Assembly (NCBI GenBank): GCA_016212525.1
Contig: JACRGD010000007.1
Span: 15,112 to 79,111 of the forward strand
Length of the DNA stretch: 64,000 nucleotides
Source of the DNA: Candidatus Micrarchaeota archaeon
GTDB lineage: Archaea; Micrarchaeota; Micrarchaeia; Anstonellales; Bilamarchaeaceae
Direction of reading: 5' to 3'
Part shown: one piece after another, positions 1-64,000 of the stretch
Layout of the letters: each line of letters opens with the position of its first letter
Numbering within the stretch: position 1 is the stretch's first letter
Program-made: the position numbers and the translations under genes
Notes under the pieces: model-generated
What the model saw: the letters and a program-made list of their open reading frames with translations, nothing else
What the model was told of the DNA's origin: nothing
Databases searched by the model: none

Positions 1-571
1 GGTAATGAAAATGATGGGGATTAGCGAAATGACAATGACAGAACATTTCAAACTTTATAACGGATATGTAAACAAATACAACGAATGTATGGAAAAAACT
101 GCAGCCCTGAGCACAGATACAGTAAAGGCGGGACAAATAACATATAGCGACATTCGATCGCTCAAGATGGGACTCGCATTCGCATATGGCGGAATGATTA
201 ACCATGAAGTCTATTTTCACAACCTTGGCGGAAGCGGGGGCAAACCAACTGGAAAATTACTTGCACAAATAGAAAAAGACTTCGATTCATATGAAAGATT
301 CGAAGCAGAATTCAGAGGAACTGCAATGGCCGGACGCGGGTGGGCATTTTTGGTTTGGTGCCATGACATAAATCGACTAATGATAGTCATTGGAGACGAT
401 CAGTCATCATTTCCACCACACAATTCACACCTGATTCTTGCATGCGATGTCTATGAGCATGCGTATTATCTGGACCATAAAACAGCAAGAACGGCATATC
501 TTGATGCTTACTTCAAAAACATAGATTGGAAAGACGTCGAATCGAGATTCGAATCTGCAATCAAACACTAA
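1..571 (+). CDS. Fe/Mn superoxide dismutase-like protein (N-terminus at or beyond left window edge)
   Basis: ORF 5..571; SOD signature DVYEHAYYLD (cf. DVWEHAYY), NH metal-ligand region and YVNKYN helix motif; reading frame is open to the window edge; the canonical N-terminal LPxLPY hairpin is not present in the window. Confidence 0.7.
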   Translation, partial: VMKMMGISEMTMTEHFKLYNGYVNKYNECMEKTAALSTDTVKAGQITYSDIRSLKMGLAFAYGGMINHEVYFHNLGGSGGKPTGKLLAQIEKDFDSYERFEAEFRGTAMAGRGWAFLVWCHDINRLMIVIGDDQSSFPPHNSHLILACDVYEHAYYLDHKTARTAYLDAYFKNIDWKDVESRFESAIKH

Positions 572-572
572 A

Positions 573-1055
573 GTGGTGAAAATAATGGGAAATGATTGTT
601 GTTCTAATGCCACAAAGTGCAGCGAAGAAGAAGTAAAAAAACACGTCATGAAAAAGAGTGCCGGCCTTTTATTGATGAGATTGGCACTAGGGCTATTTAT
701 GATACATGGATATTCAAAACTTACAGACATAAACGGAACCACAGCATTCTTCAGTTCGCTTGGAGTTCCGATGCCTGGAATAATGGCATATGTAGTGGGA
801 CTTACCGAATTTTTAGGCGGACTTGCCATGATATTGGGAATTTTCACCAGCATAGCAGGAGTTCTGTTAGGCTCAGTAATGCTAGTTGCATTTTCCAGTA
901 ATTTCTCAGGAGGACTGATATCATACGAACTTGATCTGGTCTTTTTGATGCTCGCACTGGGAATCGGACTAATCGGACCCGGAAAATTTAGCCTTAAGGC
1001 GCTGATAAAAAACAAGTGCAATTGCGGCGGAAACTGTCCAGTCTGCAAACTCTAA
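573..1055 (+). CDS. DoxX-family membrane protein with Cys-rich N- and C-termini
   Basis: GTG-start ORF of 160 aa; 4 predicted TM helices typical of DoxX; CCxxxxxC at N-terminus and CNCGGNCPVC at C-terminus. Confidence 0.6.
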   Translation: MVKIMGNDCCSNATKCSEEEVKKHVMKKSAGLLLMRLALGLFMIHGYSKLTDINGTTAFFSSLGVPMPGIMAYVVGLTEFLGGLAMILGIFTSIAGVLLGSVMLVAFSSNFSGGLISYELDLVFLMLALGIGLIGPGKFSLKALIKNKCNCGGNCPVCKL

Positions 1056-1087
1056 ACTCTTTTATTCTTTCTTTTATTTATTCAATC

Positions 1088-1738
1088 ATGTATCTAATTG
1101 TTTTTGCACATCCAGACTCAGAAAAAAGCCATAATGCACTCTTACTCAAGTTCGTTCGGGAAAAACTCGAAAAAAACAGGGAGAAATATCAGATTATCGA
1201 TCTGTACAAAGAAAAATTCGATCCACTATTATCCAAAGAAGAATGGAAAGGGGAAAAGAATGCCCAAATCGAAAAATATCAAAAAATGGTCAAGGAAGCA
1301 GACAGACTTGTATTCATCTATCCAGTGTGGTGGTATAACATGCCATCGATCCTTAAGGGATTTTTCGATCGGGTTTTTACAAACGGATTTGCATATAACT
1401 TCCAAAAAGAATCCACATTTATAAAAATAGGAAGAATTTGTTTTGGTTGGGCGTTAGGAATAAGCCTTCTTTATCCGATCTATCGGAAAATGATGCCGAT
1501 TAAAAAACACCTAAAGGGCAAATGCGCACTTATAATAAACACATTTGGAGGGTTTGAACAGGGACCATACCTCTACCAAAATGCACACGAAAACTGCACG
1601 GACAAAGCAGTGCTCGATTTCTGCGGTATCTGGCCCATACACAGAGTAAACTGGTACGAGGTAAGAGGCGAGGCTAACGAAATACCCGAAAATATCCAGA
1701 AAAAGATCGAGCAGAAGATAGAAAAGATGAGCTGCTAA
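1088..1738 (+). CDS. flavodoxin-like fold NAD(P)H dehydrogenase (quinone) family protein
   Basis: ORF 1016..1738, probable true start at ATG ~1088 (MYLIVFAHPDSEKSHN); FMN-reductase-like motifs VFAHP and VFIYPVWWYNMPSILKGFFDRVF. Confidence 0.65.
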   Translation: MYLIVFAHPDSEKSHNALLLKFVREKLEKNREKYQIIDLYKEKFDPLLSKEEWKGEKNAQIEKYQKMVKEADRLVFIYPVWWYNMPSILKGFFDRVFTNGFAYNFQKESTFIKIGRICFGWALGISLLYPIYRKMMPIKKHLKGKCALIINTFGGFEQGPYLYQNAHENCTDKAVLDFCGIWPIHRVNWYEVRGEANEIPENIQKKIEQKIEKMSC

Positions 1739-1949
1739 TCAAGAACTAGCGGGAAACTTTTTCTTTAATACCATTAACGATAAATGCGGCACTAGTAAGA
1801 ACACAGAGGGGACATGGATGTGCAACTGAGCTAACGGCCCAGATCGCACCGATGGCAAGGCTCTCGTTCCCTTTTTTGATGAGGTTTTCCTTATTCACAT
1901 AGAAAATGAGTCTGAAAGAGAATAAAAATAAGATGGAAAATAAGTTTGA

Positions 1950-2125
1950 CCTTGCCGTTTTTTGCCGCTTTTCCGGCTTCATCTCGCGAAACCTGCTTTA
2001 GCACATGTAGCTTCGCAGACCTTCGCTCTGTTCAGGTCTGCTCGCGTCGCAAAACTAGTGCTTCGCTCAGCGTCGTCGTCCCTTCGGGACGACTCGCGCT
2101 TCCGCGGAAATGAGGTGTGCTGGTT
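1950..2125. repeat. GC-rich structured non-coding block of the GAGCGAAGC family (candidate ncRNA)
   Basis: about 60% GC island in AT-rich surroundings with no convincing ORF; minus strand reads CTGAGCGAAGCACT and CAGAGCGAAGGTCTGCGAAGCTACATG; a GUCGUCCC-UUCG-GGGACGAC tetraloop hairpin sits at ~2066-2085. Confidence 0.4.
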
Positions 2126-2170
2126 CTTCTTTATAAACAAGGCAAAAATAGTACTCTTTGGTGAAGAGAA

Positions 2171-2386
2171 ATGAAAGTTGAACAAAAGCTTGAATCGCTC
2201 ATGCAATATCGAAGTGAGTTGAGAGAGGATGACCGAAAGGTTTTGGATCGACTGATGAGCTTTGCCAGAGATCGGGTAAGAGCATGTGCAAAAGCAGACA
2301 ATTTGAGTGTCCTTGAATCGATGCTCCTTGCAATGGTCATAGAGCAGCAAAAAATTATAGAAGAAATACAGGTCCAAACCGCTTAG
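2171..2386 (+). CDS. hypothetical small protein
   Basis: 71-aa ORF immediately downstream of the GC-rich block; no recognisable motif. Confidence 0.3.
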   Translation: MKVEQKLESLMQYRSELREDDRKVLDRLMSFARDRVRACAKADNLSVLESMLLAMVIEQQKIIEEIQVQTA

Positions 2387-2484
2387 ATGAGCATTACACT
2401 TCTTGGTCAGGAGACAAATAGGTTGCCATAGGGGGTGCGCGGGACGGGAGACCCGCTACCCTCAAACCACAACAATAGGAATAG

Positions 2485-2844
2485 TTATTCAGACATCATC
2501 CCTAAAACAAACTGAATGAGAACAGGATGCTGAGCAGAGAGAACCTTGTCCATTTTGGCCTTAAGTACCTCGTCTTTTGAGTAGGCATGAAGAGCTTCCA
2601 GGATAGATCTTCGAGACTTAAGTGCATTAGATAGGTGAGTATTGACATCCTTGAACATATTGTCCATTTCAACGGCTTCTTTGCCTAAAGATGAGATATC
2701 GATAGTTTCACGTGGACCACCGCAGCAACCCCCGCCACCACAACCAGATGGAGAACATACATCAGAATCATCAGAACATTTATTAGCACAATTTTCATCA
2801 TCGTTGGAACAAGCCGAACCATCCTTACAACATTTACTTCCCAT
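2485..2844 (-). CDS. Cys-rich small protein, putative metal-binding
   Basis: 119-aa ORF; N-terminal third has 13 Cys (CCKDGSACS...CGGGGCCGG); last gene of the dtxR-ftr1 co-oriented cluster. Confidence 0.5.
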   Translation of the reverse strand: MGSKCCKDGSACSNDDENCANKCSDDSDVCSPSGCGGGGCCGGPRETIDISSLGKEAVEMDNMFKDVNTHLSNALKSRRSILEALHAYSKDEVLKAKMDKVLSAQHPVLIQFVLGMMSE

Positions 2845-2892
2845 AAAAATACCAGACTAGAAATAGAAGGAAATGTATTATAAACAGAAAAA

Positions 2893-3705
2893 TCAGGATT
2901 TGCTCCGATAAATCGCGTAGATAGTCAGAAGGTATCCGAAATAACTCAAAAGCTGTAGATCACTTGGATTTCCATCATAACCAATAAGACCCTTAAAGAT
3001 AGAACCAATAGGACCTTTTTCATGTAGCAAAGGATATGATCCATCTGAATTTTGTGGAGGATTGATGTCATATACATGTTCCACGTAGGTAGGAAGAATA
3101 TGAGCCTCCTGAAGTTCATGGATGCCTTGAGAGAAAAGGCCTGCAGCTAGCAAAATCAGAATAACAGTTGTGATCTTGAAAAATCTGCCAACATTGAAAT
3201 TTATTGCATATTCAAATATCAATACTCCTAAAACAATGGCAGCCACAGCGCCCATAAAACCTCCAACAAGAGAGATTGCACCAGTATTAACATAAATTCC
3301 GGCTAAAAAGAGAACGGATTCAACTCCCTCTCGAAGAGTAGACGTAAATGCGAGCAAAAAAAGCCCCAATGTTTCTTTTTTTTCGAGGGCCACCTTGACA
3401 TCCTTAGTAAGAGAGTCGACAACTTTTTTCTGACCCAGCATCCAAAGCACAAGCCAGCTAACAAGACCACTTGTGAGAATTAGAAAAAAACCTTCAAAAA
3501 GTTCTTCACTTGCACTAAAACCCCCCTGAACAAATTGAAAAATAAATGCAAGACCAATACTCGCAACCAGACCGGCCGCTACGCCTAACCAAACATGCTT
3601 TTCGTGATCCTCATTTTTTGTTTTGTGCAAATATGCAAGAATAATACTAACAACAAATGCAATCTCAAGACTTTCTCTAAATAGTACGATGAACTCAGCA
3701 AGCAT
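2893..3705 (-). CDS. FTR1-family high-affinity iron permease
   Basis: 270-aa polytopic membrane ORF with two REGxE-type motifs (FRESLE, LREGVE) diagnostic of FTR1/EfeU. Confidence 0.8.
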   Translation of the reverse strand: MLAEFIVLFRESLEIAFVVSIILAYLHKTKNEDHEKHVWLGVAAGLVASIGLAFIFQFVQGGFSASEELFEGFFLILTSGLVSWLVLWMLGQKKVVDSLTKDVKVALEKKETLGLFLLAFTSTLREGVESVLFLAGIYVNTGAISLVGGFMGAVAAIVLGVLIFEYAINFNVGRFFKITTVILILLAAGLFSQGIHELQEAHILPTYVEHVYDINPPQNSDGSYPLLHEKGPIGSIFKGLIGYDGNPSDLQLLSYFGYLLTIYAIYRSKS

Positions 3706-3742
3706 ATAAGATAACTAAACAGTTAGGACATTATAAGCAGTT

Positions 3743-3759
3743 ACCTAAATAAATTAGGT
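3743..3759. promoter_or_regulatory. candidate DtxR/MntR operator (ACCTAA-N5-TTAGGT inverted repeat)
   Basis: inverted repeat ACCTAAATAAATTAGGT about 40-55 bp upstream of the ftr1 start; half-sites resemble the TTAGG/CCTAA half-sites of DtxR-family boxes; a DtxR-family repressor is encoded immediately upstream. Confidence 0.4.
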
Positions 3760-3923
3760 TTTTAGAAAAAAACGAATATGTCAGACTCGACAAATCCGCA
3801 AATCTCTTAACTCTCCAAGCTCGACCGCCGCAGCACAGGTACGACTGTGTTCTGCGACTCCATTGACAGCATAAGAAAAAATAGAAATATCAGGATGAAA
3901 GAAAATGTTAAGACTCCCTGAGA

Positions 3924-4316
3924 TTAAGACTTTGTTTCTAATTTATTTACAAGATCGATGAGTTTGGAAACGGTTTCTTCGCTCAACTGATGCTCGAGAT
4001 AGCAGGCATCAAGATATGCAGTAGATTTGGAAACTCCAGCTATTTCAAAGAGCCGTAGGAAAACAAGATATCGCTTGCGAATGGAATCTGCCTTTTCTTT
4101 ACCATCAGAAGTAAGAGTTATCGCACCGCGCTTCTCGTAATTGATAAGGCCTGATTTCGAGAGTTTCTGGATCATTTGGGTAACACTGGGAGCAGAAACG
4201 CATAACGTTTTAGAGATATCACTAACCCGGGCATAACCTTTCTTATCGATTATCTCGGAAATTACACGAAGATAATTTTCAGATATTCGTGATATCGAAG
4301 CATCGGACACAGACAT
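3924..4316 (-). CDS. DtxR/MntR-family metal-dependent transcriptional repressor
   Basis: ORF 3924..4409; homology starts at internal Met (MSVSDASISRISENYLRVI, ~4316); winged HTH plus metal-binding and dimerisation region typical of the DtxR family. Confidence 0.75.
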   Translation of the reverse strand: MSVSDASISRISENYLRVISEIIDKKGYARVSDISKTLCVSAPSVTQMIQKLSKSGLINYEKRGAITLTSDGKEKADSIRKRYLVFLRLFEIAGVSKSTAYLDACYLEHQLSEETVSKLIDLVNKLETKS

Positions 4317-4441
4317 AGCAGATAATAATACTAACAAACAAGATATAAAGTCAGTCGAAAGGAGAAAGTAAACGCGGGATTTATAATCCAAAGGGCAGAT
4401 ATTAGTCACAGAAACAAGAAAATAACAAAATTCCTAGTTTT

Positions 4442-6514
4442 GTGATGATTATGAGTACAGCGGATGCAGCCCCCTCAATCAAAGTAGATCTTTCTGCATC
4501 AGTTGCAACTTTTGGCGAATTCTTCAGTGGTGCCTACAAAAAGAAGCTAGATCTCCTGCGTCAGGTCTATCCGACCGAAAGAAGCATATACATTTCATAT
4601 CCAGATCTGGAAAAATTCGATCCGGATCTGGCAGACGCACTAATAAAAAGCCCAGATTTGGTTCTTGAAGCCGCAGAACAGTCCATTAGGGACATGAATC
4701 TTCGAGTAGCTGCAGGAGGCGAGTTTTCACCGCGGGTCAGATTTATAGACGTACCATCTGATGACAAATTGATAGAGCAATTGAGCTCAAAAGAAATAAA
4801 CGAATTGGTATCTTACAAGTGTGTCGTAACCAAACGTGCAGAAGTGATGCATCGGATAAAAATTGCCGCGTTTAAATGCCAGTTATGCGAGTTTGAAATG
4901 ACAATCGCAGTTGGCAAGGATTTTGAGCCTCCAAAAAAATGCGATAACTGCAAAAAAATGGCACTAAAACAGATGGATGATCAGAGCACATTTGTCGATG
5001 TCCAAAAGGGCGAAGTGCAGGAATTACTTGAACGGGTTCGTGGAGGAGCACCAACTGCAAAAATCGAACTGATGATGGAAGAGGAGCTAGTAAACAAAAT
5101 AGCTCCAGGAGACACCATGATTATAGTCGGAATTCTACGACTTAGACCTCCACTAAAGAGCAGACAAAAGCAGGAATTAATGTACTCGCGATATGTAGAA
5201 GTAAACAGCATAACGAGCATGAAACGTGATTTCGAGCAGATAGAAATCACAAAAGAAGATGAAAAGAAAATACTAGAACTATCGAAAAAGCCGGATCTTG
5301 AAGAAATCATAATCAGCTCACTTGCTCCATCGATTTATGGACACACGGAAGTCAAACGCGCCATCACATTACAACTCTTTGGCGGAACGCGCGGCAAAAC
5401 AATGGTCGGTGGAATGCCGATTCGTGATGATATACATATCCTGCTTATCGGTGATCCTGGAATTGCGAAATCGAGATTTTTGATGAGCATAACAGAAATT
5501 GCACCCAAAAGTATCTATGTGAGTGGAAAGAGCGTTTCGGGAGCAGGACTTACCGTTTCGGCAGAAAAGGACGAATTGGGAGAAGGCGGATGGGTGCTTA
5601 AGGCAGGTGCATTGGTTCTTGCAAGCGGTGGAATGGCAACTATCGATGAATTTGACAAAATCGAGGAGGAGGATCGGGCTACATTGCACGAAGCGATGGA
5701 ATCTCAGTCAATTTCAGTTGCAAAGGCAGGTATAGTTGCAAAATTCAGAACTAAAACAGCCATACTCTCAGCAGCAAATCCCAAATATGGCCGATTCGAT
5801 ACAAGCAAAAATCTGGCAGAGCAGTTTGACATTCCTCCGACACTACTTTCGAGATTTGATCTGATCTTTCCAATAGTCGATGTGCTTGATGAAGAAAAAG
5901 ATTCGAAACTGGCAGACCACATACTCGCAACACATATGGGACGAGGTATAAAAGACACAGAAATTTTCGATCGGGAACTTTTACGTAAATATATATCATA
6001 CGCCAGAAGAAAGACATATCCCAAGCTCACGCAGATGGCATCTGATAAAATTAAGCAATTCTATGTTGATTTAAGAGGAAAGGGAAGATCGTCCGGTTCG
6101 GTTGCGATAACTCCAAGATACCTAGAAGGACTTGTAAGACTTGCAGAAGCCCATGCAAAAATACGATTAAGCGAAACGGTAGATGAGGCAGATGCCGAAG
6201 TCGCAATAGGGCTGCTAAACTACGTAATGAAACAGATAATGACGGATAAGGAAACAGGTCTCTTTGACGTCGATACTATTGCTACTGGAAAGCCCAAATC
6301 CGAGCGCGAAAAACTCCAGAAGGCAGATACAATACTTGACATAATCAGAGAGATACTAAGAAAGAATGAGTCTGCAGAAGTGGAACAGATCATAGCAGAT
6401 GCCAAAGGTTATGAAATAGAGGAGAATGCTGCCAAGAAGATTATTAATGATCTGCTAAGAAGAGGAATCATATACGAGAAAGAGTACGGCCATGTAAAAA
6501 TAGTAGGAGAGTGA
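4442..6514 (+). CDS. mcm: MCM replicative helicase
   Basis: 690 aa; C4 zinc finger (CQLCEF...CDNCKK), Walker A GDPGIAKS, Walker B DEFDKI, arginine finger SRFDL; no intein. Confidence 0.95.
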   Translation: MMIMSTADAAPSIKVDLSASVATFGEFFSGAYKKKLDLLRQVYPTERSIYISYPDLEKFDPDLADALIKSPDLVLEAAEQSIRDMNLRVAAGGEFSPRVRFIDVPSDDKLIEQLSSKEINELVSYKCVVTKRAEVMHRIKIAAFKCQLCEFEMTIAVGKDFEPPKKCDNCKKMALKQMDDQSTFVDVQKGEVQELLERVRGGAPTAKIELMMEEELVNKIAPGDTMIIVGILRLRPPLKSRQKQELMYSRYVEVNSITSMKRDFEQIEITKEDEKKILELSKKPDLEEIIISSLAPSIYGHTEVKRAITLQLFGGTRGKTMVGGMPIRDDIHILLIGDPGIAKSRFLMSITEIAPKSIYVSGKSVSGAGLTVSAEKDELGEGGWVLKAGALVLASGGMATIDEFDKIEEEDRATLHEAMESQSISVAKAGIVAKFRTKTAILSAANPKYGRFDTSKNLAEQFDIPPTLLSRFDLIFPIVDVLDEEKDSKLADHILATHMGRGIKDTEIFDRELLRKYISYARRKTYPKLTQMASDKIKQFYVDLRGKGRSSGSVAITPRYLEGLVRLAEAHAKIRLSETVDEADAEVAIGLLNYVMKQIMTDKETGLFDVDTIATGKPKSEREKLQKADTILDIIREILRKNESAEVEQIIADAKGYEIEENAAKKIINDLLRRGIIYEKEYGHVKIVGE

Positions 6515-6518
6515 AATC

Positions 6519-7361
6519 GTGAAAGCACTTACAAAACTAATGATAATATTTGTACTAGCCCAGATTCTGGGATTTTTAACCGGAATTACGGTTCTTCGGG
6601 ATTATTCACAAAATCAGTTTGCCCAGGCACTTTCAGTAACAGCTGACTCGCAAGACATTGGAAACGTCATTTTCTTCATAGGTTACATAATATTTAGCGC
6701 AGTTGCAATGATCCTTTTGATCAGGTATTTAGGAAAGCACAAAATCCTATTTAGGGCCATGGAATTTTTCATGATCTCTGGATCAAGCTCCATTGCATTC
6801 TATGCGATGCTTAGATTAGTACTTGGAATTGATGAGAGTACCATTGGAGGAATCATACTTGGCCTCATATTAGCCGCGATAAAAATCAGCAAAAAACTAG
6901 AGGTAAAAAATATTGCAGCCCTCATGGCCACTGCAGGAGTTGGAGTTGTATTTGGAATTTCGCTAGGTCCCATTCCGATGACAATATTCCTGATATTGCT
7001 TTCAATCTATGATTACATAGCAGTGTTTAAGACAAAGCACATGGTCGAGATGGCCAACTTCGTAGTAGAGCAGGACATGGCATTCACAGTAACTGCCACC
7101 ACAGATGAACCCCAGGAAGACGAAATGGACAAAAGAATTGATTTGGGAACCGGGGACTTGATAGCACCAATAATGATGGGAGTTGCAGTTCTTCCGATCA
7201 GTCCAATTGCATCAATTCTGACGTTTTTAGGAGCGATAGCCGCAATGATCGTGTTTATTTATATAGTACGAAAGAAGAAGATCGTACTTCCGGCATTGCC
7301 TCCAATAGTAGCAGGAATGTTCATGGTCCTTGTATTTGGAAAGATAGCGGGATTGTATTGA
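6519..7361 (+). CDS. presenilin/signal-peptide-peptidase-like intramembrane aspartyl protease
   Basis: 280-aa polytopic membrane ORF with YD (SIYDYIAV), GxGD (LGTGDLIAP) and PAL (LPALPP) motifs in the canonical order; starts 5 nt after the mcm stop. Confidence 0.65.
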   Translation: MKALTKLMIIFVLAQILGFLTGITVLRDYSQNQFAQALSVTADSQDIGNVIFFIGYIIFSAVAMILLIRYLGKHKILFRAMEFFMISGSSSIAFYAMLRLVLGIDESTIGGIILGLILAAIKISKKLEVKNIAALMATAGVGVVFGISLGPIPMTIFLILLSIYDYIAVFKTKHMVEMANFVVEQDMAFTVTATTDEPQEDEMDKRIDLGTGDLIAPIMMGVAVLPISPIASILTFLGAIAAMIVFIYIVRKKKIVLPALPPIVAGMFMVLVFGKIAGLY

Positions 7362-7394
7362 TCGGCATGAGATCAAAAAAGCAGAAGTTAATTT

Positions 7395-8426
7395 TTATTT
7401 TTTAACTCTTATATCCAAAACAACCTGAACTTCTTTTGGTGAATATGGCCGAACAATTCGTTTGCCAACAACCTCAATCTTAACGCCTGCTTTTCTGGCC
7501 TCGGTTTCTGCTTTCTCTAATGCATGAACAGACCAATCGATTTCCTTTACGATAGTATAGAAATGCACTATGCCACCAGATTTGATACCTGCAAATGCGA
7601 CATCAAGAAATTCATGCGCACTATGCGGAAGAGGCATAACAATCCGGTCGGCAAAGTCCAGGTATTTAGATAGGACAACTTTGCGGACATCACCGGCTAC
7701 AGCAGTAACGTTCGGAAGATGATTTAGCGAAATGTTTTCCTCAAGTGAGACAATAGCATCAGGATTCAATTCTATCGCAACTATTTGGGATTTCTTATGC
7801 TTCTTGGCCATAACAAGCGCAAATGGCCCTACTCCGGCAAAGAAAACAAGGACCTTTTCAGAAGGAGACATTAGGTCGGCAATTCTGCCACGCTCGTGAG
7901 CCAATCGAACCGAGAAATAGACTTTGGAAACATCGAATCGCATACGGACGCCACTTTCAACATAAGTAGCAAGAAGGTTTGGCCGACCTGCAATAAGAGA
8001 GAGCCTACGAACCCGAAATTCACCTTCCATGGCACCTAGTTTTTTATAGACAGATCTGACGTTTTTATGTGTCGTCAATACGGCCTCGCCGATTTGGGAA
8101 TCGTATTTGGAAAGTTTATCGGGAATTTCAACAATAGCGAGATTTCCTAGAATGTCGAAGGAAGAAATGAATTCACCAAGTTCTGATTGAGAAAGATGAG
8201 GCGACAGAAGGGATTTGACATCAAAGTTGGATTTAGGTCTTGCATCTGCAGCTAAGTCGACAATGTCAAAATCAGAGAAGTCAGAAGAAAGCACAGTAGA
8301 AGAGATAGGAAGGAAAACAAATTTGCTCTCGCGTACTATTGAATAGTCCGGGTTGAAAAATCCCTTTATTACTAGCCGCTTTCGGATCTCCTCAGCCCTA
8401 TCTTTTGGAATCCTAAGAAATTTCAT
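7395..8426 (-). CDS. Trm5/TYW2-type SAM-dependent tRNA (m1G37) methyltransferase
   Basis: 343 aa; class I SAM-binding motif VFFAGVGPFALVMAK and Met-10+-like C-terminal domain. Confidence 0.65.
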   Translation of the reverse strand: MKFLRIPKDRAEEIRKRLVIKGFFNPDYSIVRESKFVFLPISSTVLSSDFSDFDIVDLAADARPKSNFDVKSLLSPHLSQSELGEFISSFDILGNLAIVEIPDKLSKYDSQIGEAVLTTHKNVRSVYKKLGAMEGEFRVRRLSLIAGRPNLLATYVESGVRMRFDVSKVYFSVRLAHERGRIADLMSPSEKVLVFFAGVGPFALVMAKKHKKSQIVAIELNPDAIVSLEENISLNHLPNVTAVAGDVRKVVLSKYLDFADRIVMPLPHSAHEFLDVAFAGIKSGGIVHFYTIVKEIDWSVHALEKAETEARKAGVKIEVVGKRIVRPYSPKEVQVVLDIRVKK

Positions 8427-8434
8427 CTAATAAC

Positions 8435-8755
8435 CTACACCCAAGGACTCTGATTGAGCTCTTTTATTTGTTTCAAACTTGATGAAACAATTTCCTGCCA
8501 GTTTGGCCCCAGAGTATGTTTAAATTTCTCAATTAATTCGAAGGCAAGGGCATCCGATCCTGAGGGAAAATCCAGAAAAATATTTTTTTTGGAATAGAAC
8601 AGACAAAGCGACAGTATAGACTCAAGGCCCTGCAATTTTGCATCATCGGGAGGTGGATTTGATCCAAAGAGCAAAACAAATTTTTGCTTGTCAACAGCAT
8701 CAAACTTTAGATCGATCAGGATCTTTCTAATCAAAGAGGAATGTGGATTTGTCAT
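8435..8755 (-). CDS. hypothetical protein
   Basis: 106-aa ORF tightly packed between trm5 and leuS on the same strand. Confidence 0.4.
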   Translation of the reverse strand: MTNPHSSLIRKILIDLKFDAVDKQKFVLLFGSNPPPDDAKLQGLESILSLCLFYSKKNIFLDFPSGSDALAFELIEKFKHTLGPNWQEIVSSSLKQIKELNQSPWV

Positions 8756-8760
8756 GTTAA

Positions 8761-11520
8761 TTACTCCAAAATAATGGCTGGCTTGTTGGGCATTGCCGCC
8801 TTAGCTTTGGCATGAGTACACGAATCCTCAGCTAAAATCTCGATTTGACAGGATAGCTCAGAAGAGAGGAACTCAGAAGCATCTTTTAGAGACTCAAGTT
8901 CATCAGCACCCGATGAAATTGACCCCAGAGAATGGATGTTTTTCATCAGCTGCTTGGCGAGCGTTCCGACATCTTTCATAGGCATACCTTTTGCACTCGC
9001 CTCTTTCATGATTCCTTCGAACGATTTAAGCTTGCGTGCAATTTCATAGAGCTCGCGTTTCCAATCCGCGGCTACAACCAAAGTTACTTTAGTTGGCGAT
9101 TTACCAATAAGCTTTGCGATGCGCTCCACGTCGCTATGGACGGATTTGATAAGTTCTTCGCCCTGCTCAACATTATCGCGAATCAATGATGTATCTGCCT
9201 TAGGGAAATCGGACTGACAAACAAAGTCCTTGTTGCCCAGCATCTGCCAGAATTCCTGGGCGAAGTGGGGCATAATTGGCGAAAGCAAAACCAGCCATTT
9301 TTGGAAAAATTGTTTTAGATTGGTTCGTTTATTACGCTTGGCATACCATTGAAGATCCGTAATGGAATCGTAGAAAATTTCCATTGCCAATTCCCTCATT
9401 GCCAGTTGATCATATAACTTAGCGACACCGGAAATTCGGCGATTTAGACGCGATAGAATCCAGTCATCCATACGACTCGAAATAAGAAGGTCGTTGCTGG
9501 AGGCGATGATAAGTTTCTCAATAAAATCCATCCTGCCCTTAACCCCGTCAGCGACGCTGCGGTTAAAGTCAGTATCGCTAGCGAGCTCGGCTCCTGCAAC
9601 AACAGAGAATCGAACTACATCAGCCCCATATTCAGCAATCGCTTTTCGCAGGGGAAGAATGTTGCCCATGCTCTTACTCATCTTTGTCCCGTCCATCAGA
9701 ACAAAACCATTTGTAACGATCTGTCTTGGCCAGAATTTCTTTTCAAAGAGCGCCACATGATTGAATATATAGACAGTAAGATGATTTCGGATCAGATCTC
9801 CTGCACTATGACGAGAATCGACTGGATACCAATACGTAAAGCTGTCCCTAAGCGCAGCGAGTTTGTCGCTACCTTCACCTTTTCCAAGGAGCACATAATC
9901 GAATAGCTCGTCAGTAAGATCATATGATTCGAAATCTGCCAGCAAGTGAGACATAGTATAGAATGCCATGTAGATTGTAGAGTCAGAAAGCGCTTCAATC
10001 ATCTTGCTCTCGTCCAGAGGGAATTTAGTTCCAAGACCGGCAGCTCGAGTGCATGGCCGCTTTCGCAGCCAATCCAGAGTGTACTCGTATTCCTGTCTGC
10101 TTCGCTCTGGAACAACAGTCATACTCGAGAGAGCCTCTTTTGCCATCTCTTTCCATTGGGGCTTTCCATAATCGATGAACCACTGATCCTTGATTATGTT
10201 AACTACGACCCCAGCACCACAGCGACACTTGACTGGGCCATTGGAGATAGTGTGAATAGAGAATGCGTTTGATTCGCCCTTTAATTTCTGCGCGATTTTT
10301 TCTTTTGCAATGATGGCTTTGATACCTTTGAATTCGCCAATCGCCATGACACCTTCGTGTGCCTCTTTCGTGTAGATTTCTTTTGTGGCTTCTTCTGATT
10401 TGGGATCATTTTGGTCTTTGACACCGAGCCGCTCGACGATTTCTTTTGCTGGAGCAGACCCGTAACCCTCAACCTCAAGGACGTTAATAAGTTCCTGCTC
10501 GGTTTTTCCAGCGTCTCGTAAAGCAAGGTAATCCAAAGGAGCGTGAGCAGGGACACTCATAACCACCCCTGTTCCGACATCAGACTTGACAAATGAAGCA
10601 CTATAGACCGGCACCTTTTTTCCATTGATGGGATTTTTGCCCTTTAATTTAAGAAGCTTTTCAACGGAAACCGAATCGATCAGTTCGAGTTTAAGCTGAA
10701 GGTGGAGTGAATCGAACGCATCCTTAGAAAGAATGATAGTATCAGGACCATACTTGGCTCGAACATAATCAAGAGCAGGATTAATCCAAATGTTAGTTAC
10801 CCCATAGATCGTCTCTGGCCGATAAGTAGTTGCAACAAGATATTCGGACTTTGAGACCTCGAATTTTATGACACTAACCTCTTCGAGCTCTGGATCAACA
10901 TCACCCCGAGTGTCGTGTGCAGAAACAGCCTGCGAATCGGAGGGGCACCATGCAATAGGATATTCACCCTGCTCGACAAATCCCATCTGGAGCAAACGCC
11001 TAAACTGCCACTGGATGAACTTGTTGAATTTTTCATCATAGGAATAGAATTTTCGTCGCCAATCGATAGAGAAGCCCATCTCCTTCATACCCTCCTCGAT
11101 TTCAGCGGAAAAATATGACACTAGAGCTCGCGGCTGGGCAAGTGTAGCGGCCTTTTCGCGCGAAATGCCATAGATTTTCTCAAAGACAGAAAGAACATCC
11201 TCATCTTTCTTTCCAATTCGCTTTGCCATGGCGAGAATAGGAGTTCCAGTAACATGAAATGCCATGGGAAAAAGAACATTGTAACCCTTAAGCCGAAGAT
11301 AGCGAGCATAAATATCAGCAGTTGTATAAGTTCGCGCATGACCTATATGCTGAGGTGAATTGGGGTAAGGAAATGCAGCAGTAACAAATTTCTTTTCACG
11401 CTCATCTGGCTCGGAATCAAATAGATTTTTTTGAGCCCATATAGTCTGCCATTTTTTTTCAATTGAAGAAGTATCCATAAAGGGGATTTTTCGAGAACAG
11501 TTTTTATAGCTAACCTGCAA
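8761..11520 (-). CDS. leuS: leucyl-tRNA synthetase (archaeal type)
   Basis: 919 aa; HIGH motif (HIGHARTY), KMSKS motif, CP1 editing domain and archaeal C-terminal extension. Confidence 0.95.
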   Translation of the reverse strand: MQVSYKNCSRKIPFMDTSSIEKKWQTIWAQKNLFDSEPDEREKKFVTAAFPYPNSPQHIGHARTYTTADIYARYLRLKGYNVLFPMAFHVTGTPILAMAKRIGKKDEDVLSVFEKIYGISREKAATLAQPRALVSYFSAEIEEGMKEMGFSIDWRRKFYSYDEKFNKFIQWQFRRLLQMGFVEQGEYPIAWCPSDSQAVSAHDTRGDVDPELEEVSVIKFEVSKSEYLVATTYRPETIYGVTNIWINPALDYVRAKYGPDTIILSKDAFDSLHLQLKLELIDSVSVEKLLKLKGKNPINGKKVPVYSASFVKSDVGTGVVMSVPAHAPLDYLALRDAGKTEQELINVLEVEGYGSAPAKEIVERLGVKDQNDPKSEEATKEIYTKEAHEGVMAIGEFKGIKAIIAKEKIAQKLKGESNAFSIHTISNGPVKCRCGAGVVVNIIKDQWFIDYGKPQWKEMAKEALSSMTVVPERSRQEYEYTLDWLRKRPCTRAAGLGTKFPLDESKMIEALSDSTIYMAFYTMSHLLADFESYDLTDELFDYVLLGKGEGSDKLAALRDSFTYWYPVDSRHSAGDLIRNHLTVYIFNHVALFEKKFWPRQIVTNGFVLMDGTKMSKSMGNILPLRKAIAEYGADVVRFSVVAGAELASDTDFNRSVADGVKGRMDFIEKLIIASSNDLLISSRMDDWILSRLNRRISGVAKLYDQLAMRELAMEIFYDSITDLQWYAKRNKRTNLKQFFQKWLVLLSPIMPHFAQEFWQMLGNKDFVCQSDFPKADTSLIRDNVEQGEELIKSVHSDVERIAKLIGKSPTKVTLVVAADWKRELYEIARKLKSFEGIMKEASAKGMPMKDVGTLAKQLMKNIHSLGSISSGADELESLKDASEFLSSELSCQIEILAEDSCTHAKAKAAMPNKPAIILE

Positions 11521-11593
11521 AGATTTCAGTAACTAAAAATACAGCAGCAAGAAATACCCCAATAGTAACAAGGAACATTGGAGACCGGGAAAA

Positions 11594-12721
11594 ATGGAAA
11601 ATAAAGAACAAAAAAACTCATTCTCAGAATTATTGCTAACATATAGCATATACACTACACTGGGAATATTTCTAAGTTGTCTCTTTGAATCATACTTTTT
11701 CCAGATAGGCATGAGCATACCTGAGATAATAGCCACAGCAGGCCTCGTATATTTACCCCCACTAATCTGCATATTCGCATTAAAAGAATTTGATATGCGT
11801 AAGGGAGCAATAATTGCAAGCGGTTTTTGGGCCCTCTCAGCAGTTGCATTTTATCTGCTAGAGGGCAATCTTTCAGTAATTCTGGCAAAACTTCTTATCG
11901 GCATGAGCGTTGCATTTTTCTGGATGCCATTTAACACTAGCTATTATAGACACCGAAATGGGAACGAAGCATTTCTTGGATCCATATATTATGCAGTAAA
12001 TCCGGCAATATCGATTATACTGCCTCCATTAGCAGGGCTTATAGCCCAAATGTACGGTTTCAAGACAATCTTTGCAATTTCGGCACTTGCTTTTCTGGCA
12101 TTCATACCCTATCTGAGCAAAAAAATAAAAGCAGAAAAATTCACATACAAACCGATCGAATCACTCAAATCGATCGATGGACTAAAAACAATAATTTTCT
12201 TTGAAGGATTTGCCATCAACATAGTAGTATCAATAACCCTCTCAGCCATGATTCTTACATATGTGCAGACGCCGGTAGAATTTGGAGGATTTCTTTCTGG
12301 AACAACTATTTTTGCAATAATCGCATCCGGAATAACTGCAAAGATATCGGATCATTTCAAAGACCGAAAGAACATAATAATCGCATCTAGCATAGGTATG
12401 CTCGCTGGCGGCATAATCACTGCAAGTGCACAGAATATAGAAACATTCTTCATGGGATTTGGAATTTTAAGTTTTTTTAGAAGCATACTCCAGCCACTGC
12501 CGCTGGCGTTGGTAGTAGACAAAAGCAAAAACATAGGAGAAAGCATGATCGCCCGAGATATAATGCTTGGGTTTGGAAGAGCCAGCGCAGTCATTATAGG
12601 GGTCGCATTAATCCTGATATTTGACATAAGGGCCATGCTCATCGTTCAAACAGTCGCAGCCGCAATCTACATAGTACTTTTTGAAATAAAGAAAAACAAA
12701 CTGAAAAAATCAACGACGTGA
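11594..12721 (+). CDS. MFS-like polytopic membrane transporter
   Basis: 375 aa with about 12 predicted TM helices; no specific motif recognised. Confidence 0.45.
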   Translation: MENKEQKNSFSELLLTYSIYTTLGIFLSCLFESYFFQIGMSIPEIIATAGLVYLPPLICIFALKEFDMRKGAIIASGFWALSAVAFYLLEGNLSVILAKLLIGMSVAFFWMPFNTSYYRHRNGNEAFLGSIYYAVNPAISIILPPLAGLIAQMYGFKTIFAISALAFLAFIPYLSKKIKAEKFTYKPIESLKSIDGLKTIIFFEGFAINIVVSITLSAMILTYVQTPVEFGGFLSGTTIFAIIASGITAKISDHFKDRKNIIIASSIGMLAGGIITASAQNIETFFMGFGILSFFRSILQPLPLALVVDKSKNIGESMIARDIMLGFGRASAVIIGVALILIFDIRAMLIVQTVAAAIYIVLFEIKKNKLKKSTT

Positions 12722-12832
12722 AAATAAGACAAAAACAAAATGCAAAAGAAGATCAGACCAGAAAAATTAAGTTAACGGAATCGTCATAAAAGCCACGCAA
12801 TGATTTATATAGTTAACTGAGAAAAGTAGGCC

Positions 12833-14065
12833 ATGGCCACCAGTCTAAAAAGAGGCCTCCTAACAAAGTCCCATGCAAAGGAGGTCACAGAGGTAGAGGA
12901 AGAACTAGATGAGTTTGCGCAAGGAACGCGAGTTCGCAGTTCCGCTTCAAAATCAAAAACTCAAATTAAAGCTAAGATCGGCAAAGCTACAGCAGCACTA
13001 AAAACGCACGAAAGACACGCAGGCTTTAGCCACCTTGCCAAAATTCTCACAGCAGGAGAGCGAAATGATGCACTCAATGCAGTCGATCAATTAAAGGGGA
13101 GATCAAGAGTCCTCTATGAACTCGCATCATTTTCCAAACATCCATACGTAAGACTCGCAGCAATAACACATTTGTCAACAGACATGGAAGCACTAAAAGA
13201 GATTGCAAAATATTGTCACCACTCAGACACTAGAGCCGCAGCACTCGATGAGATGGCCAACAATGCCGAATCCCTGGTAGAAGTCGCATGCTCCTCCAAT
13301 TTCAAGGAAAGCAGAGTAGACGCAGTATTGCTTCTGGCAAATACCAAATCACTAGTGCAGGTGGCACTTCGTTCACCAAACTCAGATTCACGAGATGCAG
13401 CACTTGAAAAACTTTCGTTCGATCAGGGAGCACTAGAGCGAATAGTAGAAGAAGGAGCGTACAGAAAAACTAGAAATGAAGCTCTCAAGAAGTTAAGTGC
13501 AAACATTTCTTCGCTGCTAAACCTACTAGTACGATCAAGACATCCAGAGGTCAAAAAACACATTGCAGGATTGCTCGCAGCACAGGTCGAACACATAGAC
13601 GATATTCACGTACTAGTGGAGATGGCCAAGAATTGCACAAACCAGGATGCACGATATTTAGCAGTAGGCAAATTATGGAAATATCCTGAGGCTCTCAAAC
13701 GAATTGCGAACGAAACTGGATACAAAGATGCAAAAACAACTGCGCTTATGCTACTTTCGGACATGGTAGAAAATTTAGAAGACTCAACCGCACTGGTGGA
13801 GATAGCAAACACTTCGCCATACGAAGATTGCAGATTAGCAGCAATAGAGAAATTAGTCGGTGTTAGTTCGGCACTTTTATCAGTAGCATCCAAATCAAAA
13901 TTCAAAGATGCGCGAGAGATGGCACTAAAGAAGCTCAGTTCGGACGCAGATACGTTGAAGGATGTTCTGAAAATGTCAAAATACAAAGATACCAGAGCGC
14001 AGGCGTTCAAAATGGTATCCGATCCGCAGATATTCCAGCAACAACTATCAAGAATACTTGGATGA
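12833..14065 (+). CDS. HEAT/PBS-lyase-like repeat protein
   Basis: 410 aa containing about 11 imperfect ~30-aa repeats of the form xxTRxAALxxLS (E-Z type HEAT-like). Confidence 0.55.
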   Translation: MATSLKRGLLTKSHAKEVTEVEEELDEFAQGTRVRSSASKSKTQIKAKIGKATAALKTHERHAGFSHLAKILTAGERNDALNAVDQLKGRSRVLYELASFSKHPYVRLAAITHLSTDMEALKEIAKYCHHSDTRAAALDEMANNAESLVEVACSSNFKESRVDAVLLLANTKSLVQVALRSPNSDSRDAALEKLSFDQGALERIVEEGAYRKTRNEALKKLSANISSLLNLLVRSRHPEVKKHIAGLLAAQVEHIDDIHVLVEMAKNCTNQDARYLAVGKLWKYPEALKRIANETGYKDAKTTALMLLSDMVENLEDSTALVEIANTSPYEDCRLAAIEKLVGVSSALLSVASKSKFKDAREMALKKLSSDADTLKDVLKMSKYKDTRAQAFKMVSDPQIFQQQLSRILG

Positions 14066-14110
14066 ACTTAAAACGTCGTATTTTATTCTTTACTTTTCTT
14101 ATTTCAATAA

Positions 14111-14863
14111 GTGGGCAAAACAAAAACAAGACCAGAATTAAGAGAGATTACACTCAGAGTCATAGAGGGGTTTAGAACCCAGATACCGGTACTAGATCTG
14201 ACAGTGAGTAGTAAAAAAGGCACTCGAAAAATCGAAAGAGAGGAAAAAGATAAGCTCGAAAAAGCGATAGAAACGGGCTGTCAAAAAGAGTTTCGGGGAA
14301 TAACTACAGAGATAAGTACACTAATAGCCAATGAATATGATGTAGGGGAAATTATCGTTCCACTCGTTAAGAGACTCAGAACAGAAACGGATCAAAGCAT
14401 AAGAAATCAAATTTTAATAAACCTCATCAAAATAGAGAGAACTGGCCACAACACCGGAATGGCAAGCGGAGACATTACAGAACTCATAAATGCATATGGA
14501 GAGGACACACGATATTTGGCAGTTAATTATTTTCTTGAAAGAGTTCGAAACGGACATAGAATAAACCTGCAGATCGAAGAACTTTGCATTGCGGCATTTG
14601 ACTTGTCTCACCAAATACGAGAAATAGCATTAGAAACTCTCAAAAGATATGGGTCGAGAGGCGCGTTTGAGAAACAGGAAATAGAAGACGCATTAGAAGA
14701 TCCAAGAGTACTTACTAAAAAGGACGAACTAGTCAAAAATATCAGAAATAGCATGGAACGCGATCCAAAAGACATCAAACCAGCAGAACTCCAACGAGTC
14801 ATAAAAGAAACAATAAAGGCGGAGACAGTAGGACGAATTGAAGAACTACTCGAGCGAGAATAA
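14111..14863 (+). CDS. hypothetical protein (possibly HEAT-like)
   Basis: 250-aa ORF; its stop codon lies inside the first unit of the 24-bp tandem array. Confidence 0.45.
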   Translation: MGKTKTRPELREITLRVIEGFRTQIPVLDLTVSSKKGTRKIEREEKDKLEKAIETGCQKEFRGITTEISTLIANEYDVGEIIVPLVKRLRTETDQSIRNQILINLIKIERTGHNTGMASGDITELINAYGEDTRYLAVNYFLERVRNGHRINLQIEELCIAAFDLSHQIREIALETLKRYGSRGAFEKQEIEDALEDPRVLTKKDELVKNIRNSMERDPKDIKPAELQRVIKETIKAETVGRIEELLERE

Positions 14864-14990
14864 ATCTCGCATACTTCGCGAGAATAAATCTCGCATACTT
14901 CGCGAGAATAAATCTCGCATACTTCGCGAGAATAAATCTCGCATACTTCGCGAGAATAAATCTCGCATACTTCGCGAGAATAAATCTCGC
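14855..14990. repeat. perfect 24-bp tandem repeat, 5 full units plus a 16-nt partial unit, made of alternating palindromes
   Basis: unit CGAGAATAAATCTCGCATACTTCG repeated without a single mismatch; arms TCTCGC and GCGAGA alternate with loops ATACTTC and ATAAA; independently visible as (ARFILAKY)x5 in the antisense ORF track. Confidence 0.9.
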
Positions 14991-15030
14991 TCGTAGAGCC
15001 ACTGGAGCTGCGAACGAAGTTAAGTTATGA

Positions 15031-15154
15031 AGCCCCCGGAGGGATTTGAACCCCCGGCCTCCTCCTAGCTCGATACTTTTTATAATAAGTTTTTGATTAA
15101 ACTTTTTCCTAAAAAGTTTACGAGAGAGGCGCTCTACCACTGAGCTACAGAGGC
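15031..15154 (-). tRNA. tRNA-Thr (anticodon CGU) with ~52-nt intron at position 37/38
   Basis: hand-folded: acceptor GCCTCTG/CGGGGGC, D-arm GCTC-AGTGGTA-GAGC, anticodon stem CCTCT/GGAGG with loop CTCGTA|A, T-arm GGGGG-TTCAAAT-CCCTC; intron begins with a 9-bp AAACTTTTT/AAAAAGTTT hairpin. Confidence 0.8.
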
Positions 15155-15289
15155 ATTGCTAATAGAAACAGCTTAAGTGAATTTAAAGATTGGTTTTGGT
15201 CAGATGGAACACGTTCCTAGGAAAAACAGAATCTGCAGTCGGAAGTTGTTTTTCTCGATATTGAATTCAATCACTTTAGACAGAATCAG

Positions 15290-15393
15290 CATTCGGTCTC
15301 CGGATCGCAAACTCAGGACTTTTGACCAAACCATTTACTCGCGACCGGAGCGAAGCGACGGGAAGCACAGGAGGCGAAGCAAAGTAATTGGAA
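15290..15393. repeat. GC-rich structured block in the tRNA-Gly/tRNA-Thr spacer (GAGCGAAGC family)
   Basis: GGAGCGAAGCGACGG and GGAGGCGAAGCAAAGTAA; long-range stem CTCCGGATCGC...GCGACCGGAG enclosing TTTTGACCAAACC, a motif that recurs twice near tRNA-Ser. Confidence 0.4.
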
Positions 15394-15467
15394 TGCGGTC
15401 GTCGGGATTTGAACCCGAGTTATGGGGTTGGAAACCCCAAGTCCTAACCAGGCTAGACTACAACCGC
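15394..15467 (-). tRNA. tRNA-Gly (anticodon UCC)
   Basis: hand-folded: acceptor GCGGTTG/CGACCGC, anticodon stem TGGGG/CCCCA with loop TTTCCAA, T-arm TCGGG-TTCAAAT-CCCGA, discriminator A; no intron. Confidence 0.85.
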
Positions 15468-15561
15468 TAATGATAAGAGATAATTAGCATTTGAGGAGTA
15501 AAGAATATAAACCATTTTAAGGCTCAATAGAAAAAATAAAAAGAAGATATAAAAGAAAAAA

Positions 15562-16257
15562 TTAGAACTTAAAGTTCTTTCTAGTCGTTTTGATCAGGTC
15601 TTTAGCGTCTTCCTGTCCGCCAAATCCAAAGGCAATTGCGAATGCGAGTGCAACACCAAAAGCCATGGCCTGAATCAAGGTCAGGAAAATGCCAGTTATC
15701 AAAGTCGTGTTGAAACCAGTGGTTGCAAGACCCATAGTCACACCAACACAGACGATCATTAACTTGACACCACGAGCGACAAGCTTAACGGAATCGGACT
15801 TGTTGTTGAGCTCGGTTATGGATTCTTTTACATATTCACCCAGTAACACAGAAGCAAGAGCCACTAACAAGCCACCGATAAGAACAGGAACATAGAGCAA
15901 AAGAGTTGACAGGTATAGGGACAGAGTTCCAAGTTCAACAAATGAAACTGCAGCCTGAACAAAGATCAACAATACATAATATTTGATGATTTTTGTAAGC
16001 ACTTCACTTAGTTTCACAGTTCCAAGAGCATCATCAATTTTATTTTGTTTGAGAAATTCCTCGAATTTAATGAGTTTGAAAAGACGGGCAAACAATCTAC
16101 TCACGAGAATAGAAACTACCCAGCCCAATACGAGCACTAAAATTGCAGCAATAAAACCAGGAAGTAATGCCACAACCTGAGTAACAACAGTTTGTGCTGC
16201 CGCAGCCACAGGATCAATTATCAGATTTTGATTTATTTCTACTATATGAATCACCAA
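15562..16257 (-). CDS. membrane protein with conserved TM-helix repeats (MscS N-terminal-like)
   Basis: 231 aa, 5-6 TM helices, Gly/Ala-rich helix faces. Confidence 0.4.
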   Translation of the reverse strand: MVIHIVEINQNLIIDPVAAAAQTVVTQVVALLPGFIAAILVLVLGWVVSILVSRLFARLFKLIKFEEFLKQNKIDDALGTVKLSEVLTKIIKYYVLLIFVQAAVSFVELGTLSLYLSTLLLYVPVLIGGLLVALASVLLGEYVKESITELNNKSDSVKLVARGVKLMIVCVGVTMGLATTGFNTTLITGIFLTLIQAMAFGVALAFAIAFGFGGQEDAKDLIKTTRKNFKF

Positions 16258-16351
16258 ATCGAACGCTCACGTAATCGTTTTAAACGTTTCGAAGACCAAC
16301 AATGAAACACACCGAGCCAGTTTGAACCAAAAAACATAAGTTAAATGAGAC

Positions 16352-17002
16352 TCAGAAAGCTCCGGCCAAATCAGATAAGAAAGATTTTGGATCAGCAGAC
16401 TTAACAAAAGCGCTTGAGAGGAGAACGCCCTTTGCTCCTAGCTCCAAAGCTTTTACAACATCAGTTTTGTCGCTAACACCAGCACCACAAAGAACAGTAA
16501 TTCGGGAATTTATTTCCTCCACAGCCCGAACGGAATTGGAGATCACATCTGGTTTAACCTTTGAAACGCTGATCCCGCTGCTTATGAGCTCGGGTGGCTC
16601 CACAGCCAGATAGGTAGGTGAAAAAGAAGCAAGATCCCGCATTTCCATTGGGGTCGGTGCACAAACCAAACTTTCAAGACCGCACCGGTGCAGGTTGTTC
16701 ATTGCCAAAAGGAGGACCGGCCGGGGCAAACGCTTTTCCGAATGGTTAAGAATCGAACCCTTAACGCGAACAAATCGCAACAGATCAGCAGGAACAGAGC
16801 CAGTAAATGCCCCTGGGGGATCCCCATCACAGTGCTGGGCAAAAACATCAGAAAAACGATCAGCCGCATCGCGCAGAAATGGAGAAGGAGGGCAGATAAC
16901 AATTCGAACTCCTGTTTCGGCAACCACTTCCCGAGCCACATCAGTAAAAAAAAGTGAACGTTCGATCGATGGAGGATATGTTTTGAGATTTAGAACAATC
17001 AT
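16352..17002 (-). CDS. tpiA: triosephosphate isomerase (archaeal short form)
   Basis: 216 aa; NLKTY near N-terminus, ILNHSEKR catalytic His motif, AVEPPELISSG catalytic Glu loop; this gene is about 50% GC, above the local background. Confidence 0.85.
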   Translation of the reverse strand: MIVLNLKTYPPSIERSLFFTDVAREVVAETGVRIVICPPSPFLRDAADRFSDVFAQHCDGDPPGAFTGSVPADLLRFVRVKGSILNHSEKRLPRPVLLLAMNNLHRCGLESLVCAPTPMEMRDLASFSPTYLAVEPPELISSGISVSKVKPDVISNSVRAVEEINSRITVLCGAGVSDKTDVVKALELGAKGVLLSSAFVKSADPKSFLSDLAGAF

Positions 17003-17059
17003 AAAGAGGAATAGGAAAATAAGAGTAATAAAGAAATCGTTTTATTGACTAGAATAAAA

Positions 17060-17452
17060 AACCAATAAAGGTAGGCGAAGCAAAGTAAAGTGACTCCGAG
17101 GCTACGCGAGTCGACTAACCAGAGGAGATATTGACTAAGCAGATGTCTCAATTGTCATTTAGTAGGTCCTTGGATTTTTGACCAACCACTCGCCTAGCGA
17201 TCTGCAAAATCGCGACGGTTTAGCTACGCAGACATGAATGTCTGCTTGCGACTTTTGTAATAAGAGAAAAGAAGTCAAAAGTAATGTGACGCCACGCGAA
17301 ACGGCCTGAGCGAAGCAATGGACGCGAAGCTAAGCGAACGAGCGTATGACTAGGCGTTCTGAATGAGTTGGAGTGATGATTTGGTAATTCCTCAGGGCTT
17401 TGACCAACCCTTTTACTTTGCCATAATTTATGCTGAAGTCAAAGTAATGGGT
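17060..17452. repeat. about 400-nt GC-rich structured non-coding region between tRNA-Ser and tpiA (GAGCGAAGC family, multiple hairpins)
   Basis: contains GGCGAAGCAAAGTAA (identical 15-mer at 15370), CTGAGCGAAGCAATGGACGCGAAGCTAAGCG, two TTTGACCAACC copies, a perfect 8-bp hairpin GCAGACAT-GA-ATGTCTGC, hairpin GCGAT-CTGCAAA-ATCGC, and box C (GTGATGA) plus box D (CTGA) like elements; no ORF. Confidence 0.4.
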
Positions 17453-17587
17453 CGCCGACACCAGGATTTGAACCTGGAATCCACAAGGGATCAGTTCACC
17501 TGAACGTTTTTTAGTTCGTTTTTAGTCAAGCTTTTTCCTAAAAAACTTGTTCGAGACTGACGCACTACCGGGTTATGCGATGTCGGC
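17453..17587 (-). tRNA. tRNA-Ser (anticodon CGA) with ~54-nt intron at 37/38 and long variable arm
   Basis: hand-folded: acceptor GCCGACA/TGTCGGC, anticodon stem TCAGT/ACTGA with loop CTCGAA|A, 13-nt variable arm, T-arm CCAGG-TTCAAAT-CCTGG, discriminator G. Confidence 0.8.
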
Positions 17588-17648
17588 AAAAGTATAGGAA
17601 TTATGTGAAGAGAAGGGATTTAAATCGCTTAGGATCCCACAAACAAGA

Positions 17649-18236
17649 TTATTTGCTCTTTAGTATGGATTCGGAAAAATCTTCCGATTCAAAAGAATAG
17701 AATTTGAGATCTGAAAGATTGGTTTTCCAATAATTTAAAGGAAGGAGAGCATTTGCACAAAGTCTCGAGAGAAAATCTTCTTTGGAATTAAACTCTTTCC
17801 AAAGTATAGGCATCAGAATTGCAGATTTTTTACCGGATTTAACTAGAAGACCAGTTTTACCGACGCTAATTTTCTTAAGCAGATCTGCAGAAGATGAGAC
17901 CTCAAGCGGAACAAACTTAGTCAAGATAGAGATAGTGATTTTTATTCGATTAAGATCCAATGGAGTTAGTGGTGGAAGAACCGGATCATTAAAGGCAGCC
18001 AAAATCGAACTATGAATTACAGAATCGAGAATGGACCGGTTATCATCCAAATCACCCATAGAACCTGCAACCCGATCATGATTGAAAAGAGTTACGTAAG
18101 TATATCCATTTTGAAGGAGTTTTTTTGGAACAACTTCTGAAGCGTATTTGAGAACATCTCCAGTTCTTAAAATATTTTCCATTGATCTCCTAGAAGCCCT
18201 AAGAAGAAAAACCCGTTCAGATTGAGAAAGAGACAT
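17649..18236 (-). CDS. AMMECR1-like protein
   Basis: 195 aa of AMMECR1-family length and layout; signature RGCIG is degenerate (VAGSMG). Confidence 0.4.
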   Translation of the reverse strand: MSLSQSERVFLLRASRRSMENILRTGDVLKYASEVVPKKLLQNGYTYVTLFNHDRVAGSMGDLDDNRSILDSVIHSSILAAFNDPVLPPLTPLDLNRIKITISILTKFVPLEVSSSADLLKKISVGKTGLLVKSGKKSAILMPILWKEFNSKEDFLSRLCANALLPLNYWKTNLSDLKFYSFESEDFSESILKSK

Positions 18237-18244
18237 AAGAGACC

Positions 18245-18745
18245 TCAGGGAGATACGACCTTGGAAGTGATTCTTCCAGATATAAGATTAGAGTGGGTGG
18301 AACACTGCTCACCCAGTTCAGAAGCACAGATAGAATAGGTCAGATTACCAAAAAATCGCTCGGCTGAACCTGCAACCAAAGTAGAGGGAAATGTAGCAGT
18401 AAATGTCTGATTCGAACCACTCGACATATTTAAAGGAAGCGTACGGGAGTCAGAAGGCATTAAATCAAGCCTGCGCTCGTAGGTACTAGGAAGAACAGAG
18501 AAACTGTTTAAAGAAACCTTATATGGAAATGAATTAAACATCTGAACTGAAAGAACGGCAGTTGTACCATCGGAAACCAAAAGTGCACGGCAGGGCAAAT
18601 TGTTTCCAAAGTTGCATTCTTCGCCAACAATAACGGAGGGAGAAAAGAAGCTGGTGGATAAAAGCAAACTGGTTACCAGGACCAATGCCAGGATTGCCCA
18701 TCCGTAAGTAAACATAAATTCAATTGCAGCCTGGCCCTTTTTCAT
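18245..18745 (-). CDS. archaeal type IV pilin-like protein with class III signal peptide
   Basis: N-terminus MKKGQAAIEFMFTYGWAILALVLV matches the prepilin peptidase (PibD/FlaK) cleavage motif KG|QAA followed by a hydrophobic helix. Confidence 0.6.
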   Translation of the reverse strand: MKKGQAAIEFMFTYGWAILALVLVTSLLLSTSFFSPSVIVGEECNFGNNLPCRALLVSDGTTAVLSVQMFNSFPYKVSLNSFSVLPSTYERRLDLMPSDSRTLPLNMSSGSNQTFTATFPSTLVAGSAERFFGNLTYSICASELGEQCSTHSNLISGRITSKVVSP

Positions 18746-18825
18746 GACTAGCTATGCCGAACTAGCTATTAAATATCTTTCTATGGAATACTCTTGTTAC
18801 AACTGTTTTAAGATTACTTTAAGGA

Positions 18826-19023
18826 GTGAATTTGATGGCAATAGAAACATGTGAATTAACAGGCACCCAGAGCGCAAAGCTTGTAAAGTGCAACTACTGC
18901 TCAAAGAAGATCTGCATGGCAGCAGTAAAAAGCCAGAAGAGAAAGGAAGTTGGAATAAGATACATTTGCAAAACATGCTGGTGCAGCATGGCAAAGAGAG
19001 GCGCATATAAAAGCGCCAAGTAA
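18826..19023 (+). CDS. small zinc-ribbon-like protein
   Basis: 65-aa ORF with CxxxG...CNYC and CKTCWC cysteine pairs; basic C-terminus. Confidence 0.3.
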   Translation: MNLMAIETCELTGTQSAKLVKCNYCSKKICMAAVKSQKRKEVGIRYICKTCWCSMAKRGAYKSAK

Positions 19024-19145
19024 TCTTAAATTAAACTCGATATTCTTTTTATAATTTCTTGATCAGAACTGAGCAAAGGCTAATTTTAGGGGGCATTCAA
19101 AGAGCCCAAACACACTACTATTAAAGTCTAATTCGAAAATAACTA

Positions 19146-20090
19146 ATGGAAGAACTTGATTTTGCCACTGCATTTCCTTTTTCGGAGGGGGCAAAAAAAT
19201 ATATTTCTAATTCTCTCATAAACGAGAAGGTCATAGAGATCGCCATAGAGAGAATAAAACGTGGAATGGCTGGTGAAATTAGAACAACAGCACTATTTTC
19301 CGAAAATGATAAAATCGAGTGGATAGCGTCGTTTGCAACAGCGAGAATGATACTTGGATTTCTAAAGAACTCAAACATAACCAATCGATTCGCAGTAACT
19401 GAATCGAAAATAGCGCGCTCAATGCTCGATAAGATAGATGAAAAGACAGTGGAACGAGTTGGAGAGATATTTGGAATAACCACAATAAACGACGGTAAAA
19501 ACATAATAATTGATATGTGCGCCTTTTTGAAGAACAGTCCCCGATCAATCGATTACAAACTGATAAACAGAAAGCTGACCGGCGGGAGAATGGAAATTAA
19601 GGCCAGCGAAAAGAGAAGACTGATTGAAGAAGCAATAAGAAAACGAATCGAAATCATACCGCTTGTCAAAGACCCACCTCAGGAAATAAAGGCCGCTGCA
19701 AGCAGAATAGATGCACTAGTACCCAAGAGTTCGACAACAGTTGTCATAAAGGTCGATAATCACCCGCCATGCATTGCCAAACTCCTAGAGGGGGCTAAAA
19801 ATCACATAAATCTGAATCATCAGGCAAGATTCTACCTTGCAACATACTTAACCGGAATAAACGTATCTGAGGACGACATAACAAAGATATACTCGGATTT
19901 GCCAGATTTTAACGATAGAATAACAAGATACCAGATAGGTCAGATAAAAAAGAAAGGGTACACCACGCCCTCATGTGCCACAGTCATGACTTATGGCCTT
20001 TGTTGTGCAGTCTGTAAGATAGGAAGTCCGCTAAACTGGCACAAACTATCCAAAGATCGAAAAGAGGAGATAATCAATGGATCAAAATGA
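19146..20090 (+). CDS. priL: DNA primase large subunit PriL
   Basis: 314 aa; C-terminal Fe-S cluster cysteines (PPCIAKL, CATVMTYGLCCAVCK); overlaps priS start. Confidence 0.85.
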   Translation: MEELDFATAFPFSEGAKKYISNSLINEKVIEIAIERIKRGMAGEIRTTALFSENDKIEWIASFATARMILGFLKNSNITNRFAVTESKIARSMLDKIDEKTVERVGEIFGITTINDGKNIIIDMCAFLKNSPRSIDYKLINRKLTGGRMEIKASEKRRLIEEAIRKRIEIIPLVKDPPQEIKAAASRIDALVPKSSTTVVIKVDNHPPCIAKLLEGAKNHINLNHQARFYLATYLTGINVSEDDITKIYSDLPDFNDRITRYQIGQIKKKGYTTPSCATVMTYGLCCAVCKIGSPLNWHKLSKDRKEEIINGSK

Positions 20091-21171
20091 ACGAAAATTT
20101 GCATCCGAGGTATTTTCAGAATATTACAAAGGCGCGAAAATAGAGATACCCAAAATCGAACAGCGAGAGTTCGGCTTTGGGAACATAAAGAAGATAGATG
20201 CAAGACATCTGAGTTTTGGAACTCGGGAAGAATTTAGAAAATACCTGGTAAATAACACGCCCCTGTTCGTTTCGCATTCGGCATCATATTATGAATTTCC
20301 ATCAGGAACGCCGATGGTGAGAAAGGGATTTCTTGGAGCAGACCTGGTTTTCGACCTGGACATTCACGCCGAGGGAAAATATGGTGCATACGAAAAACTC
20401 GAAGCGGTCAAATCAGATGCAGTACGACTCTTGAAAGATTTTATAATGGGCGACTTTGGAGTCAAAAAGGAAAACCTCATAGTCGTCTTTTCGGGAAATC
20501 GGGGATACCACATCCACATAAGAGACGAACGATTTCGAAGTCTAATGGGGGAAGAAAGACGAGAGCTGGTGGATTATGTAATGGGAAATGGACTTAACTA
20601 TCGTGAGTTTTTTAGTCTTAGTGATACTAAACCGCAAAGACTACTTGGACCAACTCCATCAGAAGGCGGATATCGGGGCAGATTCGCAAAAGAGACAATA
20701 CGGGCAGTCCGGGAAAAACCATCAACGATCTCAAAAACACTAAAGGAAGATAAACTCGAATTTTTCATAAAAGGAATAGAGGAGGGAAACTGGAGCAGAA
20801 CCTCCATTGCATACGAAGATGTAATAAAGAGGCTCGGCGCAATCGCACAAACTCTGCCAGTTAGTAGCGTTGACACGGATGCCGGAGTAACCCAGGATCT
20901 AAGTAAACTTATCCGGGTACCCAACAGTATACATGGAGAAACTGGATTCATAGCACGAGTCATAGACATAGCAAATCTCGAAAATTTCGATCCTTTTAAC
21001 GATGCACTGGTAAATGATAAAAAAAGTATCAAGATCGAATTTTTAGAGGATGTACCAGAATTGAGATTTAGAAAAGAGACAGTTGGAAAGTTCAAAAAAG
21101 GAGACATTGCCGAATTTGAGACTCCGATTTCCATGTTTTATCTGTTAAAATCAAGCGCAAAGATGAGATAG
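20077..21171 (+). CDS. priS: DNA primase small catalytic subunit PriS
   Basis: 364 aa; catalytic DLVFDLDIH and FSGNRGYHIHI motifs of the archaeo-eukaryotic primase fold. Confidence 0.9.
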   Translation: MDQNERKFASEVFSEYYKGAKIEIPKIEQREFGFGNIKKIDARHLSFGTREEFRKYLVNNTPLFVSHSASYYEFPSGTPMVRKGFLGADLVFDLDIHAEGKYGAYEKLEAVKSDAVRLLKDFIMGDFGVKKENLIVVFSGNRGYHIHIRDERFRSLMGEERRELVDYVMGNGLNYREFFSLSDTKPQRLLGPTPSEGGYRGRFAKETIRAVREKPSTISKTLKEDKLEFFIKGIEEGNWSRTSIAYEDVIKRLGAIAQTLPVSSVDTDAGVTQDLSKLIRVPNSIHGETGFIARVIDIANLENFDPFNDALVNDKKSIKIEFLEDVPELRFRKETVGKFKKGDIAEFETPISMFYLLKSSAKMR

Positions 21172-21254
21172 ATCAAGAATAGCGCACAGAAGCAGAACCC
21201 GAAACAGATAATAAAATAAGAAAATAACAAGAAAAGAGAATTAAAAACTAGAAA

Positions 21255-21647
21255 TTATTTTGATTGGGCCTTACCGATCTGAATTCTTGGAGGAATTAGA
21301 GGAGCAGTAAGTCCAACTACACGAGCAAGAAGAGTACCATTTGCACTTCCGCTGTAATTAACTGCACTCAATATGACTTCTGCATAAGAGTCAGGAACTT
21401 TTTTGCTTTTCTTCCAAGTATCAATAATTTCTTTGGAAAGCTTTGCATCTTCCTTAGCAAGAAGAACGCCAGTTATTTTTAGTTCCCCGGCTGCTTCTTC
21501 GTAAGTAGCATGATAAGAGTATTTTATCTCTAATTCTTCCCCAGACATCGTTATGTCTTCAAGAGCAATATTAATACTTAGACCAGCAATAGGTAGTTTG
21601 TAGTCTCGTTTTCCACTAACTTCTAAGATTCTTTCGCCAACAATCAT
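21255..21647 (-). CDS. hypothetical protein
   Basis: 130-aa ORF; no recognisable motif. Confidence 0.4.
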   Translation of the reverse strand: MIVGERILEVSGKRDYKLPIAGLSINIALEDITMSGEELEIKYSYHATYEEAAGELKITGVLLAKEDAKLSKEIIDTWKKSKKVPDSYAEVILSAVNYSGSANGTLLARVVGLTAPLIPPRIQIGKAQSK

Positions 21648-21773
21648 TTTATCTCCTCTTATTTTTAGTAAGTAGAGTTAGACAAGAAGGTATTAAAAAT
21701 AATAACAGAAACCACAGAAGAGATATAAAGTAAAATATAGTGGAACCACTACCAAAACAGAATGAACAAAGAG

Positions 21774-21848
21774 TAGCGGGGAGTAGATTTGAACTACCGG
21801 TCTCTGGGTTATGAGCCCAGCGGGAACTCCAAGCTTCCCTACCCCGCT
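21774..21848 (-). tRNA. initiator tRNA-Met (anticodon CAU)
   Basis: A1:U72 pair (AGCGGGG/CCCCGCT), anticodon stem CTGGG/CCCAG with three G:C pairs next to loop CTCATAA, T-arm GGTAG-TTCAAAT-CTACT; these are hallmarks of archaeal initiator tRNA. Confidence 0.85.
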
Positions 21849-21988
21849 ATCAAAATTGGAATTTAGTTAACACTAGCTGATTTTCATAAGCTTAGTAAAC
21901 AGTATTTTGGGCTAAATGTTTATAATCCGAGTACATTACAACAATGGCAGGAAATTTAATAGACGGAAATAAACCAGAGAAAAGGAGG

Positions 21989-22570
21989 TCAGAGTTCTTT
22001 ATCTTTTCCTAGAGCAACCCTCTGGGCAATTTTTCTTACTGCCTCACGTTCGGCATCTCCAATCACACTTTCCGTGTCGGTTCTGAATTTGGCATTATGG
22101 TAATAGTAACCGGCAATGAACATAATCATCGCAAGACAAACCAGCACGAAAGGCATGCCAATAGTAAATAAAGGCAGTATGAACGTGAGAAGATCATTTC
22201 TTATACCAAAAATCTGGCTGGGAGTATCAAGACCACAAGCTGCAAGCTTTTGAGAGTCAGAAGATGCAAGAAAATCAAGAGTACCAAGTAGAACTTTTTG
22301 AGAATAGGCAAATACCACATAAGAACACGAGAGAATAATTAGAACTCCAAGAACAGTGAAAAAATAGCTAACCCAGCCTTCCTTTTTCATAAAACCACAC
22401 AGAGATATTAAAGAGTAGCTAAAATAAATATTAGCTAGGCAAGATATCAGATATAAAAACAAGAAAGGACGTGAAAATATGGCCGGAGCACAGATAGAAA
22501 GAAGAGGAAGAGAACAGGAACCTGAGCCAGACAATCTGGCCATGAGAATGGTACCAGTAAAGAATGTCAT
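21989..22570 (-). CDS. membrane protein
   Basis: 193 aa with about 5 TM helices. Confidence 0.45.
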   Translation of the reverse strand: MTFFTGTILMARLSGSGSCSLPLLSICAPAIFSRPFLFLYLISCLANIYFSYSLISLCGFMKKEGWVSYFFTVLGVLIILSCSYVVFAYSQKVLLGTLDFLASSDSQKLAACGLDTPSQIFGIRNDLLTFILPLFTIGMPFVLVCLAMIMFIAGYYYHNAKFRTDTESVIGDAEREAVRKIAQRVALGKDKEL

Positions 22571-22680
22571 GGCTGCAAATTATGATAGACAAACAGTTCA
22601 GGCAGTTTCAGTGGCAAGCGCAGCTTATGATCAGCTAACTCAAAGTCCTGCAGTAAGAAGGGCAATGTCAGGAAGCGGAC

Positions 22681-22941
22681 TTGAAAGAATATTTGGGTGA
22701 AAGCATGAAAACACAAGCAGAACTACTTAAAATCTTTAGAGATTGTAAAGTCCAATACGCAAAGGACAAGACGCAGAACACATATAGTGTAAAAATAATG
22801 CTTAGCAACAAACCTCAGATAGTAACTGTAAGAGTAGGCGAGAAATTCACAGAATTATCACTCGCAGACCAAGACGGAAATGTTCTGGAAATTTTACGAC
22901 AGGAAGAGAAGAAAGGAGTTACATTCACTAAAGTTGCATAA
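22681..22941 (+). CDS. hypothetical protein
   Basis: 86-aa ORF upstream of rpiA. Confidence 0.35.
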   Translation: MKEYLGESMKTQAELLKIFRDCKVQYAKDKTQNTYSVKIMLSNKPQIVTVRVGEKFTELSLADQDGNVLEILRQEEKKGVTFTKVA

Positions 22942-22979
22942 GACCAGACAACATGGGAAAAATAGATGCGGTGTAAGAT

Positions 22980-23645
22980 ATGGATCAGGAAGGTTCTTCG
23001 AAAATAAACGCAGCAAAGGGTGCCCTTGAATATGTAAAAGATGGTATGTGCGTAGGCCTTGGAAGCGGCAGCACAGCCAAAGAATTCATCAGACTCCTTA
23101 GTAAAAAGGTTCGCAGCGACAGATTAGATATTTCCTGTGTAACCAGCTCATTTGATTCTCGAATGCTCGCAATAAAAGAAGGACTATTTGTTACAGAAAC
23201 AGATGCGATTGAGAGGATTGATCTGACAGTAGATGGCGCAGACACAGTAACCAAAACAGCACTTCTAAAAGGAGGAGGCGGGGCACTGACACGGGAGAAG
23301 ATAATCGCATATAATTCCAAGAAGTTTATAGTTATAGTTGATGAAACCAAAATCTGCAGAGGGACATTACAAGGAGAAGTCAATATCGAAGTCCTGCCTT
23401 TTGCAGCACCTCTGGTAATGAAAGAGCTTATCAAATATCAACCCAGCATAAGAATGGCCAGGGCTAAACTGGGCCCCGTAATAAGTGATAACGGATGTTT
23501 CATTCTAGACTGCCAGATGAAGCTTGAGAACCCCAAGAACATGGAGAATTGGCTAAAGAGCATACCTGGAGTCATCGAAAACGGAATATTTACGAAATTT
23601 GATAAAATAATTATCGGGAATGAAAAGGGATATCGCACATTCTAA
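22980..23645 (+). CDS. rpiA: ribose-5-phosphate isomerase A
   Basis: 221 aa; GLGSGSTA, DGADTV and KGGGGAL motifs of RpiA. Confidence 0.9.
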   Translation: MDQEGSSKINAAKGALEYVKDGMCVGLGSGSTAKEFIRLLSKKVRSDRLDISCVTSSFDSRMLAIKEGLFVTETDAIERIDLTVDGADTVTKTALLKGGGGALTREKIIAYNSKKFIVIVDETKICRGTLQGEVNIEVLPFAAPLVMKELIKYQPSIRMARAKLGPVISDNGCFILDCQMKLENPKNMENWLKSIPGVIENGIFTKFDKIIIGNEKGYRTF

Positions 23646-23663
23646 AACAAAAAGGAATCAAAA

Positions 23664-24143
23664 ATGATCAAAATAAGTGAGCAGATCAAAAAGGAGTTAA
23701 AAAAACCCTTAGGCAGACTGGTTCAGATCCAAGACATAATTAGAATGAACAACAAGGGCCTCAAGATCATAACAATAGGAGACGTATGTACAATAGAGCT
23801 ATTAAAACATGGAATCCTACCCACACTGGCAGTGTTCGATTACAAAACCAAAAGGACCCAAATAGATCAGAAAGACGAGGAAATTTTGAGGATGAGTTTT
23901 GGCAAAGTGATGAAAATCAAAAACCCTCCCGGAATGATAAATAAACAAATAATAAAAGACGCTCGCAAGCTCATCGAAAATGGAGGCGCGATACAAATTG
24001 ATGGGGAGGAAGATCTCACAGCATTACCTTTGATACTCAATCTTGAAAACGAAGTGCTTGTTTATGGTCAGCCCAACGTAGGAATGGTGGCAGTAGAAAA
24101 AGACGAAAAACTCAATAGAAAGATAGAAAAATGGCTAAAATAA
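23664..24143 (+). CDS. DUF359-family protein (archaeal GTP-dependent dephospho-CoA kinase family)
   Basis: 159 aa; IGDVCT...GILPTLAVFDYKTKR matches the conserved core of DUF359. Confidence 0.6.
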   Translation: MIKISEQIKKELKKPLGRLVQIQDIIRMNNKGLKIITIGDVCTIELLKHGILPTLAVFDYKTKRTQIDQKDEEILRMSFGKVMKIKNPPGMINKQIIKDARKLIENGGAIQIDGEEDLTALPLILNLENEVLVYGQPNVGMVAVEKDEKLNRKIEKWLK

Positions 24144-24184
24144 GAGATGATGAACAATAAATAAAGAAAATAAATAAAGAGAGA

Positions 24185-24379
24185 TTATGAGTTGCTTTTT
24201 GTTATCGCGCTTAAGGAAACAAAGAGCGAGAGCGTAATGAGAATTCCGATTCCAAGCCTGATCATATCAGAAAGACCTGGAATCAAAGAAGTTCCAAGAA
24301 GCGTAACTCCTGCACCAAGAGCAGCAGACACTATAAATAAACCAACGTTCTTTGCAGTACTTCCCATGAAATTATGCAC
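24185..24379 (-). CDS. small membrane protein
   Basis: 64 aa, two hydrophobic helices. Confidence 0.3.
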   Translation of the reverse strand: MHNFMGSTAKNVGLFIVSAALGAGVTLLGTSLIPGLSDMIRLGIGILITLSLFVSLSAITKSNS

Positions 24380-24626
24380 CAGTAGTTGGAGTTGTAGTCT
24401 TTGAAACGACTATTACGTCTCCAACAGAGCGGACATTTTCATATTTGATACTCTTTTGTCGCAATGCATCGCGTGCAGCATCTTTTGCATTCGGTAGAGG
24501 AACCAAGAGAATTCTTGCAACGTTACCCGTTTCCAAATCCAAGATAAAATCTTCTGCCTTGCCTACAAAGAGACCAGAGTCAGTGAAGATTTCCATGTCG
24601 TAGAGCTTCGATAGTTTTGTTGCCAT
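24372..24626 (-). CDS. PRC-barrel domain protein
   Basis: 84 aa; YDMEIFTDSGLFVGKAEDFILD matches PRC-barrel topology. Confidence 0.55.
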   Translation of the reverse strand: MATKLSKLYDMEIFTDSGLFVGKAEDFILDLETGNVARILLVPLPNAKDAARDALRQKSIKYENVRSVGDVIVVSKTTTPTTGA

Positions 24627-24688
24627 ATAAAGTCACCTGCCCAAGTATTGCAAACAGAATTAAAAAACCTTTCTCTTACGGCTAAAGC

Positions 24689-25351
24689 ATGGATCGTGCA
24701 ACTGCAGTATATCTTGCATATGTCGGATTTTTTGTCATTCTTATGGGAATCATATTCGCAATCCCGTATCTTGCATTTAATAACGATGTGAATTCTGCAT
24801 ATAATGCATTCTCATATGCGTGTCATCAGAAAATTTCCCGGTCCCAATGCATTTTCCAATATAGTCAAATCGAAAGAGGAACATTGCTTGGATACTCGCT
24901 TGAAGACTGCACTAGCCAGGAAGGTAAATTTATAGAGAGTCAAAGTGATCGAACTCAAATCAAAATTGTCATGAGTGATGGAATCGGGACAAAAATAGGA
25001 TATAAATTACCAGTCTGCGCGCGAGACATCGGGATCTACGGAGGCATGCTAATTGGAGCGATAGTATATCTTGGAGTTAGGAAAATAAAGAACGAGAAAC
25101 TATGGCCTCCGATATTTCTAGTCTTGTCTATGGTACCCATGGGAATCGATGGCACGACGCAATTGATTTCGGAATTAGGACTTTTGCCCTTTGTTTATGA
25201 GAGTACCAACATGATAAGACTCGCAACCGGACTTATAGCAGGAATAATCGCATCATTTTATGCCATTCCAATATTAGTTGGAGCTGTTTCTGAATCAAGA
25301 GAGAACAAAAAAATGGCGACTAATGCCTCGGAAAAGACTAAAAAACAGTAA
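24689..25351 (+). CDS. membrane protein (DUF2085-like)
   Basis: 220 aa; 4-5 TM helices with Cys pairs in the first loop. Confidence 0.45.
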   Translation: MDRATAVYLAYVGFFVILMGIIFAIPYLAFNNDVNSAYNAFSYACHQKISRSQCIFQYSQIERGTLLGYSLEDCTSQEGKFIESQSDRTQIKIVMSDGIGTKIGYKLPVCARDIGIYGGMLIGAIVYLGVRKIKNEKLWPPIFLVLSMVPMGIDGTTQLISELGLLPFVYESTNMIRLATGLIAGIIASFYAIPILVGAVSESRENKKMATNASEKTKKQ

Positions 25352-25369
25352 ATTGAAGCAAAAAAGAAT

Positions 25370-26626
25370 TTAAAAATCGTCCAGACTTTTTTGTTTTTTA
25401 TCTACGGATTTTTTAGTTGCCGAGCCTGACGAATCGGAAAGAATCAGCTCTCCAAAAACACCATCATAACCTGGAACCCATTTTACATCCCCAGTTTTTA
25501 CCCGTAAAATAGAGTCGGCAATACTTGCAGAAGTCGCCAAACGAATCTTTTCTGCGTCCGATTCAAAGACAGCAAATTCGTTGCCAAAATAGCGAACCAG
25601 CTTATCATACTCCTCTTTCACGAATCTGGAGGTATCGGGTTTTTTGAGAGTCTTTGAAATGACAGTAGTTAGTGGCACAATACTCTGAAAAGGAACTGCG
25701 TCCTTGGGTTTATATCCGAATTTGCGATCGGCCAGATCAAAGACGCGGTGCATCACACCCACAGTAAGTTTCTTTTTGCAAACAGGACACATGTTTTTCT
25801 TTTGGGCTGCCTCCCAAGGAGTCATAAGAACATTGCATTTTCGATGACCATCGTAGTGATATTTTCCCTCTTCTGGATAGAATTCGTAGGTCTTTGTGAA
25901 TCCTTTTCTTGTCTTAAGTGCATCAACAATGTTTTTGAAAGTAGGCCGCTCAAGATCAAATACATTTGCCTCCCGACCCAGTTTCTCGAGACTGTGTGCA
26001 TCGCTATTTGAGACGAGAGTTATTCGATCGAGTTTGCTAAGCATCCAGTTCATTGCCGGATCACTGCTTAGACCCGTTTCCATACAAAAGATTTTGTCGG
26101 CCTTATCCTCAAACGCTTCCTCGATTGAATTAACTCCTCCGATCGATCCGAAAACGGAAAACCAGGGAGTCCAGGCGTGCGCAGGCATTATGACAATATC
26201 AGGTGAAATGGAGAACATTTCCTCTGCAAATGCAACACTTGAGATCTTGAGCATGGGCCGACCGTCTTCTTCTAGTTTACCATATTTTGCAAGCCGATCA
26301 TTTACCTGGGCGGCAATTTCGATGGATGGAACAAGAAGAATGTGATGCATTCGCTTTAGTTTTCCTTCAGAGTTATGGTAAATCACGCAAATTTCAGTCG
26401 AGAGAATGTACCGAATTCCCTTGTACGGGAATAGTCCTTCAGCATCAGCACCATCACCAAGAAGAGATTTTATCTCCGCAAAATAGGCAGGGTGAGTAAA
26501 GTCTCCAGTCGCCATTACATCGATTCCTTTTATCTTTGCACCTTCGGCAAGGCCTTCAATATCATTTCTGGGACTGGTAGCCCTTGCATATTTTGAATGA
26601 ACATGAAAATCAGCAACAATTCGCAT
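25370..26626 (-). CDS. PHP-domain phosphoesterase with C-terminal zinc ribbon
   Basis: 418 aa; N-terminal DFHVHS metal motif of the PHP fold; CPVCKKK zinc ribbon. Confidence 0.65.
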   Translation of the reverse strand: MRIVADFHVHSKYARATSPRNDIEGLAEGAKIKGIDVMATGDFTHPAYFAEIKSLLGDGADAEGLFPYKGIRYILSTEICVIYHNSEGKLKRMHHILLVPSIEIAAQVNDRLAKYGKLEEDGRPMLKISSVAFAEEMFSISPDIVIMPAHAWTPWFSVFGSIGGVNSIEEAFEDKADKIFCMETGLSSDPAMNWMLSKLDRITLVSNSDAHSLEKLGREANVFDLERPTFKNIVDALKTRKGFTKTYEFYPEEGKYHYDGHRKCNVLMTPWEAAQKKNMCPVCKKKLTVGVMHRVFDLADRKFGYKPKDAVPFQSIVPLTTVISKTLKKPDTSRFVKEEYDKLVRYFGNEFAVFESDAEKIRLATSASIADSILRVKTGDVKWVPGYDGVFGELILSDSSGSATKKSVDKKQKSLDDF

Positions 26627-26739
26627 AAATAGGAAAATCGGAAATAGATATTAAGCAGGTTTCGGTTCGAGAAAGACCAGCAGACAAGGAAACTTTAACA
26701 CTGCATAGAAATAAAAAAGTGAAACTGGAGATCTGAGCC

Positions 26740-27672
26740 ATGAAACCAAAGATCATTTTGATCCTTATTGCAATGCTGTTCGCATTCTCTTATGTTTTTG
26801 CAGAAGTTCCAATGCACAATCCGGATCTGGATAAGAACTGTCCGTCTGGGTTTCAATGGAGCAGAGATACGGCATCATGCAAACAGGCAGACTGCCCAGC
26901 AGGAGCTGGAAGAACTTACACAGATGATTGCAACTGTGGTGAAGCCTGGAGCAGACCATTTAGAACGTGCTATGACTCAAAGACACCTGGACTGGCAACT
27001 AGCTGCGTAGCAGCAGGTCAGAAATGTCCTGGAGAGAAGTCCACAACACAAGCGCCAACGCAGAAAGACCAGAATTACGCTGCCTCGATCGTAAGCTTTA
27101 GTGGAGATGTAGAGTACAGCAGCGATGGAGGAGTAACATTTGCACCACTTACACAAGACGTAAAACTAAAAAAAGGGGATTACATATCAACAGGATTTGA
27201 TAGCAGAGCGACAATGGATTTTGGATATGCCAAATTGGACGTCTATCAACTAACCCAGTTTAGAATTGATGATTTCACTTCGGAGCAGAACATAAACAAA
27301 ACACAACTATATCTTCGGATCGGGGCAGTACAGCCAAGAAACCTCTCACATACAGCGGCGATAAGAAGCGATTTTTCAGTAGTAACACCAACTGCAATTT
27401 CAAGTATCAGAGGGAGTGCGATGAAGGTTGAGTACGACAATCAAACAAGCCAGACCAGAGTAACAGTTATCGAAGATGAGGCATTTGTCAAAGGAAACAA
27501 TGATCAAAATGAAATGACCCTGAGTCAGGGCGAAGTTGCGCTAATAAGCTCGGATGGAAGAGCAAAACTCAGGCCGGGAGACAGAGTTGAACCCTCCGCA
27601 CCACCGTGTTGCGCTTCGCTTATAGTCCCATCAGCCATTATAGGCATACTGTTGCTAAGAAAAAAGTATTGA
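26740..27672 (+). CDS. secreted Cys-containing protein with C-terminal membrane anchor
   Basis: N-terminal signal peptide; C-terminus PSAPPCCASLIVPSAIIGILLLRKKY has a TM helix plus basic tail like archaeal C-terminal sorting signals. Confidence 0.55.
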   Translation: MKPKIILILIAMLFAFSYVFAEVPMHNPDLDKNCPSGFQWSRDTASCKQADCPAGAGRTYTDDCNCGEAWSRPFRTCYDSKTPGLATSCVAAGQKCPGEKSTTQAPTQKDQNYAASIVSFSGDVEYSSDGGVTFAPLTQDVKLKKGDYISTGFDSRATMDFGYAKLDVYQLTQFRIDDFTSEQNINKTQLYLRIGAVQPRNLSHTAAIRSDFSVVTPTAISSIRGSAMKVEYDNQTSQTRVTVIEDEAFVKGNNDQNEMTLSQGEVALISSDGRAKLRPGDRVEPSAPPCCASLIVPSAIIGILLLRKKY

Positions 27673-27720
27673 GGATATAAATACTTTTGAGCAACAAATA
27701 TTAAGTTCTGAGGTTTTACA

Positions 27721-28677
27721 ATGGCTTTTGATCCAAAAAAATTTATCCCAAAATCAGTTGAAGAGATAAAGAAACAAATAGGAAACGAACAAGCGATCTG
27801 TGCTCTTTCGGGAGGAGTCGATTCATTTGTTGCAGCAACACTCGTTGCAAAGGCAGTTCCAAATCAATTACACGCAGTCTATGTTGATAATGGACTGATG
27901 CGAAAAAACGAGACGCAGAAAGTCAAAGAAGCCGCGAAAAAAGCAGGCGTAAATCTGATTGTAATAGATGCCAAAAAAAGATTCCTTGATGAACTTAAAG
28001 GAATTGACGAACCCGAGAAAAAACGAAAGACAATAGGCCGGGTTTTTGTTGAAATATTTCAGGAAGAATCCAAAAAATATAATGTGAAGGTTTTGGTTCA
28101 GGGAACGATCGCGCCAGATTGGATCGAAAGTGGCGGAATGGGCCGGGATACAATAAAAAGTCATCACAACGTAGGTGGGCTTCCACCGGGAATGCACCTT
28201 AAATTGTGTGAACCGCTGCGGGAACTCTACAAACACGAAGTAAGAATGCTCGCAAGCGAGCTTGGTCTTGGAGATGCAATAGCACAAAGACAACCATTCC
28301 CAGGCCCTGGATTGGCAGTACGAGTAGTTGGTGAAATCACAGAAGAAAAAGTAGCAATAGTTCAAGAAGCATGCGAAATTGTAGAAACTGAACTCGAGCA
28401 GGCTGCACAAAGCGGAAAAATGGAAAAACCATGGCAATATTTTGCAGCACTTTTACCATCCAAAACAGTTGGCGTACGAGGAGATGAACGAGCTTATCAA
28501 TATACCGTCGTCGTCAGAGCAGTAAAGAGTTTAGATGGCATGACCGCAAATTTCTCACACATACCATTTGATATTCTCGAGCGTATTTCCACTCGCATCA
28601 CAAACGAAATACGAACGGTTGGTCGGGTTGTTTACGACATAACAAACAAGCCACCGGGAACTATCGAAATGGAATAA
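27721..28677 (+). CDS. guaAB: GMP synthase subunit B (ATP pyrophosphatase domain)
   Basis: 318 aa; PP-loop SGGVDSFV; GMP synthase C-terminal dimerisation domain; the glutamine amidotransferase subunit is not in this window. Confidence 0.9.
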   Translation: MAFDPKKFIPKSVEEIKKQIGNEQAICALSGGVDSFVAATLVAKAVPNQLHAVYVDNGLMRKNETQKVKEAAKKAGVNLIVIDAKKRFLDELKGIDEPEKKRKTIGRVFVEIFQEESKKYNVKVLVQGTIAPDWIESGGMGRDTIKSHHNVGGLPPGMHLKLCEPLRELYKHEVRMLASELGLGDAIAQRQPFPGPGLAVRVVGEITEEKVAIVQEACEIVETELEQAAQSGKMEKPWQYFAALLPSKTVGVRGDERAYQYTVVVRAVKSLDGMTANFSHIPFDILERISTRITNEIRTVGRVVYDITNKPPGTIEME

Positions 28678-28704
28678 TGAGTAAGAAAAATTAGGTAAAA
28701 AAAA

Positions 28705-28983
28705 TTAAACTCGCTCTAACATTCGCTCGAATCTATTGGCTAATGCAGGAGTTGTTGGGGAGATACCCAATTCATCCATATTTCTTCGGACATCTAAAAC
28801 AGAAGAAGCAACTGCAGGAGTCCGGGCATAGTCAGCAACAGAATTCATATAATTAGAATGTGTAGTGGAAAGAGTGGTAAAACAAACTGAAACGTCAGAC
28901 TCGATCTGGGGCCTAGACGCCAAAACTCCGCGTATTGGCGGACGTTCAGAGTGAATTTCAGGAGTCCTAAATGCTTCAACCAT
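28705..28983 (-). CDS. hypothetical protein
   Basis: 92-aa ORF. Confidence 0.25.
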   Translation of the reverse strand: MVEAFRTPEIHSERPPIRGVLASRPQIESDVSVCFTTLSTTHSNYMNSVADYARTPAVASSVLDVRRNMDELGISPTTPALANRFERMLERV

Positions 28984-29051
28984 ATAATCACAATTGCTAC
29001 GACACTAATTTACCCAGAAGATTTTATAATACTGTAGGTAAGGTCATATTC

Positions 29052-29567
29052 ATGAAAGAACTGGAGCTAGCAAAAACATTAGTTGCTCAATCCAAGTACG
29101 AAGAAGCAAATCAGATACTTGAAAGACTCTTAACTAGCGGCATGGAAAACGATGAATTGTTCTATCTAAAGGGAATGATTGCACTACGAGCAAAATCATA
29201 CGAAAGCGCACTCATGTATTTTGAAAAGGCCATCTCTGAAAACAAAAAAGCAGAATATTATAGAATGAAAGGAATGACGCACTTCGAACTTTTTGAAACT
29301 GAGGATGCAATAGAAGAGTTTGAAAAATCGCTCGAGATTGATAAGGAGAACCACATAACAAACTTTTTTATGGCACTTTGTCTGATGATGAAGGATGACC
29401 CGGATGCATCAAAATATCTGACAAAGGCCAGAGAGATAGATCAGAAAAAAACTAACGTATTACTCTCTAACTTCTACTCATTATTTATCAAAAAGGATCC
29501 AAAAATAAGCGAAGAGAGAAAACTAAATATCGAGAGAAAAATACTTGGAAAAAGAGATCAGAAATAA
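29052..29567 (+). CDS. TPR-repeat protein
   Basis: ORF 28971..29567, likely start at MKELELAK (~29052); 3-4 TPR-like repeats. Confidence 0.55.
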   Translation: MKELELAKTLVAQSKYEEANQILERLLTSGMENDELFYLKGMIALRAKSYESALMYFEKAISENKKAEYYRMKGMTHFELFETEDAIEEFEKSLEIDKENHITNFFMALCLMMKDDPDASKYLTKAREIDQKKTNVLLSNFYSLFIKKDPKISEERKLNIERKILGKRDQK

Positions 29568-29569
29568 AT

Positions 29570-29623
29570 TAATAAAAATCGCTTCGCTCTCAATTAAATC
29601 CATAGCTTCGCTCTGGCCTTAAT
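29570..29623. repeat. two direct copies of AGAGCGAAGC in the tRNA-Ala 3' trailer (GAGCGAAGC family)
   Basis: minus strand reads CCAGAGCGAAGCTATGG ... GAGAGCGAAGCGATTTT. Confidence 0.45.
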
Positions 29624-29695
29624 TGGACTCAGGGGGACTCGCACCCCCGGCCTCTCGGATGCAAACCGAGCGCTCTGCTGCTGAGCTATGAGCCC
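29624..29695 (-). tRNA. tRNA-Ala (anticodon UGC)
   Basis: acceptor GGGCTCA/TGAGTCC with the G3:U70 alanine identity pair, anticodon loop TTTGCAT, T-arm GGGGG-TGCGAGT-CCCCC (G at position 55 instead of the near-universal U), discriminator A. Confidence 0.75.
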
Positions 29696-29752
29696 ATTGA
29701 TACATGCCAGAAATAAATCTGAACAGATAAGTGGACAATAATAAACATAGAA

Positions 29753-30499
29753 ATGTTAATAAACATGCAATTTAGAGTCAGATTCATGACACAGGACAAA
29801 GAAGCGCCCCAAAATCACAAAATACAGCTCGGAATGCTCATAAGAAATATAATTTTAGGAGGGCAGGATGGATTAGTCAACGTCCTTGGAATAATATTGG
29901 GAGTTGCGACGGCAACGTCTTCAACCAACATCGTTCTTCTAGCCGGACTTGCAGCAACATTTGCAGAAAGCGTAAGTATGGCCGCAGTCGCATATACATC
30001 TTCAAAGGCAGAGCAGGAACATTATGAGTCTGAAATTCTCAAGGAAACACAAGAGATAGAAAAAAGACCAGCCGATGCCAGAGAAGACGTAGTAACGATA
30101 TACAAAGAAAAAGGATTTAGCGGAAAACTTCTTGATGAGGTCGTAGAAAAAATCTGTTCAAATAAAAAACTCTGGCTAAAAACAATGATGAGCGAGGAAT
30201 TGGGATTGCAGAATCCTGAGGATCAGATGACTCCACTAAAACAAGGAATAATAGTTGGAGGAAGTGCGCTTATTGGATCTTTTGTTCCGCTCTTTCCATA
30301 TTTCTGGATCCCAGTAAAGGAGGCCATACTTCCATCTCTAATCATCTCATTATTACTTCTATTTGGAGGAGGAGCGTATAAGAGCCACATAACAAGCGGT
30401 AAATGGCTAAGAGGAGGCCTTGAACTGATGATAATAGGCGGGGTTGCAGCACTGGCAGGATATCTAGTAGGGGTCTTTTTCCAAGTACCCGTTGTCTAG
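29753..30499 (+). CDS. VIT1/CCC1-family iron/manganese transporter
   Basis: 248 aa; GGQDGLVNVLGIILGVA and FAESVSMAAVAY motifs of the VIT family. Confidence 0.75.
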   Translation: MLINMQFRVRFMTQDKEAPQNHKIQLGMLIRNIILGGQDGLVNVLGIILGVATATSSTNIVLLAGLAATFAESVSMAAVAYTSSKAEQEHYESEILKETQEIEKRPADAREDVVTIYKEKGFSGKLLDEVVEKICSNKKLWLKTMMSEELGLQNPEDQMTPLKQGIIVGGSALIGSFVPLFPYFWIPVKEAILPSLIISLLLLFGGGAYKSHITSGKWLRGGLELMIIGGVAALAGYLVGVFFQVPVV

Positions 30500-30564
30500 T
30501 AGGTCGTTTAAAGGCTTTAGGAGAGTAATATAAACAGACAAACAGATCAAGAGAGGTAATACTT

Positions 30565-31848
30565 ATGCAAGATTTCGATCGGGGAGAGCCAAGAAAATTT
30601 TTTGATAAGCGTGCGATGTTCCTTAAAAAATCCAAGGACACAGTAAGAGAAGCACTCAAAAGCAGAGATATGCTCCTTAGTGGAGTCACAAAAACGATTG
30701 TCGATCTGGACCAGATAATAAATATGCTCGGCGAACGATTGGAGCATTGGTACGAGATATATTTCCCGGAAATATACATGGAAGACAAGGTAAAATATGC
30801 CCAGGCAGTACTTGCGATAGACCGGCAGAATCCAAATGAAGAACAACTGTCAGCACTCTTTGGACCTAAAAAGGCACAGGAAATAATCGACAAATCGAAA
30901 ACAAGTCTTGGAGCCAATCTCGCGATCGAAGACTTGGAAAAATGCAGAGCGCTTGCAGACGAAATAATATCTATGAAAGAGCTCAAGAACAATCTCGAAG
31001 ACTACCAGAAAGACTTAGCTGGACAGATCTGTCCAAATTTAACCGCACTCGCAGGGGCAGAAATAGCAGCAAGAATGCTCGCGCACATTGGATCGCTCAA
31101 GAGACTCGCAATACTCCCGGCAAGCACATTGCAGGTCATCGGAGCCGAGAATTCATTATTTAAACACTTAAAAAATAGACGAATTCCTCCACCTAAGCAC
31201 GGAATTATTTTCCAACATCCAAAGATCTCATCTTCTCCAAAAGCAGTGCGCGGAAAGATTGCACGCGCACTCTCAAACAAGATGGCTCTTGCACTTAAGG
31301 CAGATGCATATACGAAGAACGATTTGAGCAAGATGTTAATTGAAGGATTCGAAAAGAGAGTCAGTCAGATAATGAAGGACTACGAACGAAACAAGAACAA
31401 GCCAAAGAAGTTCCCGGAACAACAGATGCAACCTCAAACACAGTACCGTGAAGATAGAGACGAACCACCACGGGAGAGAAGACCATTTCAACAAAATAAC
31501 AGACGCGACTTTGAAAGAGCTCCACCTAGAGAGGATCGTTATAGTGGAGATCGGGATAGAGCTCCGCCACGACCCCAACAATCTCAGTATCGGGATCGTG
31601 AAGGAGATCGGGAACGAAGACCATTCCCACCAAGTCGGGATCGATACTCGGCCCCTGCACCAGCTCAGTCATCATCTCAATATCGAGATCGCAGAGAAGA
31701 CACACGTGAACGGGGATCTTATCCGCCACAGAATCGGGATCGCGGCTCACCATATGGACGCGACCGAGATGATTCGGATAATCGATCAGGCGGAAGTTAC
31801 AGTGGCAGACGAAGAGACAACAGAAGACGAGATCGACCAAGATACTAG
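30565..31848 (+). CDS. nop5: Nop5/Nop56 C/D box RNP protein with long RD/RE-rich C-terminal tail
   Basis: 427 aa; Nop domain (ICPNLTALAGAEIAARMLAHIGSLKRLAILPASTLQVIGAE); the last ~150 aa are low-complexity R/D/E/Y/P/S-rich repeats (YRDRE, RDR, DRY). Confidence 0.85.
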   Translation: MQDFDRGEPRKFFDKRAMFLKKSKDTVREALKSRDMLLSGVTKTIVDLDQIINMLGERLEHWYEIYFPEIYMEDKVKYAQAVLAIDRQNPNEEQLSALFGPKKAQEIIDKSKTSLGANLAIEDLEKCRALADEIISMKELKNNLEDYQKDLAGQICPNLTALAGAEIAARMLAHIGSLKRLAILPASTLQVIGAENSLFKHLKNRRIPPPKHGIIFQHPKISSSPKAVRGKIARALSNKMALALKADAYTKNDLSKMLIEGFEKRVSQIMKDYERNKNKPKKFPEQQMQPQTQYREDRDEPPRERRPFQQNNRRDFERAPPREDRYSGDRDRAPPRPQQSQYRDREGDRERRPFPPSRDRYSAPAPAQSSSQYRDRREDTRERGSYPPQNRDRGSPYGRDRDDSDNRSGGSYSGRRRDNRRRDRPRY

Positions 31849-31862
31849 CACACTCGAGGCAG

Positions 31863-32501
31863 ATGAAATCCATGAATCTGCTAATCTTCTCTGATCTTCA
31901 TGAAGATGACCAGGCACTAGATCGCCTCGGAGTCCACTCATCCAAATACGACTACGTTTTAGGAGCCGGGGATCTTTGTGACACCAACTGGTTTGCAGAA
32001 AAGATGCTCGAGACATTCGATTCGAAAAAATACTTTTTTGTAGCAGGAAATGCAGATACAAAAGTAGCCAATGAGGCATATAGGAAAAGCGGCTCGTTTA
32101 TTCATGGGAGGAAAGTAGAAATTGAAAACGAACTGAACATAGCAGGATTTGGGATGAGTACGCCAACCCCATATGGAACGTATGGCGAACTGTCCGAAGA
32201 AGAGTTTGAAGAGGGGTTGACGAACCTGAAGATCGATCAGAACACACTACTTTTACTACATTGTCCTCCTAAGGGGCATTTTGACCTTACACCAAAAGGG
32301 AACATTGGGAGCAGAGCGGTGCTTTGGGCAATAGAAGAATTCGAGCCAAAAATGGTGTTCTTTGGCCATATTCATGAACGAATGGGCTGTGCTAAGATAG
32401 GACAGAGCACACTGGTAAAATTGCCACCAGCGAACAGAAACATGGCCGCTTCAGTTAGATTAGATGGACAAAATATTGATGTGGAGTTTATTGGAATATG
32501 A
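31863..32501 (+). CDS. calcineurin-like metallophosphoesterase (MJ0936/YfcE-like)
   Basis: 212 aa; LIFSDLH, GAGDLCD, GNAD and GHIHE metal-binding motifs. Confidence 0.7.
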   Translation: MKSMNLLIFSDLHEDDQALDRLGVHSSKYDYVLGAGDLCDTNWFAEKMLETFDSKKYFFVAGNADTKVANEAYRKSGSFIHGRKVEIENELNIAGFGMSTPTPYGTYGELSEEEFEEGLTNLKIDQNTLLLLHCPPKGHFDLTPKGNIGSRAVLWAIEEFEPKMVFFGHIHERMGCAKIGQSTLVKLPPANRNMAASVRLDGQNIDVEFIGI

Positions 32502-32899
32502 CAGAACAGATACGGATAATACAGGCAAATGAGGGAGAGTTGGATAAAGTAAAACAACTCATATTCAAAATATTTCCAAGCTCATTAGTCAACATATTAG
32601 AGGGAGACATAGTACTTGTGGCAAAGCAGGACAAAAAAACAATAGGATTCTTGCACATAAGCGAGCGGGAGAGCGCATTTCTCATAAAAGGAATAGGAGT
32701 CGATCCGACATGTCGGAGCAAAGGCATCGCATCAATGCTCCTAAGCGAAGCCATAAACGTGATTGGAGACTTTGAAAAGCCAATATATCTGAAGGTAAAA
32801 CAGGAAAATTCGGCAGTTCAGATTTACATAAAACATGGCTTCTTCCTAAAAAAGCAACAGGAAGAAACACTGATTCTGATCAGAAAACAAAATAATTAG
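32498..32899 (+). CDS. GNAT-family N-acetyltransferase
   Basis: 133 aa; acetyl-CoA-binding motif A (GVDPTCRSKGIASMLL). Confidence 0.65.
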   Translation: MTEQIRIIQANEGELDKVKQLIFKIFPSSLVNILEGDIVLVAKQDKKTIGFLHISERESAFLIKGIGVDPTCRSKGIASMLLSEAINVIGDFEKPIYLKVKQENSAVQIYIKHGFFLKKQQEETLILIRKQNN

Positions 32900-32964
32900 A
32901 TTTAAATATTATTGTTACAACATTATCACTCTGATCATTCTTAGATTATAGCGAGCCCCGAGAG

Positions 32965-33078
32965 TTAAGGGGGGATGAGCTAACCTGGTATGCTGCTAGC
33001 TTTGGGACGCAAGCCGGTCTTTAGATCGGCGAAGCTGCAAAAGAGCTAGTTGTCTGTGTTCAAATCACAGTCCCCCCA
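32965..33078 (+). tRNA. tRNA-Pro (anticodon UGG) with ~37-nt intron at 37/38
   Basis: acceptor GGGGGGA/TCCCCCC, anticodon stem CTAGC/GCTAG with loop TTTGGG|A, T-arm CTGTG-TTCAAAT-CACAG, discriminator A; the intron contains GATCGGCGAAGCTGC; coordinates uncertain by ±4 nt. Confidence 0.75.
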
Positions 33079-33124
33079 ATCTTCTTATGAAAAACAAAAC
33101 CTTCGCGACCCTTCGAGATCGCTC

Positions 33125-33159
33125 GGTGTGTCTGTGTTCAAATCACAGTCCCCCCAATC
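33125..33159 (+). repeat. 31-bp direct duplicate of the tRNA-Pro 3' end (T-arm plus acceptor), att-site-like
   Basis: TGTCTGTGTTCAAATCACAGTCCCCCCAATC occurs at the tRNA 3' end and again ~78 bp downstream; visible as SVFKSQSPQS twice in ORF 33050..33598. Confidence 0.8.
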
Positions 33160-33189
33160 ATATTTAAATCGACCGAGTCAAAATGAGAA

Positions 33190-33598
33190 CATGAATCAAA
33201 ATGATATGTTTAGACTCGTACCAGTCTACATGTACGGACTATTTTTTGGAATTGTAATTTTTCTCTCAATGAATGGCCCACTAGGAATCCCTGCATTTTC
33301 CTTTGAAAATATCATTAACCCATTCTTAGGAGAAAAGGGAAATATAGGAATTGCACTTTTTGCAGTTAGCATAATTGAGGTAGTGATATTAGACAAACTG
33401 TTTCTACCAGAGGCACTTAAAGATCAGAAGAAAGAGATGGTCGTCATAGGACTAGCTGAAATGCCAGGACTACTAGGTTTTGTGTTTTGCTTCTTAATTC
33501 GCAATCCGTGGCCATTTCTTGCGTTTGCAGTCATCGGACTTTGCAACTACGCATATGTGTTAATGAAACTCAGAAACGAGAGCCAAAGAACAGAATAG
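33190..33598 (+). CDS. small membrane protein (paralog 1 of a tandem pair)
   Basis: ORF 33050..33598 has an N-terminal extension that just translates the tRNA duplicate; likely start is MNQNDMFRL; 4 TM helices; C-terminal IRNPWPFLAFAVIGLCNYAYVLMKLR is shared with the next gene. Confidence 0.5.
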
Positions 33599-33610
33599 AG
33601 AGATCACGAT

Positions 33611-34054
33611 ATGAAAGATCCTTTTTTGAGGACCGTGCCTCTGATCTCATTCTTTTTAGTTACACTGCTTCTAATTCTGACATTTGCAACAAGCATCAGA
33701 ATCCCTGGATTGACAATGGAATCATTGAGTGAGCCATTCTCAAATAAGTACGAATTACTCAGAAACATTTTCCTAAGCATAACGATAATCGATTTTTTGG
33801 TACTAAACTTTATTTTTCTTCCCAAAGCACAAAACGAGATCAGATCGGCAAGTTTGGTAATTGGACTAATACAGATCGTACCAATCTGCGGATATATTTA
33901 CGCAGTTTTGATAAGAAATCCCTGGACATATGTACCATTTGCATTGGTGACATATCTAAACTATTTATACATACTAAGAAAAGTAAGAGTATCTGCACTT
34001 GGCAAACGAAGTTCTGAACTCAAATCTAGCATTGAATCCAAGAAAAACGATTAG
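33611..34054 (+). CDS. small membrane protein (paralog 2)
   Basis: 147 aa; C-terminal IRNPWTYVPFALVTYLNYLYILRKVR is homologous to the preceding gene. Confidence 0.5.
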   Translation: MKDPFLRTVPLISFFLVTLLLILTFATSIRIPGLTMESLSEPFSNKYELLRNIFLSITIIDFLVLNFIFLPKAQNEIRSASLVIGLIQIVPICGYIYAVLIRNPWTYVPFALVTYLNYLYILRKVRVSALGKRSSELKSSIESKKND

Positions 34055-34083
34055 GGGGTAGCAAGTAGATGAAAACAGGTATA

Positions 34084-35097
34084 TCATAAATCCGATTTTT
34101 GATCAAAAAGAAGTTCCGCAACGACCGCCCTGTGATCTGAAGTAGGAGTCGGATCAACTTCATATCTTGCAAATTGAACCCCTGGACCTGCAAGGAATAT
34201 GTAATCTAAAGTTCGATTTGGTGCTACTGCCGGATAGGTATGAAATCCATCAAGAAGATCAGGGTTTGCATTGGCAGTTAGGTCAAATGGTGGAATAAAT
34301 AGTTTTTGTTCGATGATGTGCTGCATTGCAGGATCATGAGTATAGTCATCAGGATCGCCAGATAAATGACTGGGAAATGCCATTAGTCTTGAGGAGCGGG
34401 GTATCGCATTAAAGTCGCCGGCAATAACCATTGGCATATCAAAGCGTCTTAAAGCGCTTCGCACCTTTGTATGTAGTTTTTGTATCTGCCAGCCCCTGCC
34501 AAACGTATTTCCCCGAAGTTCAGGACCAAGATAGCGGATGATTTGATAAAATATGTCACTTAGGAGATGGGTACTATATACCCCAAAATCAGGACCGTCA
34601 GGAGGAGAGACCATTACAAAGGTAAAACCTTTGCATTCATTGAGCAATTTGACAAGATAATTCACCGGGAGATGAGGAGAAAAGGATTGACCAAAATCAT
34701 AACTGGTGTGTTCAGAAAGCGGATATTTAGAGATTACAACAGTACCAAGATCTCGCCCAAGCACAGTGTTTGAAACAAACGATTTCAACACACCTGGAAG
34801 CGGACTTCTTAGATGCGAAGACCCATGATAAAAACTAAAACCCAGACGATGAACAAGATATTCAAGTTGATTTATTCCTGCAGTCCTAAGAGAGAAAAAA
34901 TCAACCTCCTGCAGACACACAACCACTGCGCCCGAGGCAATAATTCTCTCGGCAATAACATCCAGATTTCGAAAAACTTGTTTTTTTGTTATCGGTTGAC
35001 GCAATTCTCCAAAAGGCCCATGAGCAGTATTGATGTTTTGAGAATATAGAATCACTCTGCAGGGCTCTTTGGCAAGTGCCATAATAGATAAGTACAA
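34084..35097 (-). CDS. endonuclease/exonuclease/phosphatase (EEP) family protein
   Basis: 337 aa; VVCLQEVD and TSDHRAV catalytic motifs of the EEP fold. Confidence 0.7.
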   Translation of the reverse strand: MYLSIMALAKEPCRVILYSQNINTAHGPFGELRQPITKKQVFRNLDVIAERIIASGAVVVCLQEVDFFSLRTAGINQLEYLVHRLGFSFYHGSSHLRSPLPGVLKSFVSNTVLGRDLGTVVISKYPLSEHTSYDFGQSFSPHLPVNYLVKLLNECKGFTFVMVSPPDGPDFGVYSTHLLSDIFYQIIRYLGPELRGNTFGRGWQIQKLHTKVRSALRRFDMPMVIAGDFNAIPRSSRLMAFPSHLSGDPDDYTHDPAMQHIIEQKLFIPPFDLTANANPDLLDGFHTYPAVAPNRTLDYIFLAGPGVQFARYEVDPTPTSDHRAVVAELLFDQKSDL

Positions 35098-35130
35098 AGA
35101 AGCTATAAAAGAAACGCAAAGTTACAAAGA

Positions 35131-35150
35131 TATTTATAGTGGGAAAGACA
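35131..35150 (+). promoter_or_regulatory. promoter-like 20-mer TATTTATAGTGGGAAAGACA (TATA box plus downstream element), copy 1, upstream of the hisD cluster
   Basis: TTTATA archaeal TATA consensus; 19/20 identical to a second copy at 42510, 70-95 bp upstream of hisF. Confidence 0.45.
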
Positions 35151-35292
35151 CAGACATTGTGTTAGTTAATGATTAGGTGAAAATAATGGTGAACAAAAGA
35201 GGTATGGAAAGGGGTTTACTTCACCCCGATAAAGGAAAAGGATTTACTTCATCCGTCTGGATGCCAAAGCAAGACTAGTTTTACCGCTGTCA

Positions 35293-35484
35293 GTGCGGGA
35301 TCGATTAAACATCAAACCCAAAGACCAAATTTTACTTAGCGTTAGCAGTTTTTCGGATTCGGGGGATAAACAAACAATTACTTTAGTATTAGCGAAAGCC
35401 CCGGAAGATTTCCAGACTGAATCATATTCGTATTCGCGCAACGGGCGAGTTGTAGGAAAAAAATTTCGAGGTGGATTTGAATGA
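35293..35484 (+). CDS. small AbrB/MazE-like (swapped-hairpin) protein translationally coupled to hisD
   Basis: 63-aa GTG-start ORF; N-terminus RDRLNIKPKDQILL resembles the AbrB-type LxIKPGDxL motif; its stop overlaps the hisD start codon. Confidence 0.3.
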   Translation: MRDRLNIKPKDQILLSVSSFSDSGDKQTITLVLAKAPEDFQTESYSYSRNGRVVGKKFRGGFE

Positions 35485-36839
35485 CTATTTTGAAAGTTCA
35501 GAGGTTAATTGATGCTGATTTATCTAAATTATTGGATCGCGGGACAACTAAGACAAATGTTATGCAGACAGTTCAATCGGTTTTTGAAGCGATTAAACTA
35601 CGTGGATTAACTGCAGCATTAGAATTTACAAAGCAGTTTGATGGAGTTACATTTAAATTTGCAAGTGAACTTTGCGTTTCAGATGCTTCGATAAAAGAGG
35701 CATATTCAAAATTGTCTAAAGAGCAAATAAGTGCAATTAAAGATTCGATAACCCGGGTTCGGGCATTTTGCATTGCTCAACTTCAAAATGTTCAAAACAC
35801 AAAACTCAAAACTGCAGAAGGTATCACTGAGCTTCGATGGCTTCCAATAGAGAGAGTCGGAATATATGCGCCAGCTGGCCGAGCTCCGCTTCCATCTTCA
35901 GTAATAATGGGTGCAATTACAGCTAAAGTTGCCGGAGTACGAAAACTGATCTTATGCGCTCCACCTCAAAAAGATGGGACTATAAATCCTGCAATTCTTG
36001 TTGCAGCTAATGAATGTGGAATAACTGAAATTTATAAAATTGGAGGAGCTCAAGCGATAGCTGCGATGACTTATGGATTATCAGCATCGAACATCGAGTT
36101 TCCGGCAGTGGATATGATTTGCGGGCCGGGAAACGCTTATGTTGCATACGCAAAGCAATACGCCGCATCTGAGGGGAGAGTAAAAATTGATACTATTGCA
36201 GGTCCGTCTGAAGTCTTAATTTTAGCAGATAAAACTGCAAACCCAAAACTCGTTGCAGCCGACATGCTTGCTCAAGCAGAGCACGGACCAACTTCGGCTG
36301 CAATATGCGTTTCGTGTTCAGAGAGTTTTTCCCAAAGTTTGGCAATCGAATTAGATCGCCAGCTTAACGCTTTTGGAGAAGGAGAAAAACAGGAACCCAT
36401 GCGAACTTCACTTAGAAATTGGGGTGCAATTTTGGTTGCTGAATCATTAGATCAGGCAATCGATTTTGTGAATGATTTTGCATCCGAGCACGTCGAACTT
36501 TATCTTGAAAATGCTGATAAAGTAGCCAATCGAATTACCTTTGCCGGAGCAATCTTTATAGGAACTGGAGAAGTCTTTGGCGATTATGGTATGGCTGGAG
36601 GAAATCACATTCTTCCAACTGGCAGATCTGCAAGATTTGCCTCTCCAGTTAGCGTGTATTCATTCCTGCGACAGCAACAAATCGAAAAGATGAATACCGA
36701 TGCACAAGCGCAACTTGCAGAAGCAACTGCTGATTTTGCCAGGGTTGAAACACTTGAAGCACATGCGCGCTCGGCTGAGGTTAGGGCTAGTGAATCTAAC
36801 ATTGCAAAAAATAATAATAATACAAAAGAGGAGGAGTAA
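35481..36839 (+). CDS. hisD: histidinol dehydrogenase
   Basis: 452 aa with HisD zinc/NAD-binding motifs (QAEHGP, GPGNAYV). Confidence 0.95.
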   Translation: MTILKVQRLIDADLSKLLDRGTTKTNVMQTVQSVFEAIKLRGLTAALEFTKQFDGVTFKFASELCVSDASIKEAYSKLSKEQISAIKDSITRVRAFCIAQLQNVQNTKLKTAEGITELRWLPIERVGIYAPAGRAPLPSSVIMGAITAKVAGVRKLILCAPPQKDGTINPAILVAANECGITEIYKIGGAQAIAAMTYGLSASNIEFPAVDMICGPGNAYVAYAKQYAASEGRVKIDTIAGPSEVLILADKTANPKLVAADMLAQAEHGPTSAAICVSCSESFSQSLAIELDRQLNAFGEGEKQEPMRTSLRNWGAILVAESLDQAIDFVNDFASEHVELYLENADKVANRITFAGAIFIGTGEVFGDYGMAGGNHILPTGRSARFASPVSVYSFLRQQQIEKMNTDAQAQLAEATADFARVETLEAHARSAEVRASESNIAKNNNNTKEEE

Positions 36840-36840
36840 A

Positions 36841-37893
36841 ATGACTGAAATTGATGTTTTAGTTCGAGATAGTATTAAACAAATAAAGGAATATTCAAGG
36901 CCGCCAATACTAGATACCGGAATAAAACTGAATCAAAATGAATCGCCTTATGGCTTACCTTTAGAAGTAGTTAGGGAATTTGAGAAAAGACTTGCAAAAC
37001 TTGCCTTCAATAGATATCCTGAAGGTTCATCTGAAAAACTACGAATTAAAATCGCAAGAAAATTCAAAACAAATCCAGATCAAATAGTAGTAGGTTGTGG
37101 AATCGATGAGATTCTTTATTATCTTTTGATGGCCTTTGTTGAAAAGGGAGACAAACTAGTAAGGCCGGTTCCAAGTTTTGGGATGTATCCAATTTGCGCT
37201 CAGGTTAGTGCTGCAAAAGATGTTCCAGTTCAACTTAGTGATAAATTTGATTTGACTGAAGAATTTGTAACCCAGAGCAAAGATGCCAAAATGACAATTA
37301 TTTGCAGTCCAAACAATCCAACCGGAAATTGTATGAATAAGAAACTAATTGAACGAATAATTCAGGGGACTTTGGGTTTAGTTGTAATAGATGAAGCATA
37401 TGCAGATTTTGCAGAATCAGATTGCATGGATTTTCTTAAATACGACAATGTGATTTTACTAAGGACTTTTTCTAAAGCAGGTTCATTTGCTTCCGGAAGA
37501 CTAGGATTTTCTGTTTCCAGTAAGAAAATTGCCGATTATATTAACCGAGTCAGACTTCCCTGGAACGTTAGTGCCATGGTTCAGGAACTAGGTGAATTGA
37601 TTTTGGATTATGAACCTCTTTTCCTTGAAAAAATTGAACAAATTAAAAAAGACCGGAATGTTTTGCTTTCAGAATTGAAAAAGATCGTAAAGACATATCC
37701 AACTGATTGTAATTTCTTTCTTTTTGAAGTGAAAGACCCTAAAAAAGTTTTTGAAAAACTGATTTCAGAAGGAGTTCTTACCCGAAATATAAGTGGAAAT
37801 TCTCCAAGACTAAAAAACTGCCTTAGAGTCTGTGTTGGAACCAGAGAAGAAAACGAAAAATTCCTTCGCGCACTTAAGAGGTGTTTGGAATGA
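36841..37893 (+). CDS. hisC: histidinol-phosphate aminotransferase
   Basis: ORF 36700..37893 starts inside hisD; the real ATG at 36841 lies 2 nt after the hisD stop; class II aminotransferase with PLP-lysine region TFSKAGS. Confidence 0.9.
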   Translation: MTEIDVLVRDSIKQIKEYSRPPILDTGIKLNQNESPYGLPLEVVREFEKRLAKLAFNRYPEGSSEKLRIKIARKFKTNPDQIVVGCGIDEILYYLLMAFVEKGDKLVRPVPSFGMYPICAQVSAAKDVPVQLSDKFDLTEEFVTQSKDAKMTIICSPNNPTGNCMNKKLIERIIQGTLGLVVIDEAYADFAESDCMDFLKYDNVILLRTFSKAGSFASGRLGFSVSSKKIADYINRVRLPWNVSAMVQELGELILDYEPLFLEKIEQIKKDRNVLLSELKKIVKTYPTDCNFFLFEVKDPKKVFEKLISEGVLTRNISGNSPRLKNCLRVCVGTREENEKFLRALKRCLE

Positions 37894-38543
37894 AATTTGA
37901 TGCAATAATTTTTGATGTGGATGGAGTTTTAATTGATGTAAGTCAGTCGTACCGGATTGCAATAATCAGAACGGTCAAACAATTTAGTGGCAAGCAAATC
38001 AGCAATGCTGATATTGATTTGCTTAAGCAAACCCCTGGTTTCAATAATGACTGGGATGCGTCATTTGCACTAAACAAAGAAATAACTGACCCAAAACAGG
38101 TTGACCGTACTTCTGATGAATACAAAAAAATGAAGGACTATTTTCAAAGTCAATATTTAGGCGAACTTATCTTTAAAGAAAAATCCCTAATTGATTTAAA
38201 AACTCTTGAACTTCTTAGTTCAAAAGGTCTGAAAATGGGGGTTGCAACCAGCAGGCCAAGAGAGGAAGCTTTCATTGCGTTAAGAACTGCCGGAATCAGT
38301 CCAAAATACATCTTAGAAAGAAATGTTGTTGCACAGGAAGATGCGCCAGAAAAACCTTCTCCAGAACCACTTCTTTTAGCAAAGAAAAAAATCAATGCAA
38401 CAAATCCTGTTTATGTTGGGGATACTTCCAGTGACAAACTGGCAGCAGAGCGGGCAAAAATGCCCTTTATTTATTGTAAGAAAAATCCCCAGATTGAGCT
38501 GATGGAAATTGAGAATGTGAATCAATTAATTGATGTGATTTAA
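37881..38543 (+). CDS. HAD-family hydrolase, putative histidinol-phosphatase
   Basis: 220 aa; HAD motif I FDVDGVL; sits between hisC and hisB and no other HolPase is present in the operon. Confidence 0.6.
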   Translation: MFGMKFDAIIFDVDGVLIDVSQSYRIAIIRTVKQFSGKQISNADIDLLKQTPGFNNDWDASFALNKEITDPKQVDRTSDEYKKMKDYFQSQYLGELIFKEKSLIDLKTLELLSSKGLKMGVATSRPREEAFIALRTAGISPKYILERNVVAQEDAPEKPSPEPLLLAKKKINATNPVYVGDTSSDKLAAERAKMPFIYCKKNPQIELMEIENVNQLIDVI

Positions 38544-39203
38544 ATGGTAAATCGAACTGCAAAAATAACCCGGAAAACAAAGGAAACAGAAATAGAAGTC
38601 GAACTTAATTTAGATGGAAGCGGGAAAAGCGACATTAAAATCGGAGTTGGTTTTCTTGAGCACATGCTAACCTTATTTGCCGCACGAGGGATGTTTGACC
38701 TAAAAGTTTTCGCAAATGGCGATTTAGATGTCGATGATCACCACACAATCGAGGACATAGGAATCTGTATCGGTCAGGCATTTTCAGAGGCAATAGGAGA
38801 CAAGCGAGGCATACGCAGGTACGGGTTTTGGATTCTTCCGATGGACGAAACGCTTGCAACTATTGCACTTGATCTTAGCGGACGCAGTGCTTTGGTTTGG
38901 AACGTCCAGTTCGAACGCGAGAAAATTGGCGATATGAGTACAGAAATGCTCTATGACTTTTTCGACGCATTTTCACGTAATGCCCAGGTAAATTTACACA
39001 TGAAAATCGAGTATGGAAGAAACGAGCACCACAGAGCCGAAGCCCTCTTTAAGGGGTGGGGAATGGCAATGCGCATGGCTTGCGAGATTGATCCACGACA
39101 GATTGGAATTCCAAGCACAAAGGGAATTCTTAGCGAAAGTACCGACACAGCTAAGTCGAAAGTAGAGGTGAAAAACTATGATACGTTTAGCAATTCCAAA
39201 TAA
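38544..39203 (+). CDS. hisB: imidazoleglycerol-phosphate dehydratase
   Basis: 219 aa; DDHHTIEDIGI and EHHRAEALFK metal-binding motifs. Confidence 0.95.
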   Translation: MVNRTAKITRKTKETEIEVELNLDGSGKSDIKIGVGFLEHMLTLFAARGMFDLKVFANGDLDVDDHHTIEDIGICIGQAFSEAIGDKRGIRRYGFWILPMDETLATIALDLSGRSALVWNVQFEREKIGDMSTEMLYDFFDAFSRNAQVNLHMKIEYGRNEHHRAEALFKGWGMAMRMACEIDPRQIGIPSTKGILSESTDTAKSKVEVKNYDTFSNSK

Positions 39204-40062
39204 AGGCCGCATTTCAACTGAAGTTTTGCGGCTTCTATCAAAAATCGGGCTTGAAGTCCCGGAAAACGGAAGAAAGCTTTATGCAAATACAAACAATCCT
39301 AACATTCAGATTGTTTATGCGCGTGCAGCAGATATTCCGTTTTTTGTCTCTGCAGGAGTAGCGGATGCCGGGATTACTGGAGAAGATATGATTTTGGAAA
39401 GCTCGGAGGAAGTAAGTGAAGAAAATGCAAAAAAATCGATAACGAAGTTACTACGATTGAATTTTGGAAAATGCAAAATCGTTGTCGCAGCGCCAAATAA
39501 TTCGAAGATAAATTCAACACAAGATTATCCAGCTAAAGTTCGGGTTGCAACCAAACTTACAAACATAACTTCGAGGTATTTTAGATCAAAGAAAATCAAT
39601 GCAAAAATCATCAGACTCTCAGGTGCAACTGAACTAGCCCCAGCACTTGGTATTGCTGATTTAATTGTAGATCAGGTTAGTACGGGAACAACTTTGGCAG
39701 CAAATAATCTAAAAATTGTCGATGAAATTTTCGAATCTGAGATCTATCTGTTTGCAAATAGCCGGTCTTTGAAAGAAAAAACCGAAGATCTGGATTCACT
39801 GAAGACCTCATTTGAAAGTGTAATTACTGCCGAATCCAAACGATATATCATGGTGAATGCTGATGGCGAAGATACTTTAGCACGAGTTACTGCCGTGATG
39901 CCTGCATTAGACAGTCCAACCATTCTTAAACTTGCAAAAGTCGGGTCTTATGCAGTTCACAGCGTCGTCGATGCCAATGAACTAATCGGCACCATTTGCA
40001 AGATAAAAAAGGCAGGCGGAACTGGAATTTTGGTCATGAACGCATCGCGCGTAGTCGAATGA
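39178..40062 (+). CDS. hisG: ATP phosphoribosyltransferase (long form)
   Basis: 294 aa with C-terminal regulatory domain. Confidence 0.9.
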   Translation: MIRLAIPNKGRISTEVLRLLSKIGLEVPENGRKLYANTNNPNIQIVYARAADIPFFVSAGVADAGITGEDMILESSEEVSEENAKKSITKLLRLNFGKCKIVVAAPNNSKINSTQDYPAKVRVATKLTNITSRYFRSKKINAKIIRLSGATELAPALGIADLIVDQVSTGTTLAANNLKIVDEIFESEIYLFANSRSLKEKTEDLDSLKTSFESVITAESKRYIMVNADGEDTLARVTAVMPALDSPTILKLAKVGSYAVHSVVDANELIGTICKIKKAGGTGILVMNASRVVE

Positions 40063-40075
40063 TGAGGCTAAACCT

Positions 40076-40723
40076 ATGACTCAGATTACCATCATTGATT
40101 ATGGCGCAGGAAATGCAGTAAATGTGCAAAATGCCCTGCAAAAACTGGGTGCCAATTGCAAGATTAGCGCAAGCGAAACTGACTGGTTAAATGCAGATGG
40201 CATTATTTTTCCAGGAGTCGGTGCCTTTGGCCCGGCCATGCAAAATTTAGGGAAGCGTAGCCAAATTCTCAGAAGAATCATTAACGAATCTGATCGCCCG
40301 TTTCTTGGCATATGCCTTGGAATGCAACTTCTCCTTGAAAAAAGTGAGGAAAGCCCAAGTACAGAAGGCCTGGGGGTTTTGGAAGGGTCGGTTTTGCGTT
40401 TTGAATCCAATGCTTTGGGTTCTGAAACTAAATCTCTTCCAGTTCCACAAATTGCATGGAATGAGGTTAATGTAGTTAGTAACTCGGGTAAATGTTCTCC
40501 GCTTTTTGATGGTCTTGCAGATAGATTCTACGCGTATTTTGTTCACTCATATTACTGCAAAGTTAGTGATCGTTCATTAGTTGCTGCTACGGCTAAATAT
40601 GGAATTGAATTCGATTCTTCAATCTGGAAAAAGAATCTTTTTGCAACTCAGTTTCACCCTGAAAAAAGCGGAAACGATGGGTTAACGATATTGCAAAATT
40701 TCCTAGATGAGGTGAAATGCTAA
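40076..40723 (+). CDS. hisH: imidazole glycerol phosphate synthase glutaminase subunit
   Basis: 215 aa; class I GATase catalytic triad (GICLGMQ). Confidence 0.9.
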   Translation: MTQITIIDYGAGNAVNVQNALQKLGANCKISASETDWLNADGIIFPGVGAFGPAMQNLGKRSQILRRIINESDRPFLGICLGMQLLLEKSEESPSTEGLGVLEGSVLRFESNALGSETKSLPVPQIAWNEVNVVSNSGKCSPLFDGLADRFYAYFVHSYYCKVSDRSLVAATAKYGIEFDSSIWKKNLFATQFHPEKSGNDGLTILQNFLDEVKC

Positions 40724-41434
40724 ATGGTTATTGATAAATTTCAGGTTATTCCGGCAATCGACTTGATGGGTGGTCAATGCGTTCGATTGGTCAAGGGTGA
40801 AAAACAGAATAAAATCGAGTATGCGATTTCACCGTATGAAATGGCTAAGAGCTATCTTGAATATGGTGCAAAACTCATCCACATAGTTGATTTAGATGGC
40901 GCATTTACTGGTCAGATGACCAACCTTCCAATTATTTCAAAACTCGCAAGCGAATATCCAATCCAGGTCGGAGGTGGAATACGCAATGAAGAGCGAATTA
41001 GAGAATTGCTTTTGCTTGGAGTGAAAAGAGTAGTTGTGAGTTCGCTTCTACTAAAAAATCAGGAATTGGCAACTGAACTAAAAACCAAATACAAAGGAAA
41101 GCTCGTTGGCTCATTTGATTTTAAAAATGGCAGATTAGCTTATGCAGGTTGGACAAAAGAAAGTGAACTCAAATTTAACGAGGTCGTTGCAGGTTTAGAT
41201 GAAATTGTTGTGACTGACACCAATAAAGATGGAACGTTTGAAGGACCCAATCTCGAATTGCTTTCATCGCTTCGGGCGAGCTACCCGAACATCAAAATCA
41301 TCTCAGCTGGAGGAGTCAAAGATGAATCTGATCTTGCTGCCTTAGAAGGAATCGGAATTGATGGGGTTATCATAGGCAGAGGATTTTTCGAGAAGATGAT
41401 AAAACTGTCTGTTCTTGGAGGGTGTAAAAGATGA
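40724..41434 (+). CDS. hisA: ProFAR isomerase
   Basis: 236 aa (beta/alpha)8 barrel; VIPAIDL and VGGGIR motifs. Confidence 0.9.
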   Translation: MVIDKFQVIPAIDLMGGQCVRLVKGEKQNKIEYAISPYEMAKSYLEYGAKLIHIVDLDGAFTGQMTNLPIISKLASEYPIQVGGGIRNEERIRELLLLGVKRVVVSSLLLKNQELATELKTKYKGKLVGSFDFKNGRLAYAGWTKESELKFNEVVAGLDEIVVTDTNKDGTFEGPNLELLSSLRASYPNIKIISAGGVKDESDLAALEGIGIDGVIIGRGFFEKMIKLSVLGGCKR

Positions 41435-41640
41435 CATGTTTGAATCGGATATCGATTCAAGAAAAGAGAGGGTAGAAGTTTAGTATCGAATACGGCAGCC
41501 AAAAATAGCAACGAAAACTGGTTAAATATCTGATTGAATTGGAATTAATTTTGACGCAAGGCCGTAAGTTGCACGAAGTATTTAAGCATCTGACACCAAC
41601 TGAACAAGCTATGCTTGAATTTCAAGCCAGGAATATTCTT

Positions 41641-42306
41641 TTATCTTGAAAATGGACTAATCGCATTCAATTGCCTTACAGCCAGCTCAAGATTGCCCGC
41701 TCCAAGTGCTGCTTGCGCGTTTGCAAAATGAGGTGAGCTTGCTATTGCAGATGCGGATACGTGATGGGTCCTAACTAAAAACGACTCACATAATTCACGT
41801 CGGTATTCTTCAGTATACCGCTCAGGATGTGCTAAAACACGTCTAGCTTCTGCATAAGCCATTTGGAAATAGAATCCATCAGCACCAGTTTCTCGTATGG
41901 GTTGAGGTATAGCTTGCTCAGGACTCGTGCTAAATGGTTGCTCCCTAAGGCGCGGTAATGCCGCATCTAGCCTAGATAAAATTGTCGTAAGCATTCGCCA
42001 AGCAGTTTGAACAGAACAATTCTCTGGTGGGGTTGGAGGCAGTCGCAATTGGGAGAGAGCAGTTAATTCTGCTGGACTCATTTGATCTCTATGATTATAC
42101 AAAATATCTCCAACCCTTCCCCTGGCTTCATTTATTGCATTTAATAAATCGTCTCGGACGTGAGGTGTGTTTGGTAGATTATATTTATATCGTTCGTATA
42201 TTTGTCTGGCAAAATTATACTTAACCATGACCTCTGCAGGCAAAAGCATTCGTTCCGAAGGCTGAAGCCTTGTGCTGTGCTCCTGAATTATTTGGAATAG
42301 AAACAT
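41641..42306 (-). CDS. hypothetical protein, compositionally foreign, antisense insertion inside the his operon
   Basis: 221 aa; Arg/Ala/Leu/Pro-rich and Lys-poor; about 47% GC against ~39% locally; opposite strand to the hisA and hisF genes flanking it. Confidence 0.55.
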   Translation of the reverse strand: MFLFQIIQEHSTRLQPSERMLLPAEVMVKYNFARQIYERYKYNLPNTPHVRDDLLNAINEARGRVGDILYNHRDQMSPAELTALSQLRLPPTPPENCSVQTAWRMLTTILSRLDAALPRLREQPFSTSPEQAIPQPIRETGADGFYFQMAYAEARRVLAHPERYTEEYRRELCESFLVRTHHVSASAIASSPHFANAQAALGAGNLELAVRQLNAISPFSR

Positions 42307-42509
42307 GTCACCATTTATCGGTCATAGTTTAAATCATTTTGGCTCAAAAAAATAAATGACTTTTAACTACTGCATAAGTGCGTATCGCTTTGAGTAGGAA
42401 AGTTTCGCGTAGTTCCTAATATCAAGGAAGATCAAAAATGTATCGAGTGCTTAAAGTTGGAAATCGTGAAACCCGACACTCAGCTTAAGTTCTCTTCCGG
42501 TCACAAATT

Positions 42510-42529
42510 TATTTATAGTGGGAAAGATA
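42510..42529 (+). promoter_or_regulatory. promoter-like 20-mer TATTTATAGTGGGAAAGATA, copy 2, upstream of hisF
   Basis: 19/20 identical to 35131..35150; TATA box ~70-95 bp upstream of the first conserved hisF codon. Confidence 0.45.
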
Positions 42530-42605
42530 ACTAATTATGTTAAGGTTGTAAAAATGGAAAAGGATATACTTCACAAAAATTAGGACTTCTAAATCGCCAC
42601 TTTGT

Positions 42606-43358
42606 AAACGGATTATTCCCTGTCTTGATGTCAAAAACGGTCGGGTAGTTAAAGGCACTAATTTTGTTGGTCTTAAAGATGCCGGAGATCCGATCGAACT
42701 TGCAAGGAAATATTACGAAGACGGGGCAGACGAGCTGGTTTTTCTTGATATTACTGCTAGTAGTGAAGGTCGAAACACGGTAGTTGAACTAGCTAAAGCA
42801 GTTGCGCAGGAAGTCTTCATTCCGTTTACTATCGGTGGGGGCATTCGAACTATCAAAGATATTGAAGCGCTACTTAAGGCAGGAGCAGATAAAGTTTCCA
42901 TCAATACGGCCGCAATAGTTAATCCCAAACTGCTAACAGATGCGGCTTGTGAATTCGGAAATCAGGCCATCGTCATTGCAATCGATGCCAAACAAAACGA
43001 ATCAGGGAGTTGGAATGTTTACAAAATGGGCGGGTGCATTGACACTAACTTTAATGCCATGGAATGGGCAAAAAAGGCAGTTTCTCTAGGAGCCGGAGAA
43101 GTTCTTCTAACAAGCATGGATAGAGATGGAACTCAAAGTGGATTCGACATCGAGCTAACTCGTGCGATTGTTAAGGCTGTGAACGTTCCAGTTATTGCGT
43201 CAGGCGGTGGCGGAAAAGTCGATGACTTCATTAATGTTTTTCAAAAAACAAACGTTTCGGCAGCACTTGCAGCCGGAATTTTCCACTATGGAAAAATAAC
43301 AATTGGTGGCCTAAAAAAAGAATTAAAATTAGCGGGAGTTGATATTCGTGAAATCTGA
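42606..43358 (+). CDS. hisF: imidazole glycerol phosphate synthase cyclase subunit (start codon unresolved)
   Basis: in-frame translation from ~42597 gives [17 protein letters not shown]...AIDAKQ...SGGGGK, full-length HisF; the ORF track only reports the C-terminal 110 aa (43026..43358) because there is no in-frame ATG/GTG/TTG between the upstream stop (42549) and 43026. Confidence 0.8.
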
Positions 43359-43989
43359 AAACAATAATTTTGACAAAGACATTCAAAAGGATAAAAGTAG
43401 GGTCGATCAAATCAAGTTCGATAACGATGGATTAGTTCCAATTATAGTTCAGGATGCAAATACAGGAGTAGTGCTCTCACTCGTCTATGCCAATTCGGAT
43501 GCAGTCTGCCGGATGCAGGAAACTGGTTTTGTCTGGCGCTATAGTCGCTCGAAGAAAAAAATAATGCAAAAAGGAGAAGAAAGCGGGAACGTTCAGAGGA
43601 TCGTTTCAATCGATTTAGACTGTGACAAAGATGCTCTGCTAGTTCGAGTATTACCTGAAGGACCTGCATGCCACCTGAGTACGGTTTCATGTTTTGGATC
43701 TGAAGAGGTAGCAGATATGCTTTCTGAACTTGCACTCATAATAAAAGACCGAAGACAAAATCAAGACTCAAATCAAAATTCATACACCGCAAAGGTAGTT
43801 TCAAATCGGGAGCTCGCAATCGAAAAGCTACGTGAAGAATGCGAGGAATTGATCGAAGCTAAAGAAAAGAAGGATCTGATCTGGGAGGCGGCTGATCTTC
43901 TCTACTTTACGCTAGTTTATTTTGAGAATCGCGAGGTTGAATTTGGGGATGTCTTGAAGGAACTAAGACGAAGACGTCTAAGTCACTAA
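43339..43989 (+). CDS. hisIE: bifunctional PR-AMP cyclohydrolase / PR-ATP pyrophosphohydrolase
   Basis: 216 aa; HisI N-terminal half (LVPIIVQD...C..C) fused to HisE C-terminal half (EExEL...AADLLYF). Confidence 0.9.
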
Positions 43990-44080
43990 ACCTAACCGCG
44001 CCAGGTTATGCAGTCTTATGGTCAGTAAAATAGAAGCACCAATCCCGATCGGGGTAAGAGGGAGCAGTATGAAACGAAAC

Positions 44081-44839
44081 TTATCGCTCGAGTAGTTGAT
44101 CAATTGTCGCCCGCATTGTCCCGATCGGCTGTGCTCCGATAATTGGAACGACATCCCTGCCATCTCTGCGGGCAATAAAGAAATAGGGAGTCCCATCGAC
44201 TCCGATCGATTTGCCGTAATTAATATCGGACTGGATCTTAGATATCCCATCTTCTGAGTTAATACAGATGTCAAAGACACTCCGATTTAGACCTATTTCG
44301 CTCGCCCAAACCTTAAAGTCATTGACAGTTATCGGATAGGTACTAAGGCCCAATTGAGCCTGCTTATCGTAAATGATATTATGCATCTGCCATTGCTTGC
44401 CCTGCAACTTTGCACATTCAACAGCCTGAGCGGCACCCATTGCACCTGGATGAATATTAGTATAGGGGAAATTACGATAGACCAGTTCTAGTTTACCTTT
44501 GTTGACATAATCAGCAGTTAAATTTGGCAGAACCAAAGTCGTGAATCTTCGACAAAAGGGGCATTGATAATCGGAGAACTCAACCAGAACCACAGGAGCA
44601 GATGCATTACCCATACGCATGTCTCCCCTGATAAGCTCGCTGACGTTTATATTTGGACCAAATTGAGAAATCGGAACAACTCCCACAGCAGAGGGATTAG
44701 GAGAAGAATTTAGATTAGAAAGTGATGAGTTTGGATTTGTAGGCGAGATATTCTTTGAGCCTGAATTTTGAGAAACACAACCAAATCCAATTATGAAAAC
44801 CAATAACACCGCCAGAACAATGACCTTTTTCATAAACAA
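44081..44839 (-). CDS. DsbA/thioredoxin-fold thiol:disulfide oxidoreductase with N-terminal membrane anchor
   Basis: 252 aa; N-terminal TM helix; CPFC active-site motif (SDYQCPFCRRF). Confidence 0.7.
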   Translation of the reverse strand: MFMKKVIVLAVLLVFIIGFGCVSQNSGSKNISPTNPNSSLSNLNSSPNPSAVGVVPISQFGPNINVSELIRGDMRMGNASAPVVLVEFSDYQCPFCRRFTTLVLPNLTADYVNKGKLELVYRNFPYTNIHPGAMGAAQAVECAKLQGKQWQMHNIIYDKQAQLGLSTYPITVNDFKVWASEIGLNRSVFDICINSEDGISKIQSDINYGKSIGVDGTPYFFIARRDGRDVVPIIGAQPIGTMRATIDQLLER

Positions 44840-44899
44840 TACCCTAACAGAATAATTGCAACCAACAGGAACTTAAACAATATACAAAATTAAATGGAA

Positions 44900-46177
44900 C
44901 TAAAATTCAGAAAGAACCCATTTCCAGATTGGAACATAACGGATTTTTCTCTGTGCCAACACTTTTTCCTCCTCGTGATCGAGAGTTAATATAAGTCCTT
45001 CTTCCAGATCATTTGCCTTAAGAGTCTTAAATAAACCACCTTCTTCTCGTGTTCTTGTTTCGATATCAGTCAGTTCAAGGCAAACCTGGATAGCTAGTTC
45101 AATTTTCGGACTGTTTTGAGCCACAACCACAAAATCAGTTTCCGTTCCGTCTGAGTTTACATAGTAGTAAAATTTTTTGCCTCTTCGGAAAAGTTCTATG
45201 GCGACAAAATTTTCGAGCAGAACACCAAGAGGTTGAACTGCAGTATCACTATATCGGAGGACAAGACCATTATCAATACAGTATAGTTTCTTTGGATTTT
45301 TGTCAAATAACTTAGCCTTTTTCTCATATTTATTTACCTGAAATAAAAGATAAGTATCCTGTAGATAATTAAGATATTTTTGAATGGTTTTTTCGCTCTT
45401 AATTGCAAAATTTTTTGAAACACCTGAATAGGTGATCTTACGTGCAGTATTGCGTATGAGGAATTTGATCACAGTTAGAAGTTCATCTGGTTTTCTTATC
45501 TGATACCGCTTTATTATGTCTTTTTGTACAATATCACCTAGGAGCTGAGCCAACAGATCAGGATTGGTATACTTAAGAACATCTGGAAAGCCTCCAGAGA
45601 GCAAATATTCCTTAAAGGCTTCCAAAAGAGCCACCCGTGAAGAGGTACTTATATGATCGGACTGATTGAAATTGGGTTTTTTGAGTGACAAAAATTCCCT
45701 AAAGGAGAAGGGAAATAGTTCGAAATCCACGTGTCTTCCAGTTAAATGAGTACCCAGTTCAACACTAAGAAGATCGGCATTAGAACCAGTAATGAGGATT
45801 AAGTTGTTTGAACGAAGAAGACGATTTATGAATAATTCCCAGCCCGAAATATTCTGTATTTCATCAAAAAGATAAGAAGTCGTATTTTCTCCATTCTCAA
45901 GTAAAAATGCCTCCATGAGCAGCTGGAAATCATCCACACTAAAATTAGCGATCCGGTCATCATCAAAATTTAGATAATTAAGATTGACGATTTTTCTAAG
46001 GAGCTGCTTAGCAAAGGTACTTTTACCAGAACGCCTAACACCCTTGATTATAATTGCTGTTCCGCCAACATTTAGAGAAACAGAATCTCTTAGATCGCGA
46101 TCGATTTCTCCAACACCAGTCACCAGTTCTTTCTTCTGTTCTCTAATGACCCGAATGAGAATTTCTTTATTGATCAT
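44900..46177 (-). CDS. AAA+ ATPase of the COG1373/DUF4143 family
   Basis: 425 aa; Walker A GVRRSGKST; C-terminal DUF4143-like domain. Confidence 0.7.
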   Translation of the reverse strand: MINKEILIRVIREQKKELVTGVGEIDRDLRDSVSLNVGGTAIIIKGVRRSGKSTFAKQLLRKIVNLNYLNFDDDRIANFSVDDFQLLMEAFLLENGENTTSYLFDEIQNISGWELFINRLLRSNNLILITGSNADLLSVELGTHLTGRHVDFELFPFSFREFLSLKKPNFNQSDHISTSSRVALLEAFKEYLLSGGFPDVLKYTNPDLLAQLLGDIVQKDIIKRYQIRKPDELLTVIKFLIRNTARKITYSGVSKNFAIKSEKTIQKYLNYLQDTYLLFQVNKYEKKAKLFDKNPKKLYCIDNGLVLRYSDTAVQPLGVLLENFVAIELFRRGKKFYYYVNSDGTETDFVVVAQNSPKIELAIQVCLELTDIETRTREEGGLFKTLKANDLEEGLILTLDHEEEKVLAQRKIRYVPIWKWVLSEF

Positions 46178-46185
46178 AGTATAAT

Positions 46186-46259
46186 AATACGGTAAAAAGA
46201 TTTATATAGAGTAAGGTAATACGTAAAATAGATGATTATTCTGGAATATATTACGGAAT
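46186..46259. promoter_or_regulatory. three evenly spaced TACG-core repeats flanking a TTTATATA box
   Basis: TAATACGGTAAAAA, TAATACGTAAAATA and TATTACGGAATAAT centred about 31 bp apart; TATA box ~28 bp upstream of the ATPase ATG; lies immediately downstream of orc1/cdc6. Confidence 0.4.
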
Positions 46260-46309
46260 AATACCAATAGATACAAGGTAAATACTAGCGACAAAAACAA
46301 ACCAGAGGT

Positions 46310-47539
46310 TTAGTTCACTTTCAAAAACAGGACAGAATCCAAAACAGTTTGTATGTCTTTTGCATTCTGACCAATCTGGATAAGGGTCGTCTGACCGCGG
46401 ATTCCTTTGCCGCTGGGTTTAGTTGCAATAAGACCTAAAACCTCCAATTCAGAGAGATATTCCTTATACCATCTAAGACTCCTTGCACGCTTTCCGACCT
46501 TATTACAGACGCGCTCATACTCTTCATAGGCCTCACCGGAAAACAGATAGCAAGGAGCAGAATAACCATTTTGCTCGGAATTGTTTTCTAATGACAAGCG
46601 TGAGTATTTGCTGCCCTTAACTGCCAGAGAAGCTATCGAATAGAGCGTGAGTTGATGCATCTCGGGAAGAGTAACGATCGTCTCTTTTGTAAGATCTATT
46701 TCGACGCGTTTGCGTGCAGATTCGACATCTCGGTCAGTTATCTTGTTTCGTTTTTCAAAATCGGCAATCTCACCGGCTTTGTTTATGAGTTTTAGGGCAT
46801 ATCGGGCATCACCAGTCTCCTGGGAGGTAATGGCCGCGGCCAGATTTATTGCCGAGGAATCAACAGATTCTGGGGCAAATCCTTCTTTTGATCGCTCAGA
46901 TAAGATGCGCTGAATTTGCTCTGCTGTGTAAGGTGGAAATACCATCTCCGTTTCATAGAGACTGCTCTTGCTTCGGGGGTCAAGAGTATCTTTGAAAGAG
47001 AGTTTGTTTGAAATACCAACAATACTTACTCCACCATAGCTCAGTTCATCGTTCGATCGGGTAAGAGTGTAGACGAGTTCGTCCAGATCCTTTATCATAT
47101 CGATCTCATCTAGGACGATAATCATCTGCTTGCCATCGGAAACGAGTTCGAGAAGTTTTTCATAAAAGAAAGGAAGGCCAAAACCGGATTTATCGGCTTC
47201 TGGGCAGTAATTCTTGAGTATTTTCTGGAGAATCCGATATCGGGAATTGTAAATCCTGCAGTTGACATACTGAATTAGCGCCTTTGTATCGCCCGAGCCT
47301 TTGGTGGAATTTTCAAAATCCTCCATTATGCGCTTCATGCAGCAGGTTTTTCCAGTTCCGGTTTTACCATAAAGTATGATATTTCTTGGTTTTTGTGATC
47401 TTAGGGCGGGTGAAAGAACTGAAACGATCTGGTTGATCTGATGGTCCCTAAAGGGCAAATCTTTTGGAACATAATGAGGCGAGAGAACACTCGGATTTCT
47501 AAAAATAGTTCGTTTGGACATCACATCCTCAAATAACAT
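46310..47539 (-). CDS. cdc6: Orc1/Cdc6 replication initiator
   Basis: 409 aa; Walker A GKTGTGKT, Walker B DEID, C-terminal winged helix. Confidence 0.9.
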   Translation of the reverse strand: MLFEDVMSKRTIFRNPSVLSPHYVPKDLPFRDHQINQIVSVLSPALRSQKPRNIILYGKTGTGKTCCMKRIMEDFENSTKGSGDTKALIQYVNCRIYNSRYRILQKILKNYCPEADKSGFGLPFFYEKLLELVSDGKQMIIVLDEIDMIKDLDELVYTLTRSNDELSYGGVSIVGISNKLSFKDTLDPRSKSSLYETEMVFPPYTAEQIQRILSERSKEGFAPESVDSSAINLAAAITSQETGDARYALKLINKAGEIADFEKRNKITDRDVESARKRVEIDLTKETIVTLPEMHQLTLYSIASLAVKGSKYSRLSLENNSEQNGYSAPCYLFSGEAYEEYERVCNKVGKRARSLRWYKEYLSELEVLGLIATKPSGKGIRGQTTLIQIGQNAKDIQTVLDSVLFLKVN

Positions 47540-47647
47540 AAATTATTCACCCGCAGAATGGTATTTTTACATTCAAGCTTTAATAGGTTGCGAAAAAAAC
47601 AACCATTTACGAGAGACCCGAAGATAAAATCAAAAATCATTCAGTCA

Positions 47648-48550
47648 TCACTCCAGATCACTAAGCTTCTTTTGCATCTGATTTAACCAAATTCGCTCGC
47701 GCACAAGAACAGGCGTAATTGTCCGGGCCAACTTATCCAGAATAGTTTTACGCTCATGCGAAAGCCATTTGTCCTTTGTTTTTATACTCATAAGAAAAGA
47801 TGGATTAGCCAATAGGATCTGATGGGTGAATTTCTCATAATGCATAATTTTCTGTTTTAACTTCTCAATTCGTTTAAGAGCGGCAGTCTCCATGACAGTT
47901 CCGCGACCAGAAGCTTTATGGGATTCTTTTGTTGCAAGAATCAAACGATAGCCATAGTGACTGAGCTTATCAAGATATTTTGAGAGGGGAATCTTGATAA
48001 GTGTTTTAGTGAGGAGAAGCAACCAGCCTTCCCGAAGCAAAATACGATCAAATTGATCCAGAGCTACAAATGCATCTTCACGTACCATGTTTTCTCGCAA
48101 TCGACCCCGAAGAAAAGGATATTGCTTAAGAATGGAAGTAAGATCGATTTTACCATGCGAACCTCGTAACACGAGCCGAACTTCCTTAATTCCCTGTCTC
48201 TGGCGCCGTAACTGGCCAAGCAAAAAAGAGGCTTCAGATGCAGGAAGTTCCTTAAAATCCAAAAGCCACAGACGCGTCTCGAGTATTGGACCAATATTAG
48301 GATCGGATTGGAATGAGATGAGAAGATCGGGGTAGTATTTGCGAAGATAACGCAACTCGTCAAGATGGACCAGCAGATATTCTTTGATAGTCGCAGAAAA
48401 TTTCTTGAGTTCTACTTTCTTTCTTGAGAGATCACGCCGCAGATCAGAATCACTTATTTTGAGAAATTGTTGTTTTATTGAATGGATTTCATCCTGCATT
48501 TTAGCAATTTTGATAGAGGCATCATCAAGATATTCGATAAGCAGCATCAA
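47648..48550 (-). CDS. hypothetical protein
   Basis: 300-aa ORF upstream of and co-oriented with cdc6; basic and helical; no known motif. Confidence 0.45.
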   Translation of the reverse strand: MMLLIEYLDDASIKIAKMQDEIHSIKQQFLKISDSDLRRDLSRKKVELKKFSATIKEYLLVHLDELRYLRKYYPDLLISFQSDPNIGPILETRLWLLDFKELPASEASFLLGQLRRQRQGIKEVRLVLRGSHGKIDLTSILKQYPFLRGRLRENMVREDAFVALDQFDRILLREGWLLLLTKTLIKIPLSKYLDKLSHYGYRLILATKESHKASGRGTVMETAALKRIEKLKQKIMHYEKFTHQILLANPSFLMSIKTKDKWLSHERKTILDKLARTITPVLVRERIWLNQMQKKLSDLE

Positions 48551-48615
48551 AGACTAAACGAAGGACAAAAATATAAAGAATTAGGCTTGGGATTGAAAAA
48601 ATAGAAAAGAAAGAA

Positions 48616-49497
48616 TTATTGGCAAAGATGGGTGTTCTGGTTGCAGACTTCACCTACATTGCAGTTCTGATTATCATTGCAGAATCCGACCTTGGGAGTG
48701 CATGCATGAGACTCGCAAATCTGATAGGATGCATCACAATCTGCAGTTGTCGCACATTTACCTGCGCTGGGAGTGCATCGGTGAGTTGAGGTCGAGCAGT
48801 ATTCCCAGTCAGTACATTCATTGTCAACACCGCAGAAACCAACCTTTGCGACGCATTTGTTTGTTCGTCCATCGCACTTGGCCCAGGTCTTATCGCAGTT
48901 ATTATCGTTTATGCAGAAACCGGCCTTTGGTTTGCATTGGTGAGTCTTTGGTTCGCAAGTCTGCCAGGTTGTGCAGTCTCCATCAAAGTCGCATCGATCT
49001 GGAAGATAGACACATTTACTCGATTGCTGATCGCAGCGTTTCCATGAATCACAATCAGTGTCTTTTACGCAGAAGCCGGGAGCAGGACCGCATCGGTGAG
49101 TACTAGGACTACAATACTCGACTACAGGCTGGCATTGAGTATCGCCATCGCAGAAACCTGGACCGGGTCTGCAATATTTTGAGGAATCACACACCTGCCA
49201 GCTTTGACAATCGACATTAGTACCACATCGACCGGCAGTATAGATACATTTGTAGGATTTGCCCACATCACAGGTCAAAAGAGAAGCATTGCCAGTATTA
49301 TTGCCGCAGTCTGCAGGAGACTCGCAGTAGCCAGGTAGTTTCATGCATGTTTTTGTACCAAGATTGCATGACTGCCATGGCCGACAATCCTTATCTGCAC
49401 TGCATGAAGGAGCAGTGTTAATACATCCAAAAATAAATATTGACGCCAAAAGAGCAGCTAATATAAGTAATCTCATAAAGGAGATATTTCCGGCCAA
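48616..49497 (-). CDS. secreted protein of seven tandem Cys-rich modules
   Basis: signal peptide, then ~7 repeats of about 38 aa with pattern G(F/Y/R)C-x2-D-x-DC-x2-W-x2-C-x6-C-x3-PG; 48 Cys in 293 aa. Confidence 0.7.
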   Translation of the reverse strand: MAGNISFMRLLILAALLASIFIFGCINTAPSCSADKDCRPWQSCNLGTKTCMKLPGYCESPADCGNNTGNASLLTCDVGKSYKCIYTAGRCGTNVDCQSWQVCDSSKYCRPGPGFCDGDTQCQPVVEYCSPSTHRCGPAPGFCVKDTDCDSWKRCDQQSSKCVYLPDRCDFDGDCTTWQTCEPKTHQCKPKAGFCINDNNCDKTWAKCDGRTNKCVAKVGFCGVDNECTDWEYCSTSTHRCTPSAGKCATTADCDASYQICESHACTPKVGFCNDNQNCNVGEVCNQNTHLCQ

Positions 49498-49593
49498 TGT
49501 TTTTTAAAGCTCCCGCAATCGATCGGGGGTTGCGAAACATTTGAACTCCAAATACGCGATATTAAGAGAGAGTTATTCAGTTAAAATACGAAA

Positions 49594-50271
49594 CTAGAGG
49601 CGTCTCCAGCGATCAAGGGTTGCAAGAAGCATTCCAAAATCGGAAATAGTCGCATCTGCTTTGGACGAGCGACTATTTGCATATTTTCCAGAAAGTATGC
49701 GAATAGTTTTCATGCCGGCTTTCTTAGCTGGAATTATGTCGGCATCTTCTCGATCACCAATCATTAGCGACTCTGTTGGCTTGGCCCTTAGATTCGAGAG
49801 AATGCGCGTGAAAAAGAGTTCATCTTTGGAGCGACCGACATCTTCTGAAACAAAAACATCATCGAAAAAAAGTGCTATACTTAATCGAATGAGTTTATCC
49901 CATTGTTTAATCGACGTACCGTTTGTAGCGACATATAAATTGTAACCCTTTTGACGCAGATTAAGAAGAGTGCTTGGAACCTGAGGATAGGGGGCGATTG
50001 TTGTCTTGGTATCGTGATAAGCAGCGATAGCAGCAGAAACGAATTTAGCACTTTTTTTGATTTTTAGGGATTTGCACAAATCATCAAAATGATGAGTGTA
50101 ATTTGAACCCTTTTTTTGGATTATTTTTGAAAGAGAATGCTCGAGATCGGAATAGGTTGCATCTAAACCCATGCCAATCATTGCATTAATTGCGTTTTTT
50201 CTGGCCAAGGAACTAAAATCAGTAGTCGGAAAGAGGGTATCATCGATATCGAAGAAGATATTTTTTATCAT
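49594..50271 (-). CDS. HAD-superfamily hydrolase
   Basis: 225 aa; motif I FFDIDDTL, motif II TNG, motif IV GDREDADI. Confidence 0.7.
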   Translation of the reverse strand: MIKNIFFDIDDTLFPTTDFSSLARKNAINAMIGMGLDATYSDLEHSLSKIIQKKGSNYTHHFDDLCKSLKIKKSAKFVSAAIAAYHDTKTTIAPYPQVPSTLLNLRQKGYNLYVATNGTSIKQWDKLIRLSIALFFDDVFVSEDVGRSKDELFFTRILSNLRAKPTESLMIGDREDADIIPAKKAGMKTIRILSGKYANSRSSKADATISDFGMLLATLDRWRRL

Positions 50272-50302
50272 GAAAAAATAGAAAGAAAGAAATTAATAAA
50301 CT

Positions 50303-52801
50303 CTATTGATTGGACTCGACAAAGATAGTTGGAGTGTATCCTGTGCCAGTCTGTCTTGGAGAACGTGGTCTTCGTGCTCCTGCATCAGAAGGTACTGGGG
50401 CAGGAACTGCCGCCACTGGAACAACTACAGGAGCTGGAACCACTACCGGAGGCGCAACAACTGCAGGAACTGTGGTATCAGCAGGAACTGAAGAATCTAC
50501 TTGTACCGATGCATCTGCGCTTGGCAAAGGTGCACCTATTGGAGCGCCCAAGGGAACAGATCTACGCGGAGCAGATTCAACAACTGCCGGAGTTGGATGT
50601 GTTTGCGGAGTTCTTGTAGATTTCCACCAAATACCGAAAACACCACCGCCAAGTATTCCAACAACCACAGCAGCTACCCAGGCTTTAAAGGTTCTTGGTC
50701 TGGATGGCAACGCGGATGGATCAACCTCGACAGTGCTTTCTGGATCGACTATAGGGTCGGCGGGAGCTGATGGTGAGAAATCAGCCCTCAAAGTAGTCCC
50801 GTCTCGTGGGCTAGGTCTTTGGGCAACCGGTTCCGAACCAGTATTAGATGTGCCACGAACAGCTCTCGAGGGAGCACCTACAGCAAAGACCTCATCATCC
50901 CAAGGACCAGCCTTAGGGGATGCACGAGTTGTGGGTGGACTAACCGGAGCGTGCGGACCGCTCACGGATGCAGGACCCGGAAGAACACCACCTGGACCGC
51001 GTCTAGTTGCAGTATCTGATGCAACAGGAATCGGAGCAGGAGCCCTTGCTGGAGGCTCAGAACCAAAGGCACCACCCATCATCAGCGTACCACTTGGTGA
51101 TGGAGGTTCACGAAGCACTGGAACAGCTGCCTCATTTGAATTGAAAAGATTTAACCTTAGAAGTCTTCCAGGACCCACTAAAACCTGACCAGATAGTTTA
51201 TCAGTAACGTTAAACATATCCGAACGTCCGGTAATATAGTTCAAATGGAAGGGAGTTGAATCATGCCCATAAGTAACTACGTCAGAATCAGTGGCTATCA
51301 CAACCCGAGCACCAGTAGAATCAGAAAGCACATAGGGAACATTTGGAGCAATATCAGCCATGGATTTAGTTGCATTGACTACTTGCGCACCCCTAAGAAA
51401 TTCGATATTTGAACCCTCATCTGAGTTAGTAACTCGAACCACATCAGAACCAACTTTGGCATATTTAGTTTCGCCAATTTCGACCTTCAAAAAAGCATCG
51501 ACCCTGCCTCCAGAGAAAACAACAAACTCATTAGAACCATACCTAACCAGATTGAGACTAGCAGAAAGAGCAACTACAGTATTGGTATCTTCTAATTTGC
51601 ATTCATAAACAGAAGGACAACCTGATTTCTCTGCTACTTCTTCCAAATTTAGAAGACGAACTGAAACCTTATCAGGAAGACGTCGTGAAACCTCAACTGC
51701 ATAATCGTTACCCATCAAAGATAGTTTTGCATATCGAACTTCTTGGAAGTCAATGGATACCAACTGGTCAGGAGAGCCTAAAGCACAGACCTGAACTTCA
51801 TGGGCATTTGAGAAATAAACGTTCAAAGCAGGACCAAAATTCCTAGATTCACCAACAACCAAATCAGATTTGTTTGGCCGCTCAACTAGACAGTATGAAC
51901 CCTGCGAATCAACATATTCAGAAGTATAGACAACCCCTCTTAAAAGAGCCAAACCAGCTACATCATATTGAACAGAACCGCCGGGAGTGTCTGAAACATC
52001 AAAGTGATGGTCGCCACTACCAGTATAGACCAAATCAACATATCCCGAAGGAGATGCTGCCCTACCATCGCGTACAGGAGTTACCGTAGATGCAGTAGGT
52101 AAAGCAGGAGGAAGTTCATTTTCTGTCCAGACCGAATAATAACGAGTACCGGAGTTTTCCCATCCCAAAACATACGCATCAACACCTGCAGCCATGGCCG
52201 GAGGAACATAGGAAGCAAGTTTAGCTTCAAATACGGCCGGATGATCAGGAACAGAAGCAAGGAAATCCCCGTCTAATTCAGTTATAGTCACATCAGACCC
52301 AGAAGTATCAACATAGATACCCAAAGGCAATCGAACTCCATTTGTATATATGTTAGAGTCAGGAACAATTTCGGCCGGACCGTATCGATGAACAGTTCGA
52401 GTAACATCGACACTAAGTTCACCATTCTTAACAGTAAGCGTGGCATCAAAACCAGTATTACCATGACGAACAAGAATAGACGCTGAATCATTATTAGAGT
52501 TAACATCAAGTTCGGTTCTTGGAATTAGATCATCTAGATTCTTCAGGTAAAAAGGTACATAATTATTGGCAGAATCACGAAGTTCTACAGATCCGACTCC
52601 AGATGAAGTGACATTAGAACAAACAAGCTTCAAATCACCCGGCAAAGTACAGTATTCTTTTACTTCCAAGGATTTGCGAGTTGTTTCTGGACCAGCTGCA
52701 CGAGCAGCAGCAGCTAGAGGCGGAGGCAATGCCACATTACCACCAGTAACATGCGCTGGAACTTCAGAAGCAATTCTTGCACCTATTAATTTTTTTGCCA
52801 T
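50303..52801 (-). CDS. large membrane-anchored protein (single C-terminal TM helix, Pro/Val/Ala-rich tail)
   Basis: 832 aa; TM helix WVAAVVVGILGGGVFGIWW near the C-terminus followed by PAVVAPPVVVPAPVVVP repeats; no known domain. Confidence 0.6.
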   Translation of the reverse strand: MAKKLIGARIASEVPAHVTGGNVALPPPLAAAARAAGPETTRKSLEVKEYCTLPGDLKLVCSNVTSSGVGSVELRDSANNYVPFYLKNLDDLIPRTELDVNSNNDSASILVRHGNTGFDATLTVKNGELSVDVTRTVHRYGPAEIVPDSNIYTNGVRLPLGIYVDTSGSDVTITELDGDFLASVPDHPAVFEAKLASYVPPAMAAGVDAYVLGWENSGTRYYSVWTENELPPALPTASTVTPVRDGRAASPSGYVDLVYTGSGDHHFDVSDTPGGSVQYDVAGLALLRGVVYTSEYVDSQGSYCLVERPNKSDLVVGESRNFGPALNVYFSNAHEVQVCALGSPDQLVSIDFQEVRYAKLSLMGNDYAVEVSRRLPDKVSVRLLNLEEVAEKSGCPSVYECKLEDTNTVVALSASLNLVRYGSNEFVVFSGGRVDAFLKVEIGETKYAKVGSDVVRVTNSDEGSNIEFLRGAQVVNATKSMADIAPNVPYVLSDSTGARVVIATDSDVVTYGHDSTPFHLNYITGRSDMFNVTDKLSGQVLVGPGRLLRLNLFNSNEAAVPVLREPPSPSGTLMMGGAFGSEPPARAPAPIPVASDTATRRGPGGVLPGPASVSGPHAPVSPPTTRASPKAGPWDDEVFAVGAPSRAVRGTSNTGSEPVAQRPSPRDGTTLRADFSPSAPADPIVDPESTVEVDPSALPSRPRTFKAWVAAVVVGILGGGVFGIWWKSTRTPQTHPTPAVVESAPRRSVPLGAPIGAPLPSADASVQVDSSVPADTTVPAVVAPPVVVPAPVVVPVAAVPAPVPSDAGARRPRSPRQTGTGYTPTIFVESNQ

Positions 52802-52803
52802 AG

Positions 52804-54171
52804 TTAAGCACCCTCTTTAGGAACTATAGATATAAGTGTCTCGTATGCATCACGAATACTAGCAGCCAGATCAGCCATTGCATCAGGCTTAAGAACATGG
52901 GGAATCTGAACATGTTCAACTGGAAGAAGTTCATCTGTCTTCCTTGGATTAGGAACATTATCAGATGGAACGAACAAAGCATCCCCATAAGATCCCACAA
53001 CCAAAGCTGCAATTCTCATCATAGATGCAGAATTACCATAGGTCAAACTTCTTGCAGCTGCCAGTCCGGAATCTGGATGATTAGATAAAAAGTCTTGGAA
53101 CTGATCTCCATGAGAACGACCTCTACCATCATCAAGTGCGATTTCTACCAGTTGGCGATGTAACTCTAAATCAGAAAGATGTGGATACTCATGAACCATT
53201 TGAGGAGTTACAAACCTAGCTGCAATGGCCATAACATGTGCAACGGTTGTGGTTGAAAGCTGATCATAAAGAGTCTGCAGATCGCCAACTGATCCGGAAG
53301 TAATTGCAGCCGCGGCACTATCATATGCAGCAGGAGCAACAGCAGTTGAGACGTATCGATGAACATCAACAGCAAATGCAGGATCAAGGATAATTGAAAC
53401 CGCTCTATCTAGATTCATATAAGAAGCAACAGCACATAAATTAACATGATATTGCAACTGGTCAGAATAATTTGGATCTGCCGGATTCATACCAAGAAAC
53501 ACAGGAACGTGTGGATCGAGAGCTTGGGCCAAAGCCAATTTTCTTTCAGAAGCAGCAACCTGAGCCTTAAGATCTGCGACTTGGGTTACTAGAGCATCGT
53601 GTTTATCGACACGAGCAACTACTTCTCGAACAGCCTTTGCTACAACAGCCAAACGACTTTTTGAAGCTCCATCACGAGCAACAGCTTCAGTTCTCGTAAG
53701 TGCGGTACTAAGAGTATCGACACGAGCTGCTATATCGGAAACACGAGAAACTGCCTGAGTTACGGCAACAGGAACTTTAGGAACTACGACGTCATTTACA
53801 AACTCGCCAAATACAGATCTTGCTGTTATTGCTTCTTCAGTTCGCTCCTCAGCTGGTGCTCGCATAGCAGCGACTCCGGTTCTTGCAATGGCAAATAGAG
53901 CAGCGCCCAAAGTACTACGAACACTTCGTTCATCCTCAGAAAGATCAGTAGCACCAACCAAACGAGTAGCTGCAGAAACAGTGAGAGAAATTACACTAGA
54001 GGCAAGAACACCTCTCATGCTTGGAACAGATTTATCATCTGCATCAATAGAATCTGAACCACGAACATCTCCTGCAGCTCGAGCAAATGTCTTTACTAAT
54101 TTTAGAGCATCGTTGAACTTACCTATTTCCTTCGGATTCGTAATAACCGGTTTTGTTGTAGTAGCACTCAT
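52804..54171 (-). CDS. Ala-rich hypothetical protein
   Basis: 455 aa; no known motifs; start is 12 bp after the stop of the upstream gene. Confidence 0.55.
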   Translation of the reverse strand: MSATTTKPVITNPKEIGKFNDALKLVKTFARAAGDVRGSDSIDADDKSVPSMRGVLASSVISLTVSAATRLVGATDLSEDERSVRSTLGAALFAIARTGVAAMRAPAEERTEEAITARSVFGEFVNDVVVPKVPVAVTQAVSRVSDIAARVDTLSTALTRTEAVARDGASKSRLAVVAKAVREVVARVDKHDALVTQVADLKAQVAASERKLALAQALDPHVPVFLGMNPADPNYSDQLQYHVNLCAVASYMNLDRAVSIILDPAFAVDVHRYVSTAVAPAAYDSAAAAITSGSVGDLQTLYDQLSTTTVAHVMAIAARFVTPQMVHEYPHLSDLELHRQLVEIALDDGRGRSHGDQFQDFLSNHPDSGLAAARSLTYGNSASMMRIAALVVGSYGDALFVPSDNVPNPRKTDELLPVEHVQIPHVLKPDAMADLAASIRDAYETLISIVPKEGA

Positions 54172-54183
54172 ATTTCATCCCCC

Positions 54184-56562
54184 CTATACAGATTTTATTT
54201 TATCAAGATCAGTTTCAGTTAATGCCTCTGAATTGACAAAGATTGCTTCACCAAAGGCAACAAAAACAGTCCTAAACGCAGTTGCAAATGCAGCAGGATC
54301 GGATTTAGAACCCTCCAGACCAGTCATACGCGTAGCAACCTGGGCAGCATCAATATCCCCGTGAGAAGTTGCAACTTGACCAAATGCCCTCAATTTGCCA
54401 AATAATCCATCGACCGGACTACCACCATTGGTTGGTTTTTGGAGTTCGGTAATCAGTGCAGCAGGAATTTCTGTTCTTCCACCTGAACTGGAATTGGATA
54501 AGATCTTAGCCAATCGAGCAGAAGTAAAGAACCCATCAACTGCAGTTGCTAATGCAGTTACCGGAGTCATATCGACAACTGGAGCCGGAGCGGCTTTTAC
54601 AGAAGGATCTGAAACCAACTGATCTCCAGTAACTTCAACTTTGAAACGTGGTTTGTTTGATTCAGAAGTTCCCAGATAAGTGACTTTTACGGTTCGTTTT
54701 GTGTAACCACCAGTTTCGAAAGTGTGAGACTCACCAACTACAAGCGAGTTCTGGGTTTTACCAACTCGCTCGGTTCGCGCAGTTGGATCAAAAGAACTGC
54801 CATTTGTCTTGGCATAAGTATAACCTAATGCAGTAAGTACACCGGCAGGATCAAAATCCTTGGATTTTACTTCCAAAGACAAATCAGCACGTCCAGGAAT
54901 GGCCAAACGAACCCAGTCAGATCTGGAAGCAGAAGCAACATCGAAGACCATTTCGCAAGTAGATGGTTCGGTCGTTATTACAGGACCAGATGGCGCTTTA
55001 ACAGCGGCCGGAGCAACAGCTGACTTAGCAGGTTCGGGTGCTCTTGCAGCTTCGGCTCTTGCTTCAACCCGAGCAGGAGCAACTGGAGGTGCTGCTAATT
55101 CAGATGGAGCTGGAGTTCGTACCGCTGCAACTCGTGCTTCGAATTCTTGGATTCGACGCTGTAAGTCAGCTTCGGCCTCACTAAGAGCTCGCTCTCGCTT
55201 ATCCAATGCGCCCAATCTTTGGTTAGCAGCTTCTAATCGAGCTTCAGCTTCAGAAGCAGCAGTTAGAGCAGCAGATTTTCTTGCATCAGCCGAATTAGCA
55301 GCTTCAACTGCAGCAGTCTTTCTTCCTTCCTGTTCATCGGCTTCAGCTTGAGCAGCACTTCGTCTTAACTCTGCAGCAGAAGCAAGACCACTCATTTGAG
55401 TCAAACTCTCATTCGCTTCATCAATTTTAGCAGTAACAGCAGACAAAGCAGATCGTTTTTCACCAAGTGCAAGCCCGAGAGCAGCATCTGATGTTCGACC
55501 TTCAAGTAACGTTCTTTCTAAATTTTCGACTTCAGCCTTAAGAGCATCACGTTTGCCTTCCAAACTAGCAACCTCAGAAGTAAGAGCAGTTGAAGGTCTT
55601 AATGGAGCACGTGGAGGTTTTGGTTTTTGAGGTATCTCAACTGGAGCAAGCATCTGAGAAACATCCAATGGCATGTCAATAGATGTAACTTCAATTGCCA
55701 TCACCGCAGATACAACTGCATCAGAACGTACTGATTCTGAACTTGGCAAAGGAGCCGCAGATGGAAGAGAAGCCAAAAACTCAACAGGAGAAACTACATC
55801 TGGATAATTGCCAGCAGGTAATGGTATTTCTGATCCGGTAAGTGGATTGTTGAGCAAGTCAGAAACATCCTTAATTGAAGAGGTGGCACCATCTAAAGCA
55901 GCTACAGCAGCAGCAGATGCAGCGAGTTGAGCCTCTAATCTTCTACGAACAGTATCAGTTTTTTTTATGGCAGCAGCAACTTCGCCAACAAGTCTTTTCT
56001 TTAACTCACTAACCTCGCCATCGAGTTCTAATCTTCGAGCATCAAGAGCATCACGATCTTTTTCATAAGCAGCAGAAACAGTTTCTCTTTCTCTTGCAAG
56101 TGAAGATTCAGCAGCGATCAAAGCATGAAGAGTCGCAGTGGCAGAAGTAAAAATTTCAGAACCTAAATCAGAGAGAGCCGTGCCGGAAATAGACTGAGGT
56201 TGGGAACTTCCCTCAACATTCAGTACAAAAGTAGCATCGATAGCAGCAGCAACAAGGCCGGGAAGTCTATCTGCATTGAATAGATCAGTGTCTACCTCCA
56301 CAGGACCTGATGAAACAGAACGTATTGGAGTTGTGGGTTTTGGAACGCCTTCGGGAAGTTGTTCTCTAACGGCCAAAACGGAATTGATTGCGGGGCTTAG
56401 TCTAGCTGCCAATTCAGCAGCTGCAGCCATGGCACCAAGACGAACACCATCTTCCAAAAGACCAGTTAAATGTTCATTTAGCTTTGCGCCTGAACCCCTA
56501 GGAACATATTTAACAGCAGACGACGGACCTTTCAAAACCATAGACGTATTTTTTTCTGACAC
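54184..56562 (-). CDS. Ala-rich coiled-coil protein
   Basis: 792 aa; about 350-aa central region of heptad-like Ala/Glu/Arg/Leu repeats (SMC-like coiled coil) flanked by non-repetitive domains. Confidence 0.55.
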   Translation of the reverse strand: MSEKNTSMVLKGPSSAVKYVPRGSGAKLNEHLTGLLEDGVRLGAMAAAAELAARLSPAINSVLAVREQLPEGVPKPTTPIRSVSSGPVEVDTDLFNADRLPGLVAAAIDATFVLNVEGSSQPQSISGTALSDLGSEIFTSATATLHALIAAESSLARERETVSAAYEKDRDALDARRLELDGEVSELKKRLVGEVAAAIKKTDTVRRRLEAQLAASAAAVAALDGATSSIKDVSDLLNNPLTGSEIPLPAGNYPDVVSPVEFLASLPSAAPLPSSESVRSDAVVSAVMAIEVTSIDMPLDVSQMLAPVEIPQKPKPPRAPLRPSTALTSEVASLEGKRDALKAEVENLERTLLEGRTSDAALGLALGEKRSALSAVTAKIDEANESLTQMSGLASAAELRRSAAQAEADEQEGRKTAAVEAANSADARKSAALTAASEAEARLEAANQRLGALDKRERALSEAEADLQRRIQEFEARVAAVRTPAPSELAAPPVAPARVEARAEAARAPEPAKSAVAPAAVKAPSGPVITTEPSTCEMVFDVASASRSDWVRLAIPGRADLSLEVKSKDFDPAGVLTALGYTYAKTNGSSFDPTARTERVGKTQNSLVVGESHTFETGGYTKRTVKVTYLGTSESNKPRFKVEVTGDQLVSDPSVKAAPAPVVDMTPVTALATAVDGFFTSARLAKILSNSSSGGRTEIPAALITELQKPTNGGSPVDGLFGKLRAFGQVATSHGDIDAAQVATRMTGLEGSKSDPAAFATAFRTVFVAFGEAIFVNSEALTETDLDKIKSV

Positions 56563-56677
56563 TCATCCCACCTCAATACTTAGCGAACCACGACGTTTAT
56601 CGGGGCTCGCAACATAAACATTATTGTTATTATCAGTATAAATATGTGTAATCCTCTATTTAAACCTTTCTAACACC

Positions 56678-59600
56678 TTAGAAGTGCCTAAATTCGAAGT
56701 TAAGACGCCCACCAGTTCCAAACTCCATACTCAATTGAACATGCTTGTTTGCTACATCAGGGCATACGCCCGAAGCATATAGTGCATTATCACTCGCACG
56801 GACAAATGTATTGACCGAAGGGTTAAAGGAACCCATACCCAGATGGTTGGAATATACAAATACACCACCTTCAGAACCGGTCATACCATACAAGCTAAGT
56901 TTAGTTGCAACATCCGATTCGTTAACTCCGACTCTACCCGCACCGCAGGTTAGAGTCTGAAGAACACCACCCTGAATAAAGGAAACCGCAATGCTTACAG
57001 TCACTGGATCAGAACGCCAGAGTTTAGCGTTGAGCTCGTTAAGCTGTCGGTCTGCAAGACCAACTATACCAATGACATCGTTCATTGATCCCACCCAGCC
57101 CAATGTTGCAGCCATTTCAAATGAAGATTTTATCATTCCTACAGTCTGTGCACAGAAAACACTATCGGGTTGTCCAGATGATGCGTGCACCACTAAGTCC
57201 AGATTGATAACAGGAAGGGCATCAATAGTCAACGAAAGACGCGAACGATCTTTGAAGGGTGAATTATCAAAGTCGGCAGAAGAATTTCTTGGAGTGGTGG
57301 AGAATCCAACTCGCTCGACTGGGACATAGCCCATAAATTCCAAAAGACAAATGAGTTCGAGCTCAGATGCTGCTGCACCAGCAACAGAAACATTATTCTC
57401 ATATCTGACTTTGGTAAGGGCAGCAGTAACACTGGAAGAATTTGCTTTAATTAACTCGAACCCAGCATCGACCGGGTTAAGAGAAGGTGCATAATTTGCA
57501 ATACCAGTCAAAAACACATCCTGATAGCCAGTCTTATACGAAGCAAATTCAGAGCTCTTTAAGAAGGCAAGCTTCTCTGCGAGACTTGGTTCATCAAGCG
57601 CACATAAGGAATACAGTCTTTCTTTTGCCAAGCGGGCTCGCTCATATCGGGTAGCCGCAGGAACACTCGCATCACCACTACGGATTCGCTTTGCTGATAC
57701 AAGACTAAGAAGAAATTCACGCTTTGCCGGAGGCATATCTAGGAATTCCTGAATTTGAGCCGCTGAAACATCCGAAGAAGCTCCCGAAGCAGATTCACCT
57801 TTGTTTGTAGCCAGAACAACTGCAATCAAATCCTTTTCAGATACAGACATTTCAGCAATCATTCGCTCTGGAGTCTTTCTTCGAACTATTGCAAGGGCAA
57901 GCTCGGATAAAGTAGAATCGAATCGCTCGGTAGGCACACTAGCTGCAACGTTTGCAAGAACATACATCGCATCCATAGTAGAACTATAATATGGACCAGT
58001 TAGACTAGGTCTCCCACGTACATAGCCATCTTTTAAGGCGGCAACATAGCGTCTTGAGAGGGTTTGTGCACGATTAACCTCACGAGACTCGGACATCGGA
58101 GCAAAAACATAGGCCACTGCAGAGGAAGGAGGGAATGATCCATCAGTTACGCCAGCAAGACGGGCAACAATATTCATAATAGATCGGGCACTATCGGCAC
58201 GAACTGGAAGATGAACCGCAGCTGAGCTAGTAAGGACTTTTCCACCAGCATAGGGAGCTTCCAGATCGCCTAAAAGTGAATCGAACGAGGAAACTGCAGC
58301 ATCCAGTCTAGTTCTATAGGCAAGGCGTTTAGTTTTAGCAGCAACCCCAAGCAGAGGTTTGTTAAAGACGCCCGCAAGATCAGGATTCTTAACGATCGCT
58401 TCATTATTCATTGCAATAGCCAGTGCGTATCGCGGATTCTGGGCATAGTCAAGTCCGAAAGCAGAAACATCATAAGCATGCAATTTATCGAAACCAGCAT
58501 TGATGCGAACACTGGCAGAAAGCAGTGCTGAAATATCGGAATTAAATTCTGCATCGGCAAGAGAATGCTCAGTGGGCCCAACAATACCAGTTGCCCAGCC
58601 CTCATAAACAGCTGAAGGAGTCATTGTTCCGATTGTTCCCGCGTGTCGATACCATTTATCTTCATAACGATAAGCAACAAAAGAGTAAACTTTTGCGGAT
58701 TTAGAATCGGTTTTGGGTTTTACTACCCGAACCGGAACAACTGGAACCTTAGTTCCGTTTGGAAGAATCATAACCAAAGGTTTTCCTATTGAAACAGTTT
58801 TACCGTTGACAGAGAGGTCATTATTAGAATCAAAGGTAAAGCAGTCTGCATTTTGGGTTGCTAAAGTTGCAAGTTTTGCCTCTTCACCAGACCTCCAGCC
58901 GCCATCTGCAGGAGTTTCTCCAAAGTCAGCATGCATAAGAATTGAGAATCTCTGAGCTACCCCTGCACGCGCCTGTTTATAGGTCGCATCAAGAGCAGAG
59001 CGAACTGCACCCGTATTTGGAGTCTGGGATTCTAGCATCTTAAATGCAACTAAATAATCTGCACCAGTTGCCTTGGCCATGAATTCAGCAGCAAGACCAA
59101 AATTAGTCTGCCTGAAAACGGAATTTCTCAATTTCAAATCAAAGCTGGATGGGGTAGTACGAGCAATTGGATTGTAATCATGAATAATGGCACATAGTTG
59201 AGTGTAGGCAGGAGAGTTTGGAATTGCTTCTGCTGCTGCATCTGCCGAAAGGCGATCTACCCGATTTACAGCCAGTGCAGCTTCTTCGTATGCTTCAACG
59301 GCCGCAACGAACCGGTCGACAAATGGCTTGGATTCAGGCGCAGTAAAATGAGTCCTTACGAAATCAATAACATCAAGAGAATCCTCATTCGCCGCACCAT
59401 TAAGAAGGAAGTTAGATCTAAAGTGTTGCGACTCGACAATTGGAACTGTTGCAGCAGCAAGCTCTTTGGCTTTTTGAGTAAGAGCGGCTTTGAGTTTTGC
59501 CTGATCTGGAGATAACCGAGTTATATTAGTACGAATATCAGAACGGGCACTGGCATAACCATCAGCGACCGGGGTTGTTCCATCATTAACTAAAATAGAA

Positions 59601-60817
59601 ATAACACATTCTAATTTTTCAGAAAGCGATCCCGAACTGGGATATCTTCGGTGAAGTACATTATTCGCAACGTTGTCAGTAGCGTTTGAGGTAAACCGAT
59701 GTTGACCTCGCATATGAGCATCAAGAGAAGCAACTACTGCGGAAGCAAAAACAGCCAGATCGAAATTAACAGCACGACCACTAGTACTTTCAGCAACTAC
59801 ATACCCGGGTTCAGAAAGAAGCGATCCATCGGAAGCTCGCTTTGTGAGTTTGAAACCAAGGAAATTTCTCGCGGCAGAAGTTGTCATTTGCTCTGGAGTA
59901 ATAGGGGTTGCAGCTACTGGTTTATGAGCAGGACGGGCAACTGGAGCTGGAGCGGGTGCTACGGGAGCTGGAGAAACCGGAGCTGGCGCGGGAGAAACGA
60001 ATCCAGTCGGAGGATGCAAAACATCAACACCAGGTGGGGCAGGAGACGGAGATCTAGGAGCAGCAGGCAGAGTAGGTTGCTCGAAATCGATGACTTCGGG
60101 AGGAGATGCAGGCGCAAACGAACCAGACCCGGAAGGAACGACAATAGAACCAGAATTAGAAGCGGAAACTGGATGTAATGAACCTGTAGTAGCTGCATCA
60201 TCAACTAAAGTATCGGGCTCAGCTGCAGGTTCCGAACCAGGTCTTCGTCTTCGCACATCAGTAGCTTCATCATCCCGAACAACGCGGACTGGAAGTCCTT
60301 CTCCGGGAATTACCGGAGCACCAGGAACTCGATCCACACGAAGAAGAGAAACGCCTGGGCTGGCAGGTTCATCTAGAACCGGAGGTTGCTCAGCTGAAAA
60401 CGGAGGAGTAAATGGAATTGGAGGACGAACGACATAAGGATCAGATGGAGTTGCCGCACGATTTGGTTGTGAAAACCCGACAAGACCCATGACAAGCCCA
60501 AGTCCGGAATTGGGACTTATAGGCCCAGCTGGAGATAATGAAGATGCTGGAGGAACTAAAGAAGCACGAGCAGCATCATCAACCGCAGTAACATCATCAG
60601 GACCCAGATCAACAGGAAGAGGCGGCGGTCCTCGAGTTTCTTGAGGAGTAGGGGAAACGGGAACTGGCGCAGTAGAGGGAGGGTTTGCTTCATGCAGAGA
60701 AGCTGCCTTTGCAGAGCGAATCTGACGAACAAAAGAATCAGTTGCAGCTCTAAATGGATTGAGTGGATGACCATACCTTACATCACGACTATTTCTATAT
60801 CTAACCATAAATATCAC
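56678..60817 (-). CDS. giant hypothetical protein with Pro-rich disordered N-terminal region
   Basis: 1379 aa; first ~300 aa Pro/Ser/Ala-rich (PAPAPVSPAPVAPAPAPVARP); the remainder is not repetitive and has no known motif; start overlaps the upstream gene by 4 nt. Confidence 0.6.
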   Translation of the reverse strand: MIFMVRYRNSRDVRYGHPLNPFRAATDSFVRQIRSAKAASLHEANPPSTAPVPVSPTPQETRGPPPLPVDLGPDDVTAVDDAARASLVPPASSLSPAGPISPNSGLGLVMGLVGFSQPNRAATPSDPYVVRPPIPFTPPFSAEQPPVLDEPASPGVSLLRVDRVPGAPVIPGEGLPVRVVRDDEATDVRRRRPGSEPAAEPDTLVDDAATTGSLHPVSASNSGSIVVPSGSGSFAPASPPEVIDFEQPTLPAAPRSPSPAPPGVDVLHPPTGFVSPAPAPVSPAPVAPAPAPVARPAHKPVAATPITPEQMTTSAARNFLGFKLTKRASDGSLLSEPGYVVAESTSGRAVNFDLAVFASAVVASLDAHMRGQHRFTSNATDNVANNVLHRRYPSSGSLSEKLECVISILVNDGTTPVADGYASARSDIRTNITRLSPDQAKLKAALTQKAKELAAATVPIVESQHFRSNFLLNGAANEDSLDVIDFVRTHFTAPESKPFVDRFVAAVEAYEEAALAVNRVDRLSADAAAEAIPNSPAYTQLCAIIHDYNPIARTTPSSFDLKLRNSVFRQTNFGLAAEFMAKATGADYLVAFKMLESQTPNTGAVRSALDATYKQARAGVAQRFSILMHADFGETPADGGWRSGEEAKLATLATQNADCFTFDSNNDLSVNGKTVSIGKPLVMILPNGTKVPVVPVRVVKPKTDSKSAKVYSFVAYRYEDKWYRHAGTIGTMTPSAVYEGWATGIVGPTEHSLADAEFNSDISALLSASVRINAGFDKLHAYDVSAFGLDYAQNPRYALAIAMNNEAIVKNPDLAGVFNKPLLGVAAKTKRLAYRTRLDAAVSSFDSLLGDLEAPYAGGKVLTSSAAVHLPVRADSARSIMNIVARLAGVTDGSFPPSSAVAYVFAPMSESREVNRAQTLSRRYVAALKDGYVRGRPSLTGPYYSSTMDAMYVLANVAASVPTERFDSTLSELALAIVRRKTPERMIAEMSVSEKDLIAVVLATNKGESASGASSDVSAAQIQEFLDMPPAKREFLLSLVSAKRIRSGDASVPAATRYERARLAKERLYSLCALDEPSLAEKLAFLKSSEFASYKTGYQDVFLTGIANYAPSLNPVDAGFELIKANSSSVTAALTKVRYENNVSVAGAAASELELICLLEFMGYVPVERVGFSTTPRNSSADFDNSPFKDRSRLSLTIDALPVINLDLVVHASSGQPDSVFCAQTVGMIKSSFEMAATLGWVGSMNDVIGIVGLADRQLNELNAKLWRSDPVTVSIAVSFIQGGVLQTLTCGAGRVGVNESDVATKLSLYGMTGSEGGVFVYSNHLGMGSFNPSVNTFVRASDNALYASGVCPDVANKHVQLSMEFGTGGRLNFEFRHF

Positions 60818-63030
60818 CGATTGGACCTCTCAGAAATTTTCCGAATTTGTCTTTGTATCTGATCGGAAATTGATGAGGGATTAGCAGAATCATACATTGA
60901 GCGGATGTCACAAACTGGAAGTAAAAGTTCTGGAGGAAGTAAAAGTAAATCTCCTTTATAGTAGGAAGAAAGATAATAGAGCGTCCGGAACAACACGCGG
61001 TCAGTTCCAGAGGGAAGAGAGGTTTCTAAATCAGATGGAGCTGGAATTGAACCAAAAATATCCCAAAGAGAAACAGTTGTACCTCCAGGCGCTAACCCGC
61101 TTAGGTAGGCAAGTGAAACTGTAGCCCGGAAAAGAGCAGTATGTAAATCAGATCCGGTTTTACCACGAATAAGGGGCATATATGGTTCATAAATCTGTGG
61201 ATATGCATCAGCAGAAGTCGCATAGCTGAAAAGATCTCGGGCGATAACAGACGCAACAGCGCAGAAGGGACCGTTGAAGCGACCGTTGGGGTAAAACTCC
61301 TGGACTATAAAAGCCTCGAAGGATAGATCAGAAGAACTAGTAGCAAGGTACCCATAGTTTCCTTTAGATTTGGAAGTACCAATCTGGAGTGAATTAGAAA
61401 CAGTCAAAGGCAACTCGAATTCCCTAATTGGAGCAGGGGCAGTAACTTCGCCCCGTGAGAGGGCAGTTGCAGTAGAATATGCGTTTCTAAGGATATCAAT
61501 TCGACGAAGATTACAGGACATGTCGCGCGTGTCTGCTGCACCTCTCTCGCCAACTACATAGCGCAAATGCTCATCATCTGAGCCAAGCGGATCGATAACT
61601 AAAATTCCACCCACTGAATTGGTATAGAGTGTCGCCAGCCCGCCATCAACGCAAATTACCCGGCCGCGAGTGCGATCGGTTCGGCCTTCATGAACATCAA
61701 GAATCTTTCGCGCTCTTCTATGGCCAACATAAAAAGTATATGAACCCATTTGGGTGAGCCACGATGAAAGAGCAGAATCAAGAGACCATGCAGCAGGAAG
61801 TTTTCCCGGTAGTTGAACGGGTTCACTGTGATACATCATCGAATAGTCCCTCTTAGTTACAGCCAGAGCATGAGAACGGGTTTTAGAAGACACATCTATA
61901 TCAGCCCAGGAACAGAAAAGTGCAGTTGTACCTTTAGAATCGCCAAGCAAGTTTGCAAAATAATCATCTAATGCATCAATAGAATCGACAGAAAGTACCG
62001 GCCCTCCGTGGATAAAGAGAGCGTCATCGATCCGTATTGCTGCCTTGGTAGAGCGAACAAAATCCAATGTTCCATCCCTCTCCATTTCCTCGCATGCAAA
62101 TCTCCAGAGGTCCATCTCGCCATGATCAACAAGGTATGAAAAAGAGGATCGCTCACGAAGGAGAAAGTTTGCTAGCGAACGAGGATCATAACCGATCAAA
62201 GCGCGGGTTCGATCACATGCCGCTTTATCTTCATCATAGGCATCTTTGAATTTTTTCTCATACGAGCGAAGAATTGAATCCAGCGTATTGGAATCGAAAA
62301 GCTTTCCGATACCAGAATCGTTTATAGCTTTATCAGCAGGACCAAATAATTTGAATTCCTTCCAGGCGGAATTGAGATGACTTAGATCCAAAACAACGCG
62401 AAGTAGATATGAAAAATCATCAGCATTTGCAAAGATTTCGCGGACCTTATCAAGTGGAGTTGTCCTAAGGAGTTCGACTAAGCGCAGGAACATTGCCTCG
62501 TGATTTCCCCGAAGAGTATGAATGCGAATTTTGCCATCGGTTTCATCAGCCTGACATTGGAGATCCTGTACAAAGTCTAATACGTCCATGCCTTCTGTCC
62601 CGCGATCAACATAATCGCCCGCAAAGACGATTTGGGTTCCTTTGGGCAGATCAGTATTCAAAGAATATCGCTCGAAATAGGGGGCAGTGGGGTCAGATCC
62701 CAGATTGGCCACGATGACACCGGCTTCCATAAGTTCGCGAACTAACTCTTTTGCGTCTCCCTGGACATCTCCTATGACATAAATACGGGAGGCGTTGGAA
62801 ACTCGATCAATAGTTTGACCCGATCGGTAAGTAGGTTCTATTTTATTTAGATGATCAGCATAGGGATTGATTTTAGAATTTGTAATTTTGGGCTTCGCGT
62901 CTTTTCTGGTTCTCCAATAAGCCCTATAAGCACAGATTGCAGGAGTGTCAGCAATACCAGCACCGGAAATGTTAAGACTTCGATAAAGCCGACCATAAGG
63001 ACTAGTATGCTTCAACAATCTTCCACCCAT
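60814..63030 (-). CDS. PPP-family Ser/Thr phosphatase-like metallophosphoesterase fused to a ~400-aa unknown C-terminal region
   Basis: 738 aa; GDVQGD...GDYVDRG...GNHE motif series of calcineurin-like/PPP phosphatases in the N-terminal third. Confidence 0.65.
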   Translation of the reverse strand: MGGRLLKHTSPYGRLYRSLNISGAGIADTPAICAYRAYWRTRKDAKPKITNSKINPYADHLNKIEPTYRSGQTIDRVSNASRIYVIGDVQGDAKELVRELMEAGVIVANLGSDPTAPYFERYSLNTDLPKGTQIVFAGDYVDRGTEGMDVLDFVQDLQCQADETDGKIRIHTLRGNHEAMFLRLVELLRTTPLDKVREIFANADDFSYLLRVVLDLSHLNSAWKEFKLFGPADKAINDSGIGKLFDSNTLDSILRSYEKKFKDAYDEDKAACDRTRALIGYDPRSLANFLLRERSSFSYLVDHGEMDLWRFACEEMERDGTLDFVRSTKAAIRIDDALFIHGGPVLSVDSIDALDDYFANLLGDSKGTTALFCSWADIDVSSKTRSHALAVTKRDYSMMYHSEPVQLPGKLPAAWSLDSALSSWLTQMGSYTFYVGHRRARKILDVHEGRTDRTRGRVICVDGGLATLYTNSVGGILVIDPLGSDDEHLRYVVGERGAADTRDMSCNLRRIDILRNAYSTATALSRGEVTAPAPIREFELPLTVSNSLQIGTSKSKGNYGYLATSSSDLSFEAFIVQEFYPNGRFNGPFCAVASVIARDLFSYATSADAYPQIYEPYMPLIRGKTGSDLHTALFRATVSLAYLSGLAPGGTTVSLWDIFGSIPAPSDLETSLPSGTDRVLFRTLYYLSSYYKGDLLLLPPELLLPVCDIRSMYDSANPSSISDQIQRQIRKISERSNR

Positions 63031-63229
63031 CCCCCATTCTGTTTATATTAATAGTAAGTTATGGAAAGTGTTTATTAAGGGATGTGCTCGACCACGATAG
63101 CGCAGGAAACGATTAAATACATAGTCTCAGACGATGGGAAGCTCAAAAGACGGAAAATTTAGGTGAATAAAAATATTTGTTACTTTTTAGTGCCAAAATA
63201 GATTCAATTTGGATTAAAAAAGGGACAAA

Positions 63230-64000
63230 TTATTCCAAAAGAAGAGTTTTTATCTGATAATCACCAATTAAGATAGTTTCAAACTGATTAAATTCGCTCA
63301 ATTGAATTTTTGTCTTTGAATTTCCTCCAATTTCAATCACAATTTTCTCTCCATTAATATTGACTATATAGTCGGGAGATTTTTTAGCTCCCTTTAGAGT
63401 ATTAACCACTCCACCTATCGATTCTAAACCAAATAAAACTGATTCTTCCCGTATGCTTCCGATATCAAAAGGAACGTGCAATTGCCTGCATATGGCAACC
63501 CTCAAATTAGGATGAGTAAATAATATTTTAGGTTCTGCACGGATAAGTTTTGCCCCCCTGGCATATGGAAGAATTAACCGGATCACTTTCATTTCTTCCA
63601 AAACTTTCACAATTTCTGCCACAGATGTTTTTGAAATACGCAGATTATTTGATAAAGAGGAAAGACTTAGTTCACCTGGCGGCGAAGTTGCAAGTCGTAT
63701 TAAGAGCGATTCCATGGCATGAGTTTTTTCTAACGATAATTTTGTTATGGAAACACTATCTTCCCTTACAGATTTACGAATTGTATTGAAAATAGAATTG
63801 AGTGCATCGTCTTTATTATAATTTAAAGAAACAGGAAACCCACCGATTTCAACATACTCTTTATAGGCACGTTCAACATCATCGTTTTTTGCAACAAACT
63901 CAAGTGATTTGTCCCGATCGATCCAAAGATTTTTGGCCTCTTGCTCTTTTGCGTATTTAATATACAAAAATTCTCTTAGAGTCATAGGCAGGATAGTGTA
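63230..64000 (-). CDS. COG1373/DUF4143-family ATPase, C-terminal part (gene continues beyond right window edge)
   Basis: ORF 63230..63985 has an open frame upstream to the window end (YTILP precedes the first Met); DUF4143-like domain; second member of this family in the window. Confidence 0.6.
   Translation of the reverse strand, partial: YTILPMTLREFLYIKYAKEQEAKNLWIDRDKSLEFVAKNDDVERAYKEYVEIGGFPVSLNYNKDDALNSIFNTIRKSVREDSVSITKLSLEKTHAMESLLIRLATSPPGELSLSSLSNNLRISKTSVAEIVKVLEEMKVIRLILPYARGAKLIRAEPKILFTHPNLRVAICRQLHVPFDIGSIREESVLFGLESIGGVVNTLKGAKKSPDYIVNINGEKIVIEIGGNSKTKIQLSEFNQFETILIGDYQIKTLLLE

Follow-up and report, generated by a model that had tools for sequence, protein, structure and literature searches.

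The blocks of hairpin-bearing spacer DNA in this archaeal window are, on balance, probably a mosaic of short DNA repeat modules that form hairpins and are specific to this lineage, REP/BIME- or MITE-like in character. The strings that recur among them are real, and they look like short hairpin-forming DNA repeats and not like a conserved structured RNA family. DNA repeats fit the observations better, since the blocks were gained recently, carry their modules in mosaic order and in both orientations, show no folding excess in blocks B to D and have no match in Rfam. The window, i.e., the whole 64-kb stretch of DNA that was analyzed, belongs to a DPANN archaeon (Candidatus Micrarchaeota archaeon; locus tags HY990_) and has 41.7% GC; together with a further 8 kb (L011) it makes up the DNA that was inspected, the genome measuring at least 377 kb. 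Among its housekeeping genes are those for MCM, both primase subunits, LeuRS, Trm5, Nop5 (30565-31848) and tpiA. The tRNA genes on the minus strand are tRNA-Thr(CGU) (15031-15154, with a 55-nt intron), tRNA-Gly (15394-15467), tRNA-Ser(CGA) (17453-17587, with a 56-nt intron), tRNA-Met (21773-21848) and tRNA-Ala (29623-29696), while tRNA-Pro(UGG) on the plus strand (32969-33078, intron of about 37 nt) was missed by the detectors and read by eye. Partner halves of split or permuted tRNAs were not found within the window.

The interior of block A spans 1952-2100 (minus strand). Block B is the 239-nt spacer between tRNA-Gly and tRNA-Thr (15155-15393, plus strand), block C the spacer between tRNA-Ser and tpiA (17055-17452, plus strand) and block D the tRNA-Ala trailer (29573-29620, minus strand), each strand being the one on which GCGAAGC is read. 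The window holds 15 copies of this heptamer instead of the expected 7.3, and none of 100 shuffles reaches 15; nine of the copies lie within blocks A to D and a tenth in the tRNA-Pro intron. When every block was shuffled separately on its own dinucleotide content, the nine copies compared with 0.36 expected (maximum 3 in 2000 shuffles) and the 9-mer GAGCGAAGC was found 5 times against 0.04 expected. The motif enrichment is thus real after control for local composition, as the sequence-only reading had proposed from shared motifs. The longer shared strings quoted there are present as well: the 16-mer AGGCGAAGCAAAGTAA at two sites (15372-15387 and 17073-17088) and GCGAAGCTA at three (2008-2016, minus; 17324-17332, plus; 29603-29611, minus). 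The AT-rich background described at the outset was overstated given the GC content of the window, other intergenic DNA having 35.5% GC, and block A alone is clearly GC-rich (56%), the values for B, C and D being 43%, 44% and 36%, respectively, so that the GC-rich label holds for block A and fails for the others.

The blocks resemble one another only in modules of 9-35 nt. The first recurring module is a hairpin of about 17-24 nt, CC-N-GA-GC-GAA-GC-N-A-N-GG, found in the Gly trailer at 15341-15364 (plus), in the Ser spacer at 17301-17324 (plus) and in the Ala trailer at 29597-29620 (minus), where a second, weaker copy lies at 29573-29596. In the alignment the core extends beyond the 9-mer as GRCC-N-GAGCGAAGC-N-A-Y-GGR, and the shared context reaches 20-24 nt in the four copies. 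The potential 17-nt hairpin has a conserved G.A mismatch and one A-U to G-C exchange, and its pairing is kept in 90% of cells across the four copies as against 10-45% in slid controls. Compensatory changes, assessed on four sequences only, comprise 2 pairs changed on both sides, which 33 of 500 shuffles also reach. A covariance model of the four copies of the 24-nt hairpin, scanned over the window, matched its own four training copies, the next match having E = 1, and did not recover block A (match at E = 5.8).

The second module is a hairpin, TAGCTNCGCAGAC...GTCTGCTNGCG, which blocks A and C carry in the same orientation as TAGCT-N-CGCAGAC...GTCTGCT-N-GCG; 26 of 34 aligned positions match, with a C-G to A-U exchange in the stem, and in block C the hairpin lies at 17221-17250 (GCAGACAT/ATGTCTGC). 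Although this GCAGAC module is co-oriented, GAGCGAAGC lies on opposite strands in A and C. The third module consists of the end motifs TTACTTTG / GGTTGGTCAAA of blocks B and C, which on the tRNA strand open with ...TTAC-TTTG... and close with GGTTGGTCAAA and delimit three and a half units of 49-108 nt with unrelated interiors. Besides its hairpin motif and a second GCGAAGC 24 nt downstream (15374-15380), block B has TTTGACCAA (15321-15329) and, read on the minus strand, TTACTTTG (15380-15387). In block C, GCGAAGC is found at 17075, 17310 and 17324 and TTTGACCAA at 17177 and 17399, while the minus strand has TTACTTTK three times (17081, 17277 and 17440). As the shared modules vary in order and orientation, the blocks are mosaics, and no single architecture was copied among them.

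This context of 20-24 nt common to four copies, the further modules shared between blocks and the enrichment that persists after local dinucleotide shuffling (9 versus 0.36 and 5 versus 0.04) make it very improbable that the blocks are a matter of chance or composition, i.e., GC-rich spacers in which a favored mini-hairpin GC-GAA-GC arose independently. That explanation would account for the same capped hairpin in an unrelated CPR-like bacterium and in a contig of 74% GC (see below), and for the GCGAAGC of the tRNA-Pro intron, which comes down to a single base difference. The oligonucleotide d(GCGAAGC) is an extraordinarily stable DNA mini-hairpin, and the repeats have precisely that heptamer as their invariant core; its stability, however, is a biophysical property and not a genetic element. 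Mini-hairpin stability may therefore explain the reuse of the cap and the convergent finds, but not the distribution at tRNA flanks. A literature search for GCGAAGC in archaea returned primers only, and a biosensor paper on such stable hairpins contains the sequence (PMC10527192).

Only block A folds better than its shuffles (z = -4.3 on the minus strand), while pieces of blocks B, C and D gave z-scores from +0.5 to -1.9 on either strand; the earlier description of the blocks as hairpin-dense therefore stands for A and not for B, C and D. A comparison with Rfam at gathering and at permissive thresholds, SRP RNA, RNase P RNA, 5S rRNA, C/D and H/ACA sRNAs and Hgc RNAs included, matched the tRNAs alone and no block, the best block scores (E 0.6-7) lying far below the gathering score. 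These results bear on the possibility that the blocks are structured ncRNA genes of one family, or processing elements of pre-tRNAs, with an GAGCGAAGC RNA motif at their center, including variants in which the motif is a K-turn/C-box-like protein-binding site or the blocks are C/D box sRNAs. Such a family could claim the G.A mismatch kept in the 17-nt hairpin with its A-U to G-C exchange, the K-loop-like GA...GA at the base of the 2015-2041 loop in block A, and the Nop5 gene in the window. It could also claim a C-box-like layout at 17359-17409 (plus), GUUGG-AGU-GAUGA ... UUGA-CCAAC, which combines a C box (GUGAUGA), a 5-bp terminal stem and UUGA where a D box would have CUGA, with weak snoRNA-model matches at E of about 5. 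Yet this layout has no C'/D' pair and just 20 nt between its boxes, the covariation comes from four sequences and is equaled in the shuffles mentioned above, and neither module order nor orientation to the tRNAs is conserved. Together with the negative Rfam result, the lack of folding excess in B, C and D, and the absence of the blocks from the nearest relatives, this makes an RNA family, the first of the explanations originally offered, quite improbable.

The association with tRNA genes proved stronger than first stated. Of the six tRNA genes, five have GCGAAG in their 3' flank, compared with a single copy in some 5 kb of intergenic DNA elsewhere; the five include, beyond the sites first noted, the trailers of tRNA-Pro and of tRNA-Thr, the latter with five copies in a tandem array. 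The motif lies on the tRNA strand at Thr and Ala and on the opposite strand at Gly, Ser and the Pro trailer, in agreement with the two orientations noted before. Because the motif strand is mixed relative to the tRNAs, a processing element of tRNA precursors is unlikely.

The array in the tRNA-Thr trailer (14854-14990, minus strand) is a perfect 24-nt tandem repeat of 5.7 copies. Its unit on the tRNA strand, GCGAAGTATGCGAGATTTATTCTC, folds into a hairpin with a U-rich tail behind it, and the units score as hairpin-plus-U, terminator-like sites on that strand. By eye the unit resembles that of the Ala trailer (GCGAAG-TATG-CGA-GATTTATT versus GCGAAGC-TATG-GATTTAATT), where block D holds its two hairpin copies 24 nt apart, with T5 after the second one on the tRNA strand. 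In the Gly trailer and in the Ala trailer alike, the second GCGAAGC lies exactly 24 nt downstream, and 24 nt is also the period of the Thr array. Both the perfect array and this spacing speak for local amplification and count in favor of the repeat reading.

Some copies probably serve as 3'-end hairpins, to judge from their position and tails. The Thr-array units and the second Ala hairpin resemble hairpin plus oligo-U signals in being GC-clamped, in having U-rich tails and in lying on the tRNA strand, and comparable cases are the tRNA-Ser trailer in the distant relative L009 (GGCCGCUUCGCGGCC followed by U5) and a unit of the CPR-like bacterium that lies between a promoter and rpoB and ends in a U-tract. 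The Gly and Ser blocks differ from such signals, as they have the motif on the other strand and no U-tract, and there is no obvious use for five tandem terminators. Archaeal termination is generally ascribed to oligo-T alone. A module on the tRNA strand with a U-tract behind it, as in the Thr array and the Ala trailer, would probably act as a 3'-end or terminator hairpin, and this role would be a by-product and not the reason for the existence of the family.

The relatives found through tpiA, L009 being one of them, have no more than 68% identity and 47-58% GC and were too remote for comparison, and closer ones were found by means of the 50-aa protein encoded next to block A and an MscS-like protein. 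In L023 (36% GC), whose MCM is 78.6% identical at the amino acid level, the gene order is preserved as SOD, DoxX, flavodoxin-like, 50-aa, DUF8156, FTR1, DtxR-like, MCM, SPP, an extra gene and Trm5. The 50-aa gene is co-oriented there with its neighbors and separated from the next gene by 70 nt. The alignment between the window and L023 begins at about 2101 and runs rightwards, covering CCGCGGAAATGA, the TATA box, the Shine-Dalgarno sequence and the ATG; since it starts only at 2101, the DNA at about 1899-2100, an AT-rich promoter stretch plus block A, is new. This new DNA lies at the junction of the inverted 50-aa gene.

At the tRNA-Gly locus, an oligo-T trailer comes straight after tRNA-Gly in L026 (MscS-like protein 78% identical), which has neither tRNA-Thr nor block B, and in L033 (80% identical via the MscS-like protein) the tRNA-Gly promoter is visibly conserved over about 27 nt by eye. 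In L009 the Gly-Thr spacer measures 21 nt and the tRNA-Thr has no intron. The tRNA-Ser gene is divergent from tpiA in L033, L007 and L009, with spacers of 44 nt (L033) to about 105 nt; compared with these sequences, tRNA-Ser is inverted in the window and a 450-nt stretch containing block C is new. The gene order in L034 is different, and this relative was uninformative. In L009, tRNA-Ser is adjoined by an GGCCGCGAAGCGGCC hairpin, a point against the repeat reading, as it hints that a trailer hairpin of this kind may be older and functional at the tRNA-Ser locus. The blocks are absent from the orthologous sites in L023, L026, L033 and L009, and by this absence all blocks that could be checked are recent, lineage-specific gains, two of them at small inversions. 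Nothing convincing was found in a search for inverted repeats at the inversion boundaries.

Block A is the most stable instance among the blocks and consists of new DNA that leads from the inverted 50-aa gene to the conserved promoter of its neighbor. On the minus strand it carries GAGCGAAGC at 2060-2068, GAGCGAAGG at 2020-2028 and GCGAAGCTA at the position given above, together with two perfect 8-bp hairpins, at 2075-2093 (GAA/UUC loop) and at 2015-2041. The segment 1972-2116 has a predicted folding energy of -60.8 kcal/mol on this strand, and none of 200 shuffles was as stable. A predicted closing helix of 13 bp (1979-2113) pairs 2113-2107 and 2105-2100 with 1991-1979; its two G.U pairs on the minus strand correspond to A.C mismatches on the plus strand, and its arm at 2100-2113 is ancestral sequence common to L023. 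Counter to the repeat reading, the folding excess and the G.U pairs confined to one strand are as would be expected of an RNA.

Block A is accordingly the best RNA candidate among the blocks. Taken alone it could be an independent structured RNA of about 140-180 nt, or a cis-acting leader, on the minus strand, with a function unrelated to the tRNA-flank blocks, and would share with them no more than short hairpin-cap motifs. Besides the stability and the closing helix, a minus-strand TATA-like box about 25-30 nt upstream, T-runs downstream (1923-1940) and the lack of a conserved open reading frame across the block point in this direction. The TATA box TTTATAAA at 2130-2137, however, is covered by the alignment with L023 and hence belongs to the plus-strand gene, a 71-aa DUF8156-like gene at 2171-2386 whose promoter it marks; being conserved there, it is weak evidence for a minus-strand transcript of block A. 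In addition, folding is good on the plus strand too (z = -2.9), which is to be expected of palindrome-rich DNA in general, the block has no demonstrable promoter to itself and no Rfam match, and it is missing from the syntenic loci of L023, L024 and L025 and also from L012 and L021. The gene adjoining block A is a real gene for a 50-aa CPLC-motif protein (HY990_02115, 1746-1898, minus strand), inverted relative to L023, L024 and L025, and since it has its own well-placed TATA box at about 1922-1929, it needs no leader. We therefore consider an independent RNA unlikely.

Several other identities of this region were rejected. A riboswitch or leader of a 78-aa open reading frame does not apply, as the real gene is the 50-aa one with its own TATA box. 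An H/ACA RNA was dismissed by inspection and by Rfam, the ACA lying just 6 nt from the upper stem, and so were SRP RNA, RNase P RNA and 5S rRNA. A resemblance to the 5' end of a tRNA, GGGCCGTTAGCTCAGTTG at 1824-1841 (minus), sits within the conserved 50-aa gene and is by this position a chance resemblance.

The tRNA-Pro locus yielded two separate results. The intron (33003-33045, plus strand), which contains GGCGAAGC and had been counted as a member of the family, has an ortholog in L026 with compensatory stem differences and with GCGTAGC, one base different, in place of the GCGAAGC of the window. The intron is therefore no family member, and the suggestion that a mobile element targets introns is refuted with it. 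The trailer (33079-33159, plus strand) holds a 47-nt insert, with CGCGAAGG on the minus strand, and after it the final 28 nt of the tRNA in a second, exact copy; with 3 following bases the duplication amounts to 31 nt (33051-33081 = 33129-33159). Both the insert and the duplication are missing from L026.

An exact 31-nt direct duplication flanking a 47-nt insert, in a place where a relative has none, is a classic footprint, and tRNA-Pro carries a clear recombinase scar in it; the blocks in general could likewise have been left behind by elements that were integrated site-specifically at tRNA genes and later excised. The 9-mers would then be leftover recombinase-binding (arm-type) sites and the small inversions products of the same recombinase. 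The abutment of blocks on tRNA 3' ends, the two small inversions that adjoin blocks (at tRNA-Ser and at the 50-aa gene) and the occurrence of the motif in both orientations are in line with such scars. No duplicated tRNA 3' ends were found around the Gly, Ser, Ala or Thr blocks, though, block A has no adjoining tRNA, no integrase gene was seen in the window, and plasmid and phage collections and viral contigs gave no match, which leaves scars an improbable general explanation of the blocks. Integron attC sites were rejected, the R''/R' core sites being absent.

The repeats were also sought outside the window. Scans of viral contigs with two module patterns gave 0 matches, and BLAST of the blocks against the loci of the relatives, plasmids and phages returned nothing significant. 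A strict 36-nt pattern that fits the Gly and Ala copies, with roughly 0.1 chance matches expected, was scanned on JGI metagenome contigs and gave 7 matches at two loci. One is a 45-nt two-hairpin unit of an AT-rich CPR-like bacterium, located between a sigma-70-like promoter and rpoB, which ends in a U-tract and is present in 1 to 3 copies among strains; the other lies on the contig of 74% GC, where a chance match is much likelier. As neither locus is archaeal or tRNA-linked, the GC-GAA-GC-capped hairpin flanked by GA/GA is probably a reusable, convergent building block. Units of this kind expand via tandem duplication, and the analogous CPR-like unit, with one versus three copies among strains, supports local amplification in the repeat reading.

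REP elements are repeats tagged by GTAG or CGTC (PMC3733652), and REPINs are among the REP-type systems (PMC3116915). The modules described here resemble REP/BIME sequences in being short imperfect palindromes of about 20-40 nt that are exclusively intergenic, often at gene 3' ends, that form mosaic clusters in both orientations and vary between related genomes, and that are able to act as terminator or RNA-stabilizing hairpins. They differ in a core copy number that looks low (4 in 64 kb, with the 64-kb window and 8 kb read), in their host, a DPANN archaeon, in a strong bias to tRNA 3' flanks, and in having no consistent tag: GTAG occurs 4 nt before the 2015-2041 palindrome, CTAC before the palindrome of block C, and CGTC adjoins three hairpins, but the four core hairpins have no tag. 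Genes for a transposase, an integrase or a RAYT were not found among the 34 window proteins scanned against Pfam. Since the core copies are few (four in 64 kb) and diverged, we infer mobility and do not see it directly.

With MITEs and the IS200/IS605-derived PATEs the blocks share the character of small, non-coding, lineage-specific insertions, with variable interiors between conserved ends and either orientation possible. In blocks B and C, three units begin directly behind TTAC and have TCAA at their end, these two being the cleavage tetranucleotides of IS608. In contrast to these elements, there are no conserved subterminal hairpins and no TnpA/TnpB nearby, the unit interiors of 49-108 nt are unrelated, and blocks A and D lack the TTAC/TCAA ends. 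The unit lengths are dissimilar (49, 67 and 108 nt), and a search for terminal inverted repeats with target-site duplications found none. Of the three explanations offered initially, a MITE-like element comes closest, though without the classical hallmarks: recent gain, both orientations and location at tRNA flanks agree with it, whereas terminal inverted repeats with target-site duplications and near-identical copies are lacking. As terminal inverted repeats with target-site duplications are lacking, and as the genome-wide copy number and the RAYT gene that mark REP elements could be looked for only in the DNA that was read, we file the blocks as resembling those elements and not as proven members.

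A bolder version of the repeat reading, to which we give a small chance, is that the blocks are active, undescribed, tiny non-autonomous hairpin elements inserting preferentially just 3' of tRNA genes or other stem-loops and also driving the inversions and arrays. They would perhaps insert as single-stranded DNA in an IS200/IS605- or REP-like manner, after TTAC and ending in TCAA. The comparison with relatives shows that the modules were gained recently in this Micrarchaeota lineage and that they lie at tRNA 3' flanks and at the junctions of two small inversions. In the mosaic repeat reading that we prefer, their spread between loci would have occurred by a DNA-level process, e.g., small non-autonomous transposition, recombination scars or templated insertion, and slippage would have amplified them locally into arrays with a 24-nt period.

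If this reading is true, annotators should be cautious, because in reduced DPANN genomes GC-richer hairpin spacers beside tRNA genes can be young repeat DNA and not hidden RNA genes. The comparison also documents fast remodeling around tRNA genes in one Micrarchaeota lineage, with a spacer expanded from 21 to 239 nt, two small inversions, a 24-nt array and the gain of an intron. If the elements are mobile and specific for tRNA flanks, they would represent a modestly interesting new class of archaeal repeats.

Two small stretches of the window have been inverted in place in comparison with its closest relatives, namely the 50-aa CPLC gene (1746-1898, minus strand) and tRNA-Ser (17453-17587, minus strand). 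In the three closer relatives found via the former (L023-L025), this gene runs in the same direction as the flavodoxin-like gene, while tRNA-Ser and tpiA are divergent in L033, a closer relative found via the MscS-like protein, and in the distant tpiA relatives L007 and L009. Each inversion is bordered on one side by new, hairpin-rich DNA. The same organism is also represented by an independent Logan assembly (L011), which matches the window identically across 2036 nt, and its position 1 corresponds to window position 2036, placing the break exactly within the palindrome 2015-2041 of the hairpin-repeat block at 1950-2125. Most likely the assembler produced this break as an artefact of the inverted repeat.

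The 50-aa CPLC protein is encoded together with an FTR1 iron permease and a DtxR-family repressor, and the region 1746-4409 is a metal-homeostasis neighbourhood. At two other loci (L012 and L021), the gene adjoins NikR and a Zip transporter.

Two C/D-box-like candidates were identified on the plus strand. The first (17359-17409) contains GUGAUGA and UUGA with a terminal stem of 5 bp, and the second (1872-1917) contains UGAUGA and CUGA with a stem of 6 bp. Neither is long enough to hold two guides, and their Rfam matches are weak (E ~5-7 only). A Nop5 gene also lies within the window (30565-31848).

In the spacer that separates the 3' end of tRNA-Thr from the end of a 250-aa gene, a 24-nt unit is perfectly repeated in tandem in 5.7 copies (14854-14990), each unit forming, on the tRNA strand, a terminator-like hairpin followed by UUUAUU. 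Hairpin units were also found in the rpoB 5' leader of a CPR-like bacterium (L014, L015, L017, L019 and L020; e.g. L017 6053-6317), where a two-hairpin unit of 45 nt, made up of CCCGAGCGAAGCGAAGGG and GATGAA..TTCATC, is enclosed in a longer stem and followed by a U-tract. It is present in one or three copies depending on the strain and may serve as an attenuator or terminator that varies between strains.

The 3' end of tRNA-Pro with 3 nt of flank is exactly duplicated as a 31-nt direct repeat (33051-33081 and 33129-33159) enclosing a 47-nt insert. The duplication is missing in the closer relative L026 and looks like an integration scar; a spare 3' half is less likely.

The AT-rich introns of tRNA-Thr (15067-15121) and tRNA-Ser (17497-17552) share an identical 14-mer and are 78% identical over 41 nt, a part that includes the hairpin CTTTTT-AGG-AAAAAG. 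Judged by this similarity, the two introns are related to each other. tRNA-Thr is intronless in L009 and L007, as is tRNA-Ser in L007, while the tRNA-Ser intron of L009 differs by eye from that of the window. Since the two introns are alike and are absent or different in these relatives, their sequences suggest that they were gained recently or copied from one tRNA gene to another.

Follow-up and report, generated by a model that had tools for sequence, protein, structure and literature searches.

What makes up the ~400-nt spacer that separates a tRNA-Ser gene from tpiA on a contig of a Candidatus Micrarchaeota archaeon, and does it encode an RNA of its own? We analyzed the stretch of 64,000 nucleotides that contains this locus (hereafter, the window). 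The first-pass annotation, made from the letters alone, had described the spacer as hairpin-rich and proposed that tRNA-Ser is co-transcribed with a structured RNA. The host was identified as a Candidatus Micrarchaeota (DPANN) archaeon based on tpiA homologues and on the archaeal gene content of the window, for instance AMMECR1 and the large and small primase subunits. The tpiA product is 100% identical to a Micrarchaeota protein at NCBI. The next best match in a search of 5.8 billion proteins is only 68% identical, and thus there is no close relative for comparing the locus at the nucleotide level.

A non-coding spacer without a folding signal

The spacer is bordered on one side by tpiA (16352-17002) and on the other by tRNA-Ser(CGA) (17453-17587, minus strand), whose 3′ end abuts it. 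This tRNA gene has a 56-nt intron at the canonical position and scores 42.7 bits with the Rfam tRNA model; ARAGORN misses it by default and detects it with the intron option. The Rfam alignment and an orthologue in L001 that has no intron gave the anticodon as CGA. A second tRNA gene of interest, tRNA-Gly(UCC) (15394-15467, minus strand), lies ~2 kb from the spacer.

The spacer is non-coding DNA, in agreement with the first-pass annotation, with no open reading frame of note and stops in all six frames. We rejected a decayed protein gene based on these stops and on tblastn searches with the proteins of syntenic-locus neighbours, which gave only E>3. The contrast in G+C content that had been drawn with tpiA is small, as the spacer has a G+C fraction of 0.436, the window 0.417 and tpiA 0.478. 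There is no change in GC skew or origin signature that would mark the spacer as a replication origin, and a scan for bacterial-type promoters and terminators was uninformative.

The description as hairpin-rich did not hold. Shuffled sequence does as well, both in folding energy and in number of hairpins. The whole spacer has a folding z of -1.1 on the tRNA strand and -1.7 on the plus strand, and ten sub-segments, taken on both strands, range from -1.9 to +0.5, within shuffle expectation. Perfect hairpins of at least 7 bp number 42 in the window versus 30-54 in shuffles, so there is no enrichment. Short motifs are similarly weak: TTTGACCAACC has 4 matches at no more than one mismatch versus 1.3 expected, and 5 of 100 shuffles reach 4. 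What clearly goes beyond chance are longer shared blocks, namely GGCG[AT]C[CA]CATTAC(T)TTTGACTTC, which occurs twice, a 28-nt block in common with the tRNA-Gly trailer and the 16-mer TTACTTTGCTTCGCCT, present twice.

Repeats behind tRNA-Ser and tRNA-Gly

The real signal in the spacer is its repeat structure. A tandem unit that joins the final 8 nt of tRNA-Ser to a ~70-nt module is present in two and a half copies on the minus strand (17452-17294, 17293-17090 and, as a half unit, 17089-17073). The module has two hairpins, P1 with the consensus ATTACTTTTG..CAAAAGTAA and P2 with the consensus GGKTT[GGTCAA]AAGCC, the latter including TTTGACCAACC. It begins 4-5 nt past the discriminator base of both tRNA-Ser and tRNA-Gly, where the flanks ACCCATTACTTTG (after tRNA-Ser) and TTCCAATTACTTTG (after tRNA-Gly) are present as annotated. 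Copies were scored with a covariance model (CM R1) trained on the copy next to tRNA-Ser (copy B) and on two copies from other genomes, L055 and L027, which are described below.

Copy B (17385-17452, minus strand) scores 78.8 bits, as a training sequence. The arms of its P1 are TTACTTTG (17447-17440) and CAAAGTAA (17420-17413), and its P2 consists of GGGTT (17410-17406), the loop GGTCAA and AGCCC (17399-17395). The remainder of unit B (17294-17384, minus strand) is copy-specific filler with GCTTCGC motifs and, on the plus strand, GTGATGA. Only short motifs of this filler are in common with units A and C and with the external copies, with no significant similarity otherwise, and a 20-nt block of it is also found in the trailer of tRNA-Ala.

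The end of tRNA-Ser and its trailer, GGCGACCC-ATTACTTTGACTTC, are repeated as GGCGTCAC-ATTACTTTTGACTTC at 17293-17270. At the boundary between units B and C, GGCGTCAC (17286-17293, minus strand; repeat family D5) copies the last bases of tRNA-Ser together with two trailer bases (GGCGACCC), and the match of GGCGACCCATTAC-TTTGACTTC with GGCGTCACATTACTTTTGACTTC reaches z 6.6. A second, truncated recurrence, GGAGTCAC-TTTACTTTGCTTCGCCT, spans 17097-17073.

Module copy C (17162-17285, minus strand; repeat families D6 and D7) scores 20.2 bits (E 0.05). Its P1 pairs ACTTTTG (17282-17276) with CAAAAGT (17257-17251), and it then carries two inserted hairpins, which are the pair singled out in the first-pass annotation. 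The first, GCAGACAT-GA-ATGTCTGC (17228-17245), had been given as a perfect 8-bp hairpin and is in practice a 7-bp stem with a 4-nt loop; the second is GCGAT-CTGCAAA-ATCGC (17197-17213). They are followed by the P2-like GGTTGGTCAAAAATCC (17187-17172), and in the covariance-model alignment the hairpin at 17228-17245 fills the P2 slot. The 3′ segment of unit C (17125-17161, minus strand) resembles the 3′ end of the T-loop intron of L055 as far as its splice junction (z 3.2 in a local alignment, a score attained by 2 of 300 shuffles), with the CTGAAAA motif degenerated to GTCAATA. The unit closes with a hairpin (17090-17112, minus strand; GACTC-GCGTAGCCTCG-GAGTC, then AC; families D5 and D14) that is part of the minimum free energy fold, and ends in a second tRNA-end-like GGAGTCAC.

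The truncated third unit, TTTACTTTGCTTCGCCT (17073-17089, minus strand; family D17), matches with z 6.5. It holds the 16-mer TTACTTTGCTTCGCCT, which occurs twice in this repeat family and is identical at 16 of 16 positions to the start of the tRNA-Gly trailer (15387-15372). Beyond it lies a T6 run (17056-17061, minus strand), the first oligo-T downstream of tRNA-Ser and a candidate terminator, located just before the AT-rich promoter region of tpiA.

Module copy A (15309-15393, minus strand; 26.6 bits, E 0.001) directly follows tRNA-Gly(UCC). A GC-rich stretch replaces its P1 loop, and P2 and the subsequent CCTGAG are conserved. A 28-nt block that covers P2 is common to copies A and B (z 8-10). 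Of the three instances of TTTGACCAACC that had been annotated, two are exact (17177 and 17399, the latter in copy B), and the one in the tRNA-Gly trailer is the variant TTTGACCAAAC (15321-15331), with one mismatch. Beyond such short blocks the interiors of A, B and C show no significant similarity. We therefore rejected homology over whole units and regard the copies as mosaics and not simple duplicates.

The array is absent from syntenic sites

In six related Micrarchaeota loci tRNA-Ser also lies beside tpiA. The spacer between them measures 105 nt in L001, 40 nt in L003, 55 nt in L023 and 58 nt in L025, and in L006 an unrelated open reading frame lies between the two genes. CM R1 found no module copy at any of the related tRNA-Ser/tpiA loci. 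Because the spacers are short and lack the module, the ~400-nt array is a lineage-specific expansion and not a conserved gene. By the measure that the first-pass annotation had itself set for a housekeeping RNA, conservation in relatives, the spacer fails at the syntenic site. Relative to tpiA, tRNA-Ser points one way in some of these relatives and the other way in others.

Searches for known RNA families and hidden tRNAs

Linkage of tRNA-Ser to SRP (7S) RNA genes has been described in some archaea, as the first-pass annotation pointed out, although it did not recognise SRP helix-8 motifs here. No family other than tRNA reached its Rfam gathering score anywhere in the window. At E<=10 with lax filters, the interval 16800-17800 returned only three snoRNA models, on the plus strand, with E 1.6-7.5; the same search over 14800-15600, L055 and L027 returned tRNAs and noise only. 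Archaea_SRP was unmatched in local and global mode, RNaseP_arch and related models had no match either, and both identities were rejected, the locus also not being conserved in relatives.

The annotation had further pointed to a C/D-box RNA. Its elements are present on the plus strand, that is, GTGATGA at 17373-17379, TCAG 12 nt further (17392-17395) and CTGA at 17433-17436. We judged the candidate span (17373-17436) a chance match and rejected it as a C/D-box sRNA: it is antisense to the tRNA trailer, has no terminal stem and lacks D′ and C′ boxes, as the sequence 12 nt after box C is TCAG and not CUGA, and a UGAUGA-like C′ box is absent. The box C sequence is missing on either strand from copies A, C, L055 and L027, and the window has 22 occurrences of RUGAUGA. 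A pattern scan of the window for C/D boxes, with mismatches allowed, found no canonical sRNA.

For hidden, multi-intron or split tRNAs, ARAGORN was run on 17040-17452 at lowered thresholds, allowing introns of up to 300 nt, and found none. Among 157,545 single-deletion variants, with a canonical intron also allowed, only tRNA-Ser itself was recovered. A tRNA-like start at ~1840 was likewise negative for a hidden tRNA. As for a foreign origin, plasmid, phage and viral collections, including IMG/VR, gave no match.

Homologues in other genomes

We scanned GTDB species genomes, a collection without the source genome, with a degenerate block pattern and obtained 13 matches only, all of them bacterial and due to chance. 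A scan of metagenome contigs with a degenerate 19-mer from P2 yielded 58 matches. Among these, 54 arose by chance, many of them in genes that encode a YLTKPFT motif, and a bacterial gene start accounts for a further two (L044 and L037). The genuine homologues are L055 and L027 alone: they align with copy B over ~65 nt, well beyond the scan pattern, and the alignment of copy B with the L055 intron has a z of 16.7. Module identity between genomes is ~80-85% at the nucleotide level and the flanks are unrelated.

In L055 the module interrupts a tRNA gene that escaped both ARAGORN and Rfam. Removal of a 93-nt insertion in the D-loop and a 107-nt insertion after the T-loop (position 59/60) leaves a canonical 75-nt tRNA-Arg(UCU), and the module copy is within the 59/60 intron, whose flanking exons join into this tRNA; the window copies have no 3′ exon. 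The folding z of the precursor is -6.7. L055 belongs to the Micrarchaeota, as judged by its phosphoribosyltransferase, and four assemblies, GCA_964414245.1 among them, carry the identical locus. In L055 and in the tRNA-Gly of L025, the T-loop UUCA pairs, by eye, with the UGAA of the intron-terminal CUGAAAA, giving two 3-nt bulges 4 bp apart; the corresponding motif of copy C is GUCAAUA. From this pairing by eye we infer that both intron ends would form a bulge-helix-bulge (BHB).

Orthologous loci of the neighbours of L055 are without the module. The orthologous tRNA-Arg genes of L094-L096 have an unrelated 48-nt intron at position 59/60 and those of L097 and L098 have none there; the differing contents indicate that occupancy of this position turns over quickly.

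In L027 the module sits in an intergenic stretch, with a TATA-like TATTTAAAGG upstream and a T7 run downstream. Brute-force deletion recovered no tRNA from it, and the neighbouring protein has no homologues.

Structure and strand of the module

Besides its three training copies, CM R1 recovered two independent ones, A and C, and nothing else in the 64-kb window. On ~107 kb from 13 other Micrarchaeota loci it gave a single weak match (E 2.1), a P1-like hairpin in the tRNA-Arg trailer of L097/L098. In the alignment of the five copies, 94.9% of the cells pair, versus 84.4 ± 3.5 in shuffled alignments and 28-55% with slid partners; the alignment is fitted to the model, its five sequences come from three genomes, and much of the P2 covariation is the substituted hairpin of copy C. 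An indel in P1 is compensated, with CTTTG/CAAAG in copy B and CTTTTG/CAAAAG in copy C and L055.

The hairpins keep their pairing through G-U pairs on the tRNA-sense strand, which become A-C mismatches on the opposite strand. This argues for a role at the RNA level on the tRNA-sense strand. The idea of a structured RNA therefore survives in part, in that the conserved portion reads best as RNA on the tRNA-Ser strand, whereas SRP RNA, RNase P RNA and a C/D-box RNA do not.

Oligo-T terminates archaeal RNA polymerase. The first run of at least five T lies 392 nt past the 3′ end of tRNA-Ser and 168 nt past that of tRNA-Gly. Because the tRNA-Ser strand has no such run before the T6, read-through from tRNA-Ser is plausible, and the array is probably transcribed together with the tRNA.

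Origin of the array

The reading that we favor, tentatively and from sequence evidence, is that the array is a duplicated, portable tRNA intron/trailer module that would be transcribed as a long tail of pre-tRNA-Ser. The spacer would have arisen as the final ~8 nt of tRNA-Ser, together with its 3′ trailer, were duplicated in tandem, and the ~70-nt module with P1 and P2 would belong to a family attached to Micrarchaeota tRNA genes. RNA polymerase starting from the tRNA-Ser promoter would read the array through to the T6 (17061-17056). The tail would fold into local hairpins and would probably be removed by RNase Z, which would cut at the discriminator base. We infer that the tail would have no essential function, being a passenger that may spread among tRNA genes via recombination or duplication.

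Some observations run against a passenger. The ~80-85% identity between genomes could mean purifying selection, and hence function, which would favor a small RNA; close relatedness or recent transfer is an alternative cause, and the L055, L027 and window genomes have no genes in common in the sequence compared. A module without a detectable tRNA, as in L027, is not predicted by a pure tRNA-passenger model. The module is known from five copies in three genomes, with folding energies no better than shuffles.

The main competitor, which we consider unlikely yet the strongest of the alternatives, takes the module for the gene of a stable small RNA in a new family, which would be freed by RNase Z where it is a trailer and by the splicing endonuclease where it is an intron. 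In Nanoarchaeum equitans, C/D-box sRNA genes occur directly behind a tRNA, within a tRNA intron or on their own (PMC3491384), and the module has the same three contexts (trailer in the window, intron in L055, intergenic in L027). The likeness extends to the DPANN host and to the lack of a terminator between tRNA and module, where RNase Z would make the 5′ end. Other points in favor of a small RNA are the conserved GGTCAA loop, G-U pairs confined to the tRNA-sense strand, high identity despite unrelated flanks and the TATA-like box and T7 run around the L027 copy. However, C/D and H/ACA boxes are absent from the conserved part, unlike in the N. equitans genes, and the copies are poorly conserved outside ~65 nt. 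The module also has neither an Rfam match nor a thermodynamic signal, and the module is missing from the 13 other Micrarchaeota loci. Copies A (P1 loop replaced) and C (a 55-nt insertion) are heavily rearranged, which is not what one would expect of a constrained RNA gene.

Integration of a mobile element at tRNA-Ser, or recombination there, could instead have left the array as a scar, or the array could be a decayed, intron-containing tRNA pseudogene; we regard this as improbable. Integrase att cores usually span tens of bases of the tRNA, whereas the duplicated tRNA part here is only 8 nt. The GGCGNCNC-ATTACTTTG junctions can be read as old att-type duplications of the tRNA 3′ end, and three junctions look like tRNA ends; on its 3′ side unit C is similar to the end of an intron followed by the beginning of a 3′ exon, and the flipping orientation of tRNA-Ser in relatives points to a recombinationally active locus. 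Against such a scar, no integrase or other element gene is nearby, mobile-element collections were unmatched, and brute-force deletion with ARAGORN left no tRNA-like remnant. A model of this kind was proposed for Caldiarchaeum by Sugahara et al., in which introns and tRNA fragments arise when an element integrates at a tRNA gene (PMC3293823); it ties intron gain to rearrangement of tRNA loci. Our locus resembles it in having duplicated fragments of a tRNA end adjoining the tRNA gene, and differs in that there is no recombinase or element body and the repeated stretch is non-coding and 160-200 nt long. The unit was also rejected as a MITE or IS-derived repeat. Like MITE and REP-like repeats, it is short, non-coding, present in several copies and able to form hairpins, but it lacks terminal inverted repeats, the unit ends sharing none, and target-site duplications, the direct repeat at the boundary being part of the unit. 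There are three copies in 64 kb, and copies are restricted to tRNA flanks and introns.

Still more doubtful is that the repeats act as DNA, either as protein-binding sites or as a terminator or insulator between the tRNA-Ser unit and the tpiA promoter. Some short motifs are conserved as sequence and not as pairing partners (GAGCGAAGC, with 6 occurrences versus 0.6 expected, and TTTGACCAA, which also recurs), and motifs face either way with respect to the tRNAs. On the other hand, no known binding consensus matches, GC skew and origin signatures are absent, relatives manage on spacers of 40-105 nt, and one module copy is found within a tRNA gene, a place in which only a fate at the RNA level (splicing) makes sense. 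Both this role and the integration scar are less likely than the trailer-module and small-RNA readings.

Very improbable, and refuted as far as the sequence can tell, is a plus-strand C/D-box sRNA at 17373-17436, as is a divergent form of SRP or RNase P RNA: two boxes spanning 64 nt end to end and snoRNA hits of E~1.6 at best stand against the missing partner boxes and stem, the absence of box C from the homologous copies and the lack of SRP or RNase P model matches set out above. A permuted SRP RNA has been described in Thermoproteus (PMC4731332), and our locus has only its position in common with archaeal SRP genes beside tRNA-Ser, differing in the lack of a model match and of conservation in relatives.

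Modules found in both introns and trailers

Returning to the favored reading of a portable intron/trailer module, a second case comes from other Micrarchaeota genomes. The D-loop intron of the L097 tRNA-Arg and the 3′ trailer of the same gene share a 40-nt module (z 11.8), with the sequence TTTTGCTAAT..GGC[GA]AAAAT(C)GCAAA(A)CC. The trailer of the L006 tRNA-Gly is the same 40-nt module (z 8-12), with one stem pair changed from G-C to C-G. This module is unrelated to that of the window and constitutes an independent second case; with two such cases, tRNA genes of the Micrarchaeota seem to share modules between introns and trailers repeatedly.

The sequences thus suggest that tRNA introns and tRNA tails share portable modules. 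A broader proposal, which we consider speculative and rather unlikely, is that Micrarchaeota tRNA genes swap modules among D-loop introns, T-loop 59/60 introns and trailers, with trailers as a reservoir of introns or the reverse, or else that the module is a small-RNA family hitch-hiking on pre-tRNA processing. Either version, if true, would offer a concrete and testable route for intron gain in archaeal tRNAs. Proposals for intron gain at non-canonical positions of archaeal tRNAs include intron transposition and mobile-element integration, and our two cases bear on this question: two independent modules, each found both as an intron and as a 3′ trailer, suggest a simple source-sink relation. 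In a limited literature search we found no description of one module that is an intron in one gene and, in repeated form, the 3′ trailer of another.

ARAGORN at default settings and the Rfam tRNA model miss multi-intron tRNAs in Micrarchaeota. Long and seemingly empty spacers flanking tRNA genes therefore need intron-aware annotation before novel RNAs are called in them.

The tRNA genes of Ca. Micrarchaeum (ARMAN-2) are heavily disrupted by introns, including at position 59/60, and relaxed BHB motifs are among the substrates of its epsilon2 endonuclease, which has a broad specificity (PMC3239211). A transposition-like spread of intron sequences between tRNA genes was proposed in Thermoproteales, in work cited there. 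The L055 copy is likewise in a 59/60 intron, and its host is of the same phylum. We rejected the window copies as BHB introns: they are arranged in tandem and begin past the discriminator base, and they could not be spliced because they have no downstream exon and their 3′ splice motif is degenerate. A further likeness is the presence of related intron sequences in different tRNA genes. For instance, the canonical introns of tRNA-Thr and tRNA-Ser in the window have a module in common, with 78% identity over 41 nt, and the introns of the L001 tRNA-Gly and L025 tRNA-Thr carry a module that, by eye, resembles it.

Multi-intron tRNA genes

Four tRNA genes with two or three introns, D-loop and T-loop positions among them, were found in the related Micrarchaeota loci: L055 (262-545, - strand), L025 (5801-5950, + strand), L094 (about 3050-3210, - strand) and L097 (about 2990-3150, - strand). 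The Rfam tRNA model detected none of these four, and ARAGORN, run with its default settings and with its intron option, left the L055 gene undetected. In-silico splicing of the multi-intron genes recovered canonical tRNA-Arg(UCU) and tRNA-Gly(UCC).

Sequence modules common to tRNA introns and trailers

A 40-nt module, TTTTGCTAAT..GGC[GA]AAAAT(C)GCAAA(A)CC, is common to the D-loop intron of the L097 tRNA-Arg gene, the 3' trailer of the same gene (together about 2950-3135, - strand) and a tRNA-Gly trailer in another genome (L006, 5730-5770). One stem pair of this module shows a compensatory change, from G-C to C-G.

Among canonical-position introns, those of tRNA-Thr(CGU) (window 15075-15115) and tRNA-Ser(CGA) (17504-17544) are 78% identical over 41 nt, and the similarity consists of a AAACTTTTTAGGAAAAAGTTTAATCAAAAA-like hairpin. 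Because these two introns are alike and a similar module can be seen by eye in the introns of a tRNA-Gly of L001 (4720-4760) and a tRNA-Thr of L025 (6060-6095), one intron sequence family appears to be common to several isoacceptors and genomes.

A short motif in tRNA flanks

The window holds 6 copies of GAGCGAAGC versus 0.6 expected (positions 2060, 10099, 15348, 17308, 29581 and 29605). Five of the six are non-coding, the exception being 10099, and four of these five lie in tRNA flanks; both orientations relative to the tRNA are found. The reverse complement, GCTTCGCTC, is also present in the tRNA-Gly trailer of L025.

The tRNA-Ala trailer (29570-29622, - strand) begins ATTAAGG. In it, CAATTAA..TTAATTG pairing encloses CCAGAGC-GAA-GCTATGG, and 3' of the hairpin come another copy of GAGCGAAGC and a run of five T. 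This architecture (AUUA start, then hairpin, then oligo-T) matches that of the tRNA-Ser and tRNA-Gly trailers.

Just 3' of tRNA-Thr(CGU) (15031-15154) stands a perfect 24-nt tandem repeat (14864-15000, - strand sense), with five full identical units visible and one more at the 15000 edge. The unit, GCGAGATTTATTCTCGCGAAGTAT, forms the hairpin GCGAGA-TTTAT-TCTCGC followed by GAAGTAT, and the repeat is one more unusual tRNA trailer carrying the GCGAAG motif.

Orientation of tRNA-Ser

In L001, L003 and L025, tRNA-Ser is turned the other way with respect to the neighbouring tpiA than in the window (17453-17587); in L006 and L023 it is oriented as in the window. Because its orientation flips while the AMMECR1 - tRNA-Ser - tpiA neighbourhood is retained among these related Micrarchaeota, the gene order points to local inversion of the lone tRNA-Ser gene more than once.

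Other structured stretches and a bacterial match

A GC-rich stretch of the window (1960-2140) bears hairpins and three GCGAAG motifs. It contains GCAGACC..GGTCTGC and the 8-bp hairpin GTCGTCCC-TTCG-GGACGAC, which reads as a cUUCGg tetraloop on the + strand, and is overlapped by a doubtful ORF with a TTG start (1979-2377, - strand). At about 1800-1842 (- strand), GGGCCGTTAGCTCAGTTG resembles a tRNA 5' end (acceptor plus D-arm) that does not continue, and a brute-force search through deletion variants with ARAGORN recovered no tRNA from it.

In two bacterial contigs, L044 (9388-9420) and L037, GGCAAAAGTAAATGGGTTGGTCAAAA is identical to the core of the two-hairpin module at 25 of 26 positions. 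We judged this match a coincidence, although the six extra matching bases are unexpected. In both contigs a gene for a zinc-ribbon protein, downstream of a sigma-70 promoter, has GGCAAAAGTAAATGGGTTGGTCAAAA as its ribosome-binding site and start (MGWSKK...).

Follow-up and report, generated by a model that had tools for sequence, protein, structure and literature searches.

The gene for tRNA-Pro(UGG) occupies positions 32969-33078 (+) of the 64-kb stretch of Candidatus Micrarchaeota DNA analysed here, referred to below as the window, and was read by hand as an intron-bearing gene. Upstream of it lie the genes for GMP synthase, VIT1, Nop5, a metallophosphoesterase and a GNAT acetyltransferase, and it is followed by genes for two small membrane proteins, an EEP-family protein on the opposite strand, a histidine operon, Cdc6/Orc1 and several large domain-less proteins. 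GC content near the locus is unremarkable. An earlier reading of this DNA from its letters and open reading frames (the sequence-only reading) had described the two membrane proteins as tandem paralogues, which agrees with the 29% identity we find between them (E=5e-22), and had placed an EEP-family gene downstream, which we recover as a 337-aa minus-strand protein (34084-35097) matching Pfam Exo_endo_phos (E=2.8e-18). The conserved membrane protein beside the tRNA gene has a C-terminal NPW...LPF motif and no Pfam family. Genes in the window with Pfam matches are housekeeping genes, such as those for MCM, Trm5, a class I aminoacyl-tRNA synthetase, triosephosphate isomerase and primase subunits. 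No integrase had been seen within 2 kb of the tRNA gene, and a search of Pfam domains extends this to the whole 64-kb window, which holds no integrase, excisionase, transposase, Cas1, PolB, viral or other mobile-element gene. The features on which the analysis turns are the following, R1 and R2 denoting the two copies of a direct repeat.

32900-32907, + strand: TATA-like box ATTTAAAT, putative promoter upstream of tRNA-Pro (read from sequence)
32969-33006, + strand: tRNA-Pro exon 1, comprising the acceptor 5' strand GGGGGGA, the D arm, the anticodon stem 5' strand, the anticodon TGG and G37 (hand parse; ARAGORN call on the spliced sequence)
33007-33043, + strand: tRNA-Pro intron of 37 nt at canonical position 37/38; forms a bulge-helix-bulge and contains the inner hairpin GCCGGUC-UUUA-GAUCGGC (precursor RNA fold; splice test)
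33044-33078, + strand: tRNA-Pro exon 2, ending on the discriminator A73, CCA not encoded (precursor fold; splice test)
33051-33081, + strand: R1, repeat copy 1, running from the last 3 nt of the variable loop through the T arm and the acceptor 3' strand to A73 and the first 3 bases of the trailer (ATC); attL-like (sequence comparison)
33082-33128, + strand: spacer of 47 bp, AT-rich in its left 20 nt and GC- and CpG-rich in its right 27 nt, unrelated to both flanks (alignments versus shuffles; composition)
33129-33159, + strand: R2, repeat copy 2, an exact duplicate of R1 without the tRNA 5' part; attR-like, at the ancestral position beside the membrane-protein gene (sequence, synteny)
33162-33169, + strand: TATA-like box ATTTAAAT adjoining R2, with the ATG 29 nt further on; putatively promotes a leaderless mRNA (read from sequence)
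33191-33598, + strand: small membrane protein of 135 aa, HY990_02335, the conserved right-hand neighbour of tRNA-Pro, which marks host DNA to the right of R2 (homology, synteny)

An intron-bearing tRNA-Pro gene

Removal of positions 33007-33043 leaves a spliced 73-mer that ARAGORN calls as tRNA-Pro(tgg) with a perfect cloverleaf, its acceptor stem being GGGGGGA/TCCCCCC, its anticodon stem CTAGC/GCTAG and its loop TT-TGG-G, followed by the intron. When folded, the precursor forms a cloverleaf whose anticodon helix is extended, U32-G35 (UUUG) pairing with the intron sequence CAAA in a central 4-bp helix that is flanked by the 3-nt bulges G36-G37-A and A-G-A38. The gene is an archaeal tRNA gene with a canonical bulge-helix-bulge intron, and the earlier assignment as an intron-containing tRNA-Pro is borne out by both the precursor fold and the call on the spliced sequence. 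ARAGORN run without introns does not see the gene and neither does Rfam, while the Ala(ggc) with a long variable arm that ARAGORN -i returns for the locus is a mis-parse, as the spliced sequence is tRNA-Pro(tgg). The position of the TATA-like box at 32900-32907 implies a tRNA-Pro leader of roughly 35-40 nt, should this box serve as the promoter.

Two more intron-bearing tRNA genes in the window, both on the minus strand, go unseen by default ARAGORN. Parsed by hand, the gene at 15031-15154 is tRNA-Thr(CGU) and that at 17450-17588 is tRNA-Ser(CGA); ARAGORN -i gives Thr(cgt) for both. Their introns, each roughly 50 nt, are homologous (41 nt at 78% identity, 15075-15115 versus 17504-17544), so that two different tRNAs share a related intron. 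Directly 3' of tRNA-Thr(CGU), and likewise on the minus strand, lies a perfect 24-bp tandem array (14854-15014) of about 6-7 units of GCGAGAATAAATCTCGCATACTTC, each with a GCGAGA/TCTCGC hairpin. This could be a terminator array. A contig of the Logan assembly introduced below breaks within it, and a 25-nt inverted match to its edge is found at 44081-44105. As a practical point, default tools miss or mis-call intron-bearing tRNAs and tRNA fragments in DPANN genomes.

The direct repeat and its spacer

Two copies of the 31-mer TGTCTGTGTTCAAATCACAGTCCCCCCAATC, identical at 31 of 31 positions, lie on the + strand, one at 33051-33081 and the other at 33129-33159. The sequence-only reading had reported an exact duplication of the T arm and acceptor 3' strand some 78 bp downstream, with only about 50 bp between the copies; the measured values are 78 bp from start to start and a gap of 47 bp. 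A third copy is absent from the 64-kb window even when up to 3 mismatches are allowed, and none of 100 dinucleotide-preserving shuffles matched the 31-mer. The first base of the repeat is the second one of the 4-nt variable loop (position 45); the repeat then takes in the whole T arm (CTGTG-TTCAAAT-CACAG) and ends 3 nt past A73. Zero differences over 31 nt weakly bound the age of the repeat, to below about 0.1 substitutions per site. R2 has no 5' half of its own in either the spacer or the rest of the window, which removes one objection raised beforehand, namely that the second copy might belong to a second, diverged tRNA gene.

Since the source is a short-read MAG, in which the copy number of the 78-bp period is not readable from the assembly, the repeat might reflect an assembly problem, either a collapsed longer (R-S)n array, with R the repeat and S the spacer, or a chimeric join of strain variants via the shared 31-mer. 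An independent assembly is available from Logan (k=31, run SRR12113407), in which the locus is split over two contigs, one ending at 33004 and the other starting exactly at 33130. A unitig is expected to start at the latter position if two different bases precede the 31-mer at 33129-33159; the reads therefore contain the repeat. The former lies in the tRNA-Pro anticodon and is due to 31-mers that recur in other Micrarchaeota tRNA-Pro genes, those of 32975-33007 being identical in four of the related loci described below (L006, L008, L015 and L025). We infer that the branch at 33004 was created by a co-occurring relative; the isolate name of L008 (an NC_groundwater isolate) suggests that it comes from the same sampling project as this MAG. 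Tempting as it is to see the contig end at 33004 as a second anomaly, we rejected this, shared tRNA k-mers being its cause, and the break illustrates how conserved tRNA k-mers fragment metagenome assemblies. tRNA k-mers held in common with co-occurring relatives thus do disrupt assembly at this gene, which favours an artefact. Against it, repeat, spacer and repeat together measure just 109 bp and would fit within one Illumina read, as well as within the larger k-mers of the MAG assembly; the spacer is unique and has R on both sides, so that any molecule bearing it has the R-S-R structure; the Logan contig begins exactly where a true repeat would make it begin; and the 31-mer is common to none of the relatives fetched. 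We consider an assembly artefact unlikely as the cause of the repeat; a longer (R-S)n array reduced to two copies in the assembly is conceivable.

The spacer is a composite in its base composition. Its left 20 nt have 25% GC, and its right 27 nt have 63% GC and 5 CpG, a density (at least 5 CpG per 27 nt) that is reached by only 0.2% of 27-nt segments of this 42%-GC sequence. In composition the right half departs from the ordinary intergenic DNA around it and gives the spacer a foreign look. Aligned locally with the tRNA 5' part plus intron, with the upstream flank and with the flank after R2, the spacer scores at the level of shuffles (p = 0.49, 0.54 and 0.74, respectively). Being unrelated to either flank, the spacer excludes a simple tandem duplication, in which the sequence between the copies should be homologous to one of the flanks, as well as a decayed second tRNA or a decayed copy of the intron. 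A diverged intron or tRNA 5' part was rejected on the same alignments, and the hexamer AGATCG that the spacer shares with these is a chance match. The spacer contains no GGGGGGA acceptor strand; the 64-kb window has no further 5' piece of this type, no second copy of the spacer and no complement to it of at least 11 nt. Terminal inverted repeats are absent from the spacer, whose ends match at 4 of 15 bases.

An AT-rich stretch of 20 nt, which might be a promoter, followed by 27 GC-rich nt directly before a tRNA piece would also be compatible with the 3' half of a split tRNA gene. R2 with the sequence upstream of it might be an independently transcribed 3' fragment of the Nanoarchaeum type, serving for example another proline isoacceptor and joined via the GC-rich leader to a 5' partner that could sit outside the window. 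Split and tri-split tRNAs of Nanoarchaeum equitans and Caldivirga maquilingensis share with this locus an orphan 3' fragment that follows a GC-rich stretch, and the lineage here is a DPANN one with flexible tRNA splicing: the epsilon2 splicing endonuclease of Micrarchaeota is of broad specificity, disrupted tRNA genes are numerous in them (PMC5829648), and this window alone holds three intron-bearing tRNAs. The locus differs from those systems in that a complete gene with the same 3' part adjoins R2, lying 47 bp upstream, and in that neither the 5' partner nor the complementary trailer is found in the window. Identity with the intact gene ends inside the variable loop, where R2 begins, and not at 37/38 or another known split position, and none of the 19 syntenic relatives discussed in the next section carries such a piece. 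When the spacer plus R2 was considered as a structured RNA, its fold did not stand out from those of shuffled sequences (z = -1.22; the whole putative transcript gave z = -0.79) and Rfam gave no match, and this candidate was rejected. A functional spare 3' piece is, on balance, very unlikely. An orphan copy joined in trans to a 5' piece from outside the window, which would bring Nanoarchaeum-type split tRNAs, with a break point in the variable loop, to the Micrarchaeota, is a slighter prospect again.

The locus in related genomes

For comparison, 25 loci were fetched from Micrarchaeota MAGs via alignment of Nop5, whose identity of 45-61% marks them as distant relatives. Protein searches with the two flanking genes gave a GNAT homologue of 42% identity as the nearest, and with no relative above this value a strain-level comparison is impossible. 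In 19 of the 25 loci, a tRNA-Pro(UGG) gene lies 0-3.5 kb downstream of Nop5, phosphoesterase and GNAT (a few loci being without one of these genes), with a tRNA body near-identical to that studied here. A homologue of the first membrane protein directly follows tRNA-Pro in five of these 19 (L005, L006, L012, L014 and L016), at a distance of 11-141 nt, from which it follows that the order GNAT, tRNA-Pro, membrane protein is ancestral. In the present genome 34 nt separate R2 from the start codon of the membrane-protein gene, which is within the range of the relatives and places R2 at the ancestral position of the tRNA end.

None of the 19 relatives has a second tRNA-Pro tail, as judged by a 22-mer allowed up to 3 mismatches, and in none of them does an exact 13-mer duplicate from the last 40 nt plus trailer of tRNA-Pro occur. 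The sequence-only reading had named a duplication shared by relatives as an observation that would speak against it; the 19 syntenic relatives have one tail each. With a single tail in all 19, the 78 bp made up of the 47-bp spacer and one repeat are an insertion, between two conserved neighbours, that is private to this genome.

The comparison yielded several further observations. In three relatives the membrane-protein gene starts only 11-25 nt after tRNA-Pro (L012 7941-7953, L014 8109-8124, L016 8181-8207), a gap that leaves no room for a promoter. This suggests that tRNA and mRNA are co-transcribed in those relatives, the 5' end of the mRNA being made by tRNA 3' processing. The present genome, unlike these close-spaced relatives, has a TATA-like box between the tRNA tail and the membrane-protein gene (33156-33191), and has a second paralogue. 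Neither that second paralogue nor the EEP-family gene (34084-35097, -) has a counterpart beside tRNA-Pro in the 25 related loci, and the histidine operon is sited elsewhere in relatives (L016 and L026 have HisD upstream of Nop5); the stretch that follows tRNA-Pro has thus been rearranged in this lineage. In another related locus (L027 1426-1620), a unit of roughly 85-90 nt (aactttttctact...ttaaaagttgtcaaaacttcctgaggggagcgtacggtt) is present in 2-3 tandem copies directly downstream of tRNA-Pro, the tRNA tail not being included in the unit.

The tRNA-Pro(UGG) intron is polymorphic among the syntenic loci. It is absent in most relatives and measures 37 nt here, the other introns being 79, 117, about 122 and 199 nt long, all at or near position 37/38; the intron-bearing genes are those of L005 (8044-8240), L009 (7319-7590), L014 (7920-8109) and L022 (8034-8187), as against 15 other relatives. 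The introns of L005, L014 and L022 have the motifs GGCAAAAGCCTCGG..AAAGCCCTGAGG in common, and these shared motifs may point to a small RNA encoded there.

Origin of the second tRNA tail

The structure invites comparison with the attL/attR pairs of archaeal integrative elements, among them those with SSV- and pTN3/TKV-type integrases and the 'gene capture' remnants of Sulfolobus. The locus shares with these a direct repeat that reproduces the 3' portion of a tRNA gene exactly and reaches just past the gene end, T arm included, with one copy (here R1) completing an intact gene and the orphan adjoining the original host flank. It also shares with them an empty site in relatives, in the form of a single copy amid the same flanking genes (19 relatives, the membrane-protein gene being there in 5). 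Identity blocks at att sites in tRNA genes are reportedly of this very kind, typically including the T arm and running to the end of the gene. The locus differs in what lies between the copies. The Thermococcaceae examples have about 9-23 kb between the repeats (PMC9897764), against only 47 bp here, with neither an integrase or integrase fragment nor element genes in it; the 64 kb hold no recombinase Pfam domain, and the collections searched contain no matching attP partner.

This last result is a weak negative, the lineage itself being absent from those collections. Exact scans with the 31-mer and a 21-mer of viral (IMG/VR), GTDB genome and JGI metagenome contigs, where this genome and close relatives are absent, gave no match. 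A degenerate pattern of the tRNA-Pro tail returned five unrelated matches from IMG/VR, which are tRNA arrays of phages or att fragments that belong to other tRNAs, and blastn of 33040-33175 against GenBank phages and PLSDB plasmids gave no match. In a frame check of the reconstituted attP for an integrase of the SSV type, 2 of 6 frames are open, but over 125 nt only.

Site-specific integration would have produced the present arrangement as follows. A circular element whose attP exactly matched the 28 final bases of the tRNA and the 3 trailer bases would have recombined with the tRNA-Pro gene, the crossover probably falling at the symmetric T stem-loop (CTGTG-TTCAAAT-CACAG). Integration would have restored a functional tRNA and duplicated 31 bp, such that R1, which now completes the gene, arrived with the foreign DNA and the original host tail was displaced to the far end of the element, beside its original flank, where it would be today's R2. 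A later deletion would then have taken nearly all of the element and left 47 bp, in which case the spacer represents the fused element ends, one AT-rich (left) and one CpG-rich (right). The recombinase, the element and the deletion of the element are what we infer from the arrangement. The sequence-only reading had likewise taken the duplication for a scar of site-specific integration into a tRNA gene. Geometry and synteny agree with that claim, and neither a duplication in relatives nor a second tRNA 5' half turned up to contradict it; evidence of the element itself was not found. Of the two forms in which the claim was put, an excised element that left tandem att sites behind falls away, since site-specific excision restores a single site, and a remnant of the element is the viable one.

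In archaea and bacteria, partial tRNA genes are described as arising pervasively from mobile-element integration (PMC9897764). Within the phylum such integration is poorly documented: a 2026 survey of 1,356 Micrarchaeota genomes recovered no provirus (PMC13573593), and DPANN viruses are reported to be largely lytic (PMC12647753), which together lower the prior for an integration scar. It is also improbable a priori that one internal deletion should take more than 99% of an element and leave both repeats in place; precise loss via recombination between the repeats should far outnumber such events. A degenerate scar of mobile-element integration, a reading based on geometry and synteny, is the most likely of the explanations considered for the duplicated tRNA-Pro tail, but with these two points, and with no surviving feature of an element, we put its probability no higher than about 0.5.

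The same circumstances lend some weight to an insertion made without any recombinase. A double-strand break or a replication error just 3' of the tRNA could have been repaired by template switching or illegitimate recombination, with 31 bp copied from the tRNA end close by and 47 bp of filler from elsewhere added. No integrase or element exists anywhere in the window, no proviruses are known in the phylum (PMC13573593), the insert is tiny (78 bp), and one event suffices, versus integration followed by near-total deletion. The junctions, however, have no microhomology (left AGT/TGTC versus GTG/TGTC, right AATC/TTCT versus AATC/ATAT, the slash marking the junction), the 64-kb window contains no source for the filler, and the duplicated block is the usual att part of a tRNA gene and ends just past it, which random repair would not favour. 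Insertions of this kind by recombinase-independent repair or template switching have, to our knowledge, not been characterised in archaea, and we regard such an origin as possible but doubtful.

The target-site duplication of a casposon, or of another transposon, has a precedent at the same type of gene. In Aciduliprofundum boonei the casposon is inserted right at the 3' end of an intron-containing tRNA-Pro, the casposase recognising the T-loop region of that gene (PMC5137440). The details differ: there the duplication measures 15 bp and overlaps the tRNA by 5 bp, leaving the T loop outside (PMC5137440), whereas the 31 bp found here cover the whole T arm and do not lie beyond it. The spacer, with 4 of 15 terminal bases matching, lacks the terminal inverted repeats, and the window has no casposase, neither Cas1 nor PolB being encoded in it. 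Measured against the 14-15 bp duplication, inverted repeats and Cas1 plus PolB that characterise such insertions (PMC5137440), a casposon at tRNA-Pro is largely refuted by the geometry, and we hold this class of explanation to be extremely unlikely. Some mechanism other than those discussed, be it integration scar, repair, assembly, split tRNA or casposon, has a small but appreciable chance of being the true one.

The structure is probably inert today, the tRNA being complete with R1 and the membrane-protein gene having its own TATA-like box after R2. If the duplicated tail is an integration scar, it is a fresh instance of a well-known kind of feature. It would then be a small piece of evidence for site-specific integration into tRNA genes in Micrarchaeota, possibly the first trace of it, and would supply a concrete att sequence with which to find the element; otherwise, the repeat would be a neutral curiosity.

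Follow-up and report, generated by a model that had tools for sequence, protein, structure and literature searches.

A duplicated histidine-operon leader with a putative +1 frameshift site precedes a hisF gene that lacks a start codon in a Micrarchaeota archaeon

Introduction

The histidine biosynthesis genes of the archaeon studied here are split. Between hisA and hisF lies a 1.17-kb segment carrying a 221-aa orphan ORF on the minus strand. A sequence-only reading of the analysed stretch (64 kb, hereafter the window) had proposed that a foreign gene was inserted and that a promoter element was duplicated, dividing one operon into two co-regulated transcription units. Control of amino-acid operons is known to work by attenuation, T-boxes, repressors and riboswitches. 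Here we compare the locus with its relatives and find that, since hisF has lost its own start and the only AUG of its leader lies in another frame, the key question moves from transcription to translation.

Results

A lineage-specific segment removed the start codon of hisF

The first transcription unit (35481..41434, +) comprises hisD, hisC, a HAD phosphatase gene, hisB, hisG, hisH and hisA (40724-41434, +). It is followed by the inserted segment (41435..42599), whose minus-strand ORF lies at 41641..42306 as originally described, and then by hisF (reading frame after the proposed shift 42573..43358, +) and hisIE (43339..43989, +), which overlaps the hisF stop and belongs to the second transcription unit. 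Relatives were gathered via HisA homologs and exact-protein matches. In 10 of 10 relatives (HisA 55-66% identical) hisA and hisF overlap or lie at most 61 nt apart, and thus the interruption is lineage-specific, bearing out the idea of a divided operon.

Conserved HisF sequence begins at about 42600-42606. At this point the closest relative (L082) reads ATG ACG CTT TGT AAA and the window TCG CCA CTT TGT AAA, so that the ancestral protein start M[LWT]CKRIIP has become SPLCKRIIP. The segment landed exactly at the hisA/hisF junction and removed the ATG of hisF; the ATGA overlap at 41431-41434 is a probable remnant of the ancestral hisF start. The hisF frame is open from 42552, just after a stop at 42549-51, and contains no ATG, GTG or TTG until 43026 (codon ~158). 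The sole AUG upstream of hisF, at 42554, is one frame off (-1 relative to hisF), and gene callers recover just the last 110 aa of the protein. The 261-codon frame is intact, matching Pfam His_biosynth (PF00977) from end to end with 277 bits, and hisH, hisA and hisIE are likewise intact. An assembly or indel error was ruled out, because 19,177 bp that take in both leaders and the insert are 100% identical in a second, independent assembly of this sample by Logan, and because relatives share the architecture. A search with HisF of genome contigs returned bacteria only, at ~60% identity, and in a metagenome search with HisD the only relative among the matches listed, mostly generic patterns, was L088.

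The inserted ORF has no detectable homolog

The orphan protein is predicted to be all-helical, and a TATA-like TTTAAA precedes its ATG by ~30 nt. It had been described as GC-richer (~47%) than its surroundings, which was an overstatement: the ORF has 43.6% GC compared with 41.2 ± 3.2% for 56 window ORFs (z = 0.74), 46.7% is reached only by a local 300-nt window, and its GC3 of 30% is lower than the average of these ORFs. The amino-acid composition is indeed unusual. The protein is Arg-rich (R/(K+R) 0.92, z = 3.5), as had been noted, and also Lys-poor (K 0.9%, the lowest among the 56 ORFs), whereas its reported richness in Leu was not found, Leu content being ordinary.

Searches of 5.8e9 proteins (word-indexed) and of 1.84e9 cluster representatives (exhaustive phmmer) returned a self-match only. 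The protein has no Pfam, PHROG or PADLOC match (PADLOC: 0 families), and an AlphaFold2 single-sequence model (pLDDT 65) gave no fold match in the PDB (best Foldseek E = 0.85). With no defence-family homolog, PADLOC hit or fold match, the suggestion that it is an Abi, toxin or other defence protein was dropped. The insert contains no transposase, integrase, significant terminal repeat or target duplication. Its best inverted repeat (17 nt, 88%) is about at chance level, the similarity of its flanks is not above that of shuffles (230/500), and no target-site duplication or att-like repeat at its borders was significant. It thus shows none of the hallmarks of a mobile element, whether IS or integrative element. 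Given host-like GC and GC3, a lack of homologs and these plain borders, a foreign origin of the ORF is not established. Probably it is, or until recently was, a genuine gene that either arose de novo or came from a mobile element.

The whole his leader, not only a promoter element, is duplicated upstream of hisF

The sequence-only reading had pointed to a 20-mer shared by the two his promoters. We recovered this match, TATTTATAGTGGGAAAGATA at 42510-42529 agreeing with 35131-35150 at 19 of 20 positions; there is no further match with up to 3 mismatches in the 64 kb, and two matches arose in 0 of 100 shuffles. The similarity reaches well beyond it. Aligned with 35121-35224, the region 42500-42574 is identical at 65 of 73 positions and scores 58, whereas none of 1000 shuffles scored above 33.5. 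Judged by this alignment, the duplication is ~75 nt long and takes in the whole regulatory leader with its upstream ORF (uORF), so that a copy of the hisD element does stand before hisF while the 20-mer understates its extent.

In the hisD-cluster promoter, the source of the copied element (35121..35150, +), a TATA box (TTTATA, 35133-35138) is followed immediately by the box AGTGGGAA (35138-35145). The compacted copy (42500..42574, +) has TATA at 42512-42517 and AGTGGGAA at 42517-42524, then an SD-like AAGGTTG (42542-42548) and the uORF ATG (42554). Within the window AGTGGGAA occurs twice only, each time at a his promoter, and it was found at the his promoters of 9 relatives. Conservation of TATA plus AGTGGGAA fits the two co-regulated transcription units of the original proposal, and the box is probably an operator for AbrB-type his regulators. 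A scan of viral contigs for the 14-mer AGGGATTTACTTCAY gave 89 scattered matches, which we judged to be chance.

Both leaders contain uORFs with candidate +1 shift sites

Upstream of hisD the leader uORF (35175..35278, +; SD AGGTGA at 35175-35180, ATG at 35186) has the 0-frame product MVNKRGMERGLLHPDKGKGFTSSVWMPKQD, which ends at a stop codon. Two proposed +1 shift sites lie in this leader. Site 1 (35207..35225, +) consists of the G-rich GAAAGGGG, TTTA, CTT (35219-35221), CAC (35222-35224) and C; site 2 (35235..35253, +) consists of GAAAAGGA, TTTA, CTT (35247-35249), CAT (35250-35252) and C. Since site 2 is located 28 nt (3n+1) past site 1, only ribosomes that had already shifted +1 once would decode it as Leu-His. 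A -1 slippery heptamer at site 1 (G GGT TTA) was considered and rejected, as it is not conserved at the other sites.

The twice-shifted frame is a small AbrB/MazE-like ORF (IRLDAKARLVLPLSVRDRLNIKPKDQ..., 35251..35484, +), the stop of which overlaps the hisD ATG (ATGA, 35481-35484). It contains no ATG, GTG or TTG before 35293. It carries the motif LDxKxRLVLPxxxR of AbrB/MazE (SpoVT-AbrB) regulators and has a weak PF04014 match (16.4 bits, E = 0.009, under the 24.7 gathering cut-off); a homolog with 69% identity is annotated by JGI as a PrlF-type regulator/antitoxin. Unlike AbrB/MazE systems, it has no toxin partner and no canonical start, and it is embedded in a his leader. A strong SD and an ATG belong to hisD itself in the window, where its translation would therefore not have to depend on coupling.

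Before hisF the uORF (42554..42583, +) is the only AUG-initiated frame, and it holds one proposed site (42557..42575, +) made of GAAAAGGA, TATA, CTT (42569-42571), CAC (42572-42574) and A. A slip from CTT to TTC would make ACA at 42573 the next codon, in the hisF frame; the copy is thus placed such that ribosomes would need just one +1 slip, at the conserved site, to get into hisF. Across window genes, in-frame CTT-CAY was observed 4 times against 8.5 expected, counts too small for significance. Genes for tRNA-Leu and tRNA-His are absent from the window.

Leader architecture and reading frame are conserved among relatives

A uORF with a proposed shift site is also present upstream of hisD in 11 relatives. 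Conserved parts are the TATA box, the AGTGGGAA box, a uORF with a well-spaced SD (GGTGA) and ATG, and a G-rich tract (AGGGG, AAGGA, TGGGA or AGGTGG) that precedes CUU-CAY by 3-5 nt at all sites; the anti-SD lies outside the window. In 12/12 leaders a uORF with SD and ATG is in frame with CTT-CAY. This count, like the others of its kind, overstates independence, since the leaders share ancestry and may represent 5-9 independent events. For each uORF the ATG was picked partly for being in frame; SD spacing was not so chosen.

The P-site codon is CTT at all 17 sites of the 12 leaders, although only 32% of Leu codons are CTT, and the +1 codon is TTC throughout. Assuming a tRNA with anticodon GAG, CTT to TTC re-pairing would give G.U, A-U and G-C. 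The codon before CTT is variable (TTA, ATA, GTA, GTT, GTC, CTG, TGT); in the GC-rich L088 a Leu codon there has drifted to CTG. In the A site, every site has a codon for His, CAC at 10 and CAT at 7. As a change in the His wobble position is synonymous in the uORF frame and exchanges Thr and Ile in the +1 frame, selection appears to act on the Leu-His reading.

A frame rule holds in 12/12 leaders: those with one site need +1 and those with two sites need +2 to reach the gene. Counted from the ATG of the uORF to the end of the final His codon, two-site leaders measure 67, 46, 46, 40 and 46 nt, all 1 mod 3, and one-site leaders 48, 21, 39, 39, 39, 42 and 21 nt, all 0 mod 3. In L173 site 1 has decayed and a compensating 2-nt insertion restores the frame. 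The shifted frame always reaches the gene, being either fused to it or ending in a stop that overlaps its start. Direct fusion of the +1 frame to the enzyme is seen for hisF in the window and for hisD in L171, L174, L175 and L088, and in the relative P0125 the uORF is fused in frame to the AbrB domain, probably through a 1-nt indel. The arrangement is seen in full for window hisF, the window AbrB-like ORF, L087 and L171, where the short 0-frame ORF has a start codon and the long +1 ORF has none. Just past the site, L174 and L175 differ by four changes that are synonymous in the +1 frame, one of which creates a 0-frame stop; third-position periodicity within the uORF is uninformative upstream of the site because the peptide is unconserved there.

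AbrB(MazE)-ACT fusion regulator genes adjoin the his operon in L087, L171, L174 and L175, and paralogous regulators in relatives carry PF04014. In relatives, hisS is located within the his operon.

Discussion

Proposed route to HisF

The best explanation, and one we hold to be somewhat better than an even bet on the strength of these sequence comparisons, is a programmed +1 frameshift at a hungry codon, of the RF2/Ty1 type, that senses His-tRNA. Charged tRNA-His would be sensed by the uORF. With ample His-tRNA, ribosomes would decode Leu-His and terminate a few codons later. When it is scarce, a ribosome would pause on CAY with an empty A site, and the P-site tRNA-Leu could slip +1 from CUU to UUC, re-pairing as above, after which the +1 frame would be translated. 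This frame would either enter the enzyme directly or cross the small AbrB-like ORF, which ends in a stop overlapping the start of hisD and would so bring about translational coupling. Two-site leaders, with sites 3n+1 nt apart, would require two successive slips. For the window HisF, frameshifting would be the only route, yielding a product that begins with MEKDIL joined to the +1 frame. The leader duplication would then have restored both transcription and histidine-responsive translation of hisF-hisIE. A promoter operator and a frameshift site are compatible, and both probably operate.

Alternative explanations

Direct initiation at a non-canonical or alternative start, for instance at AUA 42564 or AUU 42579 for hisF and at AUU 35242 or a CUG for the AbrB-like ORF, would leave the uORF as an ordinary, possibly His-sensing leader peptide on which ribosomes never shift frame. 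In seven of the 12 leaders the final frame does offer a possible canonical start, located either at the site or upstream of it, and direct initiation could therefore also give the product there. L169, L170 and L173 read GG ATG T(T/A/C)C TTC A (GGATGTxCTTCA), with an ATG in the final frame exactly at the position of the window's ATT/ATA, and gene callers use these ATGs. In-frame ATGs also occur upstream of the site in L174 and L088 (7 nt after the uORF ATG) and in L175 (20 nt before it), L084 has final-frame GTGs, and L168 has a GTG directly after the site. Against this, the candidate alternative starts have no spaced SD, the G-rich tract lying directly next to them, and they are not found at the same place in close relatives (L174 and L175). 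Known systems initiate very poorly at AUA and AUU. Moreover, initiation alone leaves unexplained the invariant CTT and the two wobble Cs of the +1 frame beside a "second codon" that varies between Thr and Ile, the spacing of tandem sites by 3n+1, and the 2-nt compensation for the lost site in L173. A ribosome stalled at His would cover the alternative starts too, which gives the wrong regulatory sign. We consider this explanation unlikely.

hisF might instead be broken, its start lost to the insertion and the gene unexpressed or decaying, with the leader-like sequence brought along by the rearrangement without restoring function. The lack of a canonical start and the 110-aa fragment called by annotation pipelines agree with such decay, and Micrarchaeota-type DPANN archaea are often host-dependent. 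However, the intact reading frame with its full-length Pfam match, the integrity of hisH, hisA and hisIE, the exact placement of the copied leader one +1 slip away from hisF, and the equivalent fusion to hisD in four relatives that have no insertion make decay distinctly improbable.

We rate just as low the explanation by transcriptional control only, in which the conserved leader motifs, including GGATTTACTTCA, are DNA operators for AbrB-type regulators, the uORF and Leu-His have no translational role, and the duplication restored no more than a co-regulated promoter. It draws on the conserved and duplicated TATA plus AGTGGGAA element, on the regulator genes next to the his operon in the four relatives named above and on the AbrB-like ORF of the window leader itself. 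Yet it leaves hisF without a start, and substitutions within the sites are codon-like (synonymous His wobble), with the in-frame SD-plus-ATG kept through indels in all leaders.

Classical attenuation by a his leader peptide with terminator and antiterminator, or T-box-like sensing of tRNA-His, is very improbable: a His codon in a translated his-operon leader does recall bacterial hisL, and hisS in the his operon of relatives recalls T-box regulons, but the leaders fold no better than shuffles (z-scores -0.1 to +1.4), an Rfam scan of 34900-43100 gave only a spurious histone stem-loop (Histone3, inside hisC) at E <= 1, and such control would supply no start codon for hisF. At the gathering threshold, an Rfam scan of the window found tRNAs only, and no terminator-like site was found in the leader. 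A hisL-type transcription attenuator was accordingly rejected for want of a His run and alternative hairpins, as was a T-box or other known cis-regulatory RNA, no curated covariance model having matched the leaders.

Comparison with known recoding systems

The proposed frameshift resembles the autoregulatory +1 frameshift of bacterial RF2 (prfB; AGGGGG-UAU-CUU-UGA-C; PMC5009743). Both combine a short 0-frame ORF with a long +1 ORF that lacks a start, and in both a G-rich SD-like tract stands a few nt ahead of a P-site CUU. As proposed here, they would also share the +1 slip of tRNA-Leu on this codon and a slow A-site codon, decoded at a rate that reflects the quantity under regulation. No codon known shifts +1 more efficiently than CUU, which is used by RF2 (CUU_U) and Ty1 (CUU_AGG_C, ~40%), and slow decoding in the A site and an SD-like tract upstream both favour the shift (PMC5009743). 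Since the A-site codon here is a sense His codon, and not a stop as in RF2, the sensed quantity would be charged tRNA-His and not release factor. Further differences from RF2 are the archaeal host, a spacer of 3-5 nt in place of a strict 3, sites that may be tandem with two shifts, and the regulation of a biosynthetic operon.

Yeast Ty1 and ABP140 (CUU_AGG_C) and the "hungry codon" shifts of Gallant likewise have tRNA-Leu leaving CUU while the A site awaits a scarce aminoacyl-tRNA (PMC5009743). From the literature on hungry codons it follows that a His codon in the A site would become slow when His is limiting. The tRNA in Ty1 is constitutively rare, and its shift therefore sets a ratio and does not sense nutrients. 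In E. coli, hungry-codon shifts were seen in laboratory constructs, and according to a 2016 recoding review no natural starvation-specific trans-frame product is known (PMC5009743).

As in bacterial hisL, we propose a translated his-operon leader whose His codons report the charging of His-tRNA. Whereas in hisL several His codons follow one another and alternative terminator/antiterminator hairpins can form, these leaders have one His codon per site and no significant RNA structure, and the proposed output is a change of reading frame in place of transcription read-through. With a single His codon, each site would be a weak sensor compared with bacterial leaders. Recoding efficiency also serves as a sensor of metabolites or tRNA availability in the antizyme +1 frameshift, which senses polyamines, and in candidate UUA-dependent bypassing in a Streptomyces phage (PMC10732093). 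These two differ in signals, sensed molecules and domains of life, and neither governs an amino-acid biosynthetic operon. For archaea, a 2021 review lists just one cellular gene with a frameshift, of the -1 type, and adds that -1 events occur in some viruses of archaea.

Significance

A natural regulator that turns tRNA charging into a choice of reading frame was anticipated and had never been found, according to the 2016 recoding review (PMC5009743). On the comparisons above, we see an even chance that Micrarchaeota-type archaea control histidine biosynthesis, and in relatives also hisS, by a portable translational sensor of an undescribed kind, a uORF in which starvation for charged tRNA-His would cause a +1 slip at single or tandem CUU-CAY into the enzyme or a coupled AbrB-like regulator, with the duplicated copy as the only route to hisF translation. 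Gene callers truncate or miss such genes, as evidenced by the 110-aa HisF, and metabolic reconstructions may therefore wrongly score histidine biosynthesis as incomplete. If true, this would be the first physiological use of hungry-codon frameshifting and the first cellular +1 programmed frameshift in archaea. It would provide a compact sensor, portable and ~40 nt long, whose target could be changed by exchanging the A-site codon, and would offer a rare look at how uncultured DPANN archaea regulate their genes.

An insertion between hisA and hisF

The plus-strand his cluster of the window runs from hisD (35481-36839) through hisC, a HAD phosphatase, hisB, hisG and hisH to hisA (40724-41434). 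It resumes with hisF (conserved part from about 42600 to 43358) and hisIE (43339-43989) beyond a gap of 1.17 kb that holds one long minus-strand ORF. Over 19,177 bp the window is matched without a difference by an independent Logan assembly of this sample. Other Micrarchaeota and Ca. Bilamarchaeum are among the relatives whose HisA is 50-67% identical. In the contigs of 10 relatives hisA and hisF overlap or lie at most 61 nt apart, and none of them has the interruption. This bears out the sequence-only reading that a segment interrupts the operon, and on these alignments the 1.17-kb segment is an insertion relative to every relative examined. The ATGA overlap persists at the hisA stop (41431-41434). 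Relatives' HisF begins M(L/W/T..), and where the closest relative (contig L082) reads ATG ACG CTT TGT AAA the window has TCG CCA CTT TGT AAA, so the ancestral hisF ATG was lost at the right-hand border of the insert, at about 42599. No integrase or transposase was found at the insert, its best inverted repeat is at chance level and no target duplication at its borders is significant. At its left edge, directly 3' of the hisA stop, lies a perfect 8-bp hairpin (TTGAATCG-GATAT-CGATTCAA, 41440-41460) with no T-run downstream.

In relative L169 the hisA-hisF spacer measures 61 nt (8705-8767), HisF carries a 17-aa N-terminal extension and a Bro-N gene sits between hisIE and hisS (10151-11011). AbiEii genes are also found close to the his operon of L082 and L169, and together these cases make the locus seem insertion-prone in this clade.

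The minus-strand ORF (41641-42306, 221 aa) has no homolog among 5.8e9 proteins, where the sole database copy is labelled Candidatus Micrarchaeota, and an exhaustive HMMER scan through 1.84e9 representatives finds none either. It matches no Pfam, PHROG or PADLOC family, and its AlphaFold2 model, helical and of moderate confidence, finds no fold match in the PDB. These searches lend nothing to the suggested Abi or toxin function. The ORF had also been described as foreign, GC-rich and unusual in its amino acids. Its GC (43.6%, z = 0.74) and GC3 (30%) are host-like, which together with the missing integrase or transposase leaves a foreign origin unsupported, but its amino acid composition is indeed unusual: lysine, at 0.9%, is the lowest among 56 ORFs, with an R/(K+R) of 0.92 (z = 3.5). 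A TTTAAA stands about 30 nt upstream of its ATG, as read from the sequence. The ORF probably is, or was until recently, a real gene.

A duplicated leader and two reading frames lacking an early start codon

The 20-mer at 42510-42529, previously taken for a duplicated promoter element that restores hisF-hisIE expression, is 19/20 identical to 35131-35150 and has no further match at up to 3 mismatches in the 64 kb (0/100 shuffles). The copy is, however, larger than a promoter alone. Positions 42500-42574 align with 35121-35224 (65/73 identical, 3 deletions) at a score of 58 against a shuffle maximum of 33.5 (0/1000 shuffles); the duplicated element is the whole leader. It includes a TATA box, a AGTGGGAA box, an SD-like AAGGTTG and an ATG (42554) opening MEKDILHKN*. 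The AGTGGGAA box occurs twice in the window, at the two his promoters, and also at the his promoter of nine relatives. The 13-mer GGNTNTACTTCAY has three copies in the window (35212, 35240 and 42562; 0.1 expected); beyond it, the 13-mer was seen only upstream of relatives' hisD, with no match in about 160 unrelated his loci.

Behind this leader the hisF frame is open from 42552 and matches Pfam His_biosynth end to end (277 bits). It contains no ATG, GTG or TTG before 43026, which is why gene callers give a 110-aa HisF fragment, and the sole AUG before hisF (42554) reads in frame -1 with respect to hisF. An AbrB/MazE-like small ORF (35251-35484, plus strand) precedes and overlaps hisD. Its only upstream AUG is likewise out of frame, and the first canonical start (35293) comes only after the part that encodes its conserved N-terminal strand, IRLDAKARLVLP. 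For other AbrB-domain homologs the starts called by gene callers are inconsistent.

Comparative anatomy of the leaders

The DNA of 12 leaders was compared, two in the window and ten at relatives' his loci (L084, L087, L088, L168-L171, L173-L175); two more were inferred from protein sequences. All 12 contain a uORF with a GGTGA-type SD 5-8 nt before its ATG and, in frame, a G-rich tract followed after 3-5 nt by CTT-CAY (Leu-His). CTT is present at 17/17 sites, compared with 32% of Leu codons here, and the preceding codon varies (TTA, ATA, GTA, GTT, GTC, CTG, TGT); the GC-rich L088 site reads CTG CTT CAC. The His wobble base also varies (10 CAC, 7 CAT), a change that is synonymous in the uORF frame and Thr<->Ile in the +1 frame. 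Two +1-frame wobble Cs are constant, so what selection maintains is the Leu(CUU)-His reading rather than the overlapping frame.

Conservation of the 0 frame stops at the His codon, with uORF stops 2-36 codons further at unrelated positions. The +1 frame from the site leads to the gene in every leader. It joins hisF (window) or hisD (L171, L174, L175, L088) as an in-frame fusion, its ORF stop overlaps the hisD start (window, L084, L087, L168, L170, L173), or the stop lies 11 nt before hisD (L169). Directly after the site, L174 and L175 differ at four third positions of the +1 frame; all four changes are synonymous there, and one makes a 0-frame stop.

Five leaders have two sites spaced 19 or 28 nt apart (3n+1). 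With this spacing a ribosome must already have shifted +1 once to read site 2 as Leu-His, and it needs another shift to enter the gene frame. Counted from the uORF ATG to the end of the last His codon, two-site leaders measure 67, 46, 46, 40 and 46 nt (all 1 mod 3) and one-site leaders 48, 21, 39, 39, 39, 42 and 21 nt (all 0 mod 3). In the alignment L173 matches the two-site leaders; its first site has decayed (CC TTT GCG) and a 2-nt insertion returns the remaining site to frame. In the homologous protein P0125 of a relative (88 aa, JGI/ENA contig of 2.1 kb), the uORF (MMVKKGGAGRGLLH...) runs in frame into the AbrB domain, implying a 1-nt indel after site 2; it may represent a naturally 'fused' form or else an error.

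A stem (GGGGU...ACCCC, 5 bp, 7-nt loop with CUU) encloses shift site 1 of the hisD leader (35211-35227); neither the other sites nor the relatives show it.

Gene neighborhood

In four relatives an AbrB/MazE protein with a C-terminal ACT-like domain lies directly upstream of the his operon (L087 2055-2522, L171 2313-2702, L174 2440-2829, L175 2402-2788; weak PF04014 and PF01842 matches in L175). At their his promoters, two GTGGGAA boxes stand in tandem, about 20-30 nt 3' of the TATA box. Protein and boxes are probably a histidine-binding repressor and its operator. In nine relatives hisS follows hisIE on the same strand (L168 10044-11267, L169 11023-12264, L170 10073-11320, L171 10023-11252, L172 6880-8109, L173 10039-11265, L174 10073-11302, L175 10132-11361, L082 4571-5875) and would therefore share the same leader. 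In the window the genes after hisIE are instead a DsbA-like thioredoxin in convergent orientation (44081-44839) and an AAA_14/DUF4143 ATPase (44900-46177). Separate, overlapping ORFs encode hisC and the HAD-type phosphatase in the window (36700-38543) and in L084, and most relatives have one fused 561-572-aa protein.

An Orc1/Cdc6-type gene (46310-47539, minus strand; AAA_16, Cdc6_lid and WHD_Cdc6 among precomputed Pfam matches of contig L081) is 2.3 kb away from the his cluster, and a replication origin may be nearby. By precomputed Pfam matches, an MCM helicase gene adjoining the L084 his operon (10094-13537) holds an intein with a LAGLIDADG domain. Five very large minus-strand ORFs (455-1379 aa) run from 50303 to 63030; they are Ala-rich and Lys-poor, with a GC3 (0.22-0.36) unusually low for a GC of about 0.45, a composition unlike the rest of the window. 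Adjacent ORFs at 33050-33598 and 33611-34054 encode paralogous small membrane proteins with a common C-terminal motif, (L/F)IRNPW...LxxYxYxLxK(L/V)R. Two minus-strand tRNA genes (15031-15154 and 17453-17587) with introns of about 52 nt are found by Rfam and missed by default ARAGORN; with its intron option ARAGORN calls both tRNA-Thr(CGU), a call that may be unreliable.

A proposed histidine-responsive frameshift

At the RF2 site and at Ty1 CUU_AGG_C, peptidyl-tRNA-Leu slips by +1 during the wait at the A site (PMC5009743). In anatomy the leader sites resemble the RF2 site (SD-like sequence, 3 nt, CUU, slow A-site codon), with the G-rich tract as a candidate SD-like sequence, and Ty1 (CUU_AGG_C), and the codon that would wait here is His, in the leader of a his operon. 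Because of this likeness we propose that the leader is a hungry-codon +1 frameshift element sensing charged tRNA-His, and infer both the slip at CUU-CAY and its dependence on histidine. With plentiful His-tRNA the uORF would be read through and terminate. With scarce His-tRNA the ribosome would shift from CUU to UUC (G.U, A-U, G-C) and either make the enzyme directly or translate the hisD-coupled ORF, and with tandem sites the response would be sharper. AbrB-type regulators probably exert additional, transcriptional control through the TATA and AGTGGGAA element. The insertion in the window destroyed hisA-hisF coupling and the hisF start, and the compacted leader copy would have restored hisF-hisIE transcription and, on the frameshift model, His-responsive translation.

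The main rival is direct initiation in the final frame at AUA, AUU or AUG. Three relatives have an ATG at that position, in three more an ATG stands at another place upstream of the site, and in-frame GTGs occur in L084. The candidate starts nevertheless lack a spaced SD site and a conserved position, and such initiation accounts neither for the invariant CTT and the wobble pattern nor for the 3n+1 spacing and the L173 compensation. It is possible that hisF is dead, a poor fit with its intact frame and exact geometry. Control of the his leader by the operator only would still leave hisF without a start. An Rfam scan and folding of the leaders gave nothing in favor of an attenuator, T-box or riboswitch.

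Our literature search found no report of such a tRNA-His-sensing frameshift leader. For starvation-specific trans-frame products made by hungry-codon shifting, a 2016 recoding review states that 'no examples are known' (PMC5009743), and a 2021 review on archaea names one cellular gene with a -1 case, along with -1 events in some archaeal viruses. The nearest sensor-type analog is candidate UUA-dependent bypassing in a Streptomyces phage (PMC10732093). Programmed +1 frameshifting is itself known; its use here as a sensor would, if confirmed experimentally, be new.
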